Source: an uncultured Methanosarcinales archaeon
Lineage (GTDB): Archaea > Nanobdellota > Nanobdellia > Woesearchaeales > CAZKBD01
Assembly: GCA_964550945.1 (NCBI GenBank)
Contig: CAZKBD010000001.1
Location: 289 to 64,288 of the forward strand
Direction of reading: 5' to 3'
Length of the DNA: 64,000 nucleotides
The notes beneath the pieces are model-generated. The model saw only the letters and a list, made by a program, of their open reading frames with translations. It made no database searches and was not told where the DNA came from. This document shows, piece by piece, positions 1-64,000 of the stretch (the stretch's first letter is position 1; every line of letters starts with the position of its first letter). Made by a program: the position numbers and the translations under genes.

Positions 1-4
1 AGCT

Positions 5-2860
5 ATGCTTGTTGGAACTGGGTTTGAAAGGCAGACTTCTGGAGAGCTGGAGAAAGAACAAGAAACAGAGTTTTGCTTTCCAAGATCAGAAACCCAGCCA
101 AATCTTGTTGAGAGGATTTTGTCAGATAGTGCTCCTAGCGGCATTGGAAAAAAGGTTGTAGAGGAAACATATAGCAGGGCAGTTAGCAATACTCAGGGAT
201 ATTTTGTAATTCCTTTTATCTCTCGTGAGATTGTTGCAGATTCTAATGTACACCTGCCTTCTGGTTATGTTCAAGTAAGAATAGACCACCATTCAGAATT
301 AGCTGGTTATTCTCAAGGCATAACCTTTACAAGCTATGTCGCTCATTTGCCTTTAACTTCTTATTTGTCAGAACAGCCTTATAATTCTTATCATAGTGAA
401 GAACAAACTGCTGATGTATATGCTCCGCAACCAGAAGCAAGGCATTTTGGAATGGTTCTTGCAAGACCATCAGACATTTACACTGAACAACAAGGTTTAG
501 ATAATAATTATTCTTTAATGCATTATGATACATTTACGCAAGAGGGATTTGAAACCAGCAGTATATTCATGCCCAAAGCAAGCGATTATTATTTGCCTGC
601 CATCTTTAAACAAGAAAGGGATTTCCATAGACATTTAATGATTTCGGATTCGAGTAACAGAGGTATACCTCCCGTATACACCATTGATTACACTGCACCA
701 ATTCTTGAACCTCAAGCGAGTGATAATAATTATTCATCTCTTACGAACATGATTAAAGAAAGGGTAATGCCTCTGCAACAAGAAGCTCGAACCCAGCCAA
801 AGATTCATGAGATTGTAGATCTCACAATAAACTCGCTTGTTCTTTTTTCTACAAACCAGGACACAATACCCATGCCAGCTTATGCTCTACACCCTAGCCC
901 AGTCATTAATGAACATTTTCCAGGTAACCCAGCACTTGGCAATGAATATTTACCTCCCACTAATGCTATTGAGCCTAGATTAACACCTCAAGTAATGCTG
1001 GAAACGTATCTGGATCCGGCTTTTGATGAACAAATCCAGATTAGCAATACAGACAGAATAAACCCTATGCCTCTTGCAAACAGATCCGACCAATTAGTCA
1101 CGCTACCAAGCGAATTTCAACCACAAACACAGCTTCCTGGGTTAGATTCAAATCAGATTCCAATAGGATTGTTATTAATGGATCCTTCGGATAATATCGT
1201 GCCTTTCAAATACTCTACAGATAATACTCCAATAACTTTTGAACCTAGTTTAGTTGTTGTACTTCATCCAGATACCTCACAGATTGTTGATAAATATTCA
1301 CAACCCGAGATTCATACACGACAACAGACTCCTGAATTTACAAATCATAGAATAGAACCGTTGATTATTGTTTCTGATTCTGTATCGGTTCCTTTAATAT
1401 GTGCACCAGAGCATGCCTCCCCAATATTTGTTGAATCAGAAACCAGCAATGTTAATAATTACGTGGATTTTGCAAAGGCTATTGAGCAGTCAGATATGCT
1501 GGCAGCTATAGAGCATGAACCTTTAGGTTTTATGAGCGCTACAAATGTTAATCTCTTGGATAGAGGTATCCAATTGCGCTCTCCCGATTATGCTAATATG
1601 ATTGGACAGCATTATAGCAGCCCCACTACTCGTAATATTGACTATGTGTTTGTTGCTGTATCACCTACAGTCCAAGGTAACCCAATTGAATTAGAAACGC
1701 TGATTTCAAATGAATCAATGATGGGCTCATATGGAAAAATAACACCCCTGGCAAAAGACCGCTCTGAAACTAAGAGTCATTTTTCTCCACAGATTGATTC
1801 CTCCTTAGAGAGCATTAGTCAAATGCTACACCAAACAGAATCACAGAGTGGATCATACACTGATTCTAAAACCGATAATGTTGGTAGCGAGCCTAAATCA
1901 CAAAGTAATGATAACAGCTTAGAGGGAGCCAGAGACATACAAGCTATTATAAGTTCTGCATTGGTCCAAAAGAGTAATCACACTGTACAAGAAACAGAAG
2001 AATCTCCGTATGAAAGTGTTGGCTATGAACTAGCTAATCAAAAATTAGCCTTAGATGACAGGTTCTTTAAGAAAGCACCAGACCCCATCAAGCGATGTGA
2101 GAGGCCTTCTGAATGTTTTGAGGAGATCATCCAATGGATGGACGGTAAATTTGATGCAAAAGACCCGGAAATGATTCAAAAGTATCGCTCAATATCTGAA
2201 TGCTACGCAGACCAGATAGACCATATTAAAAAAGCAAGAGAATATATCAGACAAAGAAAAGATGGCTATACTTGTGGTGGAACGCGTTATAGCAGATTTC
2301 ATCATAATGACCCTGGCTTTAAACTACAGTATTATATTCGCAATGGAGAAGTTCAAAGAGGATTTAAGCTTGCTGAACGTATAGAAGTTTCAGAAGAAAC
2401 GTTAAGAAGAGGGACTACACATAAAGTTAGGGCATTCAATACAAAAACTGGAGAAATCGTTGAATATGGATTAGATAGAGATACAGTTTATGCGCAGCTT
2501 GATATTTTGACTAGGGGCACAATAATCTGGAAGGATTTTAGTTATATTGATACAGAGACAGGCCAAGAACGATCAGGGATGTTCATTGATGAAAAAACCG
2601 GAGAAGAAAAAGCTTGTCTGTATTTAGAAACAATAGCTGAATATCATGCCGAAGCTAAGAAATTTCTTGGAGATAAGGATGAACATGGTATGAAACTTAA
2701 CGGGATAATAATATTGATAAACGGAGTTGAGCCTGGAAAAGGCACAACATCATTACATAACTATAAATTGAGATCAGGAGATATCATTGAAATTGTATAT
2801 AAAAACGATGCTGCAAGATACGATTCTTCCAATAGGGTTGTTTTCAAGATCGCAGCTTAA
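5..2860 (+). CDS. Large Pro/Ser/Gln-rich protein, N-terminus cut by the window edge; C-terminal globular region of unknown function
   Basis: Uninterrupted 951-codon ORF running from the window start. The composition is low-complexity and extracellular-like. I recognise no catalytic motif. Confidence 0.55.
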   Translation: MLVGTGFERQTSGELEKEQETEFCFPRSETQPNLVERILSDSAPSGIGKKVVEETYSRAVSNTQGYFVIPFISREIVADSNVHLPSGYVQVRIDHHSELAGYSQGITFTSYVAHLPLTSYLSEQPYNSYHSEEQTADVYAPQPEARHFGMVLARPSDIYTEQQGLDNNYSLMHYDTFTQEGFETSSIFMPKASDYYLPAIFKQERDFHRHLMISDSSNRGIPPVYTIDYTAPILEPQASDNNYSSLTNMIKERVMPLQQEARTQPKIHEIVDLTINSLVLFSTNQDTIPMPAYALHPSPVINEHFPGNPALGNEYLPPTNAIEPRLTPQVMLETYLDPAFDEQIQISNTDRINPMPLANRSDQLVTLPSEFQPQTQLPGLDSNQIPIGLLLMDPSDNIVPFKYSTDNTPITFEPSLVVVLHPDTSQIVDKYSQPEIHTRQQTPEFTNHRIEPLIIVSDSVSVPLICAPEHASPIFVESETSNVNNYVDFAKAIEQSDMLAAIEHEPLGFMSATNVNLLDRGIQLRSPDYANMIGQHYSSPTTRNIDYVFVAVSPTVQGNPIELETLISNESMMGSYGKITPLAKDRSETKSHFSPQIDSSLESISQMLHQTESQSGSYTDSKTDNVGSEPKSQSNDNSLEGARDIQAIISSALVQKSNHTVQETEESPYESVGYELANQKLALDDRFFKKAPDPIKRCERPSECFEEIIQWMDGKFDAKDPEMIQKYRSISECYADQIDHIKKAREYIRQRKDGYTCGGTRYSRFHHNDPGFKLQYYIRNGEVQRGFKLAERIEVSEETLRRGTTHKVRAFNTKTGEIVEYGLDRDTVYAQLDILTRGTIIWKDFSYIDTETGQERSGMFIDEKTGEEKACLYLETIAEYHAEAKKFLGDKDEHGMKLNGIIILINGVEPGKGTTSLHNYKLRSGDIIEIVYKNDAARYDSSNRVVFKIAA

Positions 2861-2944
2861 AAAATGCAAAAACAAAAATTAAAACTAAAAAAGAAAAAAA
2901 AGGAAATTGTTATTGTAGAGCAGAAATCCAAATCAGCCCAGAGG

Positions 2945-3562
2945 ATGGCACTGCACGCTTTGCAGAAGCAGATGAGCGCCTTAAGGCTTAAGGAATATCT
3001 AGTATTAGCTAGCTTTATGTTCGGCGCTGCTGTGTTAAGGTCTTTAATGCAGGGCTTTCCAAGTGTAGAGCCTTTGACATTCTTTGCAATCCTTGCTGGC
3101 TGGCTTTTCGGAAAGAAAAAAGGATTTCTTGTTGGAGCAGGCTCTTTGTACATATCAAATTTTTTAGTATTTGGCGGCCAAGGGCCATGGACAGTATTCC
3201 AAGCTTTAGCTTTTGGGATAGCTGGTTTTTTAGGCGGCTTCCTGAATAAGAAATGGGGCGTTGTGAGAAAATTGATTGGAGGAGTTACAGTAGCAGTTTT
3301 GGCTACAGTTATTTTTGAATTTTTAATGAACATAAGCTGGGGAGCGATGTTTGGCAATCCTTTGTTCGCAATTGTCGCAGGGATACCATTCGGCATTATA
3401 CATGTGCTATCCAATCTTGTATTTGCCTTGTTTCTGCCTTTTGCAATGAGTTTCATCAATAAAAAAGGAAGATTTGATGAGATGGAAATTTGCAGGGAAT
3501 TGCTTAAAAAGTTCCCTAAAAAGATCAGGTCAAAGATCAAGATTGATGACAATGAACAATAA
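2945..3562 (+). CDS. Polytopic membrane protein, ECF-transporter S-component-like (substrate-capture subunit)
   Basis: Several Gly-rich TM helices (FGAAVLRSL..., AGWLFGKKKGFLVGAGSLYISNF..., IAGFLGGFLNKKW). The ORF as given starts at 2864 with a Lys-run encoded by A-rich DNA. An ATG at 2945 (MALHALQ) sits just before the first TM helix, so the start is uncertain. The antisense ORF 2857..3552 is low-complexity and rejected. Confidence 0.4.
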   Translation: MALHALQKQMSALRLKEYLVLASFMFGAAVLRSLMQGFPSVEPLTFFAILAGWLFGKKKGFLVGAGSLYISNFLVFGGQGPWTVFQALAFGIAGFLGGFLNKKWGVVRKLIGGVTVAVLATVIFEFLMNISWGAMFGNPLFAIVAGIPFGIIHVLSNLVFALFLPFAMSFINKKGRFDEMEICRELLKKFPKKIRSKIKIDDNEQ

Positions 3563-3899
3563 GATCATTTTTTTGATAATTGCTGCATTCATTATTAATG
3601 GCTGCAGTTACCAAGAGCAAAACACGAAAGGAGATACAACCTTAACTGTAAAATCAATAGGAAACACGACAACACAAGAATACAAAGTTAATGGTGTTAA
3701 TGCTTTAGATTTATTGAAGTTTAGCCATAATGTAAAATTAACATTTGGCAATTATCTGGAATGCATCGATGATGTCTGCGCAAATAAAGAGTATATCTGG
3801 ACGTTTTATGTTAATGGTGCTAAGTCTCCTTTAGGAGTGAAGCAGTATCAAGTAAAAAGTGGTGATAGTATAGAGTTTAGATTCAACAAAGGAGGATAA
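3546..3899 (+). CDS. Small secreted (lipo)protein, DUF4430-like
   Basis: Signal peptide with a lipobox-like FIINGC. C-terminal W.FYVNG...G...Y.VKSGD.IEFRF pattern typical of DUF4430. Internal ATG at 3546 chosen because the upstream part of the ORF overlaps the preceding gene. Confidence 0.5.
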   Translation: MTMNNKIIFLIIAAFIINGCSYQEQNTKGDTTLTVKSIGNTTTQEYKVNGVNALDLLKFSHNVKLTFGNYLECIDDVCANKEYIWTFYVNGAKSPLGVKQYQVKSGDSIEFRFNKGG

Positions 3900-3902
3900 A
3901 AA

Positions 3903-5252
3903 ATGAAAAGCATAGTCTATATTTTGGTTTTTTTAGTAGTGGTTAGCATTGTATCTGCTGTTGATGTTGGCGTAGTAGTTGAGTTTGAGGATAGCTCATT
4001 AGCTACAAAGTGCGTAACTGTTGATGAAGGAACTGATGGCAGGGTCATCTTAGAAAAAACAGGCCTTGATCTTCTTTGGTCTCCAACTACAGCTTATGGG
4101 AGCTTAATCTGCAAAATCAATGGCGAGGGCACTGATATTTCAGGAGATTATTGCGAATATTCTGGCAAATTCTGGAACTTCAACATATTGATGGATGACA
4201 CTTGGGAGCACATGCCTGTTGGAAATGATGCTCCGGGTGGTTGCTGGAATAGGGATTTAAGCTCATGGAGCGGACATTACTGCGGCATAGATGGGGATGT
4301 TATCGGCTACAAATTTACAGACTCCGGAGCTCCTCCTTTGATTAAATTTGACGAAATCTGCCCTGAAACAAGGATTGCAATATCTGATCTAAAAGTTAAA
4401 GTAGACGGCAAAGAAAGAAACCTAAATGATGGCGGCACAATAAAAAATGCCAAGCCAGGATCTGAGATTGAGTTCAAGATTGAGTTAGAAAACCTGAACA
4501 AGAAAAATGGATTGGACATCAATGAGGTTAATGCTGAAATAACAATAGAGGATATTGATGATGACCTAACAGAAGAAACAGACAGCTTTGATTTAAATTC
4601 AGGAACTAAGAAGACAAAGACACTGAAATTTAACATACCTTTAGAAGTTGATGAAGATAGCTATGATGTCATTATCCAAGCAAGAGGCGAGCAGGAAGAC
4701 GGCACTGATTTTTCTTTGGAATGGCTTTTAGATTTAGAGGTAGATAAGGACAAGCACTCTGTGGTTATAGAGAAAGCTGGTTTAGATGAAGATATTTTGG
4801 AATGCGGCGAATCAACCAGCCTTAATCTAAGACTGATGAACCTTGGCTCTGATGATGAATCCACAATTTTAAGGATTGAAAACAAAGATTTAGGAATCTC
4901 TATCAAAGAGGATCTTGTGCTAAAAGAAGGCCCTTATAGCAGCTCTTATACTATCCCGACAACAGAAGGCCTAGAATCTGGCATTTATCCAATTGCCATA
5001 ACTGCTTTGTACAGCGAAGAGCTAGAAAAAGAAACCGCTAATCTTAATGTAGAGTGCACTAAAGAAGAAACACAGCAACAACCCATTGCCAAAGAGCAAA
5101 AAAAACAGGAACAAACAACTAAATTAACAGGGCAAGCAGTAAATGCGCCTGTTGTTAACAAAAAAGGCCTTGCAATAGCCCTTATAGCGATTGGAGAGCT
5201 GGCATTTGCAGCTATCCTTATTTTCGTACTCATTAAGGTACTAAAGCATTAA
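3903..5252 (+). CDS. Anchored surface protein (signal peptide, acidic beta-rich repeats, C-terminal TM anchor)
   Basis: GGAGG RBS 8 nt upstream. N-terminal hydrophobic signal and a C-terminal TM segment followed by basic residues (LIKVLKH). Paralogous to 5353..6435. Confidence 0.65.
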   Translation: MKSIVYILVFLVVVSIVSAVDVGVVVEFEDSSLATKCVTVDEGTDGRVILEKTGLDLLWSPTTAYGSLICKINGEGTDISGDYCEYSGKFWNFNILMDDTWEHMPVGNDAPGGCWNRDLSSWSGHYCGIDGDVIGYKFTDSGAPPLIKFDEICPETRIAISDLKVKVDGKERNLNDGGTIKNAKPGSEIEFKIELENLNKKNGLDINEVNAEITIEDIDDDLTEETDSFDLNSGTKKTKTLKFNIPLEVDEDSYDVIIQARGEQEDGTDFSLEWLLDLEVDKDKHSVVIEKAGLDEDILECGESTSLNLRLMNLGSDDESTILRIENKDLGISIKEDLVLKEGPYSSSYTIPTTEGLESGIYPIAITALYSEELEKETANLNVECTKEETQQQPIAKEQKKQEQTTKLTGQAVNAPVVNKKGLAIALIAIGELAFAAILIFVLIKVLKH

Positions 5253-5352
5253 ATTTTTTTTATTACTATTATAAAATAGCAAAAAGTTTATATATGAGTA
5301 CCTTATTATCCTGTGTAATATTCATATAAAACTACAATTTCGGGGTGGAAAA

Positions 5353-6435
5353 ATGAAGAAAATCGGTTTATTGTTGATGGTAGTATGTTTGATTGCTGGC
5401 TTAAGCACTATTGCTTTTGCTGCTAATGACACGCAAAAACTAGATATAAAAAGCCTAAAAGTTTATGTTGATGGCAAATCCACAACAGTTGATGATGGAG
5501 ATACCATATCAAAAGAGGCTAGCCCTGGTTCTAAGGTTGAATTTAAAGTTGAGCTGGAAAACCAGTACACAAACGAGCAGGATCTTAATATCGAAGATAT
5601 CACTGTAACAACCACTATAGTGGAGATTGATGATGGCGAGGATATTGATAGTGATGCAGACATCACCGATATAAAGCCAGAGAAAGACAAAACAGTAACA
5701 TTAACATTTGATATTCCTTACCTGGTTGACCAGGACACTTATGATGTTGATATTGAAGTGGAAGGGGACGACGAAAACGGAACCGATCAAAGCTTCATTT
5801 GGACAGTTTATCTAGAAGTAAAAAAGGAAAAACACAATGTGATTTTCACGAAAGCAGGCTTGGAGAATGAAGGCCTAAAATGTGGGGATCTTGCTAATCT
5901 GGATGTGGCTCTTTTGAATGTTGGAGAAGAAGATGAAGATGTCAAGCTGGAGATTAAAAACAAGGACCTTGCTATTGACATAAAAGACTCATTTAGTTTG
6001 GATGGAGACACCATAGACGACGAAGCCAAATACAGCAAATCCTTCGAGATAACCATTCCAAAAAATGCAAAAAAAGGAGATTATCCTGTTCCTTTAAAGG
6101 CAACTTATAATGAAGGAAGCAATACAGAAACAAAAACAGTCACCTTAAGTTTAGGCGATTGTATTGTTGAGCCAATCATAATTTCAGGATGCACTAATGA
6201 GACAGCATTAAACTACAATCCAGATGCAACTAGAGAGGATGGCAGCTGTGAATACGAAGAAGAAATAGTAGGAGAAGATGCTACAGACGTCCCAGAAGCA
6301 GTTCCTGTTTCAGAAGGAACAGTAGCGCCATTCTCAATTGAAGGGATTGCAGTCATCAGCTTGATCATACTAGGAGCAGTGCTTGTGATAGTGCTGGTAA
6401 TCTTCTTGGTTGTAAGGGCTGCTAGAAGGCCATAA
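5353..6435 (+). CDS. Anchored surface protein, paralog of 3903..5252
   Basis: Signal peptide and C-terminal TM plus RAARRP tail. Shares the KV(Y)VDGK...PGSxxEFKxELEN...YDVxIxxxGxxEDGTDxS...KHxVxxxKAGL block with the upstream gene. Confidence 0.65.
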   Translation: MKKIGLLLMVVCLIAGLSTIAFAANDTQKLDIKSLKVYVDGKSTTVDDGDTISKEASPGSKVEFKVELENQYTNEQDLNIEDITVTTTIVEIDDGEDIDSDADITDIKPEKDKTVTLTFDIPYLVDQDTYDVDIEVEGDDENGTDQSFIWTVYLEVKKEKHNVIFTKAGLENEGLKCGDLANLDVALLNVGEEDEDVKLEIKNKDLAIDIKDSFSLDGDTIDDEAKYSKSFEITIPKNAKKGDYPVPLKATYNEGSNTETKTVTLSLGDCIVEPIIISGCTNETALNYNPDATREDGSCEYEEEIVGEDATDVPEAVPVSEGTVAPFSIEGIAVISLIILGAVLVIVLVIFLVVRAARRP

Positions 6436-6510
6436 GCCTTTTTCTTTTGTTTTTACTTTTAAGTAACAAAATTAGAAAGATTTAAAAACAGATTAATATT
6501 CCTCTATCCT

Positions 6511-7266
6511 ATGCCTGTCAAAAAGGAATTTTTAGAGAGAATAAAAAACAACCTCAATATCAACATATATGAGGTTAAGATATGGACTGCTCTGCTAAGC
6601 AGGGGCATTGCTACAGCTTCTCAATTGGCGGATATTTCCGGCGTTCCTCGCTCAAGATGCTATGATGTTCTTGAAACGTTAGAGAAAGAGGGATTTATTA
6701 TAACTAAGCTAGGCAAGCCGATAAAGTATATTGCAGTTGCGCCAGAGGAAGTGATCAGAAGGCAAAAAAAATCAATCAACAAGGAAGCTGAAACAAAGGC
6801 AAAATTTATTGATTCTATCAAAGAAACAGGCACTTTCAGAGAGCTACAGCTATTGCATAGGTCAGGAATAGAAAAGGTAAGCATAGAAGACTTAAGCACA
6901 GCAATAAAAGGAAAGAACGAATTAAAAAGGCATATCAAGGAAATGGTAAATGACGCCAAAAAGAGCATAACAATAGTGACTACAAAAGAAGATTTGCAGA
7001 AGTGGATGGGATTATTGAAAGGGGTTAAGCAAAATGGCGTAACAATAGAGATTGGTCTGCCATCAGATGCGCCTAAAATAAAAAACAATGGGTTCAAAAT
7101 AAGGAAAGTGGACATAAAAGCAAGGTTTATGAGCATTGACCGGCAAAAAGCCTTATTTATGATAAATGATTCAAATATCGATCCAAATAATGATACTGGC
7201 GTTTTAGTCAAAAGCGAATTCTTTACAAGCGCTCTGGATAATCTAATCAAGGCTAATATGCGGTAA
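6511..7266 (+). CDS. TrmB-family archaeal transcriptional regulator
   Basis: N-terminal wHTH (IYEVKIWTALLSRGIATASQLADISGVPRSRCYDVLETLEKEGFI) typical of TrmB, with a C-terminal effector domain. Confidence 0.7.
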   Translation: MPVKKEFLERIKNNLNINIYEVKIWTALLSRGIATASQLADISGVPRSRCYDVLETLEKEGFIITKLGKPIKYIAVAPEEVIRRQKKSINKEAETKAKFIDSIKETGTFRELQLLHRSGIEKVSIEDLSTAIKGKNELKRHIKEMVNDAKKSITIVTTKEDLQKWMGLLKGVKQNGVTIEIGLPSDAPKIKNNGFKIRKVDIKARFMSIDRQKALFMINDSNIDPNNDTGVLVKSEFFTSALDNLIKANMR

Positions 7267-7314
7267 ATTCAGCAATCTTTATATATTGTTTCTTATTCAA
7301 TTGTATAATCAAAT

Positions 7315-9279
7315 ATGAAAAAAAAGTTTTACATAACCACAGCTATCGCATATCCAAATTCAGCGCCTCATCTAGGGCATGCTTTGGAGATAATCCAGGC
7401 AGATGTAGCTGCACGATTTCATAGGCTGCTTGGCAAGGATGTTTTCTTCCAGACAGGAACAGACGAGCATGGAGTAAAAAACTGGAAGACTGCGCAAAAG
7501 CAGGGAAAAGATATTCTGGAATTTCTCGATGCCAATGTTGCTGCTTTCAAGGATTTATATAAAAGGTTAAGCGCATCTTATGATTTTTTCATAAGAACAA
7601 CCGACAAGAATATACACCAGCCAGGCGTAATAAAGCTCTGGAAAGAGTTGGCAAAAAATGGGGATATATACAAAAAAGATTACAAAGGCATGTATTGCTC
7701 TGGTTGTGAATCATTTAAAACAGAAAAAGACCTTGAGGATGGGAAATGCTCAAATCATCCGACTCTCGAAATAGAGCTTGTTCATGAAGAAAACTATTTC
7801 TTTAAGCTTTCAAAGTACAAGGATGAGATTACAAAAAAGATTGAATCAGATGAATACAAGATAGTCCCAAATGCGCGAAAAAATGAGATATTGTCTTTCT
7901 TAAAAAACGTCAAAGACATCAGTTTTTCAAGGCCAAAAGCATCATTGCCTTGGGGGATCCCTGTTCCAGGAGATGATAACCAGATAATGTATGTTTGGTG
8001 CGATGCCTTATCCAACTATATAACAGGAGCAGGGTATGGAAGAGATGAAAAAACCTTCAAAGAGATATGGCCGGCAGACGTCCACATCATTGGGAAAGAC
8101 ATACTAAGGTTTCATGCGGCTTTCTGGCCTGCAATGCTGATTTCTGCCAGGATTAAGCTGCCTAAGCTGTTGTTTGTTCACGGGTTTATCCTGTCAAAAG
8201 GGGCAAAGATGGGCAAATCAACAGGCAATGTAATTGGGCCTTTTGAGCAGATTGAAAGGTATGGTGTTGACCAATTCCGCTTCTATATAGCCGGATCAAT
8301 GCCAATTGATGGCGATGGAGAATATTCCGAAGAGCTGTTACTTGAAAAAGTAAACGCTGAATTGGTTGGAAACCTTTCAAATTTCTGCTATAGGGTTTTA
8401 TCTTTCACAAACAAGAATTTTAACTCTGAAATCAAAGAGATTGATAATAGTCTTGTGATTGAAAACATAACCAAAAAGTTCGATCAGATAAAAAAAGCTT
8501 ATGAAGAATTTGACTTTAAAAAGGCTATTGATGAGGTAATGGCTGTTTCAGCTATTGGCAACAAATATTTCCAGGATAATGAGCCATGGAAATTGATAAA
8601 GCAAGATAAAGAAAAAGCACACAAGATAGTTGGGCTTTGTGTCAATCTTGTAAAGGATCTCGGCATTTTAATGGGCCCTGTGATGCCTGGTTTTTCAGAT
8701 AATCTATTCAATCAGTTGAAATTAAAGAACCTTAAGTGGAAAGATCTGGATTTCAAGCTAAAGAATCATAAAATTGCAGATGCTAGGATATTGATAAACA
8801 AGATAACTGAAAAGATTAAGGAAGAGTTCCCTCTTGATTTAAGAATTGCAAAAATTTTATCAGTTGAGCAGCATCCAGGCGCTGATAGGTTATACATATT
8901 AAAAATAGACCTTGGAACAGAAAAAAGGCAGCTGGTTGCTGGTGTAAGGAAAAATTATACTGAAAAAGAGCTCCAGGGAAAGAATATAATTGTTGTATGC
9001 AATCTAAAGCCGGCTAAATTAAGGGGCATTATAAGCGAGGGTATGTTGCTGGCTGCTGATAACGGAAAAGAAATCGGCTTGTTGACTGTAGAAGGTTTGC
9101 CAGGCGACTCGCTTAATTTTGGCAGTATGGAGAACGCTAAAAAACGGATTGATATTGATAATTTTTCAAAAATTAAATTAGTAGCCAAAGAAGGCAAGGT
9201 TTATTATAAAGAATCAATATTAAAATCAAAAAAAGGCGATGTTTCAGTTGAAAGAGTCAATGAAGGAACAATTAGTTAG
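7315..9279 (+). CDS. metG: Methionyl-tRNA synthetase with C-terminal tRNA-binding (EMAP/Trbp111-like) domain
   Basis: HLGH (HIGH) motif and KMGKS (KMSKS) motif. The C-terminal stretch ILSVEQHPGADRLYILKIDLG is typical of an OB-fold tRNA-binding domain. Confidence 0.9.
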   Translation: MKKKFYITTAIAYPNSAPHLGHALEIIQADVAARFHRLLGKDVFFQTGTDEHGVKNWKTAQKQGKDILEFLDANVAAFKDLYKRLSASYDFFIRTTDKNIHQPGVIKLWKELAKNGDIYKKDYKGMYCSGCESFKTEKDLEDGKCSNHPTLEIELVHEENYFFKLSKYKDEITKKIESDEYKIVPNARKNEILSFLKNVKDISFSRPKASLPWGIPVPGDDNQIMYVWCDALSNYITGAGYGRDEKTFKEIWPADVHIIGKDILRFHAAFWPAMLISARIKLPKLLFVHGFILSKGAKMGKSTGNVIGPFEQIERYGVDQFRFYIAGSMPIDGDGEYSEELLLEKVNAELVGNLSNFCYRVLSFTNKNFNSEIKEIDNSLVIENITKKFDQIKKAYEEFDFKKAIDEVMAVSAIGNKYFQDNEPWKLIKQDKEKAHKIVGLCVNLVKDLGILMGPVMPGFSDNLFNQLKLKNLKWKDLDFKLKNHKIADARILINKITEKIKEEFPLDLRIAKILSVEQHPGADRLYILKIDLGTEKRQLVAGVRKNYTEKELQGKNIIVVCNLKPAKLRGIISEGMLLAADNGKEIGLLTVEGLPGDSLNFGSMENAKKRIDIDNFSKIKLVAKEGKVYYKESILKSKKGDVSVERVNEGTIS

Positions 9280-10027
9280 GATATTCAAGATAGATAAGAC
9301 GCTCTTGTTCGTTATAATTGCTGATATCTTGTTTTATTTGTGCTTAGCTGGCAGCTTATACTCATTAAACCTCATTATGATTGATAATTTCAAATCATTA
9401 GAAAGCACTTATTCTACACTTGAAAAGCTCAGCTCTATCTATAATGGAGATGCAATCTCATCTGCTGAGTCATTCACAGCTGAGCTGGAATCGACGCAAA
9501 ATATACTCCGTAAAGTGCTTATCAACTCAGCGATAATAAGCATTATCTTTTATTTTTTAATAATTACGTTGATATCCTTGATAAAAGGCTTTATTTGGTC
9601 TAGAATATCCAGCCAAAGATTCAGCTTCAGATATTTTTTGAAGAGTTGGCTGCTTAATTTATTATGGGTTAGTTTCTGGTGCATAATCCTTGCATCAACT
9701 ATAATCTTATTCAAGGCGAATATAAACTACTATATTGTTGCTTTGGAGCTGTTATTATTTATCTACAGCAGTTCTGTTATAAGAGCTTTATTCAACGAGA
9801 AGGAAAGCCTTTTTAGCCAGATTAAGAAAGGGATTAAATCTTGTTTTAAGTTTAGGAAATTGCCCCTGTTGTGTTTATTCATCAGCTTTATTATATTTGC
9901 TCTAATCTATTATCTGATGTTGTTTGTATCGCAGGGAATAACCTTTGTGGTTATAGTCCTTATCATGCTTGCACTATACTCTGCTTTGGCTAGAAGATAT
10001 ATCTTAGATAGCTTGCGCTTGGTTTAA
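9260..10027 (+). CDS. Polytopic membrane protein of unknown function
   Basis: Multiple hydrophobic helices. The start is ambiguous (ATG at 9239 or 9260, both overlapping the metG 3' end). Weak similarity in layout to 43388..44191. Confidence 0.45.
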   Translation: MKEQLVRIFKIDKTLLFVIIADILFYLCLAGSLYSLNLIMIDNFKSLESTYSTLEKLSSIYNGDAISSAESFTAELESTQNILRKVLINSAIISIIFYFLIITLISLIKGFIWSRISSQRFSFRYFLKSWLLNLLWVSFWCIILASTIILFKANINYYIVALELLLFIYSSSVIRALFNEKESLFSQIKKGIKSCFKFRKLPLLCLFISFIIFALIYYLMLFVSQGITFVVIVLIMLALYSALARRYILDSLRLV

Positions 10028-11212
10028 TGTCTGGCAAGAATCTCTTAGATAGCTATTAACTAATTTATCGCAAACTGAATAGTCTTTTTGGTCTAAAACA
10101 AAATTCATATAGCAGGAATCCCTTATCGATTCTTTGGCAATGCCTTCGCAAGCTGAACTGTCAATTTTTGCTTTTGCAATAGATGCATAACATCTGTCTT
10201 TTGACAATTCTTCTGCAATCTTGTCGCAGAAGATGGCATTTTTTGCCACTTCAGCAATGTTCCTGAAGCAGCTATCTCTGTACATTGCAATATCAACCAT
10301 ATCGCAATAATTTGCTGCTGATCTTACATCTGTTTCAGAGATTTTCTTGATTTTATCCAATGTCTCAGTCAAAGTAAGGCCTTCAAACATATCTGTTTGC
10401 TGCTCAATGCAGTCCTTAGAGCATTTTGCAGGAGTCTCTGATTCTTCGCAGATGTTATTGCCGCAGCACGGCATAATTTGTTTATGCTTGCATTCAGAAT
10501 TTTCATCACAATAGTCTTCTGTGCAAAGGTCATAATCATTGCAGCTTGGCGGGCATTTCTTTTCTGCCTCACATGGTTTGCATGCCCCTCCACAATCAAC
10601 GCCTTCTTCATTTTGGTTTTGTATCTTGTCAGTGCAGCTGGATTTTACTGATTCTTCATATATGCTGATTGTTAAAGCTGCTTTTGCTTCCTTGCCATCA
10701 TAAACAGAAACAGCATTTAGTACAGCATTGCCAGGGGCAGCATCGTCTGGAATCTTTATCTTTATTTGCTTGCTTGCTTTGGTCTCAACAGCAGCTGTTT
10801 CTTGATACGATGTTATTGTAGATGATGTATCAATAGTTACCAGGCTATAGCTGGTTGTTGCATCAACTCTTTTTCCGAAATTCGTTAGCTCTCTAATGAA
10901 AACAATCTCTTGGCCAGGCATTACGGTTGTCTGCACTGGCTCTAACTTAATGTCAAGAATAGCTTCCTGGCCAGGTTTAAGGTATATCACCAAAGAAGCA
11001 ACTACCAATGCAAGCCCTATCACAACAAATAACAATGTTAATACCGTTGTTTTTGAAAGATGATGCACTACATGTGTTGTTGAATAAGCCTTGCTAATCG
11101 AACTATTGATATCATTCTGGCTGTATCCAGAATTGATAAGATGGGCCCTTATGCTATCAATGTCATAGCCCTGCTCAAGGTACTGTTTTATGAATTCGAC
11201 TAGCTTTTGCAC
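10004..11212 (-). CDS. Single-pass membrane protein: small cytoplasmic N-domain, TM, extracellular beta-domain, Cys-rich module and (K/R)D(S/Y)C(F/Y/I) repeats
   Basis: Paralog of 19775..20893: MQKLVEFIKQYLEQGYDIDSIRAHLINSGY versus MPQKLTVYIKQQLDRGFDINSIREHLIQYGY. TM helix at residues ~57-78. GVDCGGACKPCE Cys cluster. Repeats YRDSCF / KDRCY / RDSCY / RDSCQ. The start codon is GTG at 11212. Confidence 0.65.
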   Translation of the reverse strand: MQKLVEFIKQYLEQGYDIDSIRAHLINSGYSQNDINSSISKAYSTTHVVHHLSKTTVLTLLFVVIGLALVVASLVIYLKPGQEAILDIKLEPVQTTVMPGQEIVFIRELTNFGKRVDATTSYSLVTIDTSSTITSYQETAAVETKASKQIKIKIPDDAAPGNAVLNAVSVYDGKEAKAALTISIYEESVKSSCTDKIQNQNEEGVDCGGACKPCEAEKKCPPSCNDYDLCTEDYCDENSECKHKQIMPCCGNNICEESETPAKCSKDCIEQQTDMFEGLTLTETLDKIKKISETDVRSAANYCDMVDIAMYRDSCFRNIAEVAKNAIFCDKIAEELSKDRCYASIAKAKIDSSACEGIAKESIRDSCYMNFVLDQKDYSVCDKLVNSYLRDSCQTLNQAQAI

Positions 11213-11340
11213 TTTAGTTCCCTAACTTCTTCTATTGTGAATTTTATTACCTTTCCTTTTTTTAGATTATAGATCCTTTTATCATCTACATCAAATATTA
11301 TTCCGATAGAATTTCCAATTCTTTTTACTATCTTTTCCAT
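11200..11340 (-). CDS. 46-aa micro-ORF, possible AbrB/MazE-like small regulator
   Basis: MEKIVKRIGNSIGIIFDVDDKRIYNLKKGKVIKFTIEEVRELKCKS. Overlaps the start of the downstream membrane-protein gene. Not in the ORF track because it is under 60 aa. Weak call. Confidence 0.25.
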   Translation of the reverse strand: MEKIVKRIGNSIGIIFDVDDKRIYNLKKGKVIKFTIEEVRELKCKS

Positions 11341-11447
11341 TATACAATGTAATACAATGTATAACCTGTTTAAATATTTTTCTATTTCTAATATGCTGAT
11401 AGAACTAAGCGATCAAGAAGATAGCTAACTAGGATTCTGCTACTGGA

Positions 11448-11924
11448 TTAAGATGTGCATGCCTGTTCTATGGCTGGTGTCCCAGTGCAACCTGTAGGTG
11501 TTGAGGAAGCTACTTCTCTTGTTTGTTTGCCGCCCACACACTCTCCCCACGCTGAATAAGTGTAAGTACATGTAGGGGTTGTTTGTTGCTGAGCTGGTGT
11601 ACAAGCCTGCTCTGTGGCAGGTATTCCGGTGCAACCTGTTGGAACAGCAGAAGCTACTGTGCGAATTTGTTTACTATTAGTGCATTCTCCCCACGCTGAA
11701 TAAGCATATGTGCATACAGCTGGTTGTGGAGCCTGCTGAGCTGTGGTCTGCTGGTAAGTTGGCGGTATGTTCGACACTTCAGTGGACTTCTTATCATCAT
11801 TTTTCTCCTCTTTGTTGCAGCATTCGCCGCAGCAATCACAACCACTACATCCAACCAAGAATACGGAAGCTAACAAAGAGGCAATAATCCCTGCAATAAT
11901 CAAAATCTTTGCTATTTTGTCCAT
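11448..11924 (-). CDS. Cys-cluster lipoprotein (lipobox LVGC, CSGCDCCGECC) with two tandem W..W..C repeats
   Basis: N-terminus MDKIAKILIIAGIIASLLASVFLVGCSGCDCCGECCNKEE. Two ~40-aa repeats CTYxYSAWGECxxxKQxRxVASxxPTGCTGxPAxEQACT. Confidence 0.6.
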   Translation of the reverse strand: MDKIAKILIIAGIIASLLASVFLVGCSGCDCCGECCNKEEKNDDKKSTEVSNIPPTYQQTTAQQAPQPAVCTYAYSAWGECTNSKQIRTVASAVPTGCTGIPATEQACTPAQQQTTPTCTYTYSAWGECVGGKQTREVASSTPTGCTGTPAIEQACTS

Positions 11925-11976
11925 CGTTAATGCTTCTTTTAGGGGTATATGAATTTTATCGCTAAACTAATGCATA

Positions 11977-12186
11977 TCATAAGGCATTAATTGGTTGAGA
12001 GCTTATTATTAAATGGTCTATAACTTCAGGCGCTTGAGTGTTACTTGAAGAGCTAGTATTGTTTTTGTCTTCCTTGTTGCAGCATTCTCCGCAGCAATCA
12101 CATCCGCTGCATCCAGTCAAGAAAACCATTATCAACAAAGAAGTGATAATTCCTGCAATAATCAAAATCTTTGCTATTTTACCCAT
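11977..12186 (-). CDS. Cys-cluster lipoprotein paralog (LTGC lipobox, CSGCDCCGECC)
   Basis: MGKIAKILIIAGIITSLLIMVFLTGCSGCDCCGECCNKEDKNN, then a Ser-rich tail. Near-identical N-terminus to 11448..11924. Confidence 0.55.
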   Translation of the reverse strand: MGKIAKILIIAGIITSLLIMVFLTGCSGCDCCGECCNKEDKNNTSSSSNTQAPEVIDHLIISSQPINAL

Positions 12187-12363
12187 ATAACCACCAGTTT
12201 AATTTGGAGTATATAAATCTTATTTCTATTATGGGAGTAGTGATAAATCAAATAGCTTGATTACCAACTTGAAGAAGTGCCACTATTGCTATCTTCCCAT
12301 CCATTATGCACTAAAAAGCCTTCTGCAAATGGGCCATCTATTTGGTCAAAAACCGACCATACA

Positions 12364-12606
12364 CTAAGCGCCAGCATCAGGAACAGCCTCCTCATTTATC
12401 CCCACTTTATAACAACTTCTCTCTGCGAGATTTGATGTACTAGATGCACTACTGTCTTTGTTGGTATCATCTTTATTAGGATTTTTGTCATCAGATTTTT
12501 CAGGATCGCAGCATTCGCCGCAGCAATCACAAGCAACTAAGAATATCAAAAGCAAAATTGATACTGTAAAACCCAATCTAATTAGGGCCCTTCCTAAATC
12601 TCCCAT
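12364..12606 (-). CDS. Cys-cluster lipoprotein paralog (LVAC lipobox, CDCCGECC)
   Basis: MGDLGRALIRLGFTVSILLLIFLVACDCCGECCDPEKSDDKN... Third member of the tandem family. Confidence 0.5.
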   Translation of the reverse strand: MGDLGRALIRLGFTVSILLLIFLVACDCCGECCDPEKSDDKNPNKDDTNKDSSASSTSNLAERSCYKVGINEEAVPDAGA

Positions 12607-12733
12607 ACCGACATTGATTCAACTGGAGATATATAAATCTTGTTATGCTCTAGAATATATCTCATAAAATATATCGCCTTAAAGATAGAAAAGCTTAATA
12701 AGAGGCTTATATGGATATTTTTGGGGGATTTGA

Positions 12734-14263
12734 ATGAAAGTACTATTTGTCAGACCACCAAGATATAAATGGCCTTTTCATTCGGAGAAAAGCAGCTTTT
12801 GGCAGCCATTAGGCTTTGCTTCAATGGCAGCTGTCTTAAGGGATGGAGTAGATGGACTTGACATAAAGATTATTGATTGCCCTGTACAACAATTTGGGTG
12901 GAAAACAACAGAAGAAATAATTTCAAGGGAAAATCCAGATATTCTTTGCGTAGGAGAAGAAACAGTCTCGGCTCATGAAGCAATCAAACTGGTGCATATC
13001 ACCAAATCTTTGTTTCCTTCTTGCATTGTTATTGCAGGAGGTAATCATTTTGCATATATGATCAAAGATAGTCTATTAAGTCAGCCTATCGACTTCATTG
13101 TAAGATTCGAAGGAGAACAAACTCTTTTGGAGCTCATAAGGGCTATCAAGAAAAACCCAAAACCTAACATTAAAAAACTAAAGAGAATAAAAGGAATAGC
13201 ATTTTTGCATGAAAATAAGATAATTGAAACTGAGTTAAGGCCTTTGCTCGATATGGAAAAGCTGCCATTGCCTGCTTATGACCTATTGCCTATGGAATTA
13301 TATGGTAAAGGAGCTAGGTCGCATCCAGACTTAGTTGCAGTCGAACATTCCCGCGGTTGCAGCTGTTCATGCAATTTTTGTATTTTGTGGAAGCAATTTG
13401 GCCAGGTTGACCTTAAAACCGGAGTTGTAAAACCATGCTACAGGACAAAGTCTCCAAAAAAAACCATTGATGAGGTTTTGTATCTGGCTAAAAAATACAA
13501 AAGAAAAACCTTCTGCTGGGTAGATCCAACATGGAATGTCAACTCCAAATGGAACTCAGAATTCTCAAAATTAATGATTGATTCTGGCCTTGATGTTGAC
13601 CATTCAGTATGGATGAGGGCAGACTGCCTTGTTAGGGACCATCAAAAAGGAATCTTTGCAAGCCAAATAAATGCAGGAATCAAACAAGTGATGATTGGCA
13701 TAGAAAGGACAGACAATGATGACCTTGCTTATTTTAACAAGAAGGGCTATTCATATGAAACAACAAAGAAAGCCTTCGAGATTGTAAAAGGCTATCCAGA
13801 GGTTTTGTCAGTTGCGAGTTATATATATGGTATACCTAATGAGACAAGGCAATCAATGAAGCGATTCTACGATTTATTGAGGGATATCCCTTTTGATATA
13901 GGGCTTGCGATCCCTTTGACCCCTAATCCAGGAACAAAATTCTTCGATGACCTTGAAAAGAGGAATCTTATCGAGATAAGGGAGTTTAAGTATTATAATT
14001 TCATTAATCCAGTCGCGAGAAGCAAATACCTTAGCAGAAATGCGTTAATGTTGAATATGGTTTGGAATGAAAACAGGGTAAGGGCAAGCAAAGAGCACCT
14101 GGTAAAATTCCAGTCAAGAGCAAAGAGAAGAAAAACAGCAACAATCAACCTAGCAAAAGGAAAGGCTCAAGTAATGTTCAGGTATGCCAAAGGAATATTG
14201 CAGGAAACCTTGCTTGGCAGATATTACAATTACAACATCAAGCCAGAGTGGTATGAGAAATGA
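12734..14263 (+). CDS. B12-binding-domain radical SAM enzyme
   Basis: N-terminal cobalamin-binding-like domain. Radical SAM Cys triad within EHSRGCSCSCNFCILW (C-x3-C-x2-C). GGGGG-type RBS upstream of the ATG. Confidence 0.8.
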   Translation: MKVLFVRPPRYKWPFHSEKSSFWQPLGFASMAAVLRDGVDGLDIKIIDCPVQQFGWKTTEEIISRENPDILCVGEETVSAHEAIKLVHITKSLFPSCIVIAGGNHFAYMIKDSLLSQPIDFIVRFEGEQTLLELIRAIKKNPKPNIKKLKRIKGIAFLHENKIIETELRPLLDMEKLPLPAYDLLPMELYGKGARSHPDLVAVEHSRGCSCSCNFCILWKQFGQVDLKTGVVKPCYRTKSPKKTIDEVLYLAKKYKRKTFCWVDPTWNVNSKWNSEFSKLMIDSGLDVDHSVWMRADCLVRDHQKGIFASQINAGIKQVMIGIERTDNDDLAYFNKKGYSYETTKKAFEIVKGYPEVLSVASYIYGIPNETRQSMKRFYDLLRDIPFDIGLAIPLTPNPGTKFFDDLEKRNLIEIREFKYYNFINPVARSKYLSRNALMLNMVWNENRVRASKEHLVKFQSRAKRRKTATINLAKGKAQVMFRYAKGILQETLLGRYYNYNIKPEWYEK

Positions 14264-14352
14264 CAAAAACAAAACACACTAGGGTTTTACCCACCAGAGA
14301 TATCTGAGAATAATCAATAAACCTCTTCGTGGGGCATTCTATCTTGCTCTTT

Positions 14353-15192
14353 TTATAATGTTTTAAAATCCTTTTTAGATTTATTGATTAAGTGATGGGA
14401 ATGTATCAAGGCGATAGAAGAAAATATTGATATCACCAACCCCGCCCACTGCCCAACACTCATCCCAAGATGCTTTGTAACTGGCACGCTCCTGCCCACA
14501 ACCAGGAAATCAATCCAGAAATTGGCAAAGCAATATAACAGCAAAAACCAGAGGATAACCTCTCCATCAAACCTTTTTCCGAATTTGCTTTTTTCTGTTT
14601 TCTCTTTCCCAAAAAACACCTTCAAGATTATAAAAATCAACAAAGCGCTTAAAGCCATATAACCTGAAGCAGGATGCCTGCAAATGCCATCAGGCCACAT
14701 GAAGCACCAAGGAAGGTCTGTTGGAGCGCCCTTAATATCGCCCCTTAATGTACAGCCAAACAAGCGATAGATAAAAAATGCCAAAGCAGCTGGAGCAGCT
14801 ATTATATCCGCAATCCTTGCGAACTCAATTTGCCAGACCTTCTTTTCTTTTTTGAACCTCACTAAAGCATAAACAACAAGCCCTATTGCCCCGCCAATAA
14901 TGCAGCCTATGCTGTATAACCCTCCTTTTGACAAATTAAAAATATCAATTATTGTCTTTAAGCCTTCCCAGTGAGCAATATAAAACCATATCCTTCCGCC
15001 TGCTAAAGCTGAAAAAAGCACTATAGAGAAGAAGACAAAATATTCCTTCACATCCATCTTCAGCTTTTGCTTTTCCAGGCCCTTGATAACCAAAAAGATA
15101 AAAATAGCAAAAGCCAAAGTCATTGCAACAGGCTCTGTCCCTAGTCTAAGCATCCCTATCTGATAATATTTTACTGGCGTGTAAATTATCAT
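14353..15192 (-). CDS. lgt: Prolipoprotein diacylglyceryl transferase
   Basis: Polytopic membrane protein with the Lgt signature region LAGGRIWFYIAHWEG (compare E. coli FLVGGRIGYVLFY) and matching overall size and topology. Confidence 0.75.
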   Translation of the reverse strand: MIIYTPVKYYQIGMLRLGTEPVAMTLAFAIFIFLVIKGLEKQKLKMDVKEYFVFFSIVLFSALAGGRIWFYIAHWEGLKTIIDIFNLSKGGLYSIGCIIGGAIGLVVYALVRFKKEKKVWQIEFARIADIIAAPAALAFFIYRLFGCTLRGDIKGAPTDLPWCFMWPDGICRHPASGYMALSALLIFIILKVFFGKEKTEKSKFGKRFDGEVILWFLLLYCFANFWIDFLVVGRSVPVTKHLGMSVGQWAGLVISIFSSIALIHSHHLINKSKKDFKTL

Positions 15193-15330
15193 ATTTTGTG
15201 TTTGAATGTCTTATCTTTATAAATGTTTTTTGATTTAGGCTCAGTAGAAATCCTAGCCGTATGTGCCACGTTTTCTGGAGAATGATTAGCATTTTCTAGA
15301 AGTTAGAAACCATTAGGTTTTCCAACTGCC

Positions 15331-15417
15331 TTGTTTGCGTAGCAAACAATGGCAAAGGCCAGACGTCTCAGCTTTGCAAAGCAAAGGTGAGGGGTTGGAA
15401 ATGTATGCATTTCCAAG
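15331..15417. promoter_or_regulatory. Cluster of four perfect palindromes in the leader of the 954-aa surface-protein gene
   Basis: ttgtttgc-gta-gcaaacaa (15331-15349), agacgtct (15361-15368), gctttgcaaagc (15371-15382), ttggaaatg-tatg-catttccaa (15396-15417). Confidence 0.4.
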
Positions 15418-15509
15418 CGAGCTTACCAAGTTCCTATACGAAGTATGGGGTTTTGGTAAGCAAAGTAGGGTATTTCGCAACATCCTCAGTTTTACCGAAA
15501 GATTTATTT

Positions 15510-18371
15510 ATGGCGGTTGCTAGAAACCAATTTGTGCTAAAAAAGAGGTGCAAGTTTATCAGCAAAAAATCTCAGATCACCATATTTATAATACTGGGGA
15601 TAATGCTAATTATCTCCATTGGCTTTGTGATAGTTATGAGGGGTCCTGAAGCAGAAATCCAGGAAAAAGAGATTATAAAGCCAACTCTTCCTAAAGTAGA
15701 AAAAGGCACATTCGAGATATACGTAAAGAATTGTATCCGTGATACAGCTATTCCTTTGATAATAGATTTTGCTAAGCATGGAGGCACTTTAGACTCATTA
15801 ACCCCGTTAAAGGATGCAAGAGTCTATTATAACGCTCCTTACAGATATCTATGCGCATACGATTTAGAGCATGGATGTGTCAATAAGATTATAACAAGAA
15901 ACGACATGGAGCAGGAGATTAATGAGCTGATAGAGCAGCCATTCCTTAAGTGCGTAAATCTTGACGCATTTACCGAGCAAAACTACAAGATCGAAACAGG
16001 CCTTTTAGCAATAAATACAACAATAAATGTGGATGATGTTGCTATTACACTAAACTATCCTATGAAAATATCCAGAGGAGAGCTTTTGTTTGAGTTAGAA
16101 ACATTCTCTGAGAAGATTGAAGTTCCTCTTGGCAGGCTTTATGATTTGGCTGTCCAGATTACAAATAGCGAAATAGTGAACAGGACATTTGACAAGGATG
16201 AATGGATGTACAAAAAAGGCGTAAATGTTATAATAGAAAAACATAAGCCCTATCCAGATATTATTTATAGATTAAATAAATACATAAAGGAGACAAATAC
16301 CAATCTGACATTCAATTTTGCAATACAAGGTTATGACACAGTTGCTTTAATTGGCTCAGAAGAGCCGATAAGCCTTTACAATTATTGCTATTTCCCAACA
16401 GAAAAAAATTGCTTTGCGAATTCTGACAAAAATAGATGCGAATCCAAAGGCGGAATCTCTGTAGAAACTCCCTTGGATTGCAGCAGTCCAACTGAATTTA
16501 CAGGCACAACCTTGTGTGATGGCCAACAATGCAACAACTGCAATGATAAGCGAAATGGTGAAACCTGGTGCTTGTATGACAGCATTTCTGGAGCAGGGCT
16601 TGATAGGGCTGGCTCAAGGCATTTCAAGCAAAGCTGCATAAACGGAAAAACATACACAGAAGAATGCAGGGATTTTAGGGAAGAATTATGCACAACAAAA
16701 GACAACAAAGCGGTTTGCAGGGAAAATAGGTGGCAGGATTGCGCCTTGCAAAATAATCTAATTGGCTGCCAGAATGAGGAATTAAGAGATTGCATCTGGT
16801 ATCCGCTGCTTTTTGACACCAAAAATTCTCTGGTTCCAAGATGCGGCCCTATTGTGCCTCCTGGATTTAGATTCTGGGCAGGAGAAGGGATGAATGTATG
16901 CGCCTTTGGCAATGATGTTGGTGAATGCCCAGACACAAAAACTTATTGCCCTGACAATTGGGATGACAGCGCTGCACAATACTGCTATTCAATAGGAGAC
17001 TGCGGAAATTATCTAAACTATCTAGGCCAGCTAACTGAAACCGGATTTTATAATTCTGATCTGATTGCTTATGATCTCCATGTACGTCCAATATTGTATT
17101 ATAAAAATCTCAAAGCAGATGACAGCAAGATTGATCTAGCTACAGGCAAGAATAATAGGGTAATTGCAAATTACGACAACCATCCTTACCCAGGCTCTTC
17201 CTACATAGCCCATGCAACTACTGATGAAATAACTGGATTTGTGAATGATTACATCGATAAAGTTTTAGATTGGGAAATTTGCGATATATTTGAATGTGAT
17301 TTTGGACTTATCCCTAAAAGGCCGCTATACAAACATTTTAAGAAATATGTTATTGGCATCAGCTTTTGCCTGCCTTGGGGCGCTCCTCCTGATGGTGATT
17401 GCGAGCAATGCAATGAAGATCCTGTTAAGCCATGCGGCGAATACAGATGTAGAAGCATCTCTAAAATATGCAATTATTATGAAGATATAAGTACAGGAAT
17501 AGGCAAGTGCGAAACACCAAGGCCAAGCTCGACAACATTAACTGTTGAGGTTGTAGAAGCGCCAGAAGGCTATAATTTCGTAAAGGATTATTTTGCCTGG
17601 AAATCCAAATTACTTGTCGGCAAAAAATTAATGCCTAAAGTTGGGCAGGATAGCGTAATGACATTAAAAGTTAATACAAACCAGGATGCAACATGCTGGA
17701 TAGCTCCTCTGCCTGAATATCTAGACACATTTATTGGAGGAGGGCAATACAGTAAAGAGCATAACCTCACAATGAATATACCTGGTGCAATTGAATTGTA
17801 TCTCAAAAAGATACAAAGCTTGATGAGTATAAGCAGCTTCTCTCAAGGCTATGCGCTTCCAGACAGCATGACTGCCAGTGATTATTTAAGATTTGAAGAT
17901 ATGCTCAAAGACACCTTCCCTGATCTTTCACCTGGAGAATTAAGGGCATTGCAAGCCTCATTAGAAAAAATAATAACAGATGCTGATTCAAGGAAATTTT
18001 ATATGTTCATCAAATGCATGGACAAATTCGGAAATATTAATAACAATAATTATATAACATTTGATATAAGCAGCGACGACAAGGCTCCAACAGTAAAGAT
18101 AGTTTCTCCTGGAAGGGATGAATCTGTTCCAGCAGGCACCATTGATTTCACTTATAAGCCAAAGGATAATATGGCATTAAAGTTATCATGCAGTTTATGG
18201 TACAACAGCACAACTGAAGAATGGCATAAGAGATCCGCTCTCCTAAGCTGGAACAATATAGAAGTCAAAATGCCTGTTGAGCTGGCTGCAGGCACATATA
18301 CCTGGAGCATTTCCTGCACAGACGGATTTAATGAAGCATTTGGAGAAAAAAGGACATTGATCGTTACTTGA
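15510..18371 (+). CDS. Large TM-anchored surface protein (954 aa): N-domain paralogous to 21371 and 35417 proteins, plus Cys-rich core and Ig-like C-terminus
   Basis: Start placed at MAVARNQFVLKKRCKFISKKSQITIFIILG, which matches the K-rich-then-QITVFIILG N-termini of the paralogs. The ORF track starts earlier at 15387. A Cys-dense segment spans residues ~360-560. Confidence 0.65.
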   Translation: MAVARNQFVLKKRCKFISKKSQITIFIILGIMLIISIGFVIVMRGPEAEIQEKEIIKPTLPKVEKGTFEIYVKNCIRDTAIPLIIDFAKHGGTLDSLTPLKDARVYYNAPYRYLCAYDLEHGCVNKIITRNDMEQEINELIEQPFLKCVNLDAFTEQNYKIETGLLAINTTINVDDVAITLNYPMKISRGELLFELETFSEKIEVPLGRLYDLAVQITNSEIVNRTFDKDEWMYKKGVNVIIEKHKPYPDIIYRLNKYIKETNTNLTFNFAIQGYDTVALIGSEEPISLYNYCYFPTEKNCFANSDKNRCESKGGISVETPLDCSSPTEFTGTTLCDGQQCNNCNDKRNGETWCLYDSISGAGLDRAGSRHFKQSCINGKTYTEECRDFREELCTTKDNKAVCRENRWQDCALQNNLIGCQNEELRDCIWYPLLFDTKNSLVPRCGPIVPPGFRFWAGEGMNVCAFGNDVGECPDTKTYCPDNWDDSAAQYCYSIGDCGNYLNYLGQLTETGFYNSDLIAYDLHVRPILYYKNLKADDSKIDLATGKNNRVIANYDNHPYPGSSYIAHATTDEITGFVNDYIDKVLDWEICDIFECDFGLIPKRPLYKHFKKYVIGISFCLPWGAPPDGDCEQCNEDPVKPCGEYRCRSISKICNYYEDISTGIGKCETPRPSSTTLTVEVVEAPEGYNFVKDYFAWKSKLLVGKKLMPKVGQDSVMTLKVNTNQDATCWIAPLPEYLDTFIGGGQYSKEHNLTMNIPGAIELYLKKIQSLMSISSFSQGYALPDSMTASDYLRFEDMLKDTFPDLSPGELRALQASLEKIITDADSRKFYMFIKCMDKFGNINNNNYITFDISSDDKAPTVKIVSPGRDESVPAGTIDFTYKPKDNMALKLSCSLWYNSTTEEWHKRSALLSWNNIEVKMPVELAAGTYTWSISCTDGFNEAFGEKRTLIVT

Positions 18372-19035
18372 TTGACTTCAGAAACAATTTTTCCAGGTCT
18401 GATTTTGGAATTTTTCTTTCAACAATCATCTTCCCATGGTCAATTATACCAATATCTGTGCAAACCTCTTTTATTACAGCCAGATCATGAGAGCTTATCA
18501 CTACTGTCTTGTTTTCAAGAGAGTTCATAAGGTCTTTTACTAGTTTGATGGCTTTGGGGTCTAATCCATTAGTAGGCTCATCCAGAATAATAAGCTCTGG
18601 ATCCCCTGTTAATGTTTTTGCTATTGACAGAAGCTTGGTCATGCCATGTGAAAGATTCTTCACCTTTGTATTTGACAACCCTACTTTAGATAATAAATCA
18701 GACGCTTCTTTCTTTGCATTCTCCACATTTTTCAGCTTTGCGAAAAAGGTTAGATTTTCTAATGCAGTCAATTCTGGATTCAAGCTCGAATTCTGCAAAA
18801 ATGCCCCTAATCTCTGCTGGATTTCATTAAAATTGTTTATGTCTACACCAAATAGTTTTATAGAGCCGGAATTAGGGTATCTTACCCTGCAGAACATAGA
18901 CAAAGTTGTTGTTTTGCCTGCTCCATTCCTTCCTATAAACCCGTATACAGAATTCTTTTTCACATTCATATCTAGCTTGTTCACCGCAATATTTTTCCCA
19001 TACTTTTTTGTCAGATCTTTTGTCTCAATTATCAT
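18364..19035 (-). CDS. ABC transporter ATP-binding protein
   Basis: Walker A GRNGAGKTT, signature LSHGM, Walker B LIILDEPTNGLD. Confidence 0.85.
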   Translation of the reverse strand: MIIETKDLTKKYGKNIAVNKLDMNVKKNSVYGFIGRNGAGKTTTLSMFCRVRYPNSGSIKLFGVDINNFNEIQQRLGAFLQNSSLNPELTALENLTFFAKLKNVENAKKEASDLLSKVGLSNTKVKNLSHGMTKLLSIAKTLTGDPELIILDEPTNGLDPKAIKLVKDLMNSLENKTVVISSHDLAVIKEVCTDIGIIDHGKMIVERKIPKSDLEKLFLKSIK

Positions 19036-19778
19036 AGTTCACGCCTTTTAAATGCCATTAAAGCTATTGCGATAAATATTGCTGCAGAGACTATGAGTAT
19101 TGCCAAAGGTGAAAACACCCTGCCAAAACTGTCAGTCAGCAGATAGAATCCATCAACATAATGTTTGTATGGAGACAGCCACCCGATTGTTGTGCTGATA
19201 AAAAACAAAGGCAGCGCATTTGCAATCAAGCCAAGGTAAAGGCTTCTTTGTGGATTTGATGTCAAGCTCGATGTCATCACAGAAAGCGCCACAAAATACA
19301 AAGAATAAATGCTAAGGAAAAGCCATAATAAGAATCCATCAAATAGCACATATTCTCCTGTTTTTTGGAATATGTAAAACACAGCAATAATATAGATCAA
19401 GAAGTTGATTGTTATATTAATCAAAAAGATGCCTAAAAACTTTCCAAGCACTATCGAGTTTCTTTTGGCTGCAACAACCAGATTTCTTATTGTCTCTTTG
19501 TGTATCTCTTTAGAGATGCAATCATAAGACAGCAATAAAGAGAATACTGGCAGTAGAAATATGGACATAAAATAAAACAGCACTAAAGTGTAAGGCACGC
19601 TTTTGCCATAGAAGCCAAATACCTGTATAAGGATCAGCCTGAAGTTCATTGCAAATGAAACACTTTGGCTGATGCCGAATACCAATAGTGCTACATAAAC
19701 AAATAATAAAAAAAGCACTTTTTTGTTTTTCAAAGACTGCTTGATTTCGTCTAGGGCTATTGTTAATGTTTGTCTCAT
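19032..19778 (-). CDS. ABC-2 family permease
   Basis: Six-helix membrane protein directly upstream of the ATPase. The ATG at 19778 overlaps the stop of the upstream gene (ATGA). The ORF track extends to a TTG at 19796. Confidence 0.6.
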   Translation of the reverse strand: MRQTLTIALDEIKQSLKNKKVLFLLFVYVALLVFGISQSVSFAMNFRLILIQVFGFYGKSVPYTLVLFYFMSIFLLPVFSLLLSYDCISKEIHKETIRNLVVAAKRNSIVLGKFLGIFLINITINFLIYIIAVFYIFQKTGEYVLFDGFLLWLFLSIYSLYFVALSVMTSSLTSNPQRSLYLGLIANALPLFFISTTIGWLSPYKHYVDGFYLLTDSFGRVFSPLAILIVSAAIFIAIALMAFKRREL

Positions 19779-20893
19779 TTGGATAATAAGGCGCAAGACT
19801 CCTTTAAATTCTTATTGGTTATAAGTTCGCAGTCTGAATAGTCATTTGTATTTATCGCAACATTCATTATGCACGAATCTTTTCTTACAATATCCGATAT
19901 CTGCATGCACAACCTGTTATTAGCTGAGCTAAGCGCTATCTCATTAAAGCAGTAATCTTTTCCAGCATTTTCTTCAATTTCAGCGCATAATTTTGCGGCT
20001 TTTTGCGGGTCTTTTTCAACTACAGCATTAACCTCCTTCATTCTCTCCTGAAGGTTCATAGATTCATTTTTCCCACAATCTATACATTCCTCTTGCTCGC
20101 AACCAATATCCTCACAGCATGGCTCGATTGCATCATGCTTGCATTCAAAATTCGTTGTCTCATTGCAATAATCAAAAGTGCAGCTGTTGTTGTCATCACA
20201 CTCTGGGCAGGGGTTTTCTTGTTTACATGCAGTGCATGGGCCTCCACAATCAATATCTTCTTCTCCATGGTTTTTTATGCCATCAAGACATGTTTCAGTA
20301 TTTTTGGTGATATCTGTTGTAAAGACAGAAAATTCAAATGATGCTGAGGCTGTTTTTTGCTGGTAATTGGCAGTAGTCTCTAATTTATAAGTTCCAGCCT
20401 TTGCTTCGCTAGGCATTCTTATTTCTGATAGCTTGGAAGCTCGTGTAATAACTCCAATTTCCTCTTCTAATGATGATACTACAGTCCCATTAGTATCTAT
20501 AATTTGGTGTACTAAGTGCACATCAAACTTTTGGTCGTGTCCAATATTAAAAAGATTTATCTTGAATTCAACAGGCTGTCCTGGCTCTACTGAAGTGGTT
20601 ACTGCATTAATTTCCAAGTCAAGAAGGTACTCCTTTTCTCCCTTAGGAGACATATAGATAAAGATAGATGCTATAACTATCGAGATTCCCATAAAGAAAA
20701 AGATCAATACCAAAGCAGAAGATTTTGAGAGGTGTATTGTGTGCCTTGCTTCCTTATGCCTGTATAGGTTTTCTATGGTATCATCCACTTGTTTAAATGA
20801 ATAGCCATATTGTATCAAATGTTCTCTTATAGAATTGATATCAAAGCCCCTGTCTAATTGCTGTTTGATGTATACTGTTAGCTTTTGGGGCAT
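19775..20893 (-). CDS. Single-pass Cys-rich membrane protein, paralog of 10004..11212; first gene of the ABC-2 operon
   Basis: Same architecture: cytoplasmic N-domain, TM, beta-domain, CGGPCTAC Cys module, KDYCF / KDSCI / KESCA repeats. Its stop overlaps the permease start. Confidence 0.65.
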   Translation of the reverse strand: MPQKLTVYIKQQLDRGFDINSIREHLIQYGYSFKQVDDTIENLYRHKEARHTIHLSKSSALVLIFFFMGISIVIASIFIYMSPKGEKEYLLDLEINAVTTSVEPGQPVEFKINLFNIGHDQKFDVHLVHQIIDTNGTVVSSLEEEIGVITRASKLSEIRMPSEAKAGTYKLETTANYQQKTASASFEFSVFTTDITKNTETCLDGIKNHGEEDIDCGGPCTACKQENPCPECDDNNSCTFDYCNETTNFECKHDAIEPCCEDIGCEQEECIDCGKNESMNLQERMKEVNAVVEKDPQKAAKLCAEIEENAGKDYCFNEIALSSANNRLCMQISDIVRKDSCIMNVAINTNDYSDCELITNKNLKESCALLSK

Positions 20894-21212
20894 ATAGTTT
20901 TTATTTTAATCTCAATTATTTAAAGGTTTTGTTTATTTGTATTACAAAAAATAGGCTATATTAAGTATAAATGAGGCATTAATCTAGCAAAATATTATTA
21001 TAATAGCTTAAAAAATACTTAAAAGATACTTAGTTTATACTAATTTTTGTATAAAAAATCTAATTTAATTTTTCTGAGAATTTTTTTAAAAGATTTTTAT
21101 ACCCAAATGATTCATCATTTATCCATTTTATAGCATAAATAATGGCTAAAATTCCATTTTACAGATTTTAACCAAAAGATTTAAATATGAGGAGTTAGAA
21201 AGGATGTAATGA

Positions 21213-21374
21213 ATGAGTGTCCAGATAAGGATAACCGTAAGCAAAGAAATTGATGAGCTTCTTTCTAAAGTAGCTAAAAAGCTTGGAAAAAAGAAGAGTA
21301 TGCTAGCCCGCGAACTGATGGAGCAAAAGATGTATGACCTGGAATTGATACAAAAAGGGCTAAAGGAAATATGA
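21213..21374 (+). CDS. Ribbon-helix-helix (CopG/Arc-like) small DNA-binding protein
   Basis: 53 aa: MSVQIRITVSKEIDELLSKVAKKLGKKKSMLARELMEQ... (beta-strand then two helices). The stop overlaps the ATG of the next gene (ATGA). Not in the ORF track because it is under 60 aa. Confidence 0.5.
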   Translation: MSVQIRITVSKEIDELLSKVAKKLGKKKSMLARELMEQKMYDLELIQKGLKEI

Positions 21375-23488
21375 AAAAAGGCAAAAAAGGCCAGATTACT
21401 GTATTTATAATATTGGGCCTTCTTTTGCTGGCTGCAGTTGTTGTTTATGTCAGCATAAATCAAACAGAAAAGGAGAAAGGATCAGCTGCTATTCCAAAAG
21501 TTGAAAAAGTTCCAATAGAATTCCAGCCAATCCAGAATTATGTCGAGAACTGCCTTAAGCTAACTGCTGAAGAAGGACTGAAGTTAGCGATGGACCACGG
21601 CGGCTATATAGATCCAATAACTTCCGGAATTAATTCAAATCCGACAGAGCCAACAAGCTCAAATGGTGTTTCGCTTCCTGGAGATTTCATAATTCCTTAT
21701 TGGTATTATCTAAAAAGCGATAATAGATGCATCAAAAATTGTGAATTCAGCTCAGAAAGGCCTCCATTAAGAAGAAATGAAGGCCCTAAATCAATAGAAG
21801 CCCAGCTTGATAGTTACATCAAAGTAAAAATCAAAGATTGTACAAGAAATTTTGAAGCATTTAAAGAAGACGCAAATGTTGTCGAGAATGGTGTAATAAG
21901 CATTACATCTAGTGTGTTGGATAGTGATGTATTATTTGTGATGGTATATCCATTGGCTGTCACAAAAGAAGGCGTTACAAAAGAGATGAATAATTTCTAT
22001 GTCAGGATTCCAGTCAGATTAAATGATATCTATGAGCTAGCCACAATAATGACTAATCTTGAGGAGAAATACAGGTTCTTAGAGAGAGATGCTGTCCAGC
22101 TTATTGTTGGATTTTCCGGGCTTGATGAAGACAAGCTGCCTCCAATGAGCGAATCCAGAGTCCAGTTTGGCAATGAAATCACATGGACAAAAAGCAAGGT
22201 TAAAAAAGATGTTGAATCAATGCTCTCGAGCTATATACAGCTTCTAAGGGCGCAAAATACCCTCAATTATCAGGAGTATAATTTTGGCGACCCTTACAAA
22301 GATGCATTATACAATCTGCATATGATAATCCCATTTGACCAGGATTATAATCATCTTGCTGCCAGTTTCAATTATCTCCCTGAAACTCCTATTTATTTTG
22401 ATTTGAATTGTGATGGCGAAACCTGCAAGCCTTTATCTGTTTCTCAAAACTTCATTGCCCTGTTCGGCCTCCAAAGATATGAGTTTGCCTATGATATAAG
22501 CTTCCCAGTGATGGTTGAGATATTTGACCCAGCTGCATTTGATGGTAAAGGTTATTATTTCAGGTATTATCTGGAAGCTAACATAGGGAATAATGAGGTT
22601 ATGCTGCATAATTTCACGCAATTAGAAAGCATAGATATGGCAGCTGGCTCTATGATGTGCGATGCTGACAAGAGAAATTCAGGAGAGATAGCCATAAATG
22701 TCAAAAACAAAAAAGGCCAGAATATTGATGGTGCTGATGTCGCATTTAGCTGCGCTGATGAAAGCTGCATTATAGGAGCAACTTCTAATGGCTTGCTTAA
22801 GGAAAAGCTGCCTGTTTGTATTGGAGGTTTTGTAACTGTCATGAAAGAAGGGTATGTTTCAACATCAAACCTATTAAGCACTGTGTTGGACAAGAAAGAC
22901 AGTGTTGACATTGTTTTAGATCCATTAATGGAAAAGCCATTCAAAGTCAAAAAGAAATTGATTGTTAGGGCAGGCGATAATTGGATATTCACCAATAACG
23001 AAGTTGATATTGGCAGGGATGAGCAAGCTATTGTAAGAATCACAAGAGTAGGCTCTTTAGGCGATGAAGAGCATAATTTTGCTGCTGAATATAATGGAAA
23101 TCAAAGCATCTATGGCGGAGAAGAAAGTTTCTTGACAATTGCGCCTGGAACCTATGATATTAGCATACAGGTCATCAACAATCAGAGATTTGTAATACCT
23201 CCAGAAAAAAGAGAAACCGGCAGCGGATTTTTTGGCATAGGCGATGAAGAATACACTATCCCTAAAGTTGAATTTAATGATTCATGGCCTTCTGGCGGAC
23301 TAAATCTAAGATATGAGTTCAAAGCAGAAGAACTTGACAAGAGCAAGAACATTGTATTTTTCGCTGCAGCTCCTGCATTAGACCTTATACCAGAAGAAGA
23401 CAGGCATGTTGAAGATTTAGAGCAGTTGTCCAAAACTGATGAATATTCAGCTGCATATGCAGAGCATTTAAAGCCAAGGCTGGAGTAA
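21371..23488 (+). CDS. TM-anchored surface protein (705 aa), module A gene 1
   Basis: MKKGKKGQITVFIILGLLLLAAVVV anchor. N-terminal ~250 aa paralogous to the 15510 and 35417 proteins. Confidence 0.65.
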   Translation: MKKGKKGQITVFIILGLLLLAAVVVYVSINQTEKEKGSAAIPKVEKVPIEFQPIQNYVENCLKLTAEEGLKLAMDHGGYIDPITSGINSNPTEPTSSNGVSLPGDFIIPYWYYLKSDNRCIKNCEFSSERPPLRRNEGPKSIEAQLDSYIKVKIKDCTRNFEAFKEDANVVENGVISITSSVLDSDVLFVMVYPLAVTKEGVTKEMNNFYVRIPVRLNDIYELATIMTNLEEKYRFLERDAVQLIVGFSGLDEDKLPPMSESRVQFGNEITWTKSKVKKDVESMLSSYIQLLRAQNTLNYQEYNFGDPYKDALYNLHMIIPFDQDYNHLAASFNYLPETPIYFDLNCDGETCKPLSVSQNFIALFGLQRYEFAYDISFPVMVEIFDPAAFDGKGYYFRYYLEANIGNNEVMLHNFTQLESIDMAAGSMMCDADKRNSGEIAINVKNKKGQNIDGADVAFSCADESCIIGATSNGLLKEKLPVCIGGFVTVMKEGYVSTSNLLSTVLDKKDSVDIVLDPLMEKPFKVKKKLIVRAGDNWIFTNNEVDIGRDEQAIVRITRVGSLGDEEHNFAAEYNGNQSIYGGEESFLTIAPGTYDISIQVINNQRFVIPPEKRETGSGFFGIGDEEYTIPKVEFNDSWPSGGLNLRYEFKAEELDKSKNIVFFAAAPALDLIPEEDRHVEDLEQLSKTDEYSAAYAEHLKPRLE

Positions 23489-23489
23489 G

Positions 23490-26400
23490 ATGAAAAAAAC
23501 ACTAACACTAGCAATGATTTACCTAGTGTTGATGCTTCCTGCCTATGTTTCTAATGTTTATGCGATTGACCGCAATATTAATAGCAGTTTCATTGGTAAT
23601 GATGATATCACAACAGGGAATTTTGGCAAAGTTACATCTATATCTGCTGAAAAAGTTGCTTCTAAAAATGGCCAGATTCTGCTTTTAAGCGCAGTCATTA
23701 ACAATCTAGAAGCTTATGGGCAAGATGGGATTAATGGCTACTTGAAAGCAGATGATCAGCTTACAGTAAAAGTTACAGCAGCTATTGACAGCGAGCCAAT
23801 AAATGAAGGGCAGCTTAAGATTGGGAATGTTAACTTCACAAGCTGTGTCGCTGCAATGGAAGGCTATGACTGCATCTTAGTTGCGCCTGCAACCGGCACA
23901 AGAAGGTTTTCAGGCTCTAATGAGTTTGCAGTTAATCTGTATAATAATCAAAGCAGGATAGTTGCAAGCATTAATGCCAATGTCAGGGTTGATGATAAAA
24001 GCCCTTCAATTAGCTCGTTTGCTGCGTCGCCAAAAATAGGAAATGCTAACAATATACTGCTTAATTACGCTCTGGAAGATTATGATTTTAGTGGCAGCAC
24101 AGCTTATTGCTCTGGCTTGAAGCGCATTGAATTCTATGAGAATGATCTGGCAGGAAATCTGTCTGGCACAACAGAGCTTGACAGCTCATGCACGATAACT
24201 GGCAGCTATAACTATAGCGCTGCAAGCGATGGAGATAAAAAAATATGTGCTATTGTATATGATGGTTTTGAGCAAGTTTCTTCAGTTGCCTGTGATAGTT
24301 TTAAAGTTGATAGTATTGCGCCTGAGATTTCTGATATTGTGATCTCTGACTTAAACAGCAGCATAATAACCCATATTAAAGACAGGACAGATGCCATTGT
24401 GAATGCCACCATTATTGGGGCTGACATAAACCAAAGTTCAGTTAAAGCTGATTTAAGGTCTCTCAACAATGAAAGCGCATATTCTGATAAAGCGCCTGGT
24501 TTATTCATAAACAGCAACAATAGTTTGACTGCCCTCTGGAGAGTTTGGATAAGAGCCAATGCTGATATAACCCCTCAGATAACAGTTAATGCAGTTGACC
24601 TTGCTGGAAATAATATAACCAAGACCTCAACTTTAAACACACTGTATTATGATAATGTTGCTCCTGTTGTTAGCTCGCTAACTACCGATATAGCCTATAA
24701 TGGAAGCTATTATGTTATATCTGGCCTGAATAATTTTTATGCTGATATTGTTGAAGATGGCGCTGGATTAGCTGAAGCGGTATTGGATATTCAAGATAAT
24801 TCTGTGATTGGCAACTGCAGTAATAACAAATGTTACTGGGAAAATATAAGCATAAGCGCTGGAACTGGCAGCATAACAGCAAAAGTCAGGGCTAAAGACA
24901 AGCTGGATAATAGCGCAGCTGAGTTTAGCGCAACACTTTTTGCAGATACGATAAGCCCTGTTCTTATTAGCGTGAATATATCATCAATTAGCGGCGCAAA
25001 TGATACAAGCCCTGGCTTCACAGCAACAGGAGACAAGATTTATGTTGTTGCCAGCTTTAGCGATGCAAACGGCATCTCAAATGCATATGCTGATTTCTCT
25101 AGCTTTGTTTCAGGAGCTGACCATGTTGCTGCAGACAGCTGCAAGGATGTGGGAAGAACAAAGCAATGCACATGGACAACCAGCTCAATTGACATTTCTG
25201 GCCATATCATCAGCGATATTATTTTCAGTCCAGTCGATAACATTGGTAATGTAGCTGGTATAACCCATCCTTTTGAATCCCTTGGCTATGATGAGGATCC
25301 TAATCCTAATTACTGGGCAAGCTCTGTTATTTGCACTCCAATGATGGTTGACAGGCAGGTTTCTGCATTGACTAACAGCAAGGTGTACTGCCATATCGCA
25401 TTAAGAAGCGCAGCTAAAGAGGTTAGAACTGTTGAGCTTGGCCTTTTAGGCTGCCAGGATATGCAGAATAATTCTCTTGCTTATGTTAGCGCTATTAATC
25501 TGTTAAACGCAGGCAATGGCAGTAGAAATCCATACTTGATGGTTGTTTTGAGATCAGATCCAATGCGGATTTCTAATCTGCAGTTTACCTGCTCGTTAGG
25601 CATTTTCTCAAGAACTAATGACTTATTGACAAAATTCCCTGAATTTGAGAATGTTACTGTAAATATTCAATTCTATAATATGCCTTTAGGTGAGATAAGC
25701 GACAATATTAAAGACAAGATAAAAGACGCAAAAGATTTCTCCTTCCTTTTAGGTGATTGGGTCGGAACAATGCAGAATATTCTCGGCTATGGCGAGAAGA
25801 TATGCAAATTGATTAATACTATTATGAAGATATATGGCGCAGTTGGTGCTGTTGCCTGGGCATTGAGTGGTAAGGAAGTTATTCCTATCTTAGGAGAAGC
25901 TGTAACTACGCCAAGGCAAGCAGTACAAACTGCCCAATCTGGTATGGGCGCTTTGAGCAAAGAAGGCTGGCAGAAATATGTTAATCAGTTCTGCAAATTC
26001 TTTTCATGCAGATTATTTTATGATGAGATGTGGGGAATAGGAAATACTCCAATTGGACAGTCATTAGGAAAATGGCAGCATACGGTTCTAAACACAGCAG
26101 ACTGGATTGCAGTTGGCGGATTCTTAAAAGGTGGTGGCGGAGGAAAGAGTAGTAGTGGAGAGAATAGTGCAACTAATCAACCCACAATAGAAAGTATACC
26201 CATTGGTGAGGAAAAGGTAGACATAAAAGTAATTGATCCAGAAAATATTGATATTCCGACAGCAGAAGTTGTTGCAACAATTACCGGTGCTGATGGTGCC
26301 ACACCTCCACCAGAAGAGGCAAGACTACCTCAACCAGAAGAGGCAAGACTAGATCCCTCTGCTGCACCTTCAGGAAGCAGCGGCGTAAGCCATGGTTTGC

Positions 26401-26999
26401 TTGAAAGCATTGGAATTGGTGGCGAGTATGGGGTCCATGCATGGGCAAATTCAAGAACCGGTTATGAAACTGTCATCAAAGATGGCGGTGTGTTAAACCC
26501 AAAAGACAGCATTGTAATTAGCACTCTAACATTATGCATCCCAGGCATTATCTATAATCTAAACAAACTAAGGCAGATACAATGCATGTATATTGATTGC
26601 ATGCAGAATTATGTTCAACAAGGGCTGCCATTAAAAGCATGCGAAGACCAGAAGCATTATGCAACATGCAAATATTGGTGGGGAGAAATATTCCAGCTAT
26701 TGCCGTTTACCGGGCTTTTGAATTTCTTTACAGGAATGATCAAGAATGTCTTGTCAAGCCCGCTAAATATAGTTGACGCTGTTATGGGTTTAGCTTGCAT
26801 GCCTTCTATAAAGGTGCCAAAAGGAGGGGTTTTTGCAAGCGGCTGTTTAGCGAATGATATTGCAGGATTGATATTTGACATCTGGTCTGATTTGGAAGGC
26901 ATGTTCACTAAGGATTATTGGAAATTCAAAGGCGGAGATTATTGCAGCAGGATTGATGATGTCAGCAGTAAAAAAGATTCAAAAGAGAAAGAAAAGTAA
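23490..26999 (+). CDS. Giant secreted protein (1169 aa), module A gene 2: Ig-like array, internal hydrophobic helices, Gly-rich linker, conserved Cys-containing core
   Basis: Signal peptide MKKTLTLAMIYLVLMLPAYVSNVYA. C-terminal block CIPGIIYNLNKLRQIQCMYIDC...ACEDQKHYATCKYWWGEIFQLL is homologous to CISGIYNRLQAIKNILGALQACLIQV...VCKELFSQWVCSLIWKVL in the 2017-aa protein. Confidence 0.65.
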   Translation: MKKTLTLAMIYLVLMLPAYVSNVYAIDRNINSSFIGNDDITTGNFGKVTSISAEKVASKNGQILLLSAVINNLEAYGQDGINGYLKADDQLTVKVTAAIDSEPINEGQLKIGNVNFTSCVAAMEGYDCILVAPATGTRRFSGSNEFAVNLYNNQSRIVASINANVRVDDKSPSISSFAASPKIGNANNILLNYALEDYDFSGSTAYCSGLKRIEFYENDLAGNLSGTTELDSSCTITGSYNYSAASDGDKKICAIVYDGFEQVSSVACDSFKVDSIAPEISDIVISDLNSSIITHIKDRTDAIVNATIIGADINQSSVKADLRSLNNESAYSDKAPGLFINSNNSLTALWRVWIRANADITPQITVNAVDLAGNNITKTSTLNTLYYDNVAPVVSSLTTDIAYNGSYYVISGLNNFYADIVEDGAGLAEAVLDIQDNSVIGNCSNNKCYWENISISAGTGSITAKVRAKDKLDNSAAEFSATLFADTISPVLISVNISSISGANDTSPGFTATGDKIYVVASFSDANGISNAYADFSSFVSGADHVAADSCKDVGRTKQCTWTTSSIDISGHIISDIIFSPVDNIGNVAGITHPFESLGYDEDPNPNYWASSVICTPMMVDRQVSALTNSKVYCHIALRSAAKEVRTVELGLLGCQDMQNNSLAYVSAINLLNAGNGSRNPYLMVVLRSDPMRISNLQFTCSLGIFSRTNDLLTKFPEFENVTVNIQFYNMPLGEISDNIKDKIKDAKDFSFLLGDWVGTMQNILGYGEKICKLINTIMKIYGAVGAVAWALSGKEVIPILGEAVTTPRQAVQTAQSGMGALSKEGWQKYVNQFCKFFSCRLFYDEMWGIGNTPIGQSLGKWQHTVLNTADWIAVGGFLKGGGGGKSSSGENSATNQPTIESIPIGEEKVDIKVIDPENIDIPTAEVVATITGADGATPPPEEARLPQPEEARLDPSAAPSGSSGVSHGLLESIGIGGEYGVHAWANSRTGYETVIKDGGVLNPKDSIVISTLTLCIPGIIYNLNKLRQIQCMYIDCMQNYVQQGLPLKACEDQKHYATCKYWWGEIFQLLPFTGLLNFFTGMIKNVLSSPLNIVDAVMGLACMPSIKVPKGGVFASGCLANDIAGLIFDIWSDLEGMFTKDYWKFKGGDYCSRIDDVSSKKDSKEKEK

Positions 27000-27146
27000 G
27001 ATGAATAAAAAGCATATTGTTTATAGTTAAAAAATAAGGGTCATAAACACCAAAAATTTAACAGTTAAAATGGAAGGCATATACGAAAAAGGGTTCAAGG
27101 AATTTTTGGAAGAGGGTATATCATCAGAAAAAAGAGAAAAACACAA

Positions 27147-27166
27147 TTGTCCAATATTATGGACAA
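27147..27166. promoter_or_regulatory. Inverted repeat TTGTCCA-N6-TGGACAA, 13 nt upstream of the HTH-MNT gene
   Basis: Perfect 7-bp arms, directly seen. Candidate autoregulatory operator. Confidence 0.35.
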
Positions 27167-27178
27167 TCATCCAAAAAA

Positions 27179-27709
27179 ATGGACAAGATAACTGAATTGT
27201 TTATGGAAGAGCCAGAGAAAGAGTTTCATGCTAGGGAGATCTCTAGGCTGGCTAAATTGTCACCTACCACCTCCTCTAAGTATCTTAACATTCTGCTTAG
27301 AAGAGGGATTGTCACATCCAGGAAGATGACCAATCTTGTGTTATTTAAGGCAGATACTGAAAATTTGAGCTATAAGGCTATGAAAAGGTCATACAATCTT
27401 CAAAGGCTGAATCAATCCGGTCTTATTAATCACCTTGTTGAAGAATATAATGAACCGGAGGCAATAGTGCTATTTGGCTCTTTTGATAAAGGCGAGGACT
27501 CAAAAAGGAGTGACATAGACCTTTTAGTTGTCACTCCACTAAAGAAAACAGTTGATGTTGCTTTGTTTGAAAAAAAACTAAAGAGGACTATCCAGATTTT
27601 TGTACATCCAAAAAAAGAGATTGAATCCATGAAGACTAAAAACAAAAGGTTGCTTAATAATTTAGTTAATGGGTCAGTGATTTATGGCTATTGGGAGGCA
27701 TTTAGATGA
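27179..27709 (+). CDS. wHTH-fused minimal nucleotidyltransferase (MNT)
   Basis: AIVLFGSFDKGEDSKRSDIDLLVV matches the GS-x9-13-DxD nucleotidyltransferase motif. N-terminal HTH. Confidence 0.75.
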   Translation: MDKITELFMEEPEKEFHAREISRLAKLSPTTSSKYLNILLRRGIVTSRKMTNLVLFKADTENLSYKAMKRSYNLQRLNQSGLINHLVEEYNEPEAIVLFGSFDKGEDSKRSDIDLLVVTPLKKTVDVALFEKKLKRTIQIFVHPKKEIESMKTKNKRLLNNLVNGSVIYGYWEAFR

Positions 27710-28113
27710 AATTTGATGATTTCATAACCAAAGGGATGGTAAGAAAGGCTTCAATTGATGAACAGCTAATCAAATCAATAACCGAAACCTCAGAATTAGA
27801 TCTGAGATTCTTAGATGGGCTTAAGATAGATAAGCTATCATCAAGGAAAATATTCACAAATTATTATGATGTCCTTAGAAGTATTTTAGAGGCGTGTGCA
27901 TTAAAAGCAGGATATAAGGTTTACAGCCACGAAGCTTTCACTTTTTTTCTTAAGGATGGTAGGGAAGAGGAACTAGCCAAGAAATTCGATAGGTTCAGGC
28001 ATATTAGAAATAAAATAAACTATTATGGGAAAGACATCTCCCCAGAAGAAGTAGCCCAATATAAAACTGACATAATCAAGCTGATCAATGAAATAAAATC
28101 TAAACTAAAATGA
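27706..28113 (+). CDS. HEPN-domain protein, partner of the MNT
   Basis: All-helical. DRFRHIRNKINYYG matches the HEPN R-x4-6-H-like region. ATGA overlap with the MNT gene. Confidence 0.6.
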   Translation: MKFDDFITKGMVRKASIDEQLIKSITETSELDLRFLDGLKIDKLSSRKIFTNYYDVLRSILEACALKAGYKVYSHEAFTFFLKDGREEELAKKFDRFRHIRNKINYYGKDISPEEVAQYKTDIIKLINEIKSKLK

Positions 28114-28247
28114 AGCAAGCTCAATCACTCAGCTCAGGAATCTTGTTCATGGTTATAGTCATGGCCATCTTCACCTTTGCAATGTTCGAGTCGGGGGATA
28201 AAATCACCGGGAATATGGTTAAAGTTAGCGGGATAGGTAACAAATGA
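28110..28247 (+). CDS. 45-aa TM micro-ORF, leader copy 1 (duplicate of the N-terminus of the 941-aa protein)
   Basis: MKQAQSLSSGILFMVIVMAIFTFAMFESGDKITGNMVKVSGIGNK. ATGA overlaps at both ends. Contains a 71-nt core identical to copy 2. Confidence 0.5.
   Translation: MKQAQSLSSGILFMVIVMAIFTFAMFESGDKITGNMVKVSGIGNK
28122..28192 (+). repeat. 71-nt leader core repeat, copy 1 (identical to 29212..29282; 3 mismatches to 31260..31330)
   Basis: caatcactcagctcaggaatcttgttcatggttatagtcatggccatcttcacctttgcaatgttcgagtc, read directly. Confidence 0.9.
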
Positions 28248-29203
28248 GAAAGCAACCAATAGAACTTGAGGGGTACAACCAAGTACTTAATGATATAAAA
28301 TTCTTGCTTGACAAAGCCAAAGCACAGGCCTATAAGGCTGTTGATAACATAAGGGTTCAAACATATTGGCAAGTAGGAGATAGGATTATAAGAGAAGAAC
28401 TTCAGCATAAGGAAAGAGCAGAGTATGGTAAAAAATTAATTGAAAATTTGGCTAAGGATTTGGGATTTGAAAAAAGATTGATTTTTGAAATAATCCAATT
28501 TTATAAGGTATACCCAATAGTGCACGCACTGAGTGCACAATTAAGCTGGACACATTATAACCTCTTAGTTCGAATAAATAATCGGGAAGAGAGGCAATTT
28601 TACGAGTCTCAAACAGTACAAAACGGATGGAGTACAAGGGAACTAGAAAGGCAAATAAAAAATCGCCTTTATTATGATGCTAAGAAGATAGGCAAATTAA
28701 TTTTGAATAAACCTTTGGATCTAGCAATAAAACCAGAAGACATCTTTAAAAATACTTATAACTTTGAATTCTTAGATCTAAAGTCAGAATACAAAGAAGA
28801 GGATTTTAAAAATGGATTATTGAATAAGTTAAAAAAATTCTTGCAGGAATTGGGCCCTGACTTTTTTGTTGGAAGGAGAGAAGTTCCAATACTTATTGCA
28901 GGCAATTATGATAAGGTTGATTTGGAATTATTTCATGCTGGGCTTATGTGTTATATCCTTGTTGAAGTCAAGGTAGAGCCATTTAAACATTCCCATGTCA
29001 GCCAGATGTACTCTTACTTAAACTGGTATAAGGAAAATAAATTGAAGAAAGGGCAGCGTTTACCCATTGGTTTAATAATATGCAAATCTAAGGATGAAGA
29101 GACTGTGCATTACGCACTTGGCGAATTGAGAAAAGAGATATTTGTATCTGAATATAAAGTTAAGTTGCCATCTGAAAAAGAAATAGTAAAAAGATTAAAA
29201 TGA
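28244..29203 (+). CDS. DUF1016/YhcG-like PD-(D/E)xK nuclease-family protein
   Basis: C-terminal VDLELFHAGLMCYILVEVKVEPFKHSHVSQMYSYL matches the YhcG-type D...E-x-K nuclease core with the conserved GQ(M/L)xFY tail. Confidence 0.75.
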   Translation: MRKQPIELEGYNQVLNDIKFLLDKAKAQAYKAVDNIRVQTYWQVGDRIIREELQHKERAEYGKKLIENLAKDLGFEKRLIFEIIQFYKVYPIVHALSAQLSWTHYNLLVRINNREERQFYESQTVQNGWSTRELERQIKNRLYYDAKKIGKLILNKPLDLAIKPEDIFKNTYNFEFLDLKSEYKEEDFKNGLLNKLKKFLQELGPDFFVGRREVPILIAGNYDKVDLELFHAGLMCYILVEVKVEPFKHSHVSQMYSYLNWYKENKLKKGQRLPIGLIICKSKDEETVHYALGELRKEIFVSEYKVKLPSEKEIVKRLK

Positions 29204-29337
29204 AACGCGCGCAATCACTCAGCTCAGGAATCTTGTTCATGGTTATAGTCATGGCCATCTTCACCTTTGCAATGTTCGAGTCTGGGAATAAGATTACTAG
29301 GAATATTGTAGGGATTAGTGGGATGGATAACAAATGA
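29200..29337 (+). CDS. 45-aa TM micro-ORF, leader copy 2
   Basis: MKRAQSLSSGILFMVIVMAIFTFAMFESGNKITRNIVGISGMDNK. ATGA overlaps with both neighbours. Confidence 0.5.
   Translation: MKRAQSLSSGILFMVIVMAIFTFAMFESGNKITRNIVGISGMDNK
29212..29282 (+). repeat. 71-nt leader core repeat, copy 2
   Basis: Identical to 28122..28192. Confidence 0.9.
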
Positions 29338-29858
29338 GAGAAGATAACTTGCCGAAGAATAAGGCCAATGGAGTACAAGCTAAAGAGGGATATAAAAAAA
29401 CAGAGAGCAACAAACTGGAATGGTGCTGCAACAAAAAAAATGGCATAACCTTAATTGAGCCTAATGACAATCTAAGTGATGAATATATGAAGGAGTCTGA
29501 CAAAACACTGGACTCATTAGACCTAATAAACGATAAATGGGGATTGATAATGGGATACTACGCGTGTTACAATGCATTGTATTCCCTAATGATGAAAATG
29601 GGCATAAAGTCTGAGATACACGATTGTTCGATTGAGCTGATGAAGATGATCCCCCAATTTTCTGATGATGACATTAACTTTATTAAGAATCTAAAAAAGG
29701 ATAGGATTGATGCGCAATACTACCTAAAAGATAAAGTCCTTGACGATAAAGGCAAAGTGAAAGAATTTGTGCTGAAATGCAAACAAATTAAGGGTGAACT
29801 GGACACTCCTTCAATAAGAGAAAAACTGCGCAGAATTATAAAAGGTGATAAAAATTAG
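29334..29858 (+). CDS. Helical HEPN-like partner protein
   Basis: All-alpha, precedes an MNT gene, has a KDRIDAQYY region. The canonical Rx4-6H His is absent, so this is a HEPN-like call only. Confidence 0.4.
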   Translation: MREDNLPKNKANGVQAKEGYKKTESNKLEWCCNKKNGITLIEPNDNLSDEYMKESDKTLDSLDLINDKWGLIMGYYACYNALYSLMMKMGIKSEIHDCSIELMKMIPQFSDDDINFIKNLKKDRIDAQYYLKDKVLDDKGKVKEFVLKCKQIKGELDTPSIREKLRRIIKGDKN

Positions 29859-29862
29859 ACAT

Positions 29863-30438
29863 ATGTCTAAAAAAATAGACATAGTATCCTTGTTCACCAA
29901 AGACTACTCTAAAAGGATGTCTGGGAGGGAAATTGCGAGGCTATTGAACACAAATCACCAGACAGCATTAAACAATCTAAATGAGCTTGTTAAAGAAGAC
30001 ATCATAAAATATGAATTAAAAGGAAGAAATAAAGAATACTCATTAAACTTGAATAGCCTAAAAACTAACTTAATGGCGGTTATGTCAGAGGTTAAACTAT
30101 CCTTAGATAGCTTACAAAATAAAGAGCTGAAGATTGTCATTGAAGAAATCGTGCCTAACACTGAAGCGATAATACTGTTTGGATCATTTGCTTCCTCAAG
30201 CCATGATAAGGACTCTGATATGGACTTGATTTTAGTCGGAAAATCTGATAAAGAAAGCATAAGCAAAATCATAAAGAGGCACAACAGGGAGATAAATGCA
30301 GAATATGCAAGTTTTGAGGATTTTGCAGGCTCTTTGAACAAGAAAAATGCTTTGGCAATAGAGATAGCCAAAAACCACCTCTTTTATGGAGACATATCCA
30401 GGATTACTGGCATCTTGTTAAAATGGCACTTAAGATGA
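29863..30438 (+). CDS. wHTH-fused minimal nucleotidyltransferase (MNT)
   Basis: AIILFGSFASSSHDKDSDMDLILV. ATG at 29863, 5 nt after the partner stop. The ORF track begins at an upstream GTG. Confidence 0.75.
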   Translation: MSKKIDIVSLFTKDYSKRMSGREIARLLNTNHQTALNNLNELVKEDIIKYELKGRNKEYSLNLNSLKTNLMAVMSEVKLSLDSLQNKELKIVIEEIVPNTEAIILFGSFASSSHDKDSDMDLILVGKSDKESISKIIKRHNREINAEYASFEDFAGSLNKKNALAIEIAKNHLFYGDISRITGILLKWHLR

Positions 30439-30578
30439 AAACAAAAAGATCACCATCGCTGAAAGGAGGACTGATGTTTATTTTGATAGCGATGGCTGTA
30501 TTTGGGTTTGTGATGTTCGAGTCTGGGAATAAAATCATTGGTAATAGGGTTAAGGTTAGCGAGATGAAATGGATATGA
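30435..30578 (+). CDS. 47-aa TM micro-ORF, leader copy 3 (diverged)
   Basis: MKTKRSPSLKGGLMFILIAMAVFGFVMFESGNKIIGNRVKVSEMKWI. ATGA overlaps with both neighbours. Confidence 0.45.
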   Translation: MKTKRSPSLKGGLMFILIAMAVFGFVMFESGNKIIGNRVKVSEMKWI

Positions 30579-31075
30579 AAAGGATACTGTTTGATACAAA
30601 CATATATGGGAGATTAATTGAAGAACCTGACGTTGTACTAAGAATTGCAAAACACATTCCATCTTATTTTGTTGTATATGGGATCACCATTATTCGAAAT
30701 GAATTGAGGTCATTATCCAAAGAGGCGAAATTGGACGGAAAGAGCAAAAGGATTCTTCTTTTAAATGTTTATGACAGCTTCATAAAGAAAGAAAACCATA
30801 ACCTTAAAATTACAGGTATTATAGAAATTATTGCGCATGACTATTTTGTGGAGTACAAAAAAGCAGGCGGCTCATTATCCTTAAAAGAGGTAATAAATGA
30901 TTTTCGAATAGTTGCGTGCGCTTCTGTACACAATCTAGACATAGTGGTGTCAGAAGACAATAAGAGCATGCTGTCTTCGCATTCATTAAAATCATATAAC
31001 CAAGTAAATAAGAGTAATCAACTGAAGAATCCAGAATTTGTATCATTCAATAAATTTAAGGAGGCCTATCTATGA
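30575..31075 (+). CDS. PIN-like domain protein
   Basis: MKRILFDTNIY... with spaced acidic residues (D7, RNEL, SEDN) in PIN order. Start taken at the second ATG to give an ATGA overlap with leader copy 3. Confidence 0.5.
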   Translation: MKRILFDTNIYGRLIEEPDVVLRIAKHIPSYFVVYGITIIRNELRSLSKEAKLDGKSKRILLLNVYDSFIKKENHNLKITGIIEIIAHDYFVEYKKAGGSLSLKEVINDFRIVACASVHNLDIVVSEDNKSMLSSHSLKSYNQVNKSNQLKNPEFVSFNKFKEAYL

Positions 31076-31241
31076 TTACAAGCCAATCTAATAAATCTCT
31101 GAATCCCAGCCCTGAATTTTGGATCTTTATTAGCTTCCTTAATCTTCTTTATAAGGCTTTTAAATTCAGCGGTGTCAGCAAAGGATTTTTGTTTCATAGT
31201 ATCAGTAATAATGAAACTGTATATATAAATTTTTCGTTAAA

Positions 31242-34067
31242 ATGAAACACAAAAGATCACAATCACTCAGCTCAGGAATCTTGTTCATAGCTGTAGTCAT
31301 GGCCATCTTCACCTTTGCAATGTTCGAGTCTGAGAATATTACTGGAATGTCTGTTTCTGGAGATGTTAATTCTAATAGATTTAACCTTTATTTCAGCAGC
31401 AGCGACCCAATTAGTAAAGCTGGAGAAACGTATGGCACAGATAATAAAGTTAATGGTTATTTATTGCAGCAGGGTAATGAAAAGTATTGGTTAACCAATT
31501 CTATTCCTGATATAGGGTTTGCAGTTTTACACTGGAATAAAGAAAAGGGTAAGTGGGGTACTGGAACATTAAATTATGACAGAGTGGGCCCATTTAATAG
31601 TCAAATAGATTCCTATAAGACCTTAGAGGATTATGATGCTAATTCTGGTTATACTAAAGAGCCAATTCAGACTAAAGACACGTATGATAGCAGTAAGTAC
31701 GACCCTAATACAAAAGGAACGGTTCTTCCAAATTGGATTAAGGATGAGTCCCCAACACCACCACCTACGCCCACGCCTGCACCTGCTGCCGCGCCACCAG
31801 CTGCTGCTCCTGCTGTTGTATCTTGGACTGCTGGCACAGATCCTAGTACAGATGGTAACTTAAATGGGTGGGAATATAACTATAATCCTACTACAAAAAC
31901 CCAAGAAGTTGAGTATGAAGGTCAAAAGATGAGTGATATTAACATTCCAGAAGGAGCAATTGCTCGACAGAGACAGTCTGACGGGAGTTACAAATATACC
32001 CAATACAAAAGTGGAAACTGGGTTGATAGTAGTTCTACTCTTCCAACTCCAACTGCTACTGTTAGCACTAAAAGAATTACTGTGGCTAATATTAAATCAG
32101 TTGAAGGACAACAAGCGAACTGTGTTGAAGCTGTTAAGTGTGCAGCGCAAAACGCAGGCATATCTATTAAGGGAACAAAAGGGAGCACTATGTTTCCAGA
32201 AGTTGGAACCCAAGTAGCAGCTAGCTCTCCTAGCAGTTTAGATCTATCAAAATTAGATAAGTCGCAAGTGTACTATGCTGGTTTTGGGCAACCTTATACA
32301 GAAAGTACTACAAATCCAGATGGAATTGATGTTAGGCATACAGGATTAATTTATTGGGATGGTTCAACAAACCAATGGATGTGGTCGTCAGGAAGTGAGA
32401 ATAGCAAAGGTGAAAAAACTCAAGTTAAATCTGTACCTCTAACAGAATATGCCAACGGGTGGGTTAAGGGTTATGATTCAGCCTTTCCTAAAATAGCTAT
32501 CGACCCAAATAAAGCAAAATTTTATGTCTATGACCAATCAAAAGCGGGTAAACCTACAACAACCCCAGTCCCACCTACTGAAGAGAAAAAAACCATTGAA
32601 GAGATTGCAAAAGAGTTTGGTGCAACTATTGTCAAGCCAAAAGAAGGAGCCGCTGCTATTGGCCCTGGAGCAAAAGAGGAAAAACCACCTGAATCATACG
32701 TTGTTATACCCTTGTTAGATGGTAGCACAATGGTTGTGGATGAGAATAAATTTGATGAATTATGGGCTAATTTCGAAAAAAACGGTATAGATTCACTTAA
32801 GGTAATAAAGAATGAAAAATTCGCCATTCTTACCAAACAACAAGCTGATGCTTATCAGCGAGGAGGAATAATAAGTGAAAAGAATGGGCAAACCGTAGTC
32901 ACAGAAACCATTTCATCTTCAGCCAAAAAAACGCAAACTACAACTGAAACAATTTATTATACTGACCATGCAACAAGTGAAAAGGTCAAAACAACCTACA
33001 ACAAAAAGTTTGACAAATATGCACCGGAAGAATTAACAGGCAAAGGTGGAACGCCAATCGACACAGAAGTCACAGAAATACAAACAACACAAACAACATT
33101 GGATGCCAATAATCGAGTAACTTCTACATCAGTTGAAACAAAAAGAATGAAAGACGGCAAAGAAGTTGATTACACAAAAACAGAGGAAAGATCCCATTAC
33201 GATGAAAAAGGAAAGAAGGTGATTGATTCTAAAGCAGCTACAAAGATGGAAGATGGAGTAAAAGTTAAAACAGTTTACAGCCTAAAGGACGGAAGCCCTG
33301 AAGATGTTTTATTTTGGGATGAAACAAAGAAGCAATTTATTCATGATGAAAATCTGCTCAAAGCAAAGCAGCAAAACTACAAAGCTGGAACTAAATTGAA
33401 GAATGTTATGGCTGCTCTGCAAACTCCCGGAGTTGGGAGGTTTGTTGGATTATTCATGGATGATGACGCTTTTGCTGAATGGAGAGAAGGAGTTGATAAA
33501 ATCTTCTGCGAAACAGTGCTCCTAGGCGGAGCTGACTGCTGGACTTCAAAGCTATGCTCATCCTATTCTGACATGGAAGGTAAAAGCTATCTTAATATCC
33601 AGTCCCCATACGGGATGCTAGAGCTTGCTGCCCATATTGAAGGCCAAAGAACTTCCATGATTTATGGCAATGAAACTGGAATCCAGATGGAATACATCTA
33701 CAAGATATCAGCGATGGCCAGAAACCCTGCAAACAGCAATAAGGAGATGAAATTCAATATAGTCCTGTCTGGAGACAGGACAATAGAGCTTTATGAAAAT
33801 GACATCACTTTAGAAGAAGGAAATTCATTCCAAAGAACAGGCTCTGCAATAATTGTCCAGTACAGCCAGCATCTTTACAATAAGATATGCATCAAATTCC
33901 AGGATTCTATTGATGCTGGTGGAGGAAGATATTTCGATGAGGTTTGCAATAAGATCACTGAATATACAGGCGGGCCTATGAGTTATGAAGAAGCTGTAAC
34001 ACAAACCACTCAAAGCGGCGGTGATGGCTCTGATAACGGGCTGAACCAGGCAGAAAGGCTTATTTAG
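31242..34067 (+). CDS. Large surface protein (941 aa) carrying the same N-terminal TM leader, a Pro/Thr/Ala linker and a C-terminal Cys-containing domain
   Basis: MKHKRSQSLSSGILFIAVVMAIFTFAMFESENITG... then PTPPPTPTPAPAAAPPAAAP linker. TATA-like ATATATAAAT upstream. Confidence 0.65.
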   Translation: MKHKRSQSLSSGILFIAVVMAIFTFAMFESENITGMSVSGDVNSNRFNLYFSSSDPISKAGETYGTDNKVNGYLLQQGNEKYWLTNSIPDIGFAVLHWNKEKGKWGTGTLNYDRVGPFNSQIDSYKTLEDYDANSGYTKEPIQTKDTYDSSKYDPNTKGTVLPNWIKDESPTPPPTPTPAPAAAPPAAAPAVVSWTAGTDPSTDGNLNGWEYNYNPTTKTQEVEYEGQKMSDINIPEGAIARQRQSDGSYKYTQYKSGNWVDSSSTLPTPTATVSTKRITVANIKSVEGQQANCVEAVKCAAQNAGISIKGTKGSTMFPEVGTQVAASSPSSLDLSKLDKSQVYYAGFGQPYTESTTNPDGIDVRHTGLIYWDGSTNQWMWSSGSENSKGEKTQVKSVPLTEYANGWVKGYDSAFPKIAIDPNKAKFYVYDQSKAGKPTTTPVPPTEEKKTIEEIAKEFGATIVKPKEGAAAIGPGAKEEKPPESYVVIPLLDGSTMVVDENKFDELWANFEKNGIDSLKVIKNEKFAILTKQQADAYQRGGIISEKNGQTVVTETISSSAKKTQTTTETIYYTDHATSEKVKTTYNKKFDKYAPEELTGKGGTPIDTEVTEIQTTQTTLDANNRVTSTSVETKRMKDGKEVDYTKTEERSHYDEKGKKVIDSKAATKMEDGVKVKTVYSLKDGSPEDVLFWDETKKQFIHDENLLKAKQQNYKAGTKLKNVMAALQTPGVGRFVGLFMDDDAFAEWREGVDKIFCETVLLGGADCWTSKLCSSYSDMEGKSYLNIQSPYGMLELAAHIEGQRTSMIYGNETGIQMEYIYKISAMARNPANSNKEMKFNIVLSGDRTIELYENDITLEEGNSFQRTGSAIIVQYSQHLYNKICIKFQDSIDAGGGRYFDEVCNKITEYTGGPMSYEEAVTQTTQSGGDGSDNGLNQAERLI
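31260..31330 (+). repeat. 71-nt leader core repeat, copy inside the 941-aa gene 5' end
   Basis: 68/71 identical to copies 1 and 2. Confidence 0.85.
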
Positions 34068-34135
34068 TTCTGATTCGAAAGATTTATATACTATTGAATA
34101 CATTTAGTATACAAATGAATTAAAAAAGTATACAG

Positions 34136-34828
34136 ATGATTGAGACATTAATCACATCCCAAACAAGAAGAAAATTGCTGAAGATCTTTTTGAACAATGT
34201 AGAGAAAAGATTCTACATTAGGGAGCTCACTAGAAAAACAAATGAGAATATAAACTCTATAAGAAAAGAATTGAGCAGCCTTGAAAAGATAGGCCTTTTG
34301 AAAACAGAAAGAGTGGCAAATCTCCAGTATTTCTTTGCTAACAAGGACTTTAAGATATTCAAGGAACTCAAGTCAATATTCATAAAGACAGACCCTGTAA
34401 ATGATCTTATTCTAAAGATAGAAAAAAAGGCCAAGGATAAATTTGGGAAGGAGCTTAGCTCGATTGTTTTGTTTGGCAGCCAGGCAAGATATGAGGCCAG
34501 GGAATATTCTGATGTTGATATATTAGTCATCTGCAAAACAGCCCAAAAGGACTGGAGGAAAAGAGATGACACAATTGTAGAGATTGAAAAAGCAGGCTTT
34601 GAGTTTGGCATTCCTGTGCATATCGAACTATTGACTGAAGAAGAATTTACCTTCTCAGTAAATGAAGGAGCGCCTTTATTATTCGGCTTAGCCGAGAACT
34701 TCAGGTTAGTTTATGACAATGGTTATTTTCAGGATGCAATCAGCCTATTCAGGAAAAATATGGCAAAGTGGGGAGCTAAAAAGATCAAAAATGTCTGGGA
34801 GGTGCCTGAGCTTGCAATCAAAGTATAG
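34136..34828 (+). CDS. wHTH-fused minimal nucleotidyltransferase (MNT)
   Basis: SIVLFGSQARYEAREYSDVDILVI. Confidence 0.75.
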   Translation: MIETLITSQTRRKLLKIFLNNVEKRFYIRELTRKTNENINSIRKELSSLEKIGLLKTERVANLQYFFANKDFKIFKELKSIFIKTDPVNDLILKIEKKAKDKFGKELSSIVLFGSQARYEAREYSDVDILVICKTAQKDWRKRDDTIVEIEKAGFEFGIPVHIELLTEEEFTFSVNEGAPLLFGLAENFRLVYDNGYFQDAISLFRKNMAKWGAKKIKNVWEVPELAIKV

Positions 34829-35246
34829 GGATATCTGCAATGCATTGATCATAGATGCAAGAGAGGATTTAAAGGCAGCTAAAGTTTTGATGGAAAAAGG
34901 AATTTTCAGCAAATCTGTCTTTCATTCACAGCAGGCCGTTGAGAAATTCTTAAAGTCAGTATTAGCCTTAAACAGCATAATAATCACTGATGAGCATAAA
35001 GTTTCTGATAAGTTCAGCTTGTTATTTTCAAGATTCAATAGCCTGGATAAGGTCGCTGAAGAAGCTAAATACTTGGAAAGGCACGGCCTGAAATCACGCT
35101 ATCCTTTGTTTGGCGACCCAATAAGGCCAATATGGATCCCAAGCGAAGAATACAAAAAAGAAGATTCGGAAAAGTCGCTTAAAAAAGCTAGATTTGTGGA
35201 AGAAAAAATAATTAACTTTTTAAAGGAAAAATACAATATTCAATAA
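34812..35246 (+). CDS. HEPN-domain partner protein
   Basis: Helical. DICNALIIDAREDLKAAKVLMEKGIFSKSVFHSQQAVEKFLK is typical of a HEPN N-terminal helix pair. The start is uncertain: the ORF track starts at 34713 inside the MNT gene, and a TTG at 34812 is proposed. Confidence 0.5.
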   Translation: MQSKYRDICNALIIDAREDLKAAKVLMEKGIFSKSVFHSQQAVEKFLKSVLALNSIIITDEHKVSDKFSLLFSRFNSLDKVAEEAKYLERHGLKSRYPLFGDPIRPIWIPSEEYKKEDSEKSLKKARFVEEKIINFLKEKYNIQ

Positions 35247-35416
35247 AAAAAGAGGCAGCGAAAAACCAAAAGGTTTTTCTGGTCTCTTTTTTGTCAAAAA
35301 CCACCCATCATAGATTGGTATCATGTTTGAAGCCACCATGATTTTATGGTGGTTTTTGAGCATGCTCAGAAATATATTTATAGTATATTTCTGACATATT
35401 AAAAAAAGAGGCAATA

Positions 35417-37318
35417 ATGTTTAACAAGAAAGCTCAACTGACTATTTTCATAATTATTGGCTTAATAATTTTAATTGCAATAGGCGCATATCTTTACTAC
35501 AATAGCCTGGCAATAGGGGAGCCTGAGATATCAACAGAAGAGACAGAGCCAGTAAGGAGTTTTGTTGAGCAATGCATTAAAGATGCTGCGCAGGAAGCTA
35601 TTGATACTGTTGGCTTTAACGGAGGCTATATCACGCTACCGGAAAATATCGAAAAAAACCCTAAAAGTTACTTAAAAATATCTCCACTAGTTGATGTAAA
35701 GCTCCCTTACTGGTGGTATGATGGGGTTATGTCTATCCCTACAGCAGATTTTATAAGAAGCCAGATATCGCAATATGTCAAAGACCAGTTAAAGATTTGC
35801 GTTGCTGATTTTGAAAGTTTCGAAGACGAATTCAGCGTAAGGGAATTAGGAGAGATAACAGCCTCAACACAATTTGACAAGAATGATGTGGCTGTTAAAG
35901 TAAAATATCCCTTATTAGTAAATAATAAGGTAGGCGACACAAGAGTGAAGCTAAAATCAGATTATAATGTTAAGGTGCCAGTAAGGCTGGAAACAGTATA
36001 CAACCTTGCAAAGATGATTATGGAAACAGAAGACTCAGAATGGTTTTTAGAGGAAAAAACTGTTGATCTGATGGCTTTAGATGGCTCTATCCCATTGACT
36101 GGTGTTGAGGTCACTTGCTCAAAAAAGATATGGGAAGTGCCAAAAGTAAGGAGTAAACTAAAAAGATTGTTAGAAGTAAACCTTCCTTATATAAGGATCA
36201 AAAACACAGGCTATGATGAAAATATTTATGTCCCAAACCCTTTTTCAAAAACAGAGGTGTTCAATGAAAGCTATTATTTCTACCATTATATCTGGGATGT
36301 TAAAGCATTGGAAGACAAAAACATTCACATCAGCTTTAGCTATGATCAAAACTGGCCAATGGAGTTCTATGCAAGGCCAAGCAATGGCCAGATAATGAAA
36401 TCAAATGCCCAGAAAGGCCAGGAGATGCTTTCATGGTTCTGCCTGCATATATGGCATTTTACCTATGACGTAAAATATCCTGCCATGGCAACCATCACAG
36501 ATGAGAAAACAGAAGAGCATGACAGCTATACTTTTAGTTTTCCTTTTAAGGTAAACATAGACCATAACAAGCCAGCAAGATACAATTCCGGCTCAAATAT
36601 CCTGGAAGGAACAGAGAAATTGACAGATGAGGAATTCTGCAGCGACACCAGCCATCAGATCACAATATTCACAGTAAGCAATAGCTCAAAAGCAATTGAG
36701 GATATTGCTGATGTTAACTTGACGTTTGTATGCGGAGCATTCCAATGCGATTTAGGCGCAAGCAAATGGATAAGCTTTGGAGCGGCAGCTGGCTTGCAAA
36801 AACCAATGCCCTATTGCGTTTTAGGGATTATAAAAGGAACAAAGAAAGGCTATGCAGATGCTCAGATGTTCATACAGGCAGAAGAGGACAAAAGTTATAC
36901 CCTCCATATGGCTCCTATAAAAGAGCTATATAATTACACTGTTGTAAAACATTCCTCATTAAGCCCTGCAGCAGCGCAAAATCTTGAAAGTGATGAAAGG
37001 GCATTAATCATGATAAAAACTCCGCTTGGCAACACATACGGCCTTTATCCAAACAATGAAAGCTCTCCAATTATATTATCAGCTGAAGAAGATAAGGCCT
37101 ATGATGTGGATATTTATTTAATAAGCGGCGAAGATATAATTGGAGGCTATAAGGCGCAATGGAGTGTAAACTCAAAAGAGCTTGACAAGGCAAAATCAGC
37201 AAGGTTCCATGTCATAGAGCAGGAGCCCAGGCAGACAGATGAGATGAAAAGATATGAATATATTGCTGAGATCGAAAAGCATTCAGAGCAAATACCATCA
37301 ACAGAGTTGATAAGATGA
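35417..37318 (+). CDS. TM-anchored surface protein (633 aa), module B gene 1
   Basis: MFNKKAQLTIFIIIGLIILIAIGAY anchor. AAGAGG RBS. Paralog of 21371..23488. Confidence 0.65.
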   Translation: MFNKKAQLTIFIIIGLIILIAIGAYLYYNSLAIGEPEISTEETEPVRSFVEQCIKDAAQEAIDTVGFNGGYITLPENIEKNPKSYLKISPLVDVKLPYWWYDGVMSIPTADFIRSQISQYVKDQLKICVADFESFEDEFSVRELGEITASTQFDKNDVAVKVKYPLLVNNKVGDTRVKLKSDYNVKVPVRLETVYNLAKMIMETEDSEWFLEEKTVDLMALDGSIPLTGVEVTCSKKIWEVPKVRSKLKRLLEVNLPYIRIKNTGYDENIYVPNPFSKTEVFNESYYFYHYIWDVKALEDKNIHISFSYDQNWPMEFYARPSNGQIMKSNAQKGQEMLSWFCLHIWHFTYDVKYPAMATITDEKTEEHDSYTFSFPFKVNIDHNKPARYNSGSNILEGTEKLTDEEFCSDTSHQITIFTVSNSSKAIEDIADVNLTFVCGAFQCDLGASKWISFGAAAGLQKPMPYCVLGIIKGTKKGYADAQMFIQAEEDKSYTLHMAPIKELYNYTVVKHSSLSPAAAQNLESDERALIMIKTPLGNTYGLYPNNESSPIILSAEEDKAYDVDIYLISGEDIIGGYKAQWSVNSKELDKAKSARFHVIEQEPRQTDEMKRYEYIAEIEKHSEQIPSTELIR

Positions 37319-40300
37319 GAGAAGCTTGGATTCAACTAACTGCATTATTGATAATAGAGCTAATGCTATTGCTTCCTATATCGTTTGTTGATGCCCTTAC
37401 AATAAATTCTGTCAGGGTGCGCGATTTTAACGATAAAAATGCTACAATTGAATGGACAACAGATGTAGAAAGCGACAGCAGAGTCAGCTATGGAAAAACA
37501 ACAGCTCTAGGTCTTTTAGAAACTAGCTATGAAAAGTTAAGAGCTCATGTTGTAAAGCTGGCCAATCTGGAAGGCAACACATTATATTATTTCAGCGCAA
37601 TATCAAGCGACGGCACTGATACAATCACCGAAGATAACAACGGCAATTTTTACAGTTTCACGACAAAAGCAGACATCACAAAGCCATTCATTAAAGTAAT
37701 CCTTCCAAGATATTACACCAGCTATGAGATTGACATTGATGGAGAGGTTGAGCCAGGATCCAAGGTCATGCTTTATGTGAATGACATGAGCGGGTCTGCA
37801 AGAACGATGGATAACATTGAAACAGCGGATGGGAAATTCTCTTTCAGCAAAGTAAGGCTGCAGGCAAATAACAAGATAAGGATATACGCAAAAGACTCAG
37901 CTGGAAATGAAAACCAGGTTGATTCTGATATTACTGTAGATATTAACGCGCCTATCCTCACATTAGACAAGCTGCCGAAATATGCATTCACGAGAAACGC
38001 CACATTAAAAGGAAGTGTTAGTGAGCAGTCTTTAGTCAATGTCTACATGACAAGAACCTCTGCAGATACAAATCCGCCAGCAAAAGTTAATGGCTTAAAA
38101 TTAACAGATATAGGCAGTAATTTAGTAGAGCTTGAATGGGATGCGAATAATGAGCAGGATTTTGAGCAGTACGTCATTTACAGGAATGATATTGGCCCAA
38201 TAGCCACTGCTCGGCCTTCAAGCTACACCAATCTTGTTGATGTAAAAGTAAAAACCAATACAGAATACATTTATCAGATTAGTGCAATAGACAGGTCAGG
38301 AAATGAAGGAGAGAAATCCGATCCATTGGTTGTCAAAACTTTAGAAGGGGGAAATCCTGACACAATTATGCCCCGAGCAATCAATCTTAGCGAGAGGGTT
38401 GAAACTGGCTTGGTTGAAAAATTAAATGTTACTGGCGCATTCTTAATCAATTTAAGGTTTGATAAGGGAGATGGCATCTATCATATAAAAGTAGAATCCA
38501 AAGACAGTTCAGGAAATGCCGCTTTCCTTGAAGACAGCATTACTTTAGATACAAAACCTCCTAAAATCAAGATATCATCTCCAAGAACCCATACAAGAAT
38601 CTATGAGAATTTTGCAGATGATGTGACAATAGAAGGAGAGACAGAGCCAAATGCAAAAGTTGATTTGTGGGTGCAGAGGACTCCTTTAGGCTATCTAAAC
38701 AAGAGTGTTGAGGTTAGCGGCTTATTAAATGATATTGAAGAGTTAGACGAGTCAAGATTAAGGGCTGACTGCAGATTTGCAGTATCAAGCGGAAATTATT
38801 GCGATACAGGAGCAGATTTCTCAACAACTGCTGATGAGAATGGCTATTTCAGGGTTGAGCATGTTGACCTGACATCTATTTTCGGAGGAGCTATAGATAT
38901 TACAATGGTGCCTCCTGGAGACCGCTATGTAAACGATTACATGAACCGCCATTATAACCAATTCGGCCAGATTGCTGTTCCTGTTGAAAGTGACGTATTT
39001 ATTATGGTTACTGAAGAAAGCGGCCAAAGAGCTGCTGAAATTGCTAATTATGGCATTGTAACTTGCTGGTCTGGCAATATGACTTATGATATTGTTCCGA
39101 TAAATGACTACCAAAGCCCCACTTTCTTAAGCACAGAAAGGATTGCAGAAGGAACTGAAACAATTTATTTCTTGCTGAATTTCAGTTATAGGGGTTATGG
39201 AACAAATGCCATAGTAAACAGCGTTTCCTTCAGCAAGGCTTGTGATGATTATATAAGGAATGCTGACCAAAAATATAATGTTAGCTGCCAGATAATGCCT
39301 TCTGGCTGCATTGCAAAATCAAATCAAGAAAGAACAACATGGTATGTTGCCTGCCATCTAGGCGCATACAAGGATTTCAATAGGTTCCTTAAAGACGACT
39401 GGAAAGAATTTATGAAATCAATAAACAATGAGATGGTGTTCCCATTCCAGATAAGGTTGACTTATACGCATGAGATTGAAGGCAAAAAGGTTTCTGAAGT
39501 GCAGACAATGTGCGAGCCTGTTACTTATGTTGTCGATAACTCAAAAATAAATTTTAAGGAAGTGCTTCCTGACTGGCTTTTATACGATGCTGTAAATTGG
39601 ATAAATGATACAATCACAACCTTAGATAAGGTGATGGAGAAGATTTATCTTGTATTAGAGTATGTTGCAATCGGCTGTGTTGCTTCTTTTGTGATCAAAT
39701 TTGTATTGACTGTTTACAGAAGATTCCAGTGCTACTGGGATGGTTTCCAGGATTCTGTCAAAAAACTTGTTGACACTAAAGGAGATAGGCAAGCGTCAGA
39801 GCAGGCTTGCCCATTTGGTGAAAAGAAAGTAGGCATTGGCTGGGAACAGCAGCAAAACACATTAACAAATGCAGAGCTAAAATTAGATTGCGACAAATGC
39901 GCTGCTGCATGGGAGATTGAAGCTAAATTATACACAACTTACAGGTGGCTTTGCGACAGAGTATTCTGCCACAGCGCTCCTGCAAAATGGACTCAAGATA
40001 CCGAAGATCTTCAGCTGGAACAGAAAGCACTTGAAGAGACAAAGCAATGCGGCGATGTTGAAGATAAATCACTATTCGGGCAGACTTTAATCGAAGCTAA
40101 GTGTAGTGGCTTTAAAGAAGATTATTTGCAGCAAGATGTCATCAACGATGAAGGAGCAGCAAATAAATGTTATAGAGCTTCAGTCAAACAAGGCAGTATA
40201 GAAGAGCGCCTTGTTTTTGTAAAAACAAAGGAGCAAACAGGAAGTTCAGATAAGTATTACAAGTTCACAGTTGTTTCTGCTCAATCACAAACTATTGGAA

Positions 40301-43300
40301 GAAGTGGTAATATATGGGCAAGAGAGATAGGGGATAGATATTACACAGCAAGAGCAGAAACTTGCGAAGAACTATGCAAACAAAAAGGAGATGTTGCTTA
40401 TAGCTGCGGAAATTCTCAGGCATGCATTGATTTAGGAAGCAATGTTGATGCTGAGAGAAGCAAAGAGAGAGAAACAGCATTTAAAGCACTTGGTACTGTA
40501 AAATCTGTTCCAAAACAGGTTCCAACTAAGGAATTCGAATTTAATGCTAATATGAACTATGGCACAGCGCGCTATGGATATACCTCTGACTGTGTCTTTG
40601 GCAATGAAGGAGCTGATGCAGTAAAAACTGATCCTCAACAAACAGGAACAACATTAAGCGAAACAAAAGAATGCTGTTGCATTGGCAAAGGAACTGCAAG
40701 CCAGACAGGAAAGTATTACCTCTTCAAAGAATCAAGCAGCAGCAAAGCTTGCGCAGAAGGTAAAAGAATAGATTCTGAATTATGCGAGGTCTTCGATGAA
40801 GTTGAACCCGGAACTACTGATTATCCTGCATTTGACTACCGTTATTATCATATAAAATACAAGACAAAAGATGAGAGTAATCAATACAACCCTTATAGGT
40901 ATGTCTCTGGCAGGGATTTGCCAGCTTGTTTTGGATTCAATAGTTTCTTTACATCAGGAAAAAAATTAATGAACAATCCTGCAAAAGACCATTGGGCAGC
41001 ATTCCAATGCTTATGCATAAGCGGCATTTACAATAGGTTGCAGGCAATAAAAAATATCCTTGGCGCTTTGCAGGCCTGCCTTATACAGGTAAGGACAACT
41101 GGAACTGCTGATGCAGGCGTTTGCAAAGAATTATTTTCTCAATGGGTTTGTTCTCTAATCTGGAAAGTGCTTGTTACATTTAAGGATGGCTGCATGCCTT
41201 GGGACAGCTGGGGCAAGGATGACAATGCTCAGATTAGTGATGTGCAAGCATTCATGCAAGGCGGCACCCAAGCTTTAGTTGGCGGTGTTGGCGAGTCATT
41301 AAATGAAATAACTGAGGAATATGGAGGGACAGTTGCCACAAATTTATTAGGTGAAAGTGAAGAAGCTGTTGCAAGAAAAGTATGCTTGGCTGCATTCGGC
41401 TATGATTGGGAGCTTAGCATGGAAGATGTCATTGATGTCGCTTACCAAACGCCTTTTGCAACCTTGGTGCAGCCTGTCTTGCCATTTAGAGAATATCTGA
41501 CATTTGATCCATTCAACGGCTATTCAAGCTATGAATACAGGACTTCATGGCTGATTAATCCTGGCTGTGATTTTGATGATTATGACATCTATTTAAGCTG
41601 CGTCTCAAATAACGAGCTTTATGGAGACGATAAAAGGAAAGGATATAGTGGCGTTGACTGCACTAAGCAAGGTGATCCAGAAGGCAGCAATTGCGATTGC
41701 CTTGGCCTAGATAGAGAACAAGTAAGGAAGTTCTATGATGGAAAAAGATTAAAGCAGAATGTTTTGGAAAACAAGGATTATCACGAAGTTATCCAGGCTC
41801 CATACAGATTTGATCATCTCAAGTTTGTATTAAGGACTAGCAGGAATATTAAAGGTGATATTGCTAAAAATTGCTTCCCAGACGGCCATGATGATGGAAT
41901 ATTCTATTTCCCAATCAAAGACAGGACAGCGCAAGATATTGCTGCCTGCTATGTTGATGCATCTGGCGGAACATTCAAATGCGTCTCAGGAGACGTCTTC
42001 TTTGGCCAGAAAGGCAACTCATACATACAAGGTGTTAAGCTTGTTAATGAAAAAAATGATGTCCAAGCAAATGAAAACCAAGAAACGCAATTCACAAGAG
42101 GCCAACCTTTAGATATAAAGCCAACAGTCTGGAGATCATCAGGCAAAGACCAATGCATGAGGATTGTTTTAGAGTCAGCTTTTGAATCTCGCGTTGATAA
42201 AGTGTTAGCTATTGATGTGGACGGCTTGCATGAATATGGGCCTATCCAGCTAGTTCCTAATCTCGAAATCGCGCGTTCAAGGTTAGGCGTGCCTCAAGGA
42301 GTTACTGCATCCATAGTAACCTCTGAAAATGTAAAGGAAGTCCGTTGGTCAGTCAAGTTTGAAGATGGGGGCAATGATGGAGATTTTATTATAAGCACTA
42401 CATCCCCAGACATGCTTGGAATAGATAATAAACATCAACAATTGACTAAGTGGTTCGAAGAACAAAATAAAGAACAAAATCCAAATGTCTACATACAAGA
42501 TGGGGCTATTTTCATGAAACAAAACGACGAACAAGGTAAACTGGTTACCATCAAGATTACCGGAGTGCAACTTCCAAAATCAACTGAAAAATCAACTGAA
42601 GGAATTGTAAGCAAAGTAGGCGCAATCAGCGATAATATTGTGGTAGCAGCTCCTGGAGATTTCTCTGAATTAAAAACGCTGACAGTAGAATTGTTCCATA
42701 TGAGAGACCTTAGCGAGCAGCAGTATTACAGCAGCTTTGAGGACTGCAACCTGAATGATCCTGTTACCTACCAGAATGATATCCAAAAGAAAGTTTACAA
42801 GATAAGGGTTGTTCCAAAACCTTCTGACACAACTACTGAAGGCAAGATTACTTCTCCTGCGCAAAGGCAGGCTGCAACTGCAGCTCAAGACAAGGAGTTA
42901 GTTACCACACCCACAGTTATCAGGCAACAGCTAATAAACTATTTCAACGAAAAGGTTACTAAAAATCCAACATTGCAAGCGCAAGCTGGGAAATTTTTTG
43001 ATTTAGGAGGAATATATGGAGTTGACCCTGCTTTTGCTGCTGCTGTCGCAATGCTTGAAAGTGCCTATGGTGCAAGTGATATTGCTCTTAACAAATACAA
43101 TTACTTTGGGATAACCGCCGGCGGAGAAGGCGGGGGCTATAAATCATATGGTTCAGCAGAAGAGGGGATAGACGCGTTTTATCGCCTAATAAAAAACGAT
43201 TATATCAACTGTGGACAAGATACAATAAATGAGATTGCAACAGGTACAGGTTATATCAAAAGTGACAACTGTAAATCAGATAACCATGCTTATGTAGGCG

Positions 43301-43368
43301 ATTCAGGAAGAACCAGTTGGCTTACTAACATACCTGCAATCAGAACACAAATTCAAAACCAAAAGTGA
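37315..43368 (+). CDS. Giant secreted protein (2017 aa), module B gene 2: Fn3/Ig-like domains, internal hydrophobic helix, conserved Cys core, C-terminal glucosaminidase (FlgJ-like lysozyme family) domain
   Basis: Signal peptide. Fn3-like blocks (IEWTTDVESDSRVSYGKT..., LVELEWDANNEQDFEQYVIYRN...SAIDRSGNEG). C-terminus AAAVAMLESAYGASDIALNKYNYFGITAGGEGGGYKSYGSAEEGIDAFYRLI matches the glucosaminidase motif (ALESGWG...NNLFGIK). ATGA overlap with the preceding gene. Confidence 0.7.
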   Translation: MREAWIQLTALLIIELMLLLPISFVDALTINSVRVRDFNDKNATIEWTTDVESDSRVSYGKTTALGLLETSYEKLRAHVVKLANLEGNTLYYFSAISSDGTDTITEDNNGNFYSFTTKADITKPFIKVILPRYYTSYEIDIDGEVEPGSKVMLYVNDMSGSARTMDNIETADGKFSFSKVRLQANNKIRIYAKDSAGNENQVDSDITVDINAPILTLDKLPKYAFTRNATLKGSVSEQSLVNVYMTRTSADTNPPAKVNGLKLTDIGSNLVELEWDANNEQDFEQYVIYRNDIGPIATARPSSYTNLVDVKVKTNTEYIYQISAIDRSGNEGEKSDPLVVKTLEGGNPDTIMPRAINLSERVETGLVEKLNVTGAFLINLRFDKGDGIYHIKVESKDSSGNAAFLEDSITLDTKPPKIKISSPRTHTRIYENFADDVTIEGETEPNAKVDLWVQRTPLGYLNKSVEVSGLLNDIEELDESRLRADCRFAVSSGNYCDTGADFSTTADENGYFRVEHVDLTSIFGGAIDITMVPPGDRYVNDYMNRHYNQFGQIAVPVESDVFIMVTEESGQRAAEIANYGIVTCWSGNMTYDIVPINDYQSPTFLSTERIAEGTETIYFLLNFSYRGYGTNAIVNSVSFSKACDDYIRNADQKYNVSCQIMPSGCIAKSNQERTTWYVACHLGAYKDFNRFLKDDWKEFMKSINNEMVFPFQIRLTYTHEIEGKKVSEVQTMCEPVTYVVDNSKINFKEVLPDWLLYDAVNWINDTITTLDKVMEKIYLVLEYVAIGCVASFVIKFVLTVYRRFQCYWDGFQDSVKKLVDTKGDRQASEQACPFGEKKVGIGWEQQQNTLTNAELKLDCDKCAAAWEIEAKLYTTYRWLCDRVFCHSAPAKWTQDTEDLQLEQKALEETKQCGDVEDKSLFGQTLIEAKCSGFKEDYLQQDVINDEGAANKCYRASVKQGSIEERLVFVKTKEQTGSSDKYYKFTVVSAQSQTIGRSGNIWAREIGDRYYTARAETCEELCKQKGDVAYSCGNSQACIDLGSNVDAERSKERETAFKALGTVKSVPKQVPTKEFEFNANMNYGTARYGYTSDCVFGNEGADAVKTDPQQTGTTLSETKECCCIGKGTASQTGKYYLFKESSSSKACAEGKRIDSELCEVFDEVEPGTTDYPAFDYRYYHIKYKTKDESNQYNPYRYVSGRDLPACFGFNSFFTSGKKLMNNPAKDHWAAFQCLCISGIYNRLQAIKNILGALQACLIQVRTTGTADAGVCKELFSQWVCSLIWKVLVTFKDGCMPWDSWGKDDNAQISDVQAFMQGGTQALVGGVGESLNEITEEYGGTVATNLLGESEEAVARKVCLAAFGYDWELSMEDVIDVAYQTPFATLVQPVLPFREYLTFDPFNGYSSYEYRTSWLINPGCDFDDYDIYLSCVSNNELYGDDKRKGYSGVDCTKQGDPEGSNCDCLGLDREQVRKFYDGKRLKQNVLENKDYHEVIQAPYRFDHLKFVLRTSRNIKGDIAKNCFPDGHDDGIFYFPIKDRTAQDIAACYVDASGGTFKCVSGDVFFGQKGNSYIQGVKLVNEKNDVQANENQETQFTRGQPLDIKPTVWRSSGKDQCMRIVLESAFESRVDKVLAIDVDGLHEYGPIQLVPNLEIARSRLGVPQGVTASIVTSENVKEVRWSVKFEDGGNDGDFIISTTSPDMLGIDNKHQQLTKWFEEQNKEQNPNVYIQDGAIFMKQNDEQGKLVTIKITGVQLPKSTEKSTEGIVSKVGAISDNIVVAAPGDFSELKTLTVELFHMRDLSEQQYYSSFEDCNLNDPVTYQNDIQKKVYKIRVVPKPSDTTTEGKITSPAQRQAATAAQDKELVTTPTVIRQQLINYFNEKVTKNPTLQAQAGKFFDLGGIYGVDPAFAAAVAMLESAYGASDIALNKYNYFGITAGGEGGGYKSYGSAEEGIDAFYRLIKNDYINCGQDTINEIATGTGYIKSDNCKSDNHAYVGDSGRTSWLTNIPAIRTQIQNQK

Positions 43369-43387
43369 GTATCTTAGTTAAAATACA

Positions 43388-44191
43388 ATGAAAAACCCAA
43401 TAACCTCATCAATAAAAGAAACATTCACGTTGATCAACAAGCACAGGAATCTCTTTGCTTTGCTGTTTATCCTGCAGTTTGTGTTTATTGTTTTAATGTT
43501 CTATGTCAATATTTATTATCAGATGAAGATAATGGATAGTGCTACAATAATTATTGACACATTAGACAAGCAGCAATTAACAGATGAGGATGTTGCTAAG
43601 AATTTCCTGCAGCAGGGAGACTTAATCCAGGATTCTTTTGAACTTTATAATGCTTCTCAAGAGGTTATAAAGAATGTGGGTGTTTTAGTGGCCATTAGCA
43701 TGATTATATACATTCTATTAGGGGGCCTTCTATGGGCTTTGACTGATCAGCTAATCAACAAAAAGAAGCTAAATCAGTTTTTCATTTACATTGGAAGATT
43801 TGCTGCAATAACTATTGTGTACAGCCTTATTGTATTCATCATTTTAATGCAGGCAGGCAGCGGATTAAAAGAAGAGCTGTCATTTAATTACTTCTGGCTT
43901 GTTTTGATTGTTATACCTTTTTATTTTATCTTCATCTCTTATGCTTTAGCCAGCAAGCTAAAATTAAAAGACTTGGCAAAACAAACCTTCTTGATTGGAA
44001 TTAAAAAAGCTCATTATATATTGTTAGTATACTTCATAAATATAGTAATTTTGTGCTTGTTAGGATTGATTATGTACCTTCTACTGGAAAGGACTATCCT
44101 GCTATTGACGATAGCAATGATATTATTTATTTTGTGTTATACCTGGACAAGGTTGTTTTTGGCCGTGGTTGTTGAAAGCATAAGAAATTGA
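43388..44191 (+). CDS. Polytopic membrane protein of unknown function
   Basis: At least six predicted TM helices. Follows the giant gene by 20 nt. Confidence 0.5.
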   Translation: MKNPITSSIKETFTLINKHRNLFALLFILQFVFIVLMFYVNIYYQMKIMDSATIIIDTLDKQQLTDEDVAKNFLQQGDLIQDSFELYNASQEVIKNVGVLVAISMIIYILLGGLLWALTDQLINKKKLNQFFIYIGRFAAITIVYSLIVFIILMQAGSGLKEELSFNYFWLVLIVIPFYFIFISYALASKLKLKDLAKQTFLIGIKKAHYILLVYFINIVILCLLGLIMYLLLERTILLLTIAMILFILCYTWTRLFLAVVVESIRN

Positions 44192-44365
44192 TTAAACTTT
44201 CAGTACGTTCAATCCTTCTATTCTGCTAAAATGGTTTATATTTTCGGTTATTAGAAATCTCTGATTTCTAAAAGGCTGGTGGTATATTTCTGACATATAA
44301 ATTATGTAACAACTAGTATAGGCAGCGAAAAGTATATAAGTTAAGGGGCATTATTTGTTTATACA

Positions 44366-44560
44366 ATGACAGAAGTCACCCTTGAAAAAATTAATGAGAA
44401 CATCCTGGTATTAAAGAAAGAACTAGATTATATTAAAGAAATATTAGAAGAGTCTGAGTTCGAGTTAACAGATGAAGTAAAAGAACAAATAGATGAATCT
44501 AGGAATAGGCCTGTCTCTGAATTCAAAACTCAAAAAGAAATAGAAAAGAATTTCTTATGA
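44366..44560 (+). CDS. Small helical protein, putative antitoxin of the RelE/ParE-like toxin
   Basis: 64 aa, acidic. Stop overlaps the toxin start (ATGA). Confidence 0.4.
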   Translation: MTEVTLEKINENILVLKKELDYIKEILEESEFELTDEVKEQIDESRNRPVSEFKTQKEIEKNFL

Positions 44561-44814
44561 AATACGAGGTTCTTTACGACCCTAAATCAGAAAAGCAACT
44601 AGATAAATTACCTAGGAATACTGCTGTAAGGATAATTAAAAAGATGAGAGAAGTGGGAGACACAGGCAGAGGGATTGAGACATTAAAAGATGAGAACTAC
44701 AAATATAAGGTTAGGGTAGGAAATTATCGAGTTCTAATAGACATAACCAATAATCCAAGTAGGATATGGGTAAGATATGTGGATCACAGGAGCAGGATAT
44801 ATAAGCGGTTTTGA
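44557..44814 (+). CDS. RelE/ParE-family toxin
   Basis: YKYKVRVGNYRVLIDITNNPSRIWVRYVDHRSRIY matches the RelE/ParE core (YKLRVGDYRVIY...HRKD.Y). Confidence 0.65.
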   Translation: MKYEVLYDPKSEKQLDKLPRNTAVRIIKKMREVGDTGRGIETLKDENYKYKVRVGNYRVLIDITNNPSRIWVRYVDHRSRIYKRF

Positions 44815-44866
44815 GATACTTGAGTCTTAATTCGTAAAACTTACGCGCATCACAGAAATCCGACCA

Positions 44867-44896
44867 CTCTGGACTATCGTCCAGAGTTATCTTTTT
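44867..44896 (+). terminator. Hairpin ctctggac-tatcg-tccagag followed by a T-rich run
   Basis: Perfect 8-bp inverted repeat then ttatcttttt, downstream of the RelE gene. Confidence 0.4.
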
Positions 44897-44977
44897 CTTA
44901 GTATATCCTCGTCATTAATCGTTGTCAAGAAAACTTTATAAACACTTCTGCAATAACATAGGCATATTGGGGGAATC

Positions 44978-46867
44978 ATGGATAGCCAATTTTCAGTAGA
45001 TATAGAAACAAATTTCTTAGATATGATTAGTTCCCCATCTGAACTAAAATTATTGAACAGAAAGCAGATAAAGCTGCTAACTAAAGAAGTAAGAAGCAGG
45101 ATAATAAAAACAGTTTCAAAAAATGGCGGCCATTTGGCCTCAAATTTAGGGGTGGTAGAGCTGACAATAGCCTTAAACTATGTGTTCAGCCCTCCAAAAG
45201 ATAGGATCGTATTTGATGTTGGCCATCAAAGCTACACATATAAGCTTCTTACCGGCAGGAGCAAGAATTTTGGCAGTTTAAGGCAGCATAAAGGGATTTC
45301 AGGATTCCCGAAAAGGGAAGAAAGCATTTGCGATTCTTTCAACACAGGCCATGCCTCTACTTCAATCTCAGCTGCCCTTGGGATTGCTAAAGCAAGAGAC
45401 TTAAAAAATGAAAATTATAAGGTAATTGCGGTGGTTGGTGACGGAGCTTTAACAGGCGGAATGTCATTTGAAGCGCTAAACCATGCAGGAGCGTTAAAAA
45501 CAGATTTATTAGTGGTATTGAATGACAATGAGATGTCTATAAGCCCTAATGTCGGAGCCTTATCCAAATATCTCACGAGGATGGTTACTAGCCCAAAATA
45601 CCATGAAATAAGGCAAAAGACAGAGCTATTGCTGAAAAAACTGCCAAAATTCGGAGATATTGCTGCAAAAAAAGCCTTTGAATTAGAAGATTGGATCAGG
45701 GCAATGTCTGCCCAAGGGTTATTTTTCAAAGAAATGGGTTTCCATTATTTCGGGCCTATTGACGGCCATAATCTTGATGAGCTGGTATTAGCATTAAATA
45801 ACATAAAGTCAATAAAAGGCCCTGTTTTGCTCCATGTGATAACAAAAAAAGGCAAGGGCTATAGCCACGCAGAAAACAATAACGCAAAATTCCACGGCGT
45901 AAACCAGTTCAACATCTACAATGGAGAAGACACTAATTGCAGCACTAATATGACGTTTACATCTGCTTTTTCAAAAGCGCTGACAAAACTGGCTGAGCAA
46001 GACAAGAGTATAGTTGCAATAACAGCTGCAATGAAATTAGGAACTGGCCTTGAGGAATTTGCAAAAAACTATCCTAACAGGTTTTTTGATGTTGGCATTG
46101 CTGAGCAGCATGCTGTTACTTTTGCAGCCGGCTTGGCTAGCCAAGGCTTTAAGCCTGTATGTGCAATCTATTCAACATTTTTGCAGCGAAGTTATGACCA
46201 GATTTTACATGACGTTTGCCTGCAGAATCTGAATGTTACTTTTGCAATTGACAGGGCAGGATTAGTTGGAGAAGATGGGCCAACACACCATGGCTCTTTT
46301 GATTTAAGCTTTTTAAGGCACATACCTAATATGGTTATTGCTGCTCCAAAAGATGAAAATGAACTGCAGCATTTATTAAAAACCGCCATTGACTATAATG
46401 GCCCCGCGGCAATCAGGTATCCAAGAGGTTGCGGTATTGGTGCAAAAATGGACAAGACTCCTATGAGATTAAAAATTGGCAAATCAGAGGTTGTAAAGCA
46501 TGGCTCTGATGTTGCAATATTCGCAGTTGGCCACTTAGTTTATGAGGCAATTGAAGCTGCAAAGGAATTAAAGGAAAAAGGCATAAAAGCAATGGTTATA
46601 AACGCAAGATTCATTAAGCCATTAGATGAAAAATTGATTTTATACTTAACAAAAAAGATAAAAAATATAATCACCATAGAAGAAAACTCTTTGCAAGGTG
46701 GGTTTGGCTCTTCATTATTAGAGCTTTTGGAGAAAAATAAGATAAAGGCAAATATAAAAAGGATAGGGCTTCCTGATAAATTCATTGAGCATGGTCCTTT
46801 GGAAATTTTAAGGAAGAATTATGGCTTAACCAAAGAGAATATTGTAAAGGCGGTTGAGGATTTATGA
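44978..46867 (+). CDS. dxs: 1-deoxy-D-xylulose-5-phosphate synthase
   Basis: TPP-binding GDGALTGGMSFEALNHAG. Transketolase-like pyrimidine and C-terminal domains. Length 629 aa. Confidence 0.9.
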   Translation: MDSQFSVDIETNFLDMISSPSELKLLNRKQIKLLTKEVRSRIIKTVSKNGGHLASNLGVVELTIALNYVFSPPKDRIVFDVGHQSYTYKLLTGRSKNFGSLRQHKGISGFPKREESICDSFNTGHASTSISAALGIAKARDLKNENYKVIAVVGDGALTGGMSFEALNHAGALKTDLLVVLNDNEMSISPNVGALSKYLTRMVTSPKYHEIRQKTELLLKKLPKFGDIAAKKAFELEDWIRAMSAQGLFFKEMGFHYFGPIDGHNLDELVLALNNIKSIKGPVLLHVITKKGKGYSHAENNNAKFHGVNQFNIYNGEDTNCSTNMTFTSAFSKALTKLAEQDKSIVAITAAMKLGTGLEEFAKNYPNRFFDVGIAEQHAVTFAAGLASQGFKPVCAIYSTFLQRSYDQILHDVCLQNLNVTFAIDRAGLVGEDGPTHHGSFDLSFLRHIPNMVIAAPKDENELQHLLKTAIDYNGPAAIRYPRGCGIGAKMDKTPMRLKIGKSEVVKHGSDVAIFAVGHLVYEAIEAAKELKEKGIKAMVINARFIKPLDEKLILYLTKKIKNIITIEENSLQGGFGSSLLELLEKNKIKANIKRIGLPDKFIEHGPLEILRKNYGLTKENIVKAVEDL

Positions 46868-47907
46868 GAAATAAATCAACAAAGCGGATAAAAGTTGGAA
46901 ATGCGCTTATAGGAGGCAATGCAGATATTACTGTCCAGTCTATGACAAACACAGATACAAAGAACATCAACGCAACAATAGGCCAGATAAAAAGGCTGGA
47001 AGAAGCTGGTTGCGAGATCATCAGGTTAGCTGTTCCTGATATGGAATCAGTAAGTGCCTTAAAAGAGATTAAAGATAACATTAACATTCCATTGGTTGCT
47101 GACATTCATTTTGATTATAGGTTAGCAGTTGAAGCTGCAAAGTATGTAGACAAGATAAGGATTAATCCAGGCAATATTGGAAATAAGATTCCAGAGGTTG
47201 TTAAAGCTGCAAAAGAACATTCCATCCCGATAAGAGTTGGCATTAACTTAGGCTCTTTAGAAAAAGATATCGAGAAAGAATTCGGCCTTACAGCAAAAGC
47301 AATGGTTGAGTCTGCTTTAAGAAACATCAAAATTTTAGAAGATTTGGATTATTATGATATTGTGGTTTCGTTAAAGGCAAATGATGTTGTAAGGACAATA
47401 GAAGCAAATAAATTATTTTCAAAAATTAGCAACTATCCTCTGCATTTAGGTGTTACAGAATCAGGCTCCAGCTTTTCCGGCACAATAAGCTCAGCAGTAG
47501 GGATTGGAAGCTTGCTTGCAGAAGGCATTGGAGACACAATAAGGGTTTCCTTATCAGCTGATCCTGTTGACGAAGTTAAAGCTGGATGGCAGATATTGAA
47601 GGCACTAAAATTAAGAAAGAGGGGCATTGATATAACAAGCTGCCCAACATGCGCAAGAGCTCATTTTGATGTAATAAAAGTTACAAAAGAATTAGAGGAG
47701 AAAACATCTGGAATAAAAAAACCATTGCATATAGCAATTATGGGCTGTGAAGTCAATGGGCCAGGAGAAGCAAAGGAAGCAGATATTGGTGTTGTGGGGG
47801 GCAAAGGAGAGCATCTTATTTATAAAAAAGGAGCAATAATTAAAAAATTGAAAGAAGATGATATAATCGATTCTGTTATGGAAGAGATTGATAGGGTTAT
47901 TCTTTAG
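46864..47907 (+). CDS. ispG: 4-hydroxy-3-methylbut-2-enyl diphosphate synthase (GcpE)
   Basis: ITSCPTCAR...IAIMGCEVNGPGE Fe-S Cys ligands. ATGA overlap with dxs. Confidence 0.9.
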   Translation: MRNKSTKRIKVGNALIGGNADITVQSMTNTDTKNINATIGQIKRLEEAGCEIIRLAVPDMESVSALKEIKDNINIPLVADIHFDYRLAVEAAKYVDKIRINPGNIGNKIPEVVKAAKEHSIPIRVGINLGSLEKDIEKEFGLTAKAMVESALRNIKILEDLDYYDIVVSLKANDVVRTIEANKLFSKISNYPLHLGVTESGSSFSGTISSAVGIGSLLAEGIGDTIRVSLSADPVDEVKAGWQILKALKLRKRGIDITSCPTCARAHFDVIKVTKELEEKTSGIKKPLHIAIMGCEVNGPGEAKEADIGVVGGKGEHLIYKKGAIIKKLKEDDIIDSVMEEIDRVIL

Positions 47908-47927
47908 ATGTGAGTTGTCAAGAACCG

Positions 47928-48030
47928 CCGCCCTGAAGGGCAGGGTGTGTTCTTGAGCACACTCAGAAACCGCCCTCTTGCCATAAGCTGAAGCAAAGGG
48001 ATTGCGAGTGGCGGTTTCTGATGTTTCAAA
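47928..48030. other. GC-rich structured element (nested inverted repeats) between ispG and a convergent gene
   Basis: gccctgaagggc hairpin. gtgtgttc/gagcacac stem. 12-bp perfect IR tcagaaaccgcc...ggcggtttctga with ~35-nt spacer. GC content far above the local background. Confidence 0.35.
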
Positions 48031-48133
48031 ATGGAGCATTATTAATAATCTAACTCATCACTATTGCTTTTTTCTTTTTATTCAAAGGCTAGGTAACTAA
48101 TGGATCAAATAGTTATGTTAATTCTCTAACAGA

Positions 48134-48715
48134 TTATTTTTCGAATTTAGTCCACAGAATGATTATTAAAATGTATGCAATAAAAATCATTAACGGTTTG
48201 AGATAGCCAGTCAGCTCAAAATTACCTAAGGATAGTTTATCAGCAAACAAATAAGAACACAATAACGCAATAAATGTTATACCCATAATTTTATCAAAAC
48301 TTTTGTTATTATAACTCTTTAATTCAAAAATAGAATAGATGGATACCAACAGAGGGATAAGGCTTCTGTTTAATTGCAATAATGCTGTCGTAAAATCTTT
48401 CCATATTAACGATTGGATTAACGAAATGAATGAGCCCCACATATAGCTAGGATTTGTTGGCACATGCATAGGATTGAACAAAAAGATTAGAGAAGCTGTC
48501 AATGCAAGAACCCAAGCAATTTTTTTCGTTTTATTTGTATTGATAAACAGAAGGGCTATTGAAACCAAATATAAAAATAAGTATAGCAACAAAAATTTTG
48601 CATAGAGAAAAGTTTGAATGCTAAACAAACTTCCGATGACCATATTGAAATTTAGAATAATAACCAAAATTACAAAAATAATAAATGTTTTTTCTTTGAG
48701 ATTAAATCTTGCCAT
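48134..48715 (-). CDS. Polytopic membrane protein of unknown function
   Basis: Five or six hydrophobic helices. ATG start. Confidence 0.45.
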   Translation of the reverse strand: MARFNLKEKTFIIFVILVIILNFNMVIGSLFSIQTFLYAKFLLLYLFLYLVSIALLFINTNKTKKIAWVLALTASLIFLFNPMHVPTNPSYMWGSFISLIQSLIWKDFTTALLQLNRSLIPLLVSIYSIFELKSYNNKSFDKIMGITFIALLCSYLFADKLSLGNFELTGYLKPLMIFIAYILIIILWTKFEK

Positions 48716-48796
48716 TTATATTAAATATAAAATTGAGCATATATAAACATTTTGACCAAAAGGAGGCATACAACAACATATCAATCAATCCAGTAA

Positions 48797-49111
48797 CTAG
48801 CTTACCGTAATCACTTTTTTCTTTTTATTCAACGGCTCAATAACTAATGAGTCAAATAGCTCTACTAATTTTTTAACAAATGGGTTTTCAGTATTTAATT
48901 TGTAAAGCTTGGCATTTCCGATATCCCTGGTGTGGGTTATGATTCCTAAACCTATCAAATCAGCCCATAGCCTAAATAAGGTTGTCCTTCCAATGCCAGC
49001 TCCTTCTGCTATGTCAGAGATAGAATAGTCCAGCTCTCTGCCCTCAATCAGGAACTCTAATACTCTTATTTTTGGTGTGTCTCCAACTGCTTTAGTAAAT
49101 AGCGTTTCCAT
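48797..49111 (-). CDS. Small winged-HTH transcriptional regulator
   Basis: PKIRVLEFLIEGRELDYSISDIAEGAGIGRTTLFRLWADLIGLGII. Paralog of 59162..59533. Confidence 0.6.
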   Translation of the reverse strand: METLFTKAVGDTPKIRVLEFLIEGRELDYSISDIAEGAGIGRTTLFRLWADLIGLGIITHTRDIGNAKLYKLNTENPFVKKLVELFDSLVIEPLNKKKKVITVS

Positions 49112-49216
49112 ACAACTACGTTAAAACGAACCAATATTTAAATGTTTCTATTTTGGAACGTATCAGTTCCATATTTAGAGTTAACTTTTATAAATAAGCG
49201 CCTATTCCATCTGCCT

Positions 49217-49474
49217 ATGGATAAGATATTTATTATGAAAAGATTTTTAAGAAAATTGATTAATCTCGAGATTTGGGGTGGCAGGCATACTGAATTAACT
49301 AATCTAAAGAAATGTATACCAAAACACCTTAGAGGAGAAAAAGTTACTTCAGAAGCTATTAAAGAGCTTGTTGGTGATGGCTTAATCATAGTCAAACAAT
49401 CAACTGGAGAAATTCATGTTGCATTAAATTCACAAAAACAGCATGAGATTTATGAATTTGTAAAAGAAGAATGA
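49217..49474 (+). CDS. Small hypothetical protein, translationally coupled to dxr
   Basis: Internal [17 protein letters not shown].... The stop overlaps the dxr ATG. Function unknown. Confidence 0.35.
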
Positions 49475-50601
49475 AACAACTATCAATCTTAGGCTCAACT
49501 GGAAGCATCGGAACCCAAACACTGGATATTGTTAGAGAAAACCCTAATGATTTCAAGATAGTTGCTTTGACAACAAATAAAAATATCCAACTTTTGAAAA
49601 AGCAGATTGAGGAGTTCAAGCCAGAGCTTGTCTGCGTTTTTGACAAGGAGGCTGCAGATAACCTAAAAATAGAAATTCCGATCCACAAAGGGATGGACGG
49701 TTTGATAAAAGCTGCTACAATTGACAATGCAGACACTATTGTCAATTCTTTAGTCGGCTCAATTGGAGTGATGCCCACTTACAAAGCAATTAAGGCAGAA
49801 AAGGATATTGCTTTAGCAAATAAAGAAACATTGGTCACTGCAGGAAGCATAATAATGGATGAAGTTAAAAAAAATAATGTCAAGCTAATGCCCATTGACT
49901 CAGAGCACAGCGCAATCTTCCAGTGTTTAAACGGTGAAGACATCAAGACAGTTAACAAGATAATAATTACCTGCTCAGGAGGTGCTTTTAGAGACAAAGC
50001 AAACCTAGAAAACCTAAATGCAGCAGACGCACTAAAACACCCAACATGGAATATGGGAGCAAAAATCACAATTGATTCTGCAACTTTGATGAACAAAGGA
50101 TTTGAGGTTATTGAAGCCCATTTCCTCTATAGTATTCCTTATGAAAAGATTGAAGTTATCATCCATCCTCAATCAATAATCCACTCATTAGTTGAATTTA
50201 ATGATCATTCTGTCATGGCTCAGTTAGGATTGCCTGACATGAGGATTCCTATACAGTATGCCCTGGCTTATCCAAGAAGGATAAAGAACCAGCTGAAATC
50301 ACTAAACCTGAAAGAAATAAAATCCCTTGATTTTAAAGAGTATGACGAAAAAAGGTTCCCCTGCCTAAAATACGCTTATGAAGCAGGCAAGATTGGGGGA
50401 ACATTGCCGGCAGTTATGAATGCAGCTAATGAAGTTGCAGTTGCCTCATTCCTCAAAAACAAGATCAGCTTTGTAGATATTCCGATGACAGTTAGAAAAG
50501 CGATGGACGAGCATAAGGTAATCAAGAATCCTGAGCTGGATGAGATTTTGGAAGTTGATAAGGAAGTTAAGGAAAAATGGGAAATGTTTTTAATGTACTA
50601 G
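49471..50601 (+). CDS. dxr: 1-deoxy-D-xylulose-5-phosphate reductoisomerase
   Basis: N-terminal [23 protein letters not shown]-binding motif. Length 376 aa. Confidence 0.9.
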
Positions 50602-50939
50602 CAAGGTTATTAAGAAACCCTCGGAAAAGCGCTCAAAATCAAAGAGATCGCCCAAGAGTGGATGTACGTGAGCTGAATATAGAAGCGATTATTGACACCA
50701 ATTTACAAAGATGCCATATTGGAAAGCTGGTTAATTTGAGCTGTAGTGGTGCATTAGTGCATTATCCAATTGAATTGCATCCAGGAACTGAGTATCCATG
50801 GGCATTATCTGGCCGCAAATATAAAATAACTGGAACTGCAGTATACAGTTGTTTTAATACCAAAGGAGGTTATATGATAGGAGTTCAGTTTAAAGCGCCG
50901 ATCCAGGATGTAAACATAATCAAAGAATACGGCCTATAA
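50577..50939 (+). CDS. PilZ-like small protein
   Basis: [13 protein letters not shown] (RxxxR) ... NLSCSGALV ((D/N)xSxxG) spacing resembles a PilZ c-di-GMP-binding motif. Tentative. Confidence 0.35.
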
Positions 50940-50941
50940 GA

Positions 50942-52093
50942 ATGGCAATAGCAATAATAACCGCAGCAGGAACTGGAAAAAGAATGAATCACACAACCAA
51001 TAAGATACTTCTCTCGCTGGCTGATAAGCCCATAATATACTGGACAATAAAAGCATTTGATGATTGCAAATCAATTAATGACATTGTTGTAGTTGTCAAC
51101 AGAGGAGATAAGATAGAAATCACTAATATAATAAAAAAGTCAAATTTTAAGAAAGTGAGAACCATTGTGGAGGGGGGTGAGAGACGGCAGGAGTCTGTGC
51201 ATAATGGATTAAATGCAATAGACGCAAACGATGATGACATCATTTTGATCCATAATGGAGCAAATCCTTTTGTTTCAGAAAAATTGATTGAAGATGTTAT
51301 CAAGGCAGCAGATGAATTTGGCGCAGCAGGGCCTGCAAATCCAGCGCGAGATACAATAAAGGAAGTGGATAAAGATAATTTTGTAGTGAAAACATTGGAC
51401 AGGAGCAAACTAAGGAACATGCAGACGCCTCAGGCAATAAAATATAGTGTTGCCAAAAAAGCATTTCAGCAGGCAGTTAAAGATGGTTTTTATGGCACAG
51501 ATGACCTGGCTTTGGTTGAAAGGCTGGGAGAAAGGGTTAAGATTGTTAAAAACGAGGCTGAAAATATCAAGATAACCTATCCTCTTGATCTTAAATTTGC
51601 AAACCTTTTGAAAGATTCTATCAGAGTTGGCATTGGCCAGGACTCCCATAAGTTCGCAAATGAGGAAAAGCCATTGATGATGGGCGGGATTAAAATAGAA
51701 AATGAAAGGGGTTTAGAGGCAAACTCTGATGGAGATGTTATCCTTCATGCCATATTTAATGCTATTGCATCTTCAATTGGAGAGCGCTCAATAGGCCATT
51801 ATGCAGACGATATGTGCAAAAAAGGCATTAAAGACAGCAAGGAATACCTTAAATTTATTTTAAACATCTTAAAAGAAAAGGAATATATTATAAACAATAT
51901 CGGAATTGCGTTAGAATGCAAAACCCCCAGTATATCTAATATTGAAGATAAGATAAAAGGATCCTTGTCAAGATTGTTAAGCATAAATGACAACCAGATC
52001 GGGATTACTGCAACATCAGGAGAAGAGTTAACAGAATTCGGGAAAGGGAATGGCATTCAGTGTTTTGTTATAGTGGGCGTTAAGAGGAAATAA
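50942..52093 (+). CDS. ispDF: Bifunctional IspD/IspF (MEP cytidylyltransferase / MEcPP synthase)
   Basis: N-terminal IITAAGTGKRMN (IspD P-loop-like). C-terminal GIGQDSHKF (IspF metal site). 383 aa. Confidence 0.85.
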   Translation: MAIAIITAAGTGKRMNHTTNKILLSLADKPIIYWTIKAFDDCKSINDIVVVVNRGDKIEITNIIKKSNFKKVRTIVEGGERRQESVHNGLNAIDANDDDIILIHNGANPFVSEKLIEDVIKAADEFGAAGPANPARDTIKEVDKDNFVVKTLDRSKLRNMQTPQAIKYSVAKKAFQQAVKDGFYGTDDLALVERLGERVKIVKNEAENIKITYPLDLKFANLLKDSIRVGIGQDSHKFANEEKPLMMGGIKIENERGLEANSDGDVILHAIFNAIASSIGERSIGHYADDMCKKGIKDSKEYLKFILNILKEKEYIINNIGIALECKTPSISNIEDKIKGSLSRLLSINDNQIGITATSGEELTEFGKGNGIQCFVIVGVKRK

Positions 52094-52094
52094 A

Positions 52095-52946
52095 ATGCAA
52101 TTAAAAGCTTATGCAAAAATAAACCTGACATTGGATATTTTAGGAAAGAGAAAAGACGGCTTTCACGAGTTAGAATCCGTTATGCAGCAGGTGGATTTAG
52201 CAGATGATATCTCAATGAAAAGGCTGAATAACAATAAGATCAGCATTGATTGCGAAGGCATTCCTCAAAAAAAGAATCTTGTCTTTAAATCAGCATTCTT
52301 CCTAAAGCGTAATTTTAATGTCAACGCAGGAGTTGAAATAAAAATAAAGAAAAACATTCCGATTGCAGCAGGGCTTGGCGGCGGCTCTACAGATGCTGCT
52401 GCTGTCATAAAAGGATTAAATAGGTTATGGAACCTTAATCTAACTATAGATGAATTGATTGAGTTCGCTGCAAAAACTGGCTCTGATGTCCCATTTTCAA
52501 TTGTTGGAGGAGCTGCTCTTGCAAAAGGCAGGGGCGAGATAATTAAAAAACTGGACAATTTTCCCGCCCTTGACTTAGTGATTATAAACCCTGGTTTTGG
52601 GATAAAGACCATAGACGCTTACAAAGGCCTGGATTCCTCAAATTTTGGCAAGCATAGAAAAACCGCTGTCTTGCTAAAAAAACTGACAAAGGGAAATATA
52701 ACAAAAAACCTTAATAATGATTTTGAAGAGACTATTTTCAAAAAATATCCTAAGATTAAATCTATAAAAGACGACCTTATGAAAAATGGGGCTATGAATG
52801 CCCTGATGTCAGGCTCTGGCTCTAGCGTTTTTGGCATATTCAAAACTAAAACCCAAGCCAAAACTGCTGAAAACAGCCTAAAAGATAAGTATAAATTTGT
52901 ATATGCAACAAAAACAATCACCAATGAAAGTAACAATAGCAAATAA
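52095..52946 (+). CDS. ispE: 4-diphosphocytidyl-2-C-methyl-D-erythritol kinase
   Basis: GHMP kinase motif PIAAGLGGGSTDAAA. Confidence 0.85.
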   Translation: MQLKAYAKINLTLDILGKRKDGFHELESVMQQVDLADDISMKRLNNNKISIDCEGIPQKKNLVFKSAFFLKRNFNVNAGVEIKIKKNIPIAAGLGGGSTDAAAVIKGLNRLWNLNLTIDELIEFAAKTGSDVPFSIVGGAALAKGRGEIIKKLDNFPALDLVIINPGFGIKTIDAYKGLDSSNFGKHRKTAVLLKKLTKGNITKNLNNDFEETIFKKYPKIKSIKDDLMKNGAMNALMSGSGSSVFGIFKTKTQAKTAENSLKDKYKFVYATKTITNESNNSK

Positions 52947-53736
52947 TTCAGGATTTTGTTTTGGAGTTAAGAGGGCATTAGACATAGCCCTAAAACAAAA
53001 AGATTCTTTTAGTTTAGGTCCCTTAATTCACAACCCTCAAACAATTAAAGAACTGGAAAAAAAAGGCATAAAATCAATTGAGTCAATTGATGATATAAAC
53101 AACGGCACTTTGCTTATCAGGACCCATGGCGTTCCAGGAGCATTAATCAAAAAAGCAAAGGAAAAAGGCCTTAATGTAATTGATCTGACATGCCCTTTTG
53201 TAAAAAAAGCCCAGAATCTTGCAAAAGAGTTCTATGCTAAAGGATGTAAGGTCATCATAATAGGGGAAGCTAACCATCCAGAGATTATCGGAATAAGAGG
53301 GAATATAAAAGATGCTGAGGTATTGGAAAGTTTAGAAGATGCAAACAACATTGGTTTTTATGATAAAATTGGTGTAGTTATCCAGACAACACAATCAAAA
53401 GGTAGAGTAGACAAGATTATCAAAAAATTAAGAAGCCATTGCAAGAGATTAAAGATTGCTGAAACAATATGCAATACCACAGCTGAAAGGCAGGATCTGG
53501 CAACAGGCCTTGCAAGAAAAGTCGATCTTATGCTCGTGATTGGTGGAAAAGAATCTGCAAATACAAAAAGGTTGTATGAGTTGTGTAAAAATATAGTAGA
53601 GACCAAGCATGTTGAAATGATATCTGATTTAAAAAAGAGTTGGTTCAAAAATAAGAAGCATATAGGCATTACAGCAGGCGCTTCAACACCAAGATGGCTC
53701 ATAAAAGACATCGCAGAAAAGATAAAGAATGGATAA
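52924..53736 (+). CDS. ispH: 4-hydroxy-3-methylbut-2-enyl diphosphate reductase (LytB)
   Basis: MKVTIANNSGFCFGVKRALD with the first conserved Cys. Start moved to the internal ATG because the ORF track start overlaps ispE by 50 nt. Confidence 0.85.
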   Translation: MKVTIANNSGFCFGVKRALDIALKQKDSFSLGPLIHNPQTIKELEKKGIKSIESIDDINNGTLLIRTHGVPGALIKKAKEKGLNVIDLTCPFVKKAQNLAKEFYAKGCKVIIIGEANHPEIIGIRGNIKDAEVLESLEDANNIGFYDKIGVVIQTTQSKGRVDKIIKKLRSHCKRLKIAETICNTTAERQDLATGLARKVDLMLVIGGKESANTKRLYELCKNIVETKHVEMISDLKKSWFKNKKHIGITAGASTPRWLIKDIAEKIKNG

Positions 53737-54790
53737 TCCATTAGATCATTACAAAAAGATTGTTGATAGTGAATTAGATAATTTTTTTGGTATGGCAGCT
53801 AAAGAGGCTAAGGATGGCTTCTTAAAGACCAATCAAGGTTATATAAGAGAATACATTAAAGATGGGAAGAGGCTTAGGCCTATTTTGTTGATCATGGCAT
53901 ATAAGGCATTCTGTGACAATGATAAGATAATTCCTGCATCTCTATCTGTAGAGCTTCTTCATAACTCAACATTGATTCATGATGACATAATGGATGAGGA
54001 TGATTTCAGGAGAGCCAAGCCAACAGTTTATAAGAGATTAAAAGACAGTTATCTTGCTGATCATAAAGAAGATTCATATGATGGGCCTTTGTTTAATAAA
54101 TCAAGCTCTAAGTTTGCAGTTTCTAATGCCATATTATGCGGAAATATCCTGATCCCATTGGGTGCAGATATGATATCCAATTCTGATTTTCCAGATGAAC
54201 TGAAAAACAATGCGCTAAAAATCTATAATAATGCCTATCGTCTGGTCAATTATGGCCAGTTCCTTGACATACTCTTAGAAAAAAGAAAGGACGTTAAAGA
54301 AAAAGAATATTTAGATATGATTGAAAAGAAGACAGCATGCTTGTTTTCTGCATCTGTTGCTATTGGAGCTGTATTAGCCGATGCTAAGCCTGAAAAGATA
54401 AAACAGCTGGAAGAGTACGCAAAAGAATTGGCAATCGCATTCCAGCTTGTTGACGATATAATGGATATCTCAGAAGACATGGCAAAAGGCCATGAGCTTG
54501 GTTCTGACATAAAAAGAGGCAAAAAGACGCTTCTTGTTATAAAAGCGCTGGAGAATGGGACAGGCAAAGAGAGAAAAGAGCTTCTAAGCATATTAGGAAC
54601 AAGCGCTTCAAAAGAAGAAATAATCAGGGCAATAGGCATAATCAAAAAAAATTCATTGGCTTATGTTAGATCAGAGGCTGATAAACGAGTTATAAAAGCC
54701 AAAGAAATATTAAATAAGATGGGTATAAACAAGGAAAGCAGGGATTTTTTTAATGAGTTTGCGGATTATATGGCCTTAAGGAAGAGATAA
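53729..54790 (+). CDS. Polyprenyl (geranylgeranyl) diphosphate synthase
   Basis: FARM LIHDDIMDEDDFRR and SARM VDDIMDI aspartate-rich motifs. Confidence 0.85.
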   Translation: MDNPLDHYKKIVDSELDNFFGMAAKEAKDGFLKTNQGYIREYIKDGKRLRPILLIMAYKAFCDNDKIIPASLSVELLHNSTLIHDDIMDEDDFRRAKPTVYKRLKDSYLADHKEDSYDGPLFNKSSSKFAVSNAILCGNILIPLGADMISNSDFPDELKNNALKIYNNAYRLVNYGQFLDILLEKRKDVKEKEYLDMIEKKTACLFSASVAIGAVLADAKPEKIKQLEEYAKELAIAFQLVDDIMDISEDMAKGHELGSDIKRGKKTLLVIKALENGTGKERKELLSILGTSASKEEIIRAIGIIKKNSLAYVRSEADKRVIKAKEILNKMGINKESRDFFNEFADYMALRKR

Positions 54791-54806
54791 TCAGAACAAT
54801 AAACAA

Positions 54807-55850
54807 TCAAAAAGAGCCTATATCAATTATCTTCTTTGAAACCCTTTTTTTTCGTAATAGTATCAAACAGAGCTCATGCAGCACTGTAGTGAGGTATCTG
54901 TTTATTCTTAGTTTCTTTAGTATTTTGCCATGCGTTGATTTTATTTTTAGGATTCTATTTATCTTTGGAAAATTATAATCCTTATTTAGATCCTTATTTA
55001 GATTCTTGTTTAATATTCCCTCAGCAACATCCTCTGCAGACGTAATAGCTTGGTATATGCCTTCTCCTGTGAGTTCTGAAGCAAATCCAGCTGCGTCTCC
55101 TACTAAAAACTTATTGCCAAATTTGAAGCCTTGGTAATCAGTATTTACCAAAGCAGCTTCAAATTTTGCTTTTTTATAGCCTATCCCTTTTGACTCTAAA
55201 AATTCTTCAAGATGCTTTTTGACAATCCTTGCATTATTAGCTTGGCTTCCTGTCCCTATAGATGTATAGCCTTTATGGGGGAATATCCACAAATACCAAG
55301 AACCAAAACTTTTATAATCAAGGAATACCTCCACCTTATCAAAACTCTCTTTTACTTTGTAGTGCATTGCCAGGCCCATACCTTTTGTTTTTAACCCTAG
55401 GCTGTTTCTAACAAAGGAATTGCTTCCGTCTGCCCCTATCAGATATTTGAAATTGATTCGTTTGTTGTTGCAGATCAAGTAATCATCCTTTATCTCTTTT
55501 ACTCTTGAATTGAACTGGATTTTAGCTCCTGATTTTTTTACTTCAGCAAGTTGAAGTCTTGCCAGAATTTTCCTGCTTATCATCCAGATAAACGGATGCT
55601 CTTGCCTTATAGTTATGCTCTGAAATCTTGAATGGACAGTTACTGAATTATACCCCTTTTGGATAGCCTTCTCTGGGATAGATTGCCTAGACTTGACAGT
55701 TACGCCTTCTGCACAAACTTTATCTCCCACAGAAGGATTTTTCTCCAGAACCAGAACTCTCTTGAGGTTATTAGCAAGCACTTTAGCAGCAGTTAGACCA
55801 GCAGGGCCTGCCCCTACTATAACCACATCATATTCCATTTCTATAGGCAT
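54807..55850 (-). CDS. Geranylgeranyl reductase-family FAD-dependent oxidoreductase
   Basis: N-terminal VVIVGAGPAGLTAA Rossmann FAD motif. ~350 aa, typical of the archaeal lipid-saturating reductase family. Confidence 0.7.
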   Translation of the reverse strand: MPIEMEYDVVIVGAGPAGLTAAKVLANNLKRVLVLEKNPSVGDKVCAEGVTVKSRQSIPEKAIQKGYNSVTVHSRFQSITIRQEHPFIWMISRKILARLQLAEVKKSGAKIQFNSRVKEIKDDYLICNNKRINFKYLIGADGSNSFVRNSLGLKTKGMGLAMHYKVKESFDKVEVFLDYKSFGSWYLWIFPHKGYTSIGTGSQANNARIVKKHLEEFLESKGIGYKKAKFEAALVNTDYQGFKFGNKFLVGDAAGFASELTGEGIYQAITSAEDVAEGILNKNLNKDLNKDYNFPKINRILKIKSTHGKILKKLRINRYLTTVLHELCLILLRKKRVSKKIIDIGSF

Positions 55851-56251
55851 AGTTTATTTAGTTTTTCCCAGTCCACTTCAGTCTCAACACAGCCGTCTTT
55901 TGATAACAGCAAGCCTTGAGTGATTAAATGAGATTTTAATTTTGATTTTGCAATATTCATCTCGTTTTTGCAGCTTATTCCCACAACTGCTTTGGGTTTG
56001 TGTGTATCTATCAGTTTCTTTACTAAGCTGAAGCCAGGGACGATAAAGACCCTATAGCCAAGATTCTCTGCCTTTTTTTTAAAATCACTTATGTTGCATC
56101 TTCCGCAATTAATGCAGATCCACCCCTCATCAGAATTAGCTGCTTTGCAATCCCTATTCCTCAGGCAGTGCGGCAAAAAGATAGCTCTCTCTTTGTAAGG
56201 CACAGATTTGAACTTTTTTTCATTCGATTTGTTTAGGTTATCCAAATCCAT
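55841..56251 (-). CDS. DUF116-family Cys-rich protein
   Basis: LPHCLRNRDC...CINCGRC pattern. ATG at 56251; the ORF track starts at an upstream TTG. Confidence 0.5.
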   Translation of the reverse strand: MDLDNLNKSNEKKFKSVPYKERAIFLPHCLRNRDCKAANSDEGWICINCGRCNISDFKKKAENLGYRVFIVPGFSLVKKLIDTHKPKAVVGISCKNEMNIAKSKLKSHLITQGLLLSKDGCVETEVDWEKLNKLCL

Positions 56252-56252
56252 C

Positions 56253-56708
56253 TTATCCGACAAAGATATTTACCTTCTCTGGGTCATATTTCCATTCTGA
56301 GCTTAATCTTCCTGATCTCTTGTAGTATTTTATCAATCTTTTTATCTTAGATTCAGTTAGTGTAAGGCCTCTTTTGGCGGTGTTATCCTTCTTGTTTCTT
56401 TCGATATGCTTTTTGACATTGACTGCCTTCTTGATTAAAGCAATAAGGTCTTCTGGGACATCTCCAAGGATGTTTTTCTTCTTTAGTATCGCAGTTATTC
56501 TCTTGCTGGTTATCTTTCTTTCGTCGGGTATGCCATAAGTATCCCTTAAAGTAGTTCCTATCTGCGAAGATGTCTGCCCTTCTTTAGCCAATTTGACTAT
56601 CAATAATTCCACTTCTTTTGATTTATACCTCACCCATGTTGGCAAAGTTGTTTTTAAAGGTTTTTTTGATCCGGATTTTCCTTTTCTTCCTGAGTGCATT
56701 CTAGCCAT
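56253..56708 (-). CDS. rps15: 30S ribosomal protein S15P/S13e (archaeal/eukaryotic type)
   Basis: MARMHSGRKGKSGSKKP...GIPD...RGLTLTESKIKRLIKYYKRSGRL...WKYDP aligns along its length with archaeal S15P. ATG at 56708, three codons downstream of the GTG in the ORF track. Confidence 0.85.
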   Translation of the reverse strand: MARMHSGRKGKSGSKKPLKTTLPTWVRYKSKEVELLIVKLAKEGQTSSQIGTTLRDTYGIPDERKITSKRITAILKKKNILGDVPEDLIALIKKAVNVKKHIERNKKDNTAKRGLTLTESKIKRLIKYYKRSGRLSSEWKYDPEKVNIFVG

Positions 56709-56956
56709 TAATTCCACCCTGTTTAGTTTTTTAGTTGAATAGGGAAATATAAGAATACGCTTATATCTCCAGTATAAACCAGCAGCGCCGTTAAATTCAC
56801 GCAGTGAATTTATGGCATTTCACAACCGATTTATCTCTTGATGCTCGTTAGAAATAGAAGCTGATTTATAAAGGTTACGAAAATCTCTTGGGTTGTTAAA
56901 CTTATATCAAATTGCAAAAATAATGGAACTTTTTTGATGCAATTTGCTATTATATG

Positions 56957-57595
56957 TTAGCTCCTTCTACCAAATATAGCTGTTCCCAACCTTATAAGGT
57001 TAGCTCCTTCCTCAATAGCTATCTTGTAGCTGTCAGACATCCCCATAGAGAGGATAGCTATAGAGGGATATTTCTTATGAATCTTGTCAAACAATCTTTT
57101 CATTTCTTTAAAATAAGGCCTTATCTTTTCAATATCTTCAAAAAAAGGGGCCATGGTCATTAGGCCGGTTATTTTAACATTTTTTAATTTCGAGATTTCT
57201 TCAATTAATATTTCAAGATTTTCTGGAAGAACTCCTGTTTTTTTTGTTTCTTTGCCAATGTTGACTTCTATATAGGTGGGAATCTGTTTTTTAGTTCTTT
57301 TATCTATTTCTTTTGCTATATCCAAAGAATCAACAGTCTCAATTACATCAAATATCTCAAGAGCTTTCTTTATTTTGTTTTTTTGCAGATGGCCTATGCA
57401 GTGCTTTTCAATATCTCCTTTTATATAGGGGTATTTCTTTTCAGCTTCCTGCACATAATTTTCTCCAATAATAGATATTCCTGAATCTACTGCTTCTTGT
57501 ATTTCAGCTGTTGTTCTTGTTTTTGTTGCTGCTAAAATCTTTACATTAGCAGGTATTTCTTTTTTGATTTTGTTGATAGTTTGAGTTAGAGCCAT
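56957..57595 (-). CDS. YggS-family PLP homeostasis protein
   Basis: ILAATKTRTTAEI...IGENYVQEA with the conserved PLP-binding Lys. 212 aa. Confidence 0.8.
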   Translation of the reverse strand: MALTQTINKIKKEIPANVKILAATKTRTTAEIQEAVDSGISIIGENYVQEAEKKYPYIKGDIEKHCIGHLQKNKIKKALEIFDVIETVDSLDIAKEIDKRTKKQIPTYIEVNIGKETKKTGVLPENLEILIEEISKLKNVKITGLMTMAPFFEDIEKIRPYFKEMKRLFDKIHKKYPSIAILSMGMSDSYKIAIEEGANLIRLGTAIFGRRS

Positions 57596-58950
57596 TATAC
57601 CTTGGGCAGATCTTTCAGTGCCTCTAAGATTTTATCTTTTGGATAGTCAAAGTCTTTTAGCTTTCCAGCAAAATATGCTTCATAAGCAGCCATATCAAAG
57701 TGGCCATGGCCAGAGCAGTTAAACGCAATTGTCTTTTTTTCTCCGGTTTTTTTGCACTTCAGCGCTTCATCAATTGTGGCTTTAACAGCATGGGATGTTT
57801 CTGGAGCTATAATAATCCCCTCTGTTCTTGCAAAGGTTACTGCTGCTTCAAAACAACCAAGCTGAGGTAATGCAACTGCATCAATATAATTTTGATTGAC
57901 TAAAGCGCTGATTATAGGAGACATTCCATGATACCTAAGGCCACCAGCATGTATCCCGGGGGGCATAAACCCATGGCCAAGAGTATACATCTTTGCAATA
58001 GGAGCCATTTTTGCTGTGTCACCATAATCATAGGCAAAAGGGCCTTTTGTTAGTGTTGGGCAAGATGCTGGTTCAACAGCAATAAACTTAGTTTTGGTTT
58101 TTCCTTTTATTTTATCTTTTACAAAAGGTAGTATAAAACCGCCAAAATTAGAACCACCACCAACACAACCAATCATAATGTCTGGCTCCACTTCTGCTAT
58201 TTTTAATTGCTCTTTTGTTTCTAATCCAACAATCGTTTGGTGCAATAACACATGATTGAGAACAGAGCCTAATGAATATTTTGTGTTTTCATGCTTTACA
58301 GCATCTTCAACAGCTTCGCTGATAGCCATTCCTAAGCTGCCTGGGCAGTCTGGGTCTTTTTTAAGCATGGCTTTTCCTGATTCTGTGTCTTTGCTTGGAG
58401 AAGCAACACATTCTGCTCCCCATGTTTCCATCATTAGCTTTCTATATGGCTTTTGATCAAAGCTGCACCTTACCATATACACTTTGCATTTTAAATCAAA
58501 CAGATTACATGCAAATGCAAGTGATGAGCCCCACTGTCCTGCTCCAGTCTCAGTGCTTAATCTTTCTACACCTTCTTTCATATTATAGTATGCTTGAGCA
58601 ACTGAGGTATTTGGCTTATGAGATCCTGGAGGGGATACACCTTCCCATTTATAGAAAATCTTTGCTGGCGTCTTAAGAAATCTTTCAAGCCTATGAGCGC
58701 GATATAAAGGAGAAGGCCTCCACATCCTATAAATATCAATAAGTTCTTCTGGAATCTGTATATAATTTTCTTGAGAAACTTCTTGTTTGATAAGCCCCAT
58801 TGGAAATATTGGAGCTAAATCCTGCGGGCCTAATGGTTTTTTTGTAGCTGGATGCAATGGCGGATCTAACGGCTTTGGCAGATCTGGCAAGATATTATAC
58901 CATCTTCTTGGTATTTCATTTTCATCTAGAGTTATTTTTGTTTGTTGCAT
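57595..58950 (-). CDS. trpB: Tryptophan synthase beta-subunit-like PLP enzyme (TrpB2 type)
   Basis: [11 protein letters not shown] Gly-rich loop. PLP-fold order. 451-aa long form. Confidence 0.8.
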
Positions 58951-59161
58951 GATTATACCCCCTGATAAGTTTTTACTTTAAAAAATTGAAATTGTTTTAT
59001 AAATCTTTATAAAAAATGGATAGTAGAAAATATATTTTAAAATATAACTATTAAAAGATATTTCATCTGGTTTTATTTGTATATGGTTATAATCATTGTA
59101 ACATTAATAAAACTGGGATAATTGAAAGATTTATATAAATGAACATTTTCCTATCTAAACA

Positions 59162-59533
59162 ATGAAAGAAAGATCAGTTTTTTTGGAAAGAGAAGGATTT
59201 ACACCTAAAAACAAAGTCCTTGATTTTTTGATTAGTGCCCAGGATTTTGATTATTCAATAAAAGATATTGCTAAATTTTCCAATATTAGCTACCCTTACA
59301 TGAAGCAGTTAAAAAAAGAGCTAGTAAAAGGCAAATGGATTATATTGACAAGAAAGGTTGGCAAAGCGCAGATGTATAAGATTACTCTAAGCAATAAAAA
59401 AGTAGAGAAGTTTATTGATTTTTTCTGGACAGTTGTAAATGAAGAAGTTGACAAGCATCTTGGCATTGAGGAAACTCGTGACTATTCGGCTGCTGGAACT
59501 ATCTCAATGCCTATTTCTGCCAGGCATGGATAA
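59162..59533 (+). CDS. Small winged-HTH transcriptional regulator (paralog of 48797..49111)
   Basis: PKNKVLDFLISAQDFDYSIKDIAKFSNISYPYMKQLKKELVKGKWII. Confidence 0.55.
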   Translation: MKERSVFLEREGFTPKNKVLDFLISAQDFDYSIKDIAKFSNISYPYMKQLKKELVKGKWIILTRKVGKAQMYKITLSNKKVEKFIDFFWTVVNEEVDKHLGIEETRDYSAAGTISMPISARHG

Positions 59534-59646
59534 GGTGTTATTGAAGGGATTATAATGGATTGTTTTTATGAGCTATTAAGTGAATGTCACTTAGGCTATG
59601 CTTCAAATAAGAAAAGATTATATTACATATCAAATTCTTGATACAT

Positions 59647-60000
59647 ATGTACAGATATTATTTTACTTTTGATGGGATAGATTGTAATAAACTAGAGAAA
59701 TTAATAGATTATGTAGAAACCAAATTCAAGATTAAATATTTAGAAACTAGAAATTTCAAACCTTTGCTTTCTATTACTACTTGGGTTACTCTTAACAAGG
59801 GATTTAAACAAATAGTTTTCAATGGTACAATTAAGAATAACTTTTTTTGTAGAGATTGTAATTTTCCGATTGATGTTACTTGGGAAAAAACACATCATAA
59901 AAAAACAATAATCCATTGTGTTAATTGCAATTTGGAAGTAATTGAAAAAAGTGGTAAAAAATATAGGCCTATTAAAGATAAAATTATCTATTCAAAATAA
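59647..60000 (+). CDS. Small Zn-finger-like protein
   Basis: CRDCN...HCVNCN paired-Cys motifs. ATG at 59647; the ORF track starts at a TTG at 59638. Confidence 0.35.
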   Translation: MYRYYFTFDGIDCNKLEKLIDYVETKFKIKYLETRNFKPLLSITTWVTLNKGFKQIVFNGTIKNNFFCRDCNFPIDVTWEKTHHKKTIIHCVNCNLEVIEKSGKKYRPIKDKIIYSK

Positions 60001-60270
60001 CTAGCAATTATGATTAGTTATATGCTTAGGACAAAAATGTTTACCACATTTTTTGCATTTATGAGCACAATCTTCACATAGATTATTATGTGTTACAATA
60101 GCTAAATCTTTATTCGCAAAGTTAAAAGCAAGGTGGGTTCCACATTGTCCATTCCATAAAGAGATATGTTGACACGATGCCTTCATTTTTCCTTGCTTTC
60201 CACAGTGAGTACATACTTTAGTTTGTTCCTTTAATTCTTCGTACTTTCTTTTTTCTTCCCAATACCCCAT
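60001..60270 (-). CDS. Cys/His-rich zinc-ribbon protein
   Basis: CTHCGKQGK...CQH...CEDCAHKCKKCGKHFCPKH. Confidence 0.4.
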   Translation of the reverse strand: MGYWEEKRKYEELKEQTKVCTHCGKQGKMKASCQHISLWNGQCGTHLAFNFANKDLAIVTHNNLCEDCAHKCKKCGKHFCPKHITNHNC

Positions 60271-60325
60271 AATGATTTATTATCGAGAATAAGTATTTAA
60301 ACTTTGCTCAAAAAAATAAAAAAAA

Positions 60326-61999
60326 TTAATTGGCTGTGCTTGTTGCTAAACACATATCATCATATGGATCATTCTTGACATATTTATCAATGTAACAATC
60401 ATTAGGCTGCATTTTCTTGCCTTTTCCGCCAACAGCTTCATTACCTTTCCAATCAGCGCTCACACATAATTTTCTGTTTGGGTTTTTCTGACTAGTAAGT
60501 GGATTAAACTTGTCACAGAACTGAGCAGCAGAACAACCGTTAGTATCCACTTCTACTCCTAACGGTGTGTTGGGACATAAATCAATAGTATCTGGTATAC
60601 CATCATTATCGTCATCGGAATCACGCTCTGGATCGTATATAGAGCTTATCGCTTCACATGAATAAATCTCAGTTATTTCTCCAGCTACGCAAGTATCATT
60701 ACCATCATCTGGATAATCTATCCAGTTTTCTCCTTCACATTGGTCAGTTGGACAATCTCTGAATGGTATTGTTATTTGTGTGCAAGAGCAGCCATTTATG
60801 TTAACAGCTTCATCCAATGGTGTGCTAGGGCACAAGTCCCTACTATCTGGAACTCCATCACCATCAAGGTCATATCCTAATTTAACTAGCCAAATATCAT
60901 ATCCCCCGGCTCCAAACGATTCAGTATATCCAGTTACAATATACCCTCCTTCAGTTGTTTGCTGTATTGAGGTAGCGTAGTCATAGTTTACACCACCAAC
61001 GGTCTTATTCCATTCTTCATTTCCACTTGAATCCGTATTTATAACCCACATATCATAAGCTCCTTCTCCAGACGAACCAGTGGGACCAGCCACAATATAA
61101 CCCCCGTCATTAGTTTGTTGGACTGAATAAGCATTGTCGTCACCAATATCACCATAAGTTTTATTCCATTGCTCATTACCACCTGAATCTGTTTTTATAA
61201 TCCAGAAGTCATAACTGGTTAGAAAAGAATGTGACCACCCAGCAACAATAAATCCGCCATCACTCGTTTGCTGAACTGAATGTGCCGTTTGTTCACTGCC
61301 AGTGCCAAATACATTATTCCATTGCTCATTACCACCTGAATCTGTTTTTACTAACCAAAAATCTGTATTAAACCCCCAAGAAAATGTTTTTGTATACCCT
61401 GCTATTATGTACCCACCATCAGAGGTTTGGTCTAAAGAATGAGCCTCTTCCCATTCTACACCACCATAGGTTTTATTCCATTGCTCATTCCCAGTTGAAT
61501 CTGTTTTAATAAGCCAGAAATCACCAGAACCAAATCCTACTCTTTTATATCCTGCTCCGATATATCCACCATCAGAAGTTTGTTGAATCTCGTTAACAAT
61601 GTACTCAGATTGTTCAGGAAGCCCCCCATATGATTTATCCCATTCTATATTACCACTAGAGTCTGTTTTTATCAATCTAAAGTAAGCTATCCAATCACGT
61701 TTATAGTATCCAGCCACAATATAACCACAGTCATTAGTTTGTTGGACTGAGTAACCATGCATAGCACCAAAATTTTTATCCCATTCTATATTACCACTAG
61801 AGTCTGTTTTGATTAACCAGAAATTTTCAGCATTTTTAGTTCCAACTACAATATATCCTCCATCTGAAGTTTGTTGTACTTCCCGTCCATAATCATTTAA
61901 CCCTTCACCAAATGTATTAGCCCATTCTACCATTGGAACAGCCGAAACTAAACTCATACCCAAAACTAACCCAACCAATACTAGAATTATCTTTTTCAT
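60326..61999 (-). CDS. Secreted beta-propeller-repeat protein with C-terminal thrombospondin type-3-like Ca-binding repeats
   Basis: Signal peptide MKKIILVLVGLVLGMSLVSA (ATG at 61999 preceded by a GGTGGAGG RBS). About eight repeats of QQTSDGGYI(V/I)AG...FWLIKTDSSGN(E/I)(E/Q)W(N/D)K. Two DxDxDGxxDxxDxCPNTP motifs. Confidence 0.65.
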   Translation of the reverse strand: MKKIILVLVGLVLGMSLVSAVPMVEWANTFGEGLNDYGREVQQTSDGGYIVVGTKNAENFWLIKTDSSGNIEWDKNFGAMHGYSVQQTNDCGYIVAGYYKRDWIAYFRLIKTDSSGNIEWDKSYGGLPEQSEYIVNEIQQTSDGGYIGAGYKRVGFGSGDFWLIKTDSTGNEQWNKTYGGVEWEEAHSLDQTSDGGYIIAGYTKTFSWGFNTDFWLVKTDSGGNEQWNNVFGTGSEQTAHSVQQTSDGGFIVAGWSHSFLTSYDFWIIKTDSGGNEQWNKTYGDIGDDNAYSVQQTNDGGYIVAGPTGSSGEGAYDMWVINTDSSGNEEWNKTVGGVNYDYATSIQQTTEGGYIVTGYTESFGAGGYDIWLVKLGYDLDGDGVPDSRDLCPSTPLDEAVNINGCSCTQITIPFRDCPTDQCEGENWIDYPDDGNDTCVAGEITEIYSCEAISSIYDPERDSDDDNDGIPDTIDLCPNTPLGVEVDTNGCSAAQFCDKFNPLTSQKNPNRKLCVSADWKGNEAVGGKGKKMQPNDCYIDKYVKNDPYDDMCLATSTAN

Positions 62000-62071
62000 C
62001 TTAACCTCCACCCAATAATTGACTAATTATAGACGTAACTATTTAAAACTTTCTCAAAAACTGCCTTAAGA

Positions 62072-62200
62072 ATGCTGGTTGATTCTCAATTTCTTATTAA
62101 CCGCCTTCTCCAAAATCGCTTGCCTTTTTTCATGGATTCCAAAGCCAATCTCATCACAAGTATAGTTGGCCAAAATATTACTCAGTCCAAACATTTATTT
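62072..62200 (-). pseudogene. Truncated 3' fragment of a second LAGLIDADG endonuclease gene copy
   Basis: Encodes ...CDEIGFGIHEKRQAILEKAVNKKLRINQHS*, which matches the C-terminus YDEIGFGIHEKRQVILEKAINKKLRVNQYC of 62822..63823. About 88% nt identity over ~70 nt (62083-62150 versus 62838-62905). Confidence 0.6.
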
Positions 62201-62419
62201 GAATTTATTAAAGAAATCTTCTCTAGACATGTTTATTTCTTCCAAAATGACCTTCAACAAACCTCTGCTTATATCTTTTCCTGTATGAAAAGGAACTACC
62301 GTAGTTCTTCCATCTGGGTGCCTATAGAACATATGACTTCCTTTCTGGCGGATTAGTAGAAAACCTTCTTTCTCTAATAATTTGCACAACTCCTTTGCGG
62401 AGAGAAGCGGCAATTTCAA
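62195..62419 (-). CDS. hicA: HicA-family mRNA interferase toxin
   Basis: SAKELCKLLEKEGFLLIRQKGSHMFYRHPDG. TTG start. Confidence 0.7.
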   Translation of the reverse strand: MKLPLLSAKELCKLLEKEGFLLIRQKGSHMFYRHPDGRTTVVPFHTGKDISRGLLKVILEEINMSREDFFNKFK

Positions 62420-62421
62420 GT

Positions 62422-62640
62422 TTACATCACTTCAACTTCTTGTATCCCAACAAACTTGTTAATATCTCTTGAATCATCATCATTTTTGACTTCAAGGCAA
62501 AGTTCAATCGCCTCTCTAATATTTTTCATTAATTCATCTAATGTATCGCCCTGACTGACACAACCTCTTAATTCTGGAACTTTACCTACAAAAACACCAT
62601 CTTCATCTTGTTCAATTAATACATGATATATCCTTTTCAT
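62422..62640 (-). CDS. hicB: HicB-family antitoxin
   Basis: MKRIYHVLIEQDEDGVFVGKVPELRGCVSQGDTLDEL. Sits 2 nt upstream of hicA. Confidence 0.65.
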   Translation of the reverse strand: MKRIYHVLIEQDEDGVFVGKVPELRGCVSQGDTLDELMKNIREAIELCLEVKNDDDSRDINKFVGIQEVEVM

Positions 62641-62821
62641 ACTTGGGTGTATATCTAGTCTTGTTTATATATATTACGGTTGGTCGGCCCTCCGTCATAC
62701 TTCTCCCCCACTTCGTAGTGGTCGGTTCGGCTAAAAGCGTGCATATGTTAATCATTCTTTTTATTTTCTAACCTTTTCTTCTCTTTCTGCAAATCTAAAT
62801 AATTTTCATCAGAAACTACTT

Positions 62822-63823
62822 TTAGCAATATTGATTTACCCTCAATTTCTTATTAATCGCCTTTTCCAGAATCACTTGTCTTTTTTCATGAATTCCAAAG
62901 CCAATCTCATCATAATATTTCATTAATTGCTTTGCACTAATGTATATGCTCCACATATCATGCCTTTCATTTCTTAAAGAAGGTTTGCATTCAAATCCTA
63001 AAAGAGTAAATAACTGATGCAAATATTTAATTTCCTTTTCGTTCCTCATTTCTATTCGCACATACCTGCTTTTGTTGAAGTAGGCTGTGCCTTCTCCAAT
63101 CATCATACCTCTGGTGTAAGCTGCTGCTAGTTTCTTGTCTTTCTTGCACAATTCTTTGATTTTATCTTCTATTGCTAAAATCAAATCAATGATAACTGCA
63201 CTGTCAACACAAAGTCTATATTTTACGACCTGATTATACGAGTCTTCTTTAAATCTTATTTGATCATTATTTATTAATCTTCCAACATTTTCAAAATTAA
63301 TATCATTTCCGCTGGGATTGATTACATTCACATAAGATTCAATCTTAGGAAGATAAGTGCTGATCCATCTGATCATATGATTAATTACAGTGATTTCAGA
63401 ATTAGTAAATCTGAATTTTCTGGGTCTTGTATCACCGCTAAAACCAGTATCTCCTTCTGCAAGATAAAGTGCATATCCTTCAACAAAAAATTCATCAATC
63501 TCTAATAATTTAGGGATTTGAATACAATCTTTGTGAGAACCCCAATGATAAAACCCAATAATATGGGTGTATAACTCTTCTTTTGAAATACCTAAGTGGC
63601 CTGTTATCATCAGTAGCCTACAAAACGGATGATAAGCGTTCCTTTTGAATTCCCACCTAAGAGTCCCTATATTTGTTTTTAAAGCTCCACTGAATATGTT
63701 TAATGTGCCATATTTTTTAATAATCGTTTCATTAATCTTGTTAAAAAATTCATCTGTAATTTTAACATGCACTCTCTTAAAATCTTTCAAATAATCATAA
63801 GTTACAATTTGATTCATCTTCAT
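62822..63823 (-). mobile_element. Free-standing double-motif LAGLIDADG homing endonuclease
   Basis: Two LAGLIDADG-type motifs, YALYLAEGDTGFSGD and TRGMMIGEGTAYF, about 110 aa apart in a 333-aa protein. Confidence 0.7.
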
Positions 63824-64000
63824 CGCCTCATTTTAATCTTTTTTTTTATTTCCTCAAAAAAGAGATTATTGAGGCACAAAAAAGAAAGCGTTGAGCGAAA
63901 CTGCATAATAGATTTTTGTGTCAACGACCGAAAATTTTAATTTAACAATTTTGCGTGCTCTCTTTATCAAGAACCACCAGTCAATAGACATGGTGGTATG

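Follow-up and report, generated by a model that had tools for sequence, protein, structure and literature searches.

The stretch of DNA analyzed here, 64 kb in length and referred to as the window, carries genes of the bacterial-type MEP/DOXP pathway together with genes for a prenyl diphosphate synthase, a geranylgeranyl reductase (GGR)-family flavoprotein, a DUF116 protein, and ribosomal protein S15P. The features of the locus are the following (positions in the window, strand, description).

44928-44942, +, BRE/TATA-like candidate promoter box agaaaacTTTATAAA, a consensus match before dxs
44978-46867, +, dxs, 1-deoxy-D-xylulose-5-phosphate synthase, 629 aa; TIGR00204, 862 bits (cut-off 466)
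46864-47907, +, ispG (gcpE), HMBPP synthase, 347 aa; NF001540, 471 bits (cut-off 345)
47914-48033, +, conserved two-hairpin repeat element beginning 6 nt past the ispG stop codon
48134-49474, no strand assigned, lineage-specific insertion between ispG and dxr, comprising the next three features
48134-48715, -, membrane ORF, 193 aa
48797-49111, -, helix-turn-helix (HTH) protein
probably 49217-49474, +, small ORF with a TATA box at -30 and an ATGA overlap with dxr
49471-50601, +, dxr, DXP reductoisomerase, 376 aa; NF009114, 562 bits (cut-off 461)
50577-50939, +, PilZ-domain ORF, 120 aa, between dxr and ispDF; 25-nt overlap with the dxr 3′ end
50942-52093, +, ispDF, fused MEP cytidylyltransferase/MEcPP synthase, 383 aa; TIGR00453 and TIGR00151
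52095-52946, +, ispE, CDP-ME kinase, 283 aa; TIGR00154, 251.8 bits (cut-off 138.7)
52924-53736, +, ispH (lytB), HMBPP reductase; TIGR00216, 271.6 bits (cut-off 187.9)
53729-54790, +, putative short-chain trans-prenyl diphosphate synthase, archaeal IdsA/GGPPS type, 353 aa; 8-nt overlap with ispH
54807-55850, -, GGR-family flavoprotein, 347 aa; TIGR02032, 153.7 bits (cut-off 158.8)
55841-56251, -, DUF116 protein; PF01976, 138 bits; 10-nt overlap with the GGR gene start
56253-56708, -, ribosomal protein S15P (archaeal/eukaryotic S13e type), 151 aa; NF006331, 203 bits (cut-off 154)

MEP functions were assigned by curated equivalog cut-offs, which were passed for all seven activities; in the fused IspDF protein, the IspD domain (TIGR00453) scored 220.7 bits against a cut-off of 181.3 and the IspF domain (TIGR00151) 148.2 against 116.5. 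The Dxr N terminus contains the GSTGSIG NADPH-binding motif, the IspG Fe–S ligands (CPTC...C...E) are intact and matched in alignment to Aquifex aeolicus 3NOY, and the three Fe–S cysteines of IspH are likewise intact when aligned to A. aeolicus 3DNF. A preliminary description of the window had claimed a complete bacterial-type MEP set, which these scores and ligands bear out: every step of the pathway is covered by an encoded enzyme. The mechanically called ispH ORF begins at TTG 52897, but the true start is likely ATG 52924 (MKVTIAN), which is preferred because of a comparison with the closest relative (L003; Dxs 86% identical). ATGA overlaps had been described for both dxs/ispG and dxr; the first is real, whereas dxr overlaps not another MEP gene but the small ORF upstream of it.

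The gap between ispG and dxr, passed over in the preliminary description, is a 1.56-kb insertion containing genes on the opposite strand. L003 lacks it: there, ispG overlaps dxr and the cluster forms a single unbroken operon. The two-hairpin element past ispG folds with a minimum free energy of -53.4 kcal/mol (z = -4.76) and scores 135 bits with its covariance model R1, and comparison of nine copies revealed compensatory changes in 8 of 31 pairs. No match to it was found in Rfam, and this multicopy, conserved element is possibly new.

The PilZ-domain ORF between dxr and ispDF had also been overlooked. Its own Pfam PilZ score of 22.0 bits falls under the cut-off of 22.5, but all five family members compared match PilZ (best E = 2.6e-9), and the motifs RxxxR (R23, R27) and NxSxxG (N53, S55, G58) are invariant. 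The family comprises about four members (P0259-P0261 and the L003 ortholog) among 1.84 billion cluster representatives, and wherever neighboring genes were called it sits at the dxr/ispDF junction with an identical 25-nt overlap. In its single-domain size and its RxxxR and (D/N)xSxxG motifs it resembles the bacterial stand-alone PilZ receptors of c-di-GMP (PF07238); unlike them it has an archaeal host and has turned up only within the MEP operon, and ligand binding is putative. Signaling by c-di-GMP is generally held to be absent from archaea (PMC8646023). This tiny family, met only between dxr and ispDF, is possibly new.

Gene calls confirm the reported positions of the prenyl synthase gene, which follows the MEP genes, and of the convergent GGR-family gene. 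The synthase matches Pfam polyprenyl_synt with 199.7 bits, and its best NCBIfam models are GGPP_syn (218 bits, cut-off 500) and IdsA (204 bits, cut-off 468). Its top matches of solved structure are the archaeal GGPP synthases of Geoglobus acetivorans (5JFQ; E = 3e-40) and Pyrococcus horikoshii (1WY0; E = 1e-38), with which it shares both aspartate-rich motifs (DDIMD). It differs from them in a 26-aa insertion after residue 102 and in having Ser at position -5 from the first aspartate-rich motif (FARM), where 5JFQ has Phe and 1WY0 Tyr. Both the Ser and the insertion are kept in L003 and in the more divergent L008, that is, in three lineages including that of the window. In mutagenesis of archaeal GGPP synthases, Ser in place of Phe/Tyr at -5 lets chains exceed C20. 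The label "GGPP synthase" is accordingly a putative one, product chain length being left unfixed by the sub-cut-off scores and the Ser. The GGR-family protein scores just below the TIGR02032 cut-off but retains the family motifs. Its top solved structure is the Thermoplasma acidophilum DGGGPL reductase 3OZ2 (E = 7e-13), to which GAGPAG (FAD-binding GxGxxG), the Cys of VCAEG, YLWIFP (YxWxFP), and VGDAAG (GDAAG) align; the likeness is distant (51.8 bits) and the C terminus 50–100 residues shorter, and its substrate is only putative.

On sequence criteria, the contig is woesearchaeotal (Woesearchaeota; DPANN, Nanoarchaeota in GTDB naming). S15P has the archaeal/eukaryotic architecture Ribosomal_S13_N plus S15, with PF08069 and PF00312 present in all homologs, and its best named matches are exclusively Candidatus Woesearchaeota or Nanoarchaeota. 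Every named Dxs homolog at 61–86% identity carries one of the same two labels, the first bacterial label being a Bacillota protein (P0075) at 60%. We did not detect rRNA or tRNA genes in the 64-kb window that could anchor the taxonomy. That the contig is instead bacterial, for example from CPR/Patescibacteria, with its archaeal-looking genes acquired by transfer, might be suggested by the bacterial-type MEP genes, Lgt homolog, PilZ domain, and glucosaminidase domain; however, DPANN genomes are documented to hold exactly such genes (PMC8204110), and an S15P of the S13e type belongs to the core ribosomal proteins of archaea and eukaryotes. Expression signals also speak against a bacterial host: 11 of the window's 45 TTTAWAWA boxes fall between -37 and -30 relative to a start codon (expected 0.16; P about 4e-17), whereas sigma-70-like sites show no excess (42 observed, 44.7 expected). 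The TATA boxes, typically about 31 nt upstream of start codons, a spacing that fits leaderless transcripts, occur both flanking and within the MEP cluster; at dxs, the TATA box is 43 nt upstream of the ATG and a GGGGG Shine–Dalgarno-like run occupies -11 to -7. Among related contigs, one carries a Cdc6/Orc1-type gene and another (L002) has dxs-ispG next to an aIF5B-type IF-2 gene. The archaeal assignment made earlier therefore withstood these tests, and we regard a bacterial origin of the contig as very improbable.

An assembly artifact in which bacterial MEP sequence was joined to archaeal DNA carrying S15P was also considered. The MEP enzymes are bacterial in type with nearest nonarchaeal relatives in the Bacillota, and the candidate junction, between the convergent prenyl synthase and GGR-family genes, spans just 16 nt. 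However, an ENA assembly (L007) crosses it at 99.9% identity, covering the prenyl synthase 3′ end, GGR, DUF116, and S15P genes, and a JGI assembly (L001) covers dxs-ispG at 99.7% identity. In a different MAG (L008; Dxs 66% and S15P 68% identical), the cluster dxs ... dxr-ispDF-ispE-ispH-prenyl synthase likewise faces DUF116-S15P in convergent orientation, the latter pair also being conserved in L007, L010, and L011. Many Dxs clade members are labeled archaeal MAGs, some on contigs of 30–200 kb; the MEP genes match the remainder of the window in both GC content and codon usage; and archaeal TATA boxes lie on either side of the cluster and inside it. Because the independent assemblies L001 and L007 agree with the window and synteny is conserved in the divergent L003 and L008, chimerism, which the preliminary description had named as a possible refutation, is effectively refuted and its probability negligible.

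With the window read as a genuine archaeal fragment, the MEP genes point to a bacterial source. In a rough neighbor-joining tree of the top Dxs hits, computed without support values, all archaeon-labeled sequences fall in one clade of 110, with three Bacillota-labeled sequences just outside. The Bacillota (Firmicutes) MEP enzymes are orthologous to those of the window (Dxs 58–60% identical), but in the nearest labeled Bacillota dxs lies in its usual xseA-xseB-ispA-dxs-tlyA-nadK-argR-recN context, with other MEP genes not nearby, whereas in the window the seven activities are clustered behind archaeal-type promoters. Placing Dxs had been proposed as a way to the donor; its neighbors are indeed Bacillota, but the donors named in published trees vary from gene to gene, being Firmicutes, CPR (Nealsonbacteria), or FCB bacteria.

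The MEP chimera in Woesearchaeota is already known from several papers since 2018 (PMC8204110, PMC8421398, PMC6107057, PMC10936187), among them Castelle 2021 (PMC8204110), Huang 2021 (PMC8421398), and Hoshino and Gaucher 2018; Woesearchaeota MEP clusters are also attributed to Castelle and Banfield 2018, as cited in PMC8421398. The published clusters share a complete bacterial-type set, co-located genes, and fused ispD/ispF, the fusion having been reported for this clade (Huang et al. 2021, subgroup J; PMC8421398), and their hosts are DPANN archaea of groundwater or sediment whose nearest bacterial relatives include Firmicutes. The locus is another member of this group, with nothing essential different. 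In the text and supplements of these papers we found no description of a PilZ-like ORF at the dxr/ispDF junction, of the 1.56-kb operon-splitting insertion, or of the direct convergence with GGR-DUF116-S15P.

The window is very probably a fragment of a Woesearchaeota genome whose lineage obtained the MEP/DOXP pathway of bacteria through an ancient horizontal transfer and brought its genes together in one cluster. Archaeal BRE/TATA promoters would drive the cluster, and these promoters together with host codon usage suggest that it has long resided in the genome and has been ameliorated there. Among the encoded enzymes, Dxs forms DXP from pyruvate and glyceraldehyde-3-phosphate, Dxr, IspD, IspE, and IspF carry DXP on to MEcPP, and MEcPP is reduced to IPP and DMAPP by the Fe–S enzymes IspG and IspH. 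Published genome surveys suggest that MEP replaces the mevalonate route; absence of mevalonate-pathway genes is taken from the literature, our analysis having covered the window. IPP and DMAPP would then be elongated by the co-transcribed archaeal-type trans-prenyl diphosphate synthase, and the prenyl chains could be saturated by the convergent GGR-family flavoprotein.

It is quite possible, if somewhat short of probable, that these prenyl diphosphates supply nonmembrane isoprenoids, such as glycan carriers of the polyprenyl/dolichyl phosphate type whose chains the GGR paralog would saturate, prenylated cofactors, or longer-chain products, with membrane lipids scavenged from a host. GGGPS and DGGGPS are reported missing from MEP-bearing Woesearchaeota (PMC8421398), and we detected no glycerol ether-lipid assembly enzymes in the 64-kb window; the conserved Ser at -5 and the short GGR homolog, distant from DGGGPL reductases, point the same way. 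However, missing-gene calls from incomplete MAGs are weak evidence, UbiA prenyltransferases lie near MEP genes in some such genomes (PMC8204110), and, membrane lipids being the chief archaeal isoprenoid sink, nine genes for a minor product seem costly. The MEP products may feed ether lipids; candidate uses of the prenyl products are membrane ether lipids, polyprenyl/dolichyl carriers, and other isoprenoids.

The choice between the MEP and mevalonate pathways as a source of isoprenoid precursors for archaeal membrane lipids is a classic biochemical divide between Bacteria and Archaea. Genes of the MEP cluster were identified by listing open reading frames (ORFs) and searching profiles against curated NCBIfam cut-offs, and the cluster contains the following features:

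44978-46867 (+): dxs (TIGR00204, 862 bits, cut-off 466)
46864-47907 (+): ispG (NF001540, 471 bits, cut-off 345)
47908-49470: insertion of 1.56 kb, splitting the MEP operon relative to the closest relative (contig L003)
47914-48033 (+): two-hairpin element of about 115 nt, 6 nt 3′ of the ispG stop codon
49471-50601 (+): dxr (NF009114, 562 bits, cut-off 461)
50577-50939 (+): PilZ-like ORF of 120 aa between dxr and ispDF, with a 25-nt overlap with the 3′ end of dxr
50942-52093 (+): ispDF, fused (TIGR00453, 220.7 bits, cut-off 181.3; TIGR00151, 148.2 bits, cut-off 116.5)
52095-52946 (+): ispE (TIGR00154, 251.8 bits, cut-off 138.7)
ending at 53736 (+): ispH (TIGR00216, 271.6 bits, cut-off 187.9)
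53729-54790 (+): trans-prenyl diphosphate synthase (PF00348, 199.7 bits), with an 8-nt overlap with ispH
54807-55850 (−): geranylgeranyl reductase (GGR)-family flavoprotein (TIGR02032, 153.7 bits, cut-off 158.8), 16 nt from the end of the prenyl synthase gene

All seven activities (Dxs, Dxr, IspD, IspE, IspF, IspG, and IspH) score above the curated NCBIfam equivalog cut-offs, confirming the complete MEP set claimed in the preliminary description, whose gene calls agree with ours almost to the base. By comparison with the L003 orthologue, ispH most likely starts at ATG 52924 and not at TTG 52897. The [4Fe-4S] ligands of IspG (three Cys and one Glu; CPTC...GC...E) are conserved in an alignment to the Aquifex structure 3NOY, as are the three [4Fe-4S] cysteines of IspH in an alignment to the Aquifex structure 3DNF, and Dxr carries the GSTGSIG motif; on the basis of these intact motifs, the enzymes look functional. 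No ferredoxin or flavodoxin gene was found within the MEP cluster. As judged from their sequences, the encoded enzymes cover every step from pyruvate and glyceraldehyde-3-phosphate to isopentenyl diphosphate (IPP) and dimethylallyl diphosphate (DMAPP).

The MEP genes had been described as two operons. The insertion splits them in the window; in L003, whose Dxs is 86% identical, dxs-ispG-dxr-PilZ-ispDF-ispE-ispH form a single unbroken operon. This comparison identifies the 1.56 kb that separates ispG from dxr as a lineage-specific insertion, whose contents are the two-hairpin element, which is a structured repeat, a membrane ORF of 193 aa (48134-48715, −), an IclR-like helix-turn-helix (HTH) gene (−), whose 3′ end is partly duplicated at about 48060-48135, and a small ORF, probably spanning 49217-49474, with a TATA box at −30. 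The ATGA overlap between dxs and ispG was correctly recognized at the outset, whereas the ATGA overlap ascribed to dxr is with this small ORF; the nature of the insertion and the PilZ-like ORF at 50577-50939 were both missed in the original gene list. Immediately 5′ of dxs, a ParE-type toxin gene with a small upstream ORF is encoded at 44366-44814 (+), and an RHH-PIN pair is found in its place in L008, a contig of metagenome-assembled genome (MAG) GCA_053534035.1, and in L009, a Logan contig of the same lineage as L008.

The two-hairpin element at 47914-48033 has the layout TGTCAAGAAC...GCTGAAGC...GTTCTTGAGCAYRCTCAGAAACCGCC...GCTGAAGC...GGCGGTTTCTGAYRTTTCAA, with a minimum free energy of −53.4 kcal/mol (z = −4.76) and no match in Rfam. 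Ten related copies (L020, L021, L022, L023, L025, L026, L027, L028, L030, and L031) were detected by a pattern scan of JGI metagenomes, three of them identical but differently flanked in one sample and two on a single 936-kb contig. Within the window, a covariance model picked out another copy, which is AT-rich (35290-35406, +; 44 bits, E = 8e-8). Compensatory changes are present in 8 of 31 consensus pairs, and the termini are imperfect inverted repeats. For nine of 12 copies, the distance to the stop codon of an ORF of 178 aa or more is at most 43 nt, and seven of these nine are downstream of a gene on the same strand. The element, which may be new, could be a miniature inverted-repeat transposable element (MITE), a 3′-end RNA structure, or an undescribed DPANN noncoding RNA.

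The assignment of the contig to an archaeon is well founded. Ribosomal protein S15P has the archaeal/eukaryotic architecture of Ribosomal_S13_N plus S15 (NF006331, 203 bits), and every named protein among its best 120 homologues is labeled “Candidatus Woesearchaeota archaeon” or “Nanoarchaeota archaeon.” Among the matches listed for Dxs, all named homologues of 61-86% identity are from Woesearchaeota or Nanoarchaeota, and a bacterial label is first encountered at 60% identity (Bacillota, P0075). Of 45 TTTAWAWA boxes in the window on both strands, which are TATA consensus matches only and not mapped transcription starts, 11 fall in the −37 to −30 interval relative to start codons, against an expectation of 0.16; most are at exactly −31 or −32, often just preceded by AAGA or AAAG, a position consistent with widespread leaderless archaeal transcription. 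Examples precede the genes at 11977-12186 (−), 12364-12606 (−), 14353-15192 (−), 19775-20893 (−), 48134-48715 (−), 59162-59533 (+), and 60001-60270 (−), and upstream of dxs a BRE/TATA-like box at −43 precedes a ribosome-binding-like GGGGG run. Sigma-70-like promoters show no enrichment in the window, their count matching the shuffled expectation, and the S13e-type S15P, the TATA enrichment, and this lack of sigma-70 enrichment argue against a bacterial host. The count of intrinsic terminators in the window also equals the shuffled expectation and is uninformative, and an Rfam search and tRNA scan detected no rRNA or tRNA in the window that could serve as an RNA marker for taxonomy. No mevalonate-pathway enzyme was matched among the approximately 57 ORFs of the window, and genome-wide absence of the pathway has been reported (PMC8421398).

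We rejected a chimeric assembly, one of two circumstances that the preliminary description had named as fatal to its claim. The window is matched at 99.7-99.9% identity by two assemblies made independently from the same community: JGI contig L001 covers 44593-48078, and ENA contig L007 covers 54703-56930, crossing the prenyl synthase-GGR junction with the prenyl synthase 3′ end, the 16-nt spacer, GGR, DUF116, and S15P. The contig of the window comes from a groundwater metagenome. The arrangement is shared by L008 (Dxs 66% and S15P 68% identical), in which dxs, ispG, dxr, ispDF, ispE, ispH, and the prenyl synthase gene are all present, followed by a methyltransferase gene and then DUF116-S15P convergent with the MEP cluster. 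A Cdc6/Orc1-type gene lies upstream of dxs in L009, and in a named Woesearchaeota MAG (L002) dxs-ispG and dxr are found a few kilobases from an aIF5B-type IF-2 gene. GC content, for which continuity across the contig had been at issue, is flat along the window, and codon usage is uniform, that of the MEP genes correlating with the rest of the window at r = 0.84-0.89, as well as that of MetRS or the giant surface proteins. Such host-like codon usage indicates an old, ameliorated acquisition of the MEP cluster.

A 2017-aa protein encoded at 37315-43368 (+) resembles the giant murein-degrading surface proteins reported for Woesearchaeota and Pacearchaeota with small genomes (PMC8204110). Its C-terminus bears a mannosyl-glycoprotein endo-beta-N-acetylglucosaminidase domain (residues 1899-1964), and its reading frame has an ATGA-type overlap with a preceding ORF of 633 aa. 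The window also has four direct repeats, each about 100 nt long (28101-28200, 29191-29290, 30432-30531, and 31239-31338), that all encode one N-terminal signal/transmembrane segment, MK..QSLSSGILF..AIFTFAMFESG, resembling a pilin-type N-terminus. The frame runs on into a full protein, of 941 aa, in the last repeat alone (31239-31338); the other copies are short cassettes among DUF1016 nuclease and nucleotidyltransferase/HEPN genes, and the region 27179-35246 contains three MNT-like nucleotidyltransferase genes, one of them followed by a HEPN gene.

To place Dxs, we constructed a rough neighbor-joining tree of the best 120 hits with three Endomicrobia sequences as an outgroup. All 15 archaeon-labeled sequences, together with those of the window, L003, and L008, fall in one clade of 110 sequences, and three Bacillota-labeled sequences fall directly outside it. 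The placement proposed as a route to the bacterial donor leads to Bacillota labels as the nearest neighbors of the archaeal clade. On two Bacillota contigs that carry the nearest labeled bacterial Dxs genes (L013 and L014), dxs is found in the standard xseA-xseB-ispA-dxs-tlyA-nadK-argR-recN neighborhood with no other MEP genes nearby, whereas the archaeal cluster is all in one place, and therefore the latter is not simply a copied Bacillota operon. It would either have been built within the archaeal lineage or have come from an unsampled donor, which fits published trees in which different MEP genes have different bacterial neighbors (PMC8421398; PMC6107057). A scan of genome contigs with Dxs patterns recovered only three Endomicrobia loci at 53-54% identity, the back-translated patterns being too specific.

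The prenyl synthase encoded downstream of ispH belongs to the trans-prenyltransferase fold family and carries the aspartate-rich motif DDIMD twice, and its closest solved structures are the archaeal geranylgeranyl diphosphate synthases (GGPPS) 5JFQ and 1WY0. It scores below equivalog level, the best NCBIfam models giving 218 bits (cut-off 500) and 204 bits (cut-off 468). Within residues 76-127, Ser is found five residues before the first DDxxD (LLHNSTLIHDDIMD) and a 26-residue insertion follows; both are kept in L003 and L008. The residue at this position, which limits chain length in archaeal GGPPS, is Phe or Tyr in 5JFQ and 1WY0, and because Ser replaces it here, the product may be longer than C20. 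The earlier naming of this gene as a GGPP synthase is borne out by the prenyltransferase family and the two Asp-rich motifs but not by the GGPPS equivalog score or the aromatic chain-length residue. The companion claim of an archaeal-type GGR fares similarly: the homologue, which is short and distant, misses the TIGR02032 cut-off marginally, but the FAD-binding GAGPAG, VCAEG with the conserved Cys, YLWIFP, and VGDAAG match 3OZ2 in an alignment, and its position is convergent, the gene being the last of an S15P-DUF116-GGR unit with overlapping frames that points at the MEP cluster.

In the pathway that we infer, the co-transcribed prenyl synthase would elongate IPP and DMAPP units, and the GGR-family enzyme would saturate the resulting chains. 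Profile searches of the 64-kb window detected no G1P dehydrogenase, GGGP synthase (GGGPS), DGGGP synthase (DGGGPS; UbiA), or CarS, and GGGPS and DGGGPS are reported missing from these MEP-bearing Woesearchaeota genomes (Huang et al., PMC8421398), both of which favor a use of the MEP-derived products in something other than self-made ether lipids. UbiA prenyltransferases are, however, found near the MEP genes in some of these genomes (Castelle et al., PMC8204110), and we hold such an alternative use to be a reasonable but tentative reading, somewhat less probable than its opposite. The initial interpretation of the locus as a metabolic chimera is supported, while its feeding of ether-lipid synthesis is unproven. 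Elsewhere in the window, a bacterial-type prolipoprotein diacylglyceryl transferase, Lgt (PF01790, 98 bits), is encoded at 14353-15192 (−) behind an archaeal TATA box at −31 and is convergent with a B12-binding radical SAM gene at 12734-14263 (+). The latter was considered as a lipid-modifying enzyme, but its only matches to BchE/HpnJ/HpnR-type models are sub-threshold, and we make no such claim.

The 120-aa ORF between dxr and ispDF defines a very small protein family. A plain homologue search returned only two clusters, and when 1.84 billion cluster representatives were searched exhaustively with HMMER, only three credible relatives emerged (P0259-P0261), which with the L003 ortholog give a family of approximately four members in that set. 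All five known family members match only Pfam PilZ (PF07238; best E = 2.6e-9), the window protein alone scoring 22.0 bits against a cut-off of 22.5, and the c-di-GMP motifs R23xxxR27 and N53xS55xxG58 do not vary even at 37% identity. The protein thus shares RxxxR and (D/N)xSxxG with PilZ c-di-GMP receptors, but its host is an archaeon, and archaea are regarded as almost devoid of c-di-GMP signaling (PMC8646023). The 64-kb window encodes neither a GGDEF nor an EAL domain. A metagenome scan with the family alignment and a profile search of PDB sequences gave no match, and an AlphaFold model from a two-sequence alignment was of low confidence (pLDDT 58.5) and had only meaningless Foldseek matches.

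The gene is found at 5264-5626 in L003, 1394-1771 in L015, and 277-639 in L017. In the window, L003, and L015, its neighbors are dxr and ispDF, and in each case it overlaps dxr by 25 nt; on the short contigs L016-L018 it overlaps an unannotated upstream gene to the same extent. Every context with called neighbors is a Woesearchaeal MEP operon. The gene is missing from the other MEP-bearing Woesearchaeota, L008 and L002. The overlap suggests that the PilZ-like gene is translationally coupled to dxr, and the ORF may be new. In a reading that we consider improbable, a subclade of MEP-bearing Woesearchaeota would have inserted a dedicated PilZ-domain protein at this junction, and binding of c-di-GMP or a related nucleotide by the protein would put isoprenoid precursor synthesis under second-messenger control of bacterial type. 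Archaea would then have a working c-di-GMP effector, and the MEP pathway a regulator of a novel sort.

The observation of an MEP pathway in a Woesearchaeon is correct, and the argument first made for it was sound, but the feature has been known since 2018. The cluster was described by Castelle and Banfield in 2018, as cited in PMC8421398, and the pathway was also found in Woesearchaeota by Hoshino and Gaucher in 2018 (PMC6107057); Huang et al. in 2021 reported it for subgroups F and J, with fused ispD/F and bacterial origins (PMC8421398), and it is also among the reports of Castelle et al. (PMC8204110) and of a 2024 survey of oxygen-deficient zones (PMC10936187). The locus consequently stands as one more example, well resolved and well verified, and not as a discovery. 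That an archaeon has an MEP pathway shows that entire pathways can be exchanged between domains, and the cluster bears on the debate over the autonomy of larger-genome DPANN archaea. The locus could help to test how the isoprenoids are used, what chain length the Ser-variant synthase produces, and whether the PilZ protein acts as a regulator.

Follow-up and report, generated by a model that had tools for sequence, protein, structure and literature searches.

A HicAB toxin-antitoxin pair lies between duplicated 3' ends of a predicted LAGLIDADG homing endonuclease gene whose family resides at the 3' end of ppsA

Results

The window, by which we mean the whole 64-kb stretch of DNA analysed (64,000 nucleotides), carries towards its far end an intact ORF for a 333-aa protein, a hicB-hicA gene pair and a second, partial copy of the ORF's 3' end. 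The features of this locus, in order of position, are as follows.

62047-62163, minus strand: repeat copy B, a displaced relic of the 3' end of an apparently diverged endonuclease allele, 30 codons plus stop plus ~22 nt of flank (from alignments and the family HMM)
62164-62194, minus strand: junction of 31 nt from the hicA stop to the endonuclease relic
62195-62419, minus strand: hicA toxin gene, 74 aa, TTG start, GSH motif (PF07927, 3.5e-21)
62422-62640, minus strand: hicB antitoxin gene, 72 aa, a short form without DNA-binding domain (PF15919, 1.6e-11; PF21748, 6e-8; phrog_497, 5e-13)
62641-62800, minus strand: spacer from the endonuclease 3' flank to hicB (from composition and promoter motif comparison)
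62801-62918, minus strand: repeat copy A, where the endonuclease gene has its functional 3' end; it spans the final 30 codons, the stop and ~22 nt of flank (from alignments)
62822-63823, minus strand: intact free-standing gene for a predicted LAGLIDADG homing endonuclease, 333 aa (from the ORF, homologues, AlphaFold2 and Foldseek)
63086-63130, minus strand: LAGLIDADG motif 2 (LAAAYTRGMMIGEGT), with the putative catalytic E244 at codon 63092-63094
63443-63487, minus strand: LAGLIDADG motif 1 (FVEGYALYLAEGDTG), with the putative catalytic D125 at codon 63449-63451
63832-63975, minus strand: conserved structured non-coding leader, between the endonuclease gene and a ppsA gene that probably lies off the window (from conservation, RNAalifold and a covariance model)

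The 333-aa protein has no match in Pfam, NCBIfam, PHROGs or the PDB sequences, and an exact-match look-up returned no record. Its identity comes from its relatives and from its predicted structure, both of which uphold an earlier note on this DNA in which the ORF was described as an intact, double-motif LAGLIDADG gene. Thus, 142 homologues were found, each of about 335 aa, many with precomputed PF14528 assignments and NCBI names. In an alignment of 25 homologues at 44-80% identity, E123, G124, D125 and G127 of motif 1 (LYLAEGDTG) are invariant, nearly all residues from R238 to T246 of motif 2 (RGMMIGEGT) are invariant as well, and the putative catalytic D125 and E244 are kept throughout. The AlphaFold2 model (pLDDT 91.2, pTM 0.90) has an extra N-terminal helical domain of ~100 aa and two LAGLIDADG domains, with the tandem alpha-beta-beta-alpha-beta-beta-alpha fold present. 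The top Foldseek match was I-DmoI (E = 1.9e-8, TM(target) 0.69), followed by PI-PfuI, I-Tsp061I and I-SceI; 81 PDB chains matched at E <= 0.001, and the best 50 of the 81 are all LAGLIDADG proteins. From homologues, invariant motifs and model, the protein is predicted to be a monomeric double-motif LAGLIDADG homing endonuclease, with an intact ORF and a probably active enzyme. It shares with I-DmoI, I-Tsp061I and PI-PfuI the double-domain fold and the pair of LAGLIDADG helices, each with an acidic residue. However, the enzyme here is a predicted one, sequence identity to those three is just ~15%, the window protein adds the N-terminal domain, and whereas they are encoded in rRNA introns or inteins, the window gene is free-standing, outside any intron or intein, as was first proposed.

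The direct repeat of the endonuclease 3' end, reported earlier as a remnant at 62072-62200 and an intact copy 620 nt apart (~88% identity over ~70 nt), is real and those figures were approximately right. A gapped local alignment defines it as 118 nt (62801-62918 versus 62047-62163), comprising the final 30 codons of the 333-aa ORF, its stop and ~22 nt of 3' flank. Ungapped, 94 nt (62066-62159 versus 62822-62915) align at 84% identity with a spacing of 756 nt; the strongest local segment, in a BLAST search against the whole 64-kb window, spans 72 nt at 91.7% (E = 1.8e-22). Furthermore, the remnant protein matches the C-terminus of the 333-aa ORF (29 aa, 83%, E = 4e-10) and the C-termini of ~85 homologues, and because the match holds at the protein level, the similarity is not one of low complexity, the objection that had been foreseen. 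With the family HMM, the endonuclease match in the region 61990-62830 begins at ~62173, and a search of that region in all six frames revealed no relic beyond the tail, neither of the 5' part nor of the middle. No additional endonuclease copy was found within the 64-kb window.

The earlier note took the arrangement as a sign of recent mobility, and this part of it is not supported. Over the tail, the remnant is 84% identical to the intact copy and 83% identical to an endonuclease orthologue in another organism (L002), while the intact copy is 86% identical to that orthologue. In addition, the unit of hicA, junction and remnant is 95% identical to its counterpart on a contig from a different metagenome (L095), where the junction is the same except that AGG replaces ATG. 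Since the remnant stands as far from the resident tail as from that of L002, and since the unit is common to L095, the duplicate is, on these comparisons, not recent and the block is old. Synonymous changes account for ~8-9 of the 15 tail differences; the others replace a residue conservatively or by one that other functional alleles have, and functional alleles elsewhere also contain the variant residues of the remnant (A, V, I, H). By sequence, the remnant probably stems from a diverged endonuclease allele. On the remnant branch, polarised with outgroups, synonymous and non-synonymous changes number 4 each, and so small a count does not separate a foreign functional allele from a slowly decaying in-situ duplicate.

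Copy B sits within a mechanical 42-codon ORF (62066-62194) whose ATG abuts the hicA stop (TAAATG). This ORF is a relic, not a gene; as had been suggested, it holds a true remnant of the second copy's 3' end. Its candidacy as a third gene of the hicBA operon was rejected because in L095 the ATG reads AGG and the relic is shortened by another insertion.

The gene pair between the copies was likewise borne out as HicB-HicA: the PF07927 and PF15919 scores both exceed the curated cut-offs, the HicA and HicB domains lie side by side, and hicA begins 2 nt past the hicB stop. By these adjacent domains, the pair is assigned to the HicAB type II toxin-antitoxin (TA) systems. It resembles them in having both domains in one operon and in the many close relatives of its hicA; 196 were found at E <= 1e-8, of which the best 120 are 66-99% identical, and those bearing a source name are labelled Woese- or Nanoarchaeota. 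It differs in that the antitoxin comes first, that HicB is a 72-aa form lacking the DNA-binding domain, and that duplicated ends of a selfish gene flank the pair. The two genes cover 446 of the 637 nt from one repeat copy to the other (62164-62800), and what remains is the 31-nt junction and, past the 3' flank included in the repeat, a spacer of 160 nt.

Within the spacer, a hicBA promoter is predicted at 62664-62685, consisting of a TATA-like box and a CCGTAA motif. This CCGTAA..TATA arrangement, ~40 nt upstream of hicB, is common to the hicBA loci L096 and L098-L100. Homology of the cassette to L096-L100 is limited to the coding region and ~45 nt of promoter and does not reach into the 115 nt at 62686-62800. 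The spacer as a whole (62641-62800) has no similarity to any of the fetched loci or to Rfam, and a patch of it (62677-62742) is ~56% G+C. A scan for sigma-70 promoters and terminators gave sites no more numerous than in shuffled sequence. Relatives of this hicBA pair sit within a split dph2 gene, the downstream fragment restarting directly after the hicA stop. When hicA, hicB and the neighbouring gene for a 561-aa protein were sought in the other 88 endonuclease loci, they were present only in the same strain.

TA genes of other kinds do occur at such loci. In L003 and L028, from a sister lineage, three endonuclease tails stand in a row, with ParE/MazE between the first and the second and a degenerate TA relic between the second and the third. 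TA pairs also lie downstream of the endonuclease in L074 and L085, and a DUF2283 gene follows endonuclease-less ppsA in L091 and L092. As TA genes also follow ppsA where the endonuclease is missing, their presence may reflect the neighbourhood rather than the endonuclease.

Upstream of the endonuclease gene, the leader folds into a long hairpin of ~108 nt and a second hairpin just ahead of the start codon. It is ~80% identical to the equivalent spacer in 10 archaeal loci, whose endonucleases are ~55-63% identical. RNAalifold gave 38 pairs, 14 of them with compensatory changes. A covariance model scored 115 bits on the window leader and matched 11 other endonuclease loci full-length, on the forward strand, at >= 78 bits; it had no match in endonuclease-less ppsA loci. 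Searches for tRNAs and Rfam families found none in the window at the gathering score, nor in 61900-64000 at E <= 1, so the leader and the G+C-rich patch of the spacer match no known RNA.

In related loci, the endonuclease gene has a fixed position. It lies directly against the 3' end of ppsA, which encodes PEP synthase, in 80 of the 82 informative loci, from DPANN archaea and CPR bacteria, only 2 lacking an adjoining ppsA; in 77 of 88 loci ppsA is immediately upstream on the same strand, and in 3 it is convergent. The family thus has one genomic address, the ppsA 3' end of DPANN archaea and CPR bacteria. This fixed home does not appear in the earlier note. A search of the whole 64-kb window found neither ppsA nor a ppsA pseudo-tail; the window's own ppsA probably lies just past base 64,000, a placement that draws only on the conserved structured leader, because the leader matches the ppsA-to-endonuclease spacer of relatives.

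Several features of the relatives are those of a mobile gene. First, L090 offers an empty site: it has ppsA, 37 nt and a 131-aa ORF, and L004 has ppsA, a 1263-nt insert with the endonuclease, and then the same 131-aa ORF, the flanks being 84% and 82% identical. Presence/absence mobility at one conserved site is seen in these relatives, not in this genome. Second, in at least 15 sequence clusters the stop of the endonuclease gene is directly followed by a ppsA 3' pseudo-tail; the pseudo-tail in L032 runs for 36 codons up to its own stop and has many synonymous differences from the functional ppsA tail. In L022, L024 and L026 the endonuclease ORF reads through into the ppsA tail, forming fusions. 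A ppsA origin of the endonuclease family's C-terminal tail was considered; it holds only for these three, not for the window type. Third, the family is sparse, occurring in 24 of 185,579 species genomes as against at least 8000 ppsA homologues; hosts with ~90% identical ppsA carry endonucleases merely ~55% identical; and degenerate copies exist, split in L026 and partial in L027 and L088.

Discussion

We propose, with a probability of roughly 60%, that the locus is a ppsA-homing LAGLIDADG element in which an old recombination between diverged endonuclease alleles, at their 3' ends, trapped hicBA between duplicated tails. By analogy with relatives, the element would consist of a replacement ppsA 3' end, a spacer (here the structured leader) and the endonuclease gene. 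The predicted enzyme would cut endonuclease-less ppsA close to where the conserved C-terminal segment FAxFLVxxGIxSxSLNPD is encoded, and repair would copy the element in, pushing the native ppsA tail downstream. The stretch 62047-62163 would then be a displaced 3' end that came from another, diverged allele of this endonuclease, and hicBA, with its own promoter, would have been caught between the functional tail and the displaced one. The most likely origin is recombination of two alleles at their conserved 3' ends, in which a [tail + TA] unit was integrated or unequally exchanged, with decay setting in afterwards; this would have taken place long before the present and been inherited since. 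HicAB would thereafter function in addiction or defence as type II modules ordinarily do, and its linkage might, speculatively, help to retain the locus.

A reading built on the two offered in the earlier note (HicAB inserting into or replacing most of one copy, or tandem homing with decay), which we consider unlikely, is that two full endonuclease genes once stood in tandem through tandem homing, and that hicBA then interrupted the downstream copy or took the place of most of it, so that its last 30 codons were left. The remnant does resemble a piece of a once-functional diverged allele, and the related hicBA in split dph2, with the gene fragment restarting after the hicA stop, recalls the TAAATG junction. 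However, nothing of the 5' part or the middle of a second gene is left in 61990-62830, and two full copies stand in 0 of 88 loci. The family homes into ppsA, and with the homing site there, tandem copies are not a natural outcome. The TA relic behind the second tail of L028 also fits duplication or integration of a tail plus cassette better than insertion into a whole gene.

That same locus lends something to another account, in which the endonuclease tail and hicBA were duplicated in situ, the second hicBA was deleted and the second tail has been decaying neutrally, with no second allele involved. L028 shows such an intermediate, the TA genes of its second unit being partly deleted; the repeat includes ~22 nt of 3' flank, and half of the changes on the remnant branch are non-synonymous. 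Against it, the remnant is no closer to its neighbour's tail than to the L002 gene, the differences lean synonymous and the variant residues are seen in functional alleles, although this substitution argument is weak because just 15 sites differ. We hold in-situ duplication to be distinctly improbable. Far less credible is a domesticated, immobile WhiA-like LAGLIDADG regulator that binds DNA to control ppsA, the tail copy being incidental: strong conservation, uniform length, the fixed place beside one metabolic gene, the N-terminal helical domain, the conserved leader, WhiA among the structural matches and one homologue named WhiA by JGI would all suit it, but they are opposed by the empty site in a close relative, the displaced and fused ppsA tails, the sparse distribution across both domains, the invariance rather than loss of both putative catalytic acidic residues, the degenerate copies and allele turnover among near-identical hosts, and an extra domain that is N-terminal where WhiA is marked by a C-terminal HTH and universal vertical inheritance.

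Free-standing LAGLIDADG endonucleases that come with a spare 3' end of their target gene are already known from fungal mitochondria. These mORF elements occur in atp6 of Allomyces macrogynus, atp6, atp9, cox2 and nad3 of Glomus, atp9 of Rhizopus and cox2 of Mortierella (PMC3630166). Each carries its endonuclease ORF towards the 3' end of a conserved protein-coding gene and supplies a foreign replacement C-terminus, the native one staying downstream as a duplicate (PMC3630166). Relatives of the window element show the same architecture with ppsA, as in L032 and the other pseudo-tail clusters; because the gene abuts the ppsA 3' end, displaced pseudo-tails follow it and a relative has the empty site, the ppsA-linked family resembles the mORF endonucleases. 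It differs in its hosts, which are DPANN and CPR chromosomes, not mitochondria, and in its target, ppsA. Moreover, the ppsA-linked ORF usually begins with a start codon of its own, behind a spacer, and not in phase with the host gene, and the window has a second layer, the TA cassette between duplicated endonuclease tails. A full-text literature search returned no description of a free-standing LAGLIDADG endonuclease with a spare target 3' end in prokaryotic chromosomes.

Two other systems are comparable in part. The Seg and Mob endonucleases of T-even phages, which are GIY-YIG or HNH enzymes in phage genomes, are encoded by free-standing genes between or beside conserved genes and spread by intronless homing, cutting endonuclease-less alleles and co-converting the flanking sequence. 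The window gene is likewise free-standing and, by its leader, probably beside a conserved gene; to our knowledge, duplication of the target 3' end is not a regular feature of Seg and Mob. Some related loci, L010 among them, and several ppsA homologues carry a PEP synthase intein with a LAGLIDADG domain; these inteins have the host gene and the endonuclease superfamily in common with the window element. Such an intein, however, interrupts the phosphohistidine (mobile) domain in frame and is removed by splicing, whereas the window element is a separate gene at the 3' end.

For annotation, the analysis turns a 333-aa 'hypothetical protein' into a predicted homing endonuclease whose family, of at least 140 protein clusters, occupies a single site in ppsA, a gene of central metabolism. 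Both DPANN archaea and CPR bacteria are ultra-small symbionts, and they share habitats; since the family spans both, it may serve as a marker of gene flow between them. It may also yield new meganuclease scaffolds whose target can be guessed. The window itself would be a layered case, a TA module caught between duplicated endonuclease ends, and if this pattern were recurrent it would link two kinds of selfish elements. A broader proposal, which we put forward tentatively and regard as doubtful, is that the endonuclease 3' end is a recurrent landing pad for TA cassettes, [tail + TA] units integrating, amplifying and moving between endonuclease-bearing genomes by homologous recombination of the tails. 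If true, it would mean that composites of a homing endonuclease and an addiction module exist in DPANN archaea and CPR bacteria, repeating one level up the endonuclease's own nesting in ppsA.

Architecture of the hicBA sandwich

Four open reading frames, all on the reverse strand, make up the region:

62822–63823, reverse strand, 333-aa ORF, LAGLIDADG endonuclease
62422–62640, reverse strand, 72-aa ORF, HicB (PF15919, 1.6e-11)
62195–62419, reverse strand, 74-aa ORF, HicA (PF07927, 3.5e-21)
62066–62194, reverse strand, 42-aa mechanical ORF, containing the relic, a displaced second copy of the endonuclease 3' end

An earlier note had described a duplicated endonuclease 3' end with HicAB in between, and the Pfam matches and the repeat alignment bear this out. 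The direct repeat (62066–62159 and 62822–62915) spans 94 nt at 84% identity with a 756-nt spacing, and its best local segment (72 nt, 91.7%) scores E = 1.8e-22 when searched against the whole window. With two single-base gaps allowed, it widens to 62801–62918 (the resident tail) versus 62047–62163 (the relic), and so covers the final 30 codons together with the stop and ~22 nt of 3' flanking sequence; no similarity between the copies extends upstream of codon 304 or past this flank. Between the endonuclease 3' flank and the hicBA promoter lies a ~66-nt patch (62677–62742) of ~56% G+C, in a window of 37% G+C, which contains the repeated motif GGTCGG and has no tRNA, Rfam or fetched-locus match.

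The relic is old

The same note took the arrangement as a sign of recent mobility, but the comparisons show that the relic is not a recent copy. First, over the 94-nt tail the relic is about equally far from the resident tail (84% identity) and from that of L002, the nearest relative (83%), these two being 86% identical. Second, L095, a locus from another metagenome, matches the window at 95% identity across hicA, the 35-nt junction and the relic; the block is therefore older than the split of these populations. About 8–9 of the 15 differences between relic and resident tail are synonymous, the replacements are conservative (V/A, I/V, V/I) or match states of other functional alleles (H), and the last residue (S) falls at a family-variable position. 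This bias suggests that most of the divergence arose while both copies coded for a working protein, although the changes polarised to the relic branch (four synonymous, four non-synonymous) are too few to prove it. We regard it as settled that the short copy comes from the 3' end of a diverged allele and is a genuine, old relic of it, and that hicBA lies between a functional and a displaced tail.

The 42-aa ORF was rejected as a gene, since in L095 AGG replaces its ATG and a palindrome-rich insertion interrupts the relic after its 22nd codon. The inserted sequence (L095 322–470) has ATGTCAGAAA / TTTCTGACAT arms in repeated form as well as a CCAGTC..GACTGG hairpin, and resembles a small inverted-repeat element.

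Identity of the 333-aa protein

That the ORF is a full double-motif LAGLIDADG protein, as had been proposed, is supported by structure and family, whereas direct sequence annotation gives no support: the sequence matches nothing in the Pfam, NCBIfam or PHROG models or among PDB sequences. Its 142 homologues are very uniform in length (~335 aa); many contain PF14528, and NCBI names some of them LAGLIDADG endonucleases. In an alignment of 25 homologues (44–80% identity) two motifs, LYLAEGDTG and RGMMIGEGT, are invariant, and their acidic residues, D125 and E244, occupy positions equivalent to the catalytic residues of LAGLIDADG enzymes. The AlphaFold2 model built from this alignment is confident (pLDDT 91.2, pTM 0.90). 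Its top structural match in the PDB is I-DmoI (E = 1.9e-8, TM 0.69 on target), followed by PI-PfuI, I-Tsp061I, the bI3 maturase, WhiA, I-SceI and I-OnuI; the N-terminal ~100 residues are modelled as an extra helical domain. We also consider it settled that the ORF is a homing endonuclease of the LAGLIDADG type, free-standing, and a member of a family found at the ppsA 3' end.

L094, a contig from a sister sample, agrees with the window at every base of a 1.5-kb overlap except at window position 63443, where the loss of 1 nt from a T run frameshifts the endonuclease right after the first LAGLIDADG motif. Lying ~40 nt from the contig end, the deletion could reflect misassembly or a genuine pseudogene variant.

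A probable mobile insertion at the 3' end of ppsA

Related loci (L-numbers) were fetched from species-representative genomes (24), from metagenomes (62) and by exact look-up (3). Leaving out the window's own strain, 88 loci were counted, falling into 59 clusters at 97% protein identity. The PEP synthase gene ppsA, recognised by its PPDK_N, PEP-utilizers and PEP-utilizers_C domains, lies immediately upstream on the same strand in 77 of the 88. It is convergent with the endonuclease, stops abutting, in three; upstream DNA is too short to judge in six, and two are without ppsA. Divergent or partial endonucleases, convergent with ppsA stop to stop, were seen in L027, L086 and L088, and in L033 (endonuclease at 1717–2721) no ppsA occurs within 1.7 kb upstream. 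Depositors labelled the loci as archaeal (Woesearchaeota, Nanoarchaeota, Aenigmatarchaeota) or as CPR bacteria (Nealsonbacteria, Parcubacteria, Staskawiczbacteria, Saccharibacteria); a bacterial origin of the CPR-labelled contigs fits their genes for type I GAPDH, acetate kinase and ATP-PFK.

Right behind the endonuclease stop, at least 15 clusters have a 20–36-codon pseudo-tail of ppsA 3' sequence, usually starting near FAxFLVxxGIxS(I/M)SLNPDTVIKT. That of L032 starts 1 base past the stop, runs 36 codons to its own stop and differs from the functional ppsA tail mostly by synonymous changes. Fusions are seen in L022, L024 and L026, where the endonuclease lacks its own end and its ORF continues into the ppsA tail. 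L090 presents an empty site: ppsA (protein 91% identical to that of L004), 37 nt, then a 131-aa ORF, whereas in L004 the two genes are separated by 1263 nt of spacer plus endonuclease, within flanks 84% and 82% identical. Furthermore, the family is sparse, occurring in 24 of the 185,579 species genomes, whereas ppsA has at least 8000 homologues, and ppsA cores ~90% identical can accompany endonucleases only ~55% identical. Displaced tails, fusions, empty site, sparse distribution and allele turnover are evidence for a mobile insertion in ppsA. A domesticated, non-mobile role for the 333-aa protein is unlikely, the empty site and displaced tails speaking against it.

In L010 (2183–5857), the ppsA beside the endonuclease also has an intein with a LAGLIDADG_3 domain, in its phosphohistidine (mobile) domain; such inteins also occur in the ppsA homologues P0181, P0190, P0193, P0195, P0198, P0203 and P0219. 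Two different kinds of endonuclease element have therefore invaded ppsA, each at a site of its own.

The leader and the surroundings in the window

From the endonuclease start codon the window continues upstream for 177 nt, and a search of its whole length found neither ppsA nor a ppsA pseudo-tail. A leader at 63832–63975 (reverse strand), however, matches a non-coding element between ppsA and endonuclease in 11 related archaeal loci, and its usual distance to the ppsA stop leads us to infer that this stop lies a few tens of bases past the window end. The element is ~80% identical across loci whose endonuclease proteins share only 55–63%, being conserved more strongly than the endonuclease gene, and is confined to some of the archaeal endonuclease loci. 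It folds into a long hairpin and a second hairpin ahead of the start codon, with compensatory changes. Its covariance model scores 115 bits in the window and has no match in CPR loci or at four ppsA loci that lack the endonuclease; the leader has no Rfam match.

In L002 (80% identity) a YggS-like gene directly follows the endonuclease. Its orthologue in the window (56957–57595) is ~5 kb away, beyond hicBA, the relic, a 561-aa repeat protein and others. The 561-aa protein (60326–62011, reverse strand) has a signal peptide, ~50-aa repeat units (…QQTSDGGYI..G….W..KTDS.GN..W…) and thrombospondin type 3-like repeats; the internal repeats confuse between-strain alignments. The window also holds a bacterial-type MEP/DOXP isoprenoid cluster (44978–52093: Dxs, GcpE/IspG, Dxr, fused IspD-IspF). 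The nearest endonuclease and HicA relatives, and the ppsA beside those endonucleases, are labelled DPANN archaea.

Toxin-antitoxin genes and the origin of the sandwich

Window-type hicBA is absent from all other endonuclease loci searched. Close relatives (HicA 81–82% identical) are located elsewhere, inside a split dph2 (diphthamide synthase) gene, and their homology to the window is limited to both genes plus ~45 nt of promoter. In these loci (L096 120–1164; L098 893–2158; L099; L100) hicBA separates N-terminal (~90 aa) and C-terminal (261 aa) dph2 fragments, in some together with a uracil-DNA glycosylase gene.

Other toxin-antitoxin (TA) pairs do lie downstream of the endonuclease. In L003 and L028, whose endonucleases are ~70% identical, a ParE/MazE pair on the opposite strand is followed by another endonuclease tail (16 codons, 81%), then by degenerate remains of the same cassette and by a third tail, an order that indicates stacked [tail + TA] units. 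In L028 the stacked tails give way directly to a Cas6-like ORF and then to two or more copies of a 29-nt CRISPR-like repeat, GTTTGAATAGAACTTAGTAGGATTGAAAT (ORF and repeats within 2230–2600). TA pairs also come after the endonuclease in L074 (ParE) and L085 (DUF2283). An antitoxin-like DUF2283 gene directly follows endonuclease-less ppsA in L091 (4411–4617) and L092 (5167–5373), so TA genes gather there even without the endonuclease, and the ppsA neighbourhood may simply attract them.

We infer that the sandwich is best explained by recombination through the conserved endonuclease tail: a [tail + TA] unit would have been integrated, or exchanged unequally, before decay set in. It would explain the flanking direct repeats including the 3' flank, the divergence between them and the stacked units of L028. 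In-situ duplication followed by slow decay is also possible. So is insertion of HicAB into a second full endonuclease copy, as first proposed, but no 5' relic was found, and tandem full copies were never seen among the loci.

Relation to mobile-ORF elements

The arrangement at ppsA in the related loci has the same architecture as the 'mobile ORF' elements of fungal mitochondria, in which a foreign C-terminus and an endonuclease precede the native C*-terminus (PMC3630166); these are reported in Allomyces atp6 and in Glomus atp6, atp9, cox2 and nad3 (PMC3630166). A full-text literature search found no account of such an element at ppsA or in DPANN/CPR genomes, and literature joining LAGLIDADG, phosphoenolpyruvate synthase and homing endonuclease yielded only a 23S rRNA intron endonuclease. 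The family is apparently an undescribed prokaryotic counterpart of the mitochondrial mobile-ORF elements, and the locus in the window is a layered selfish locus assembled from ordinary parts: a LAGLIDADG endonuclease, HicAB and a gene relic.
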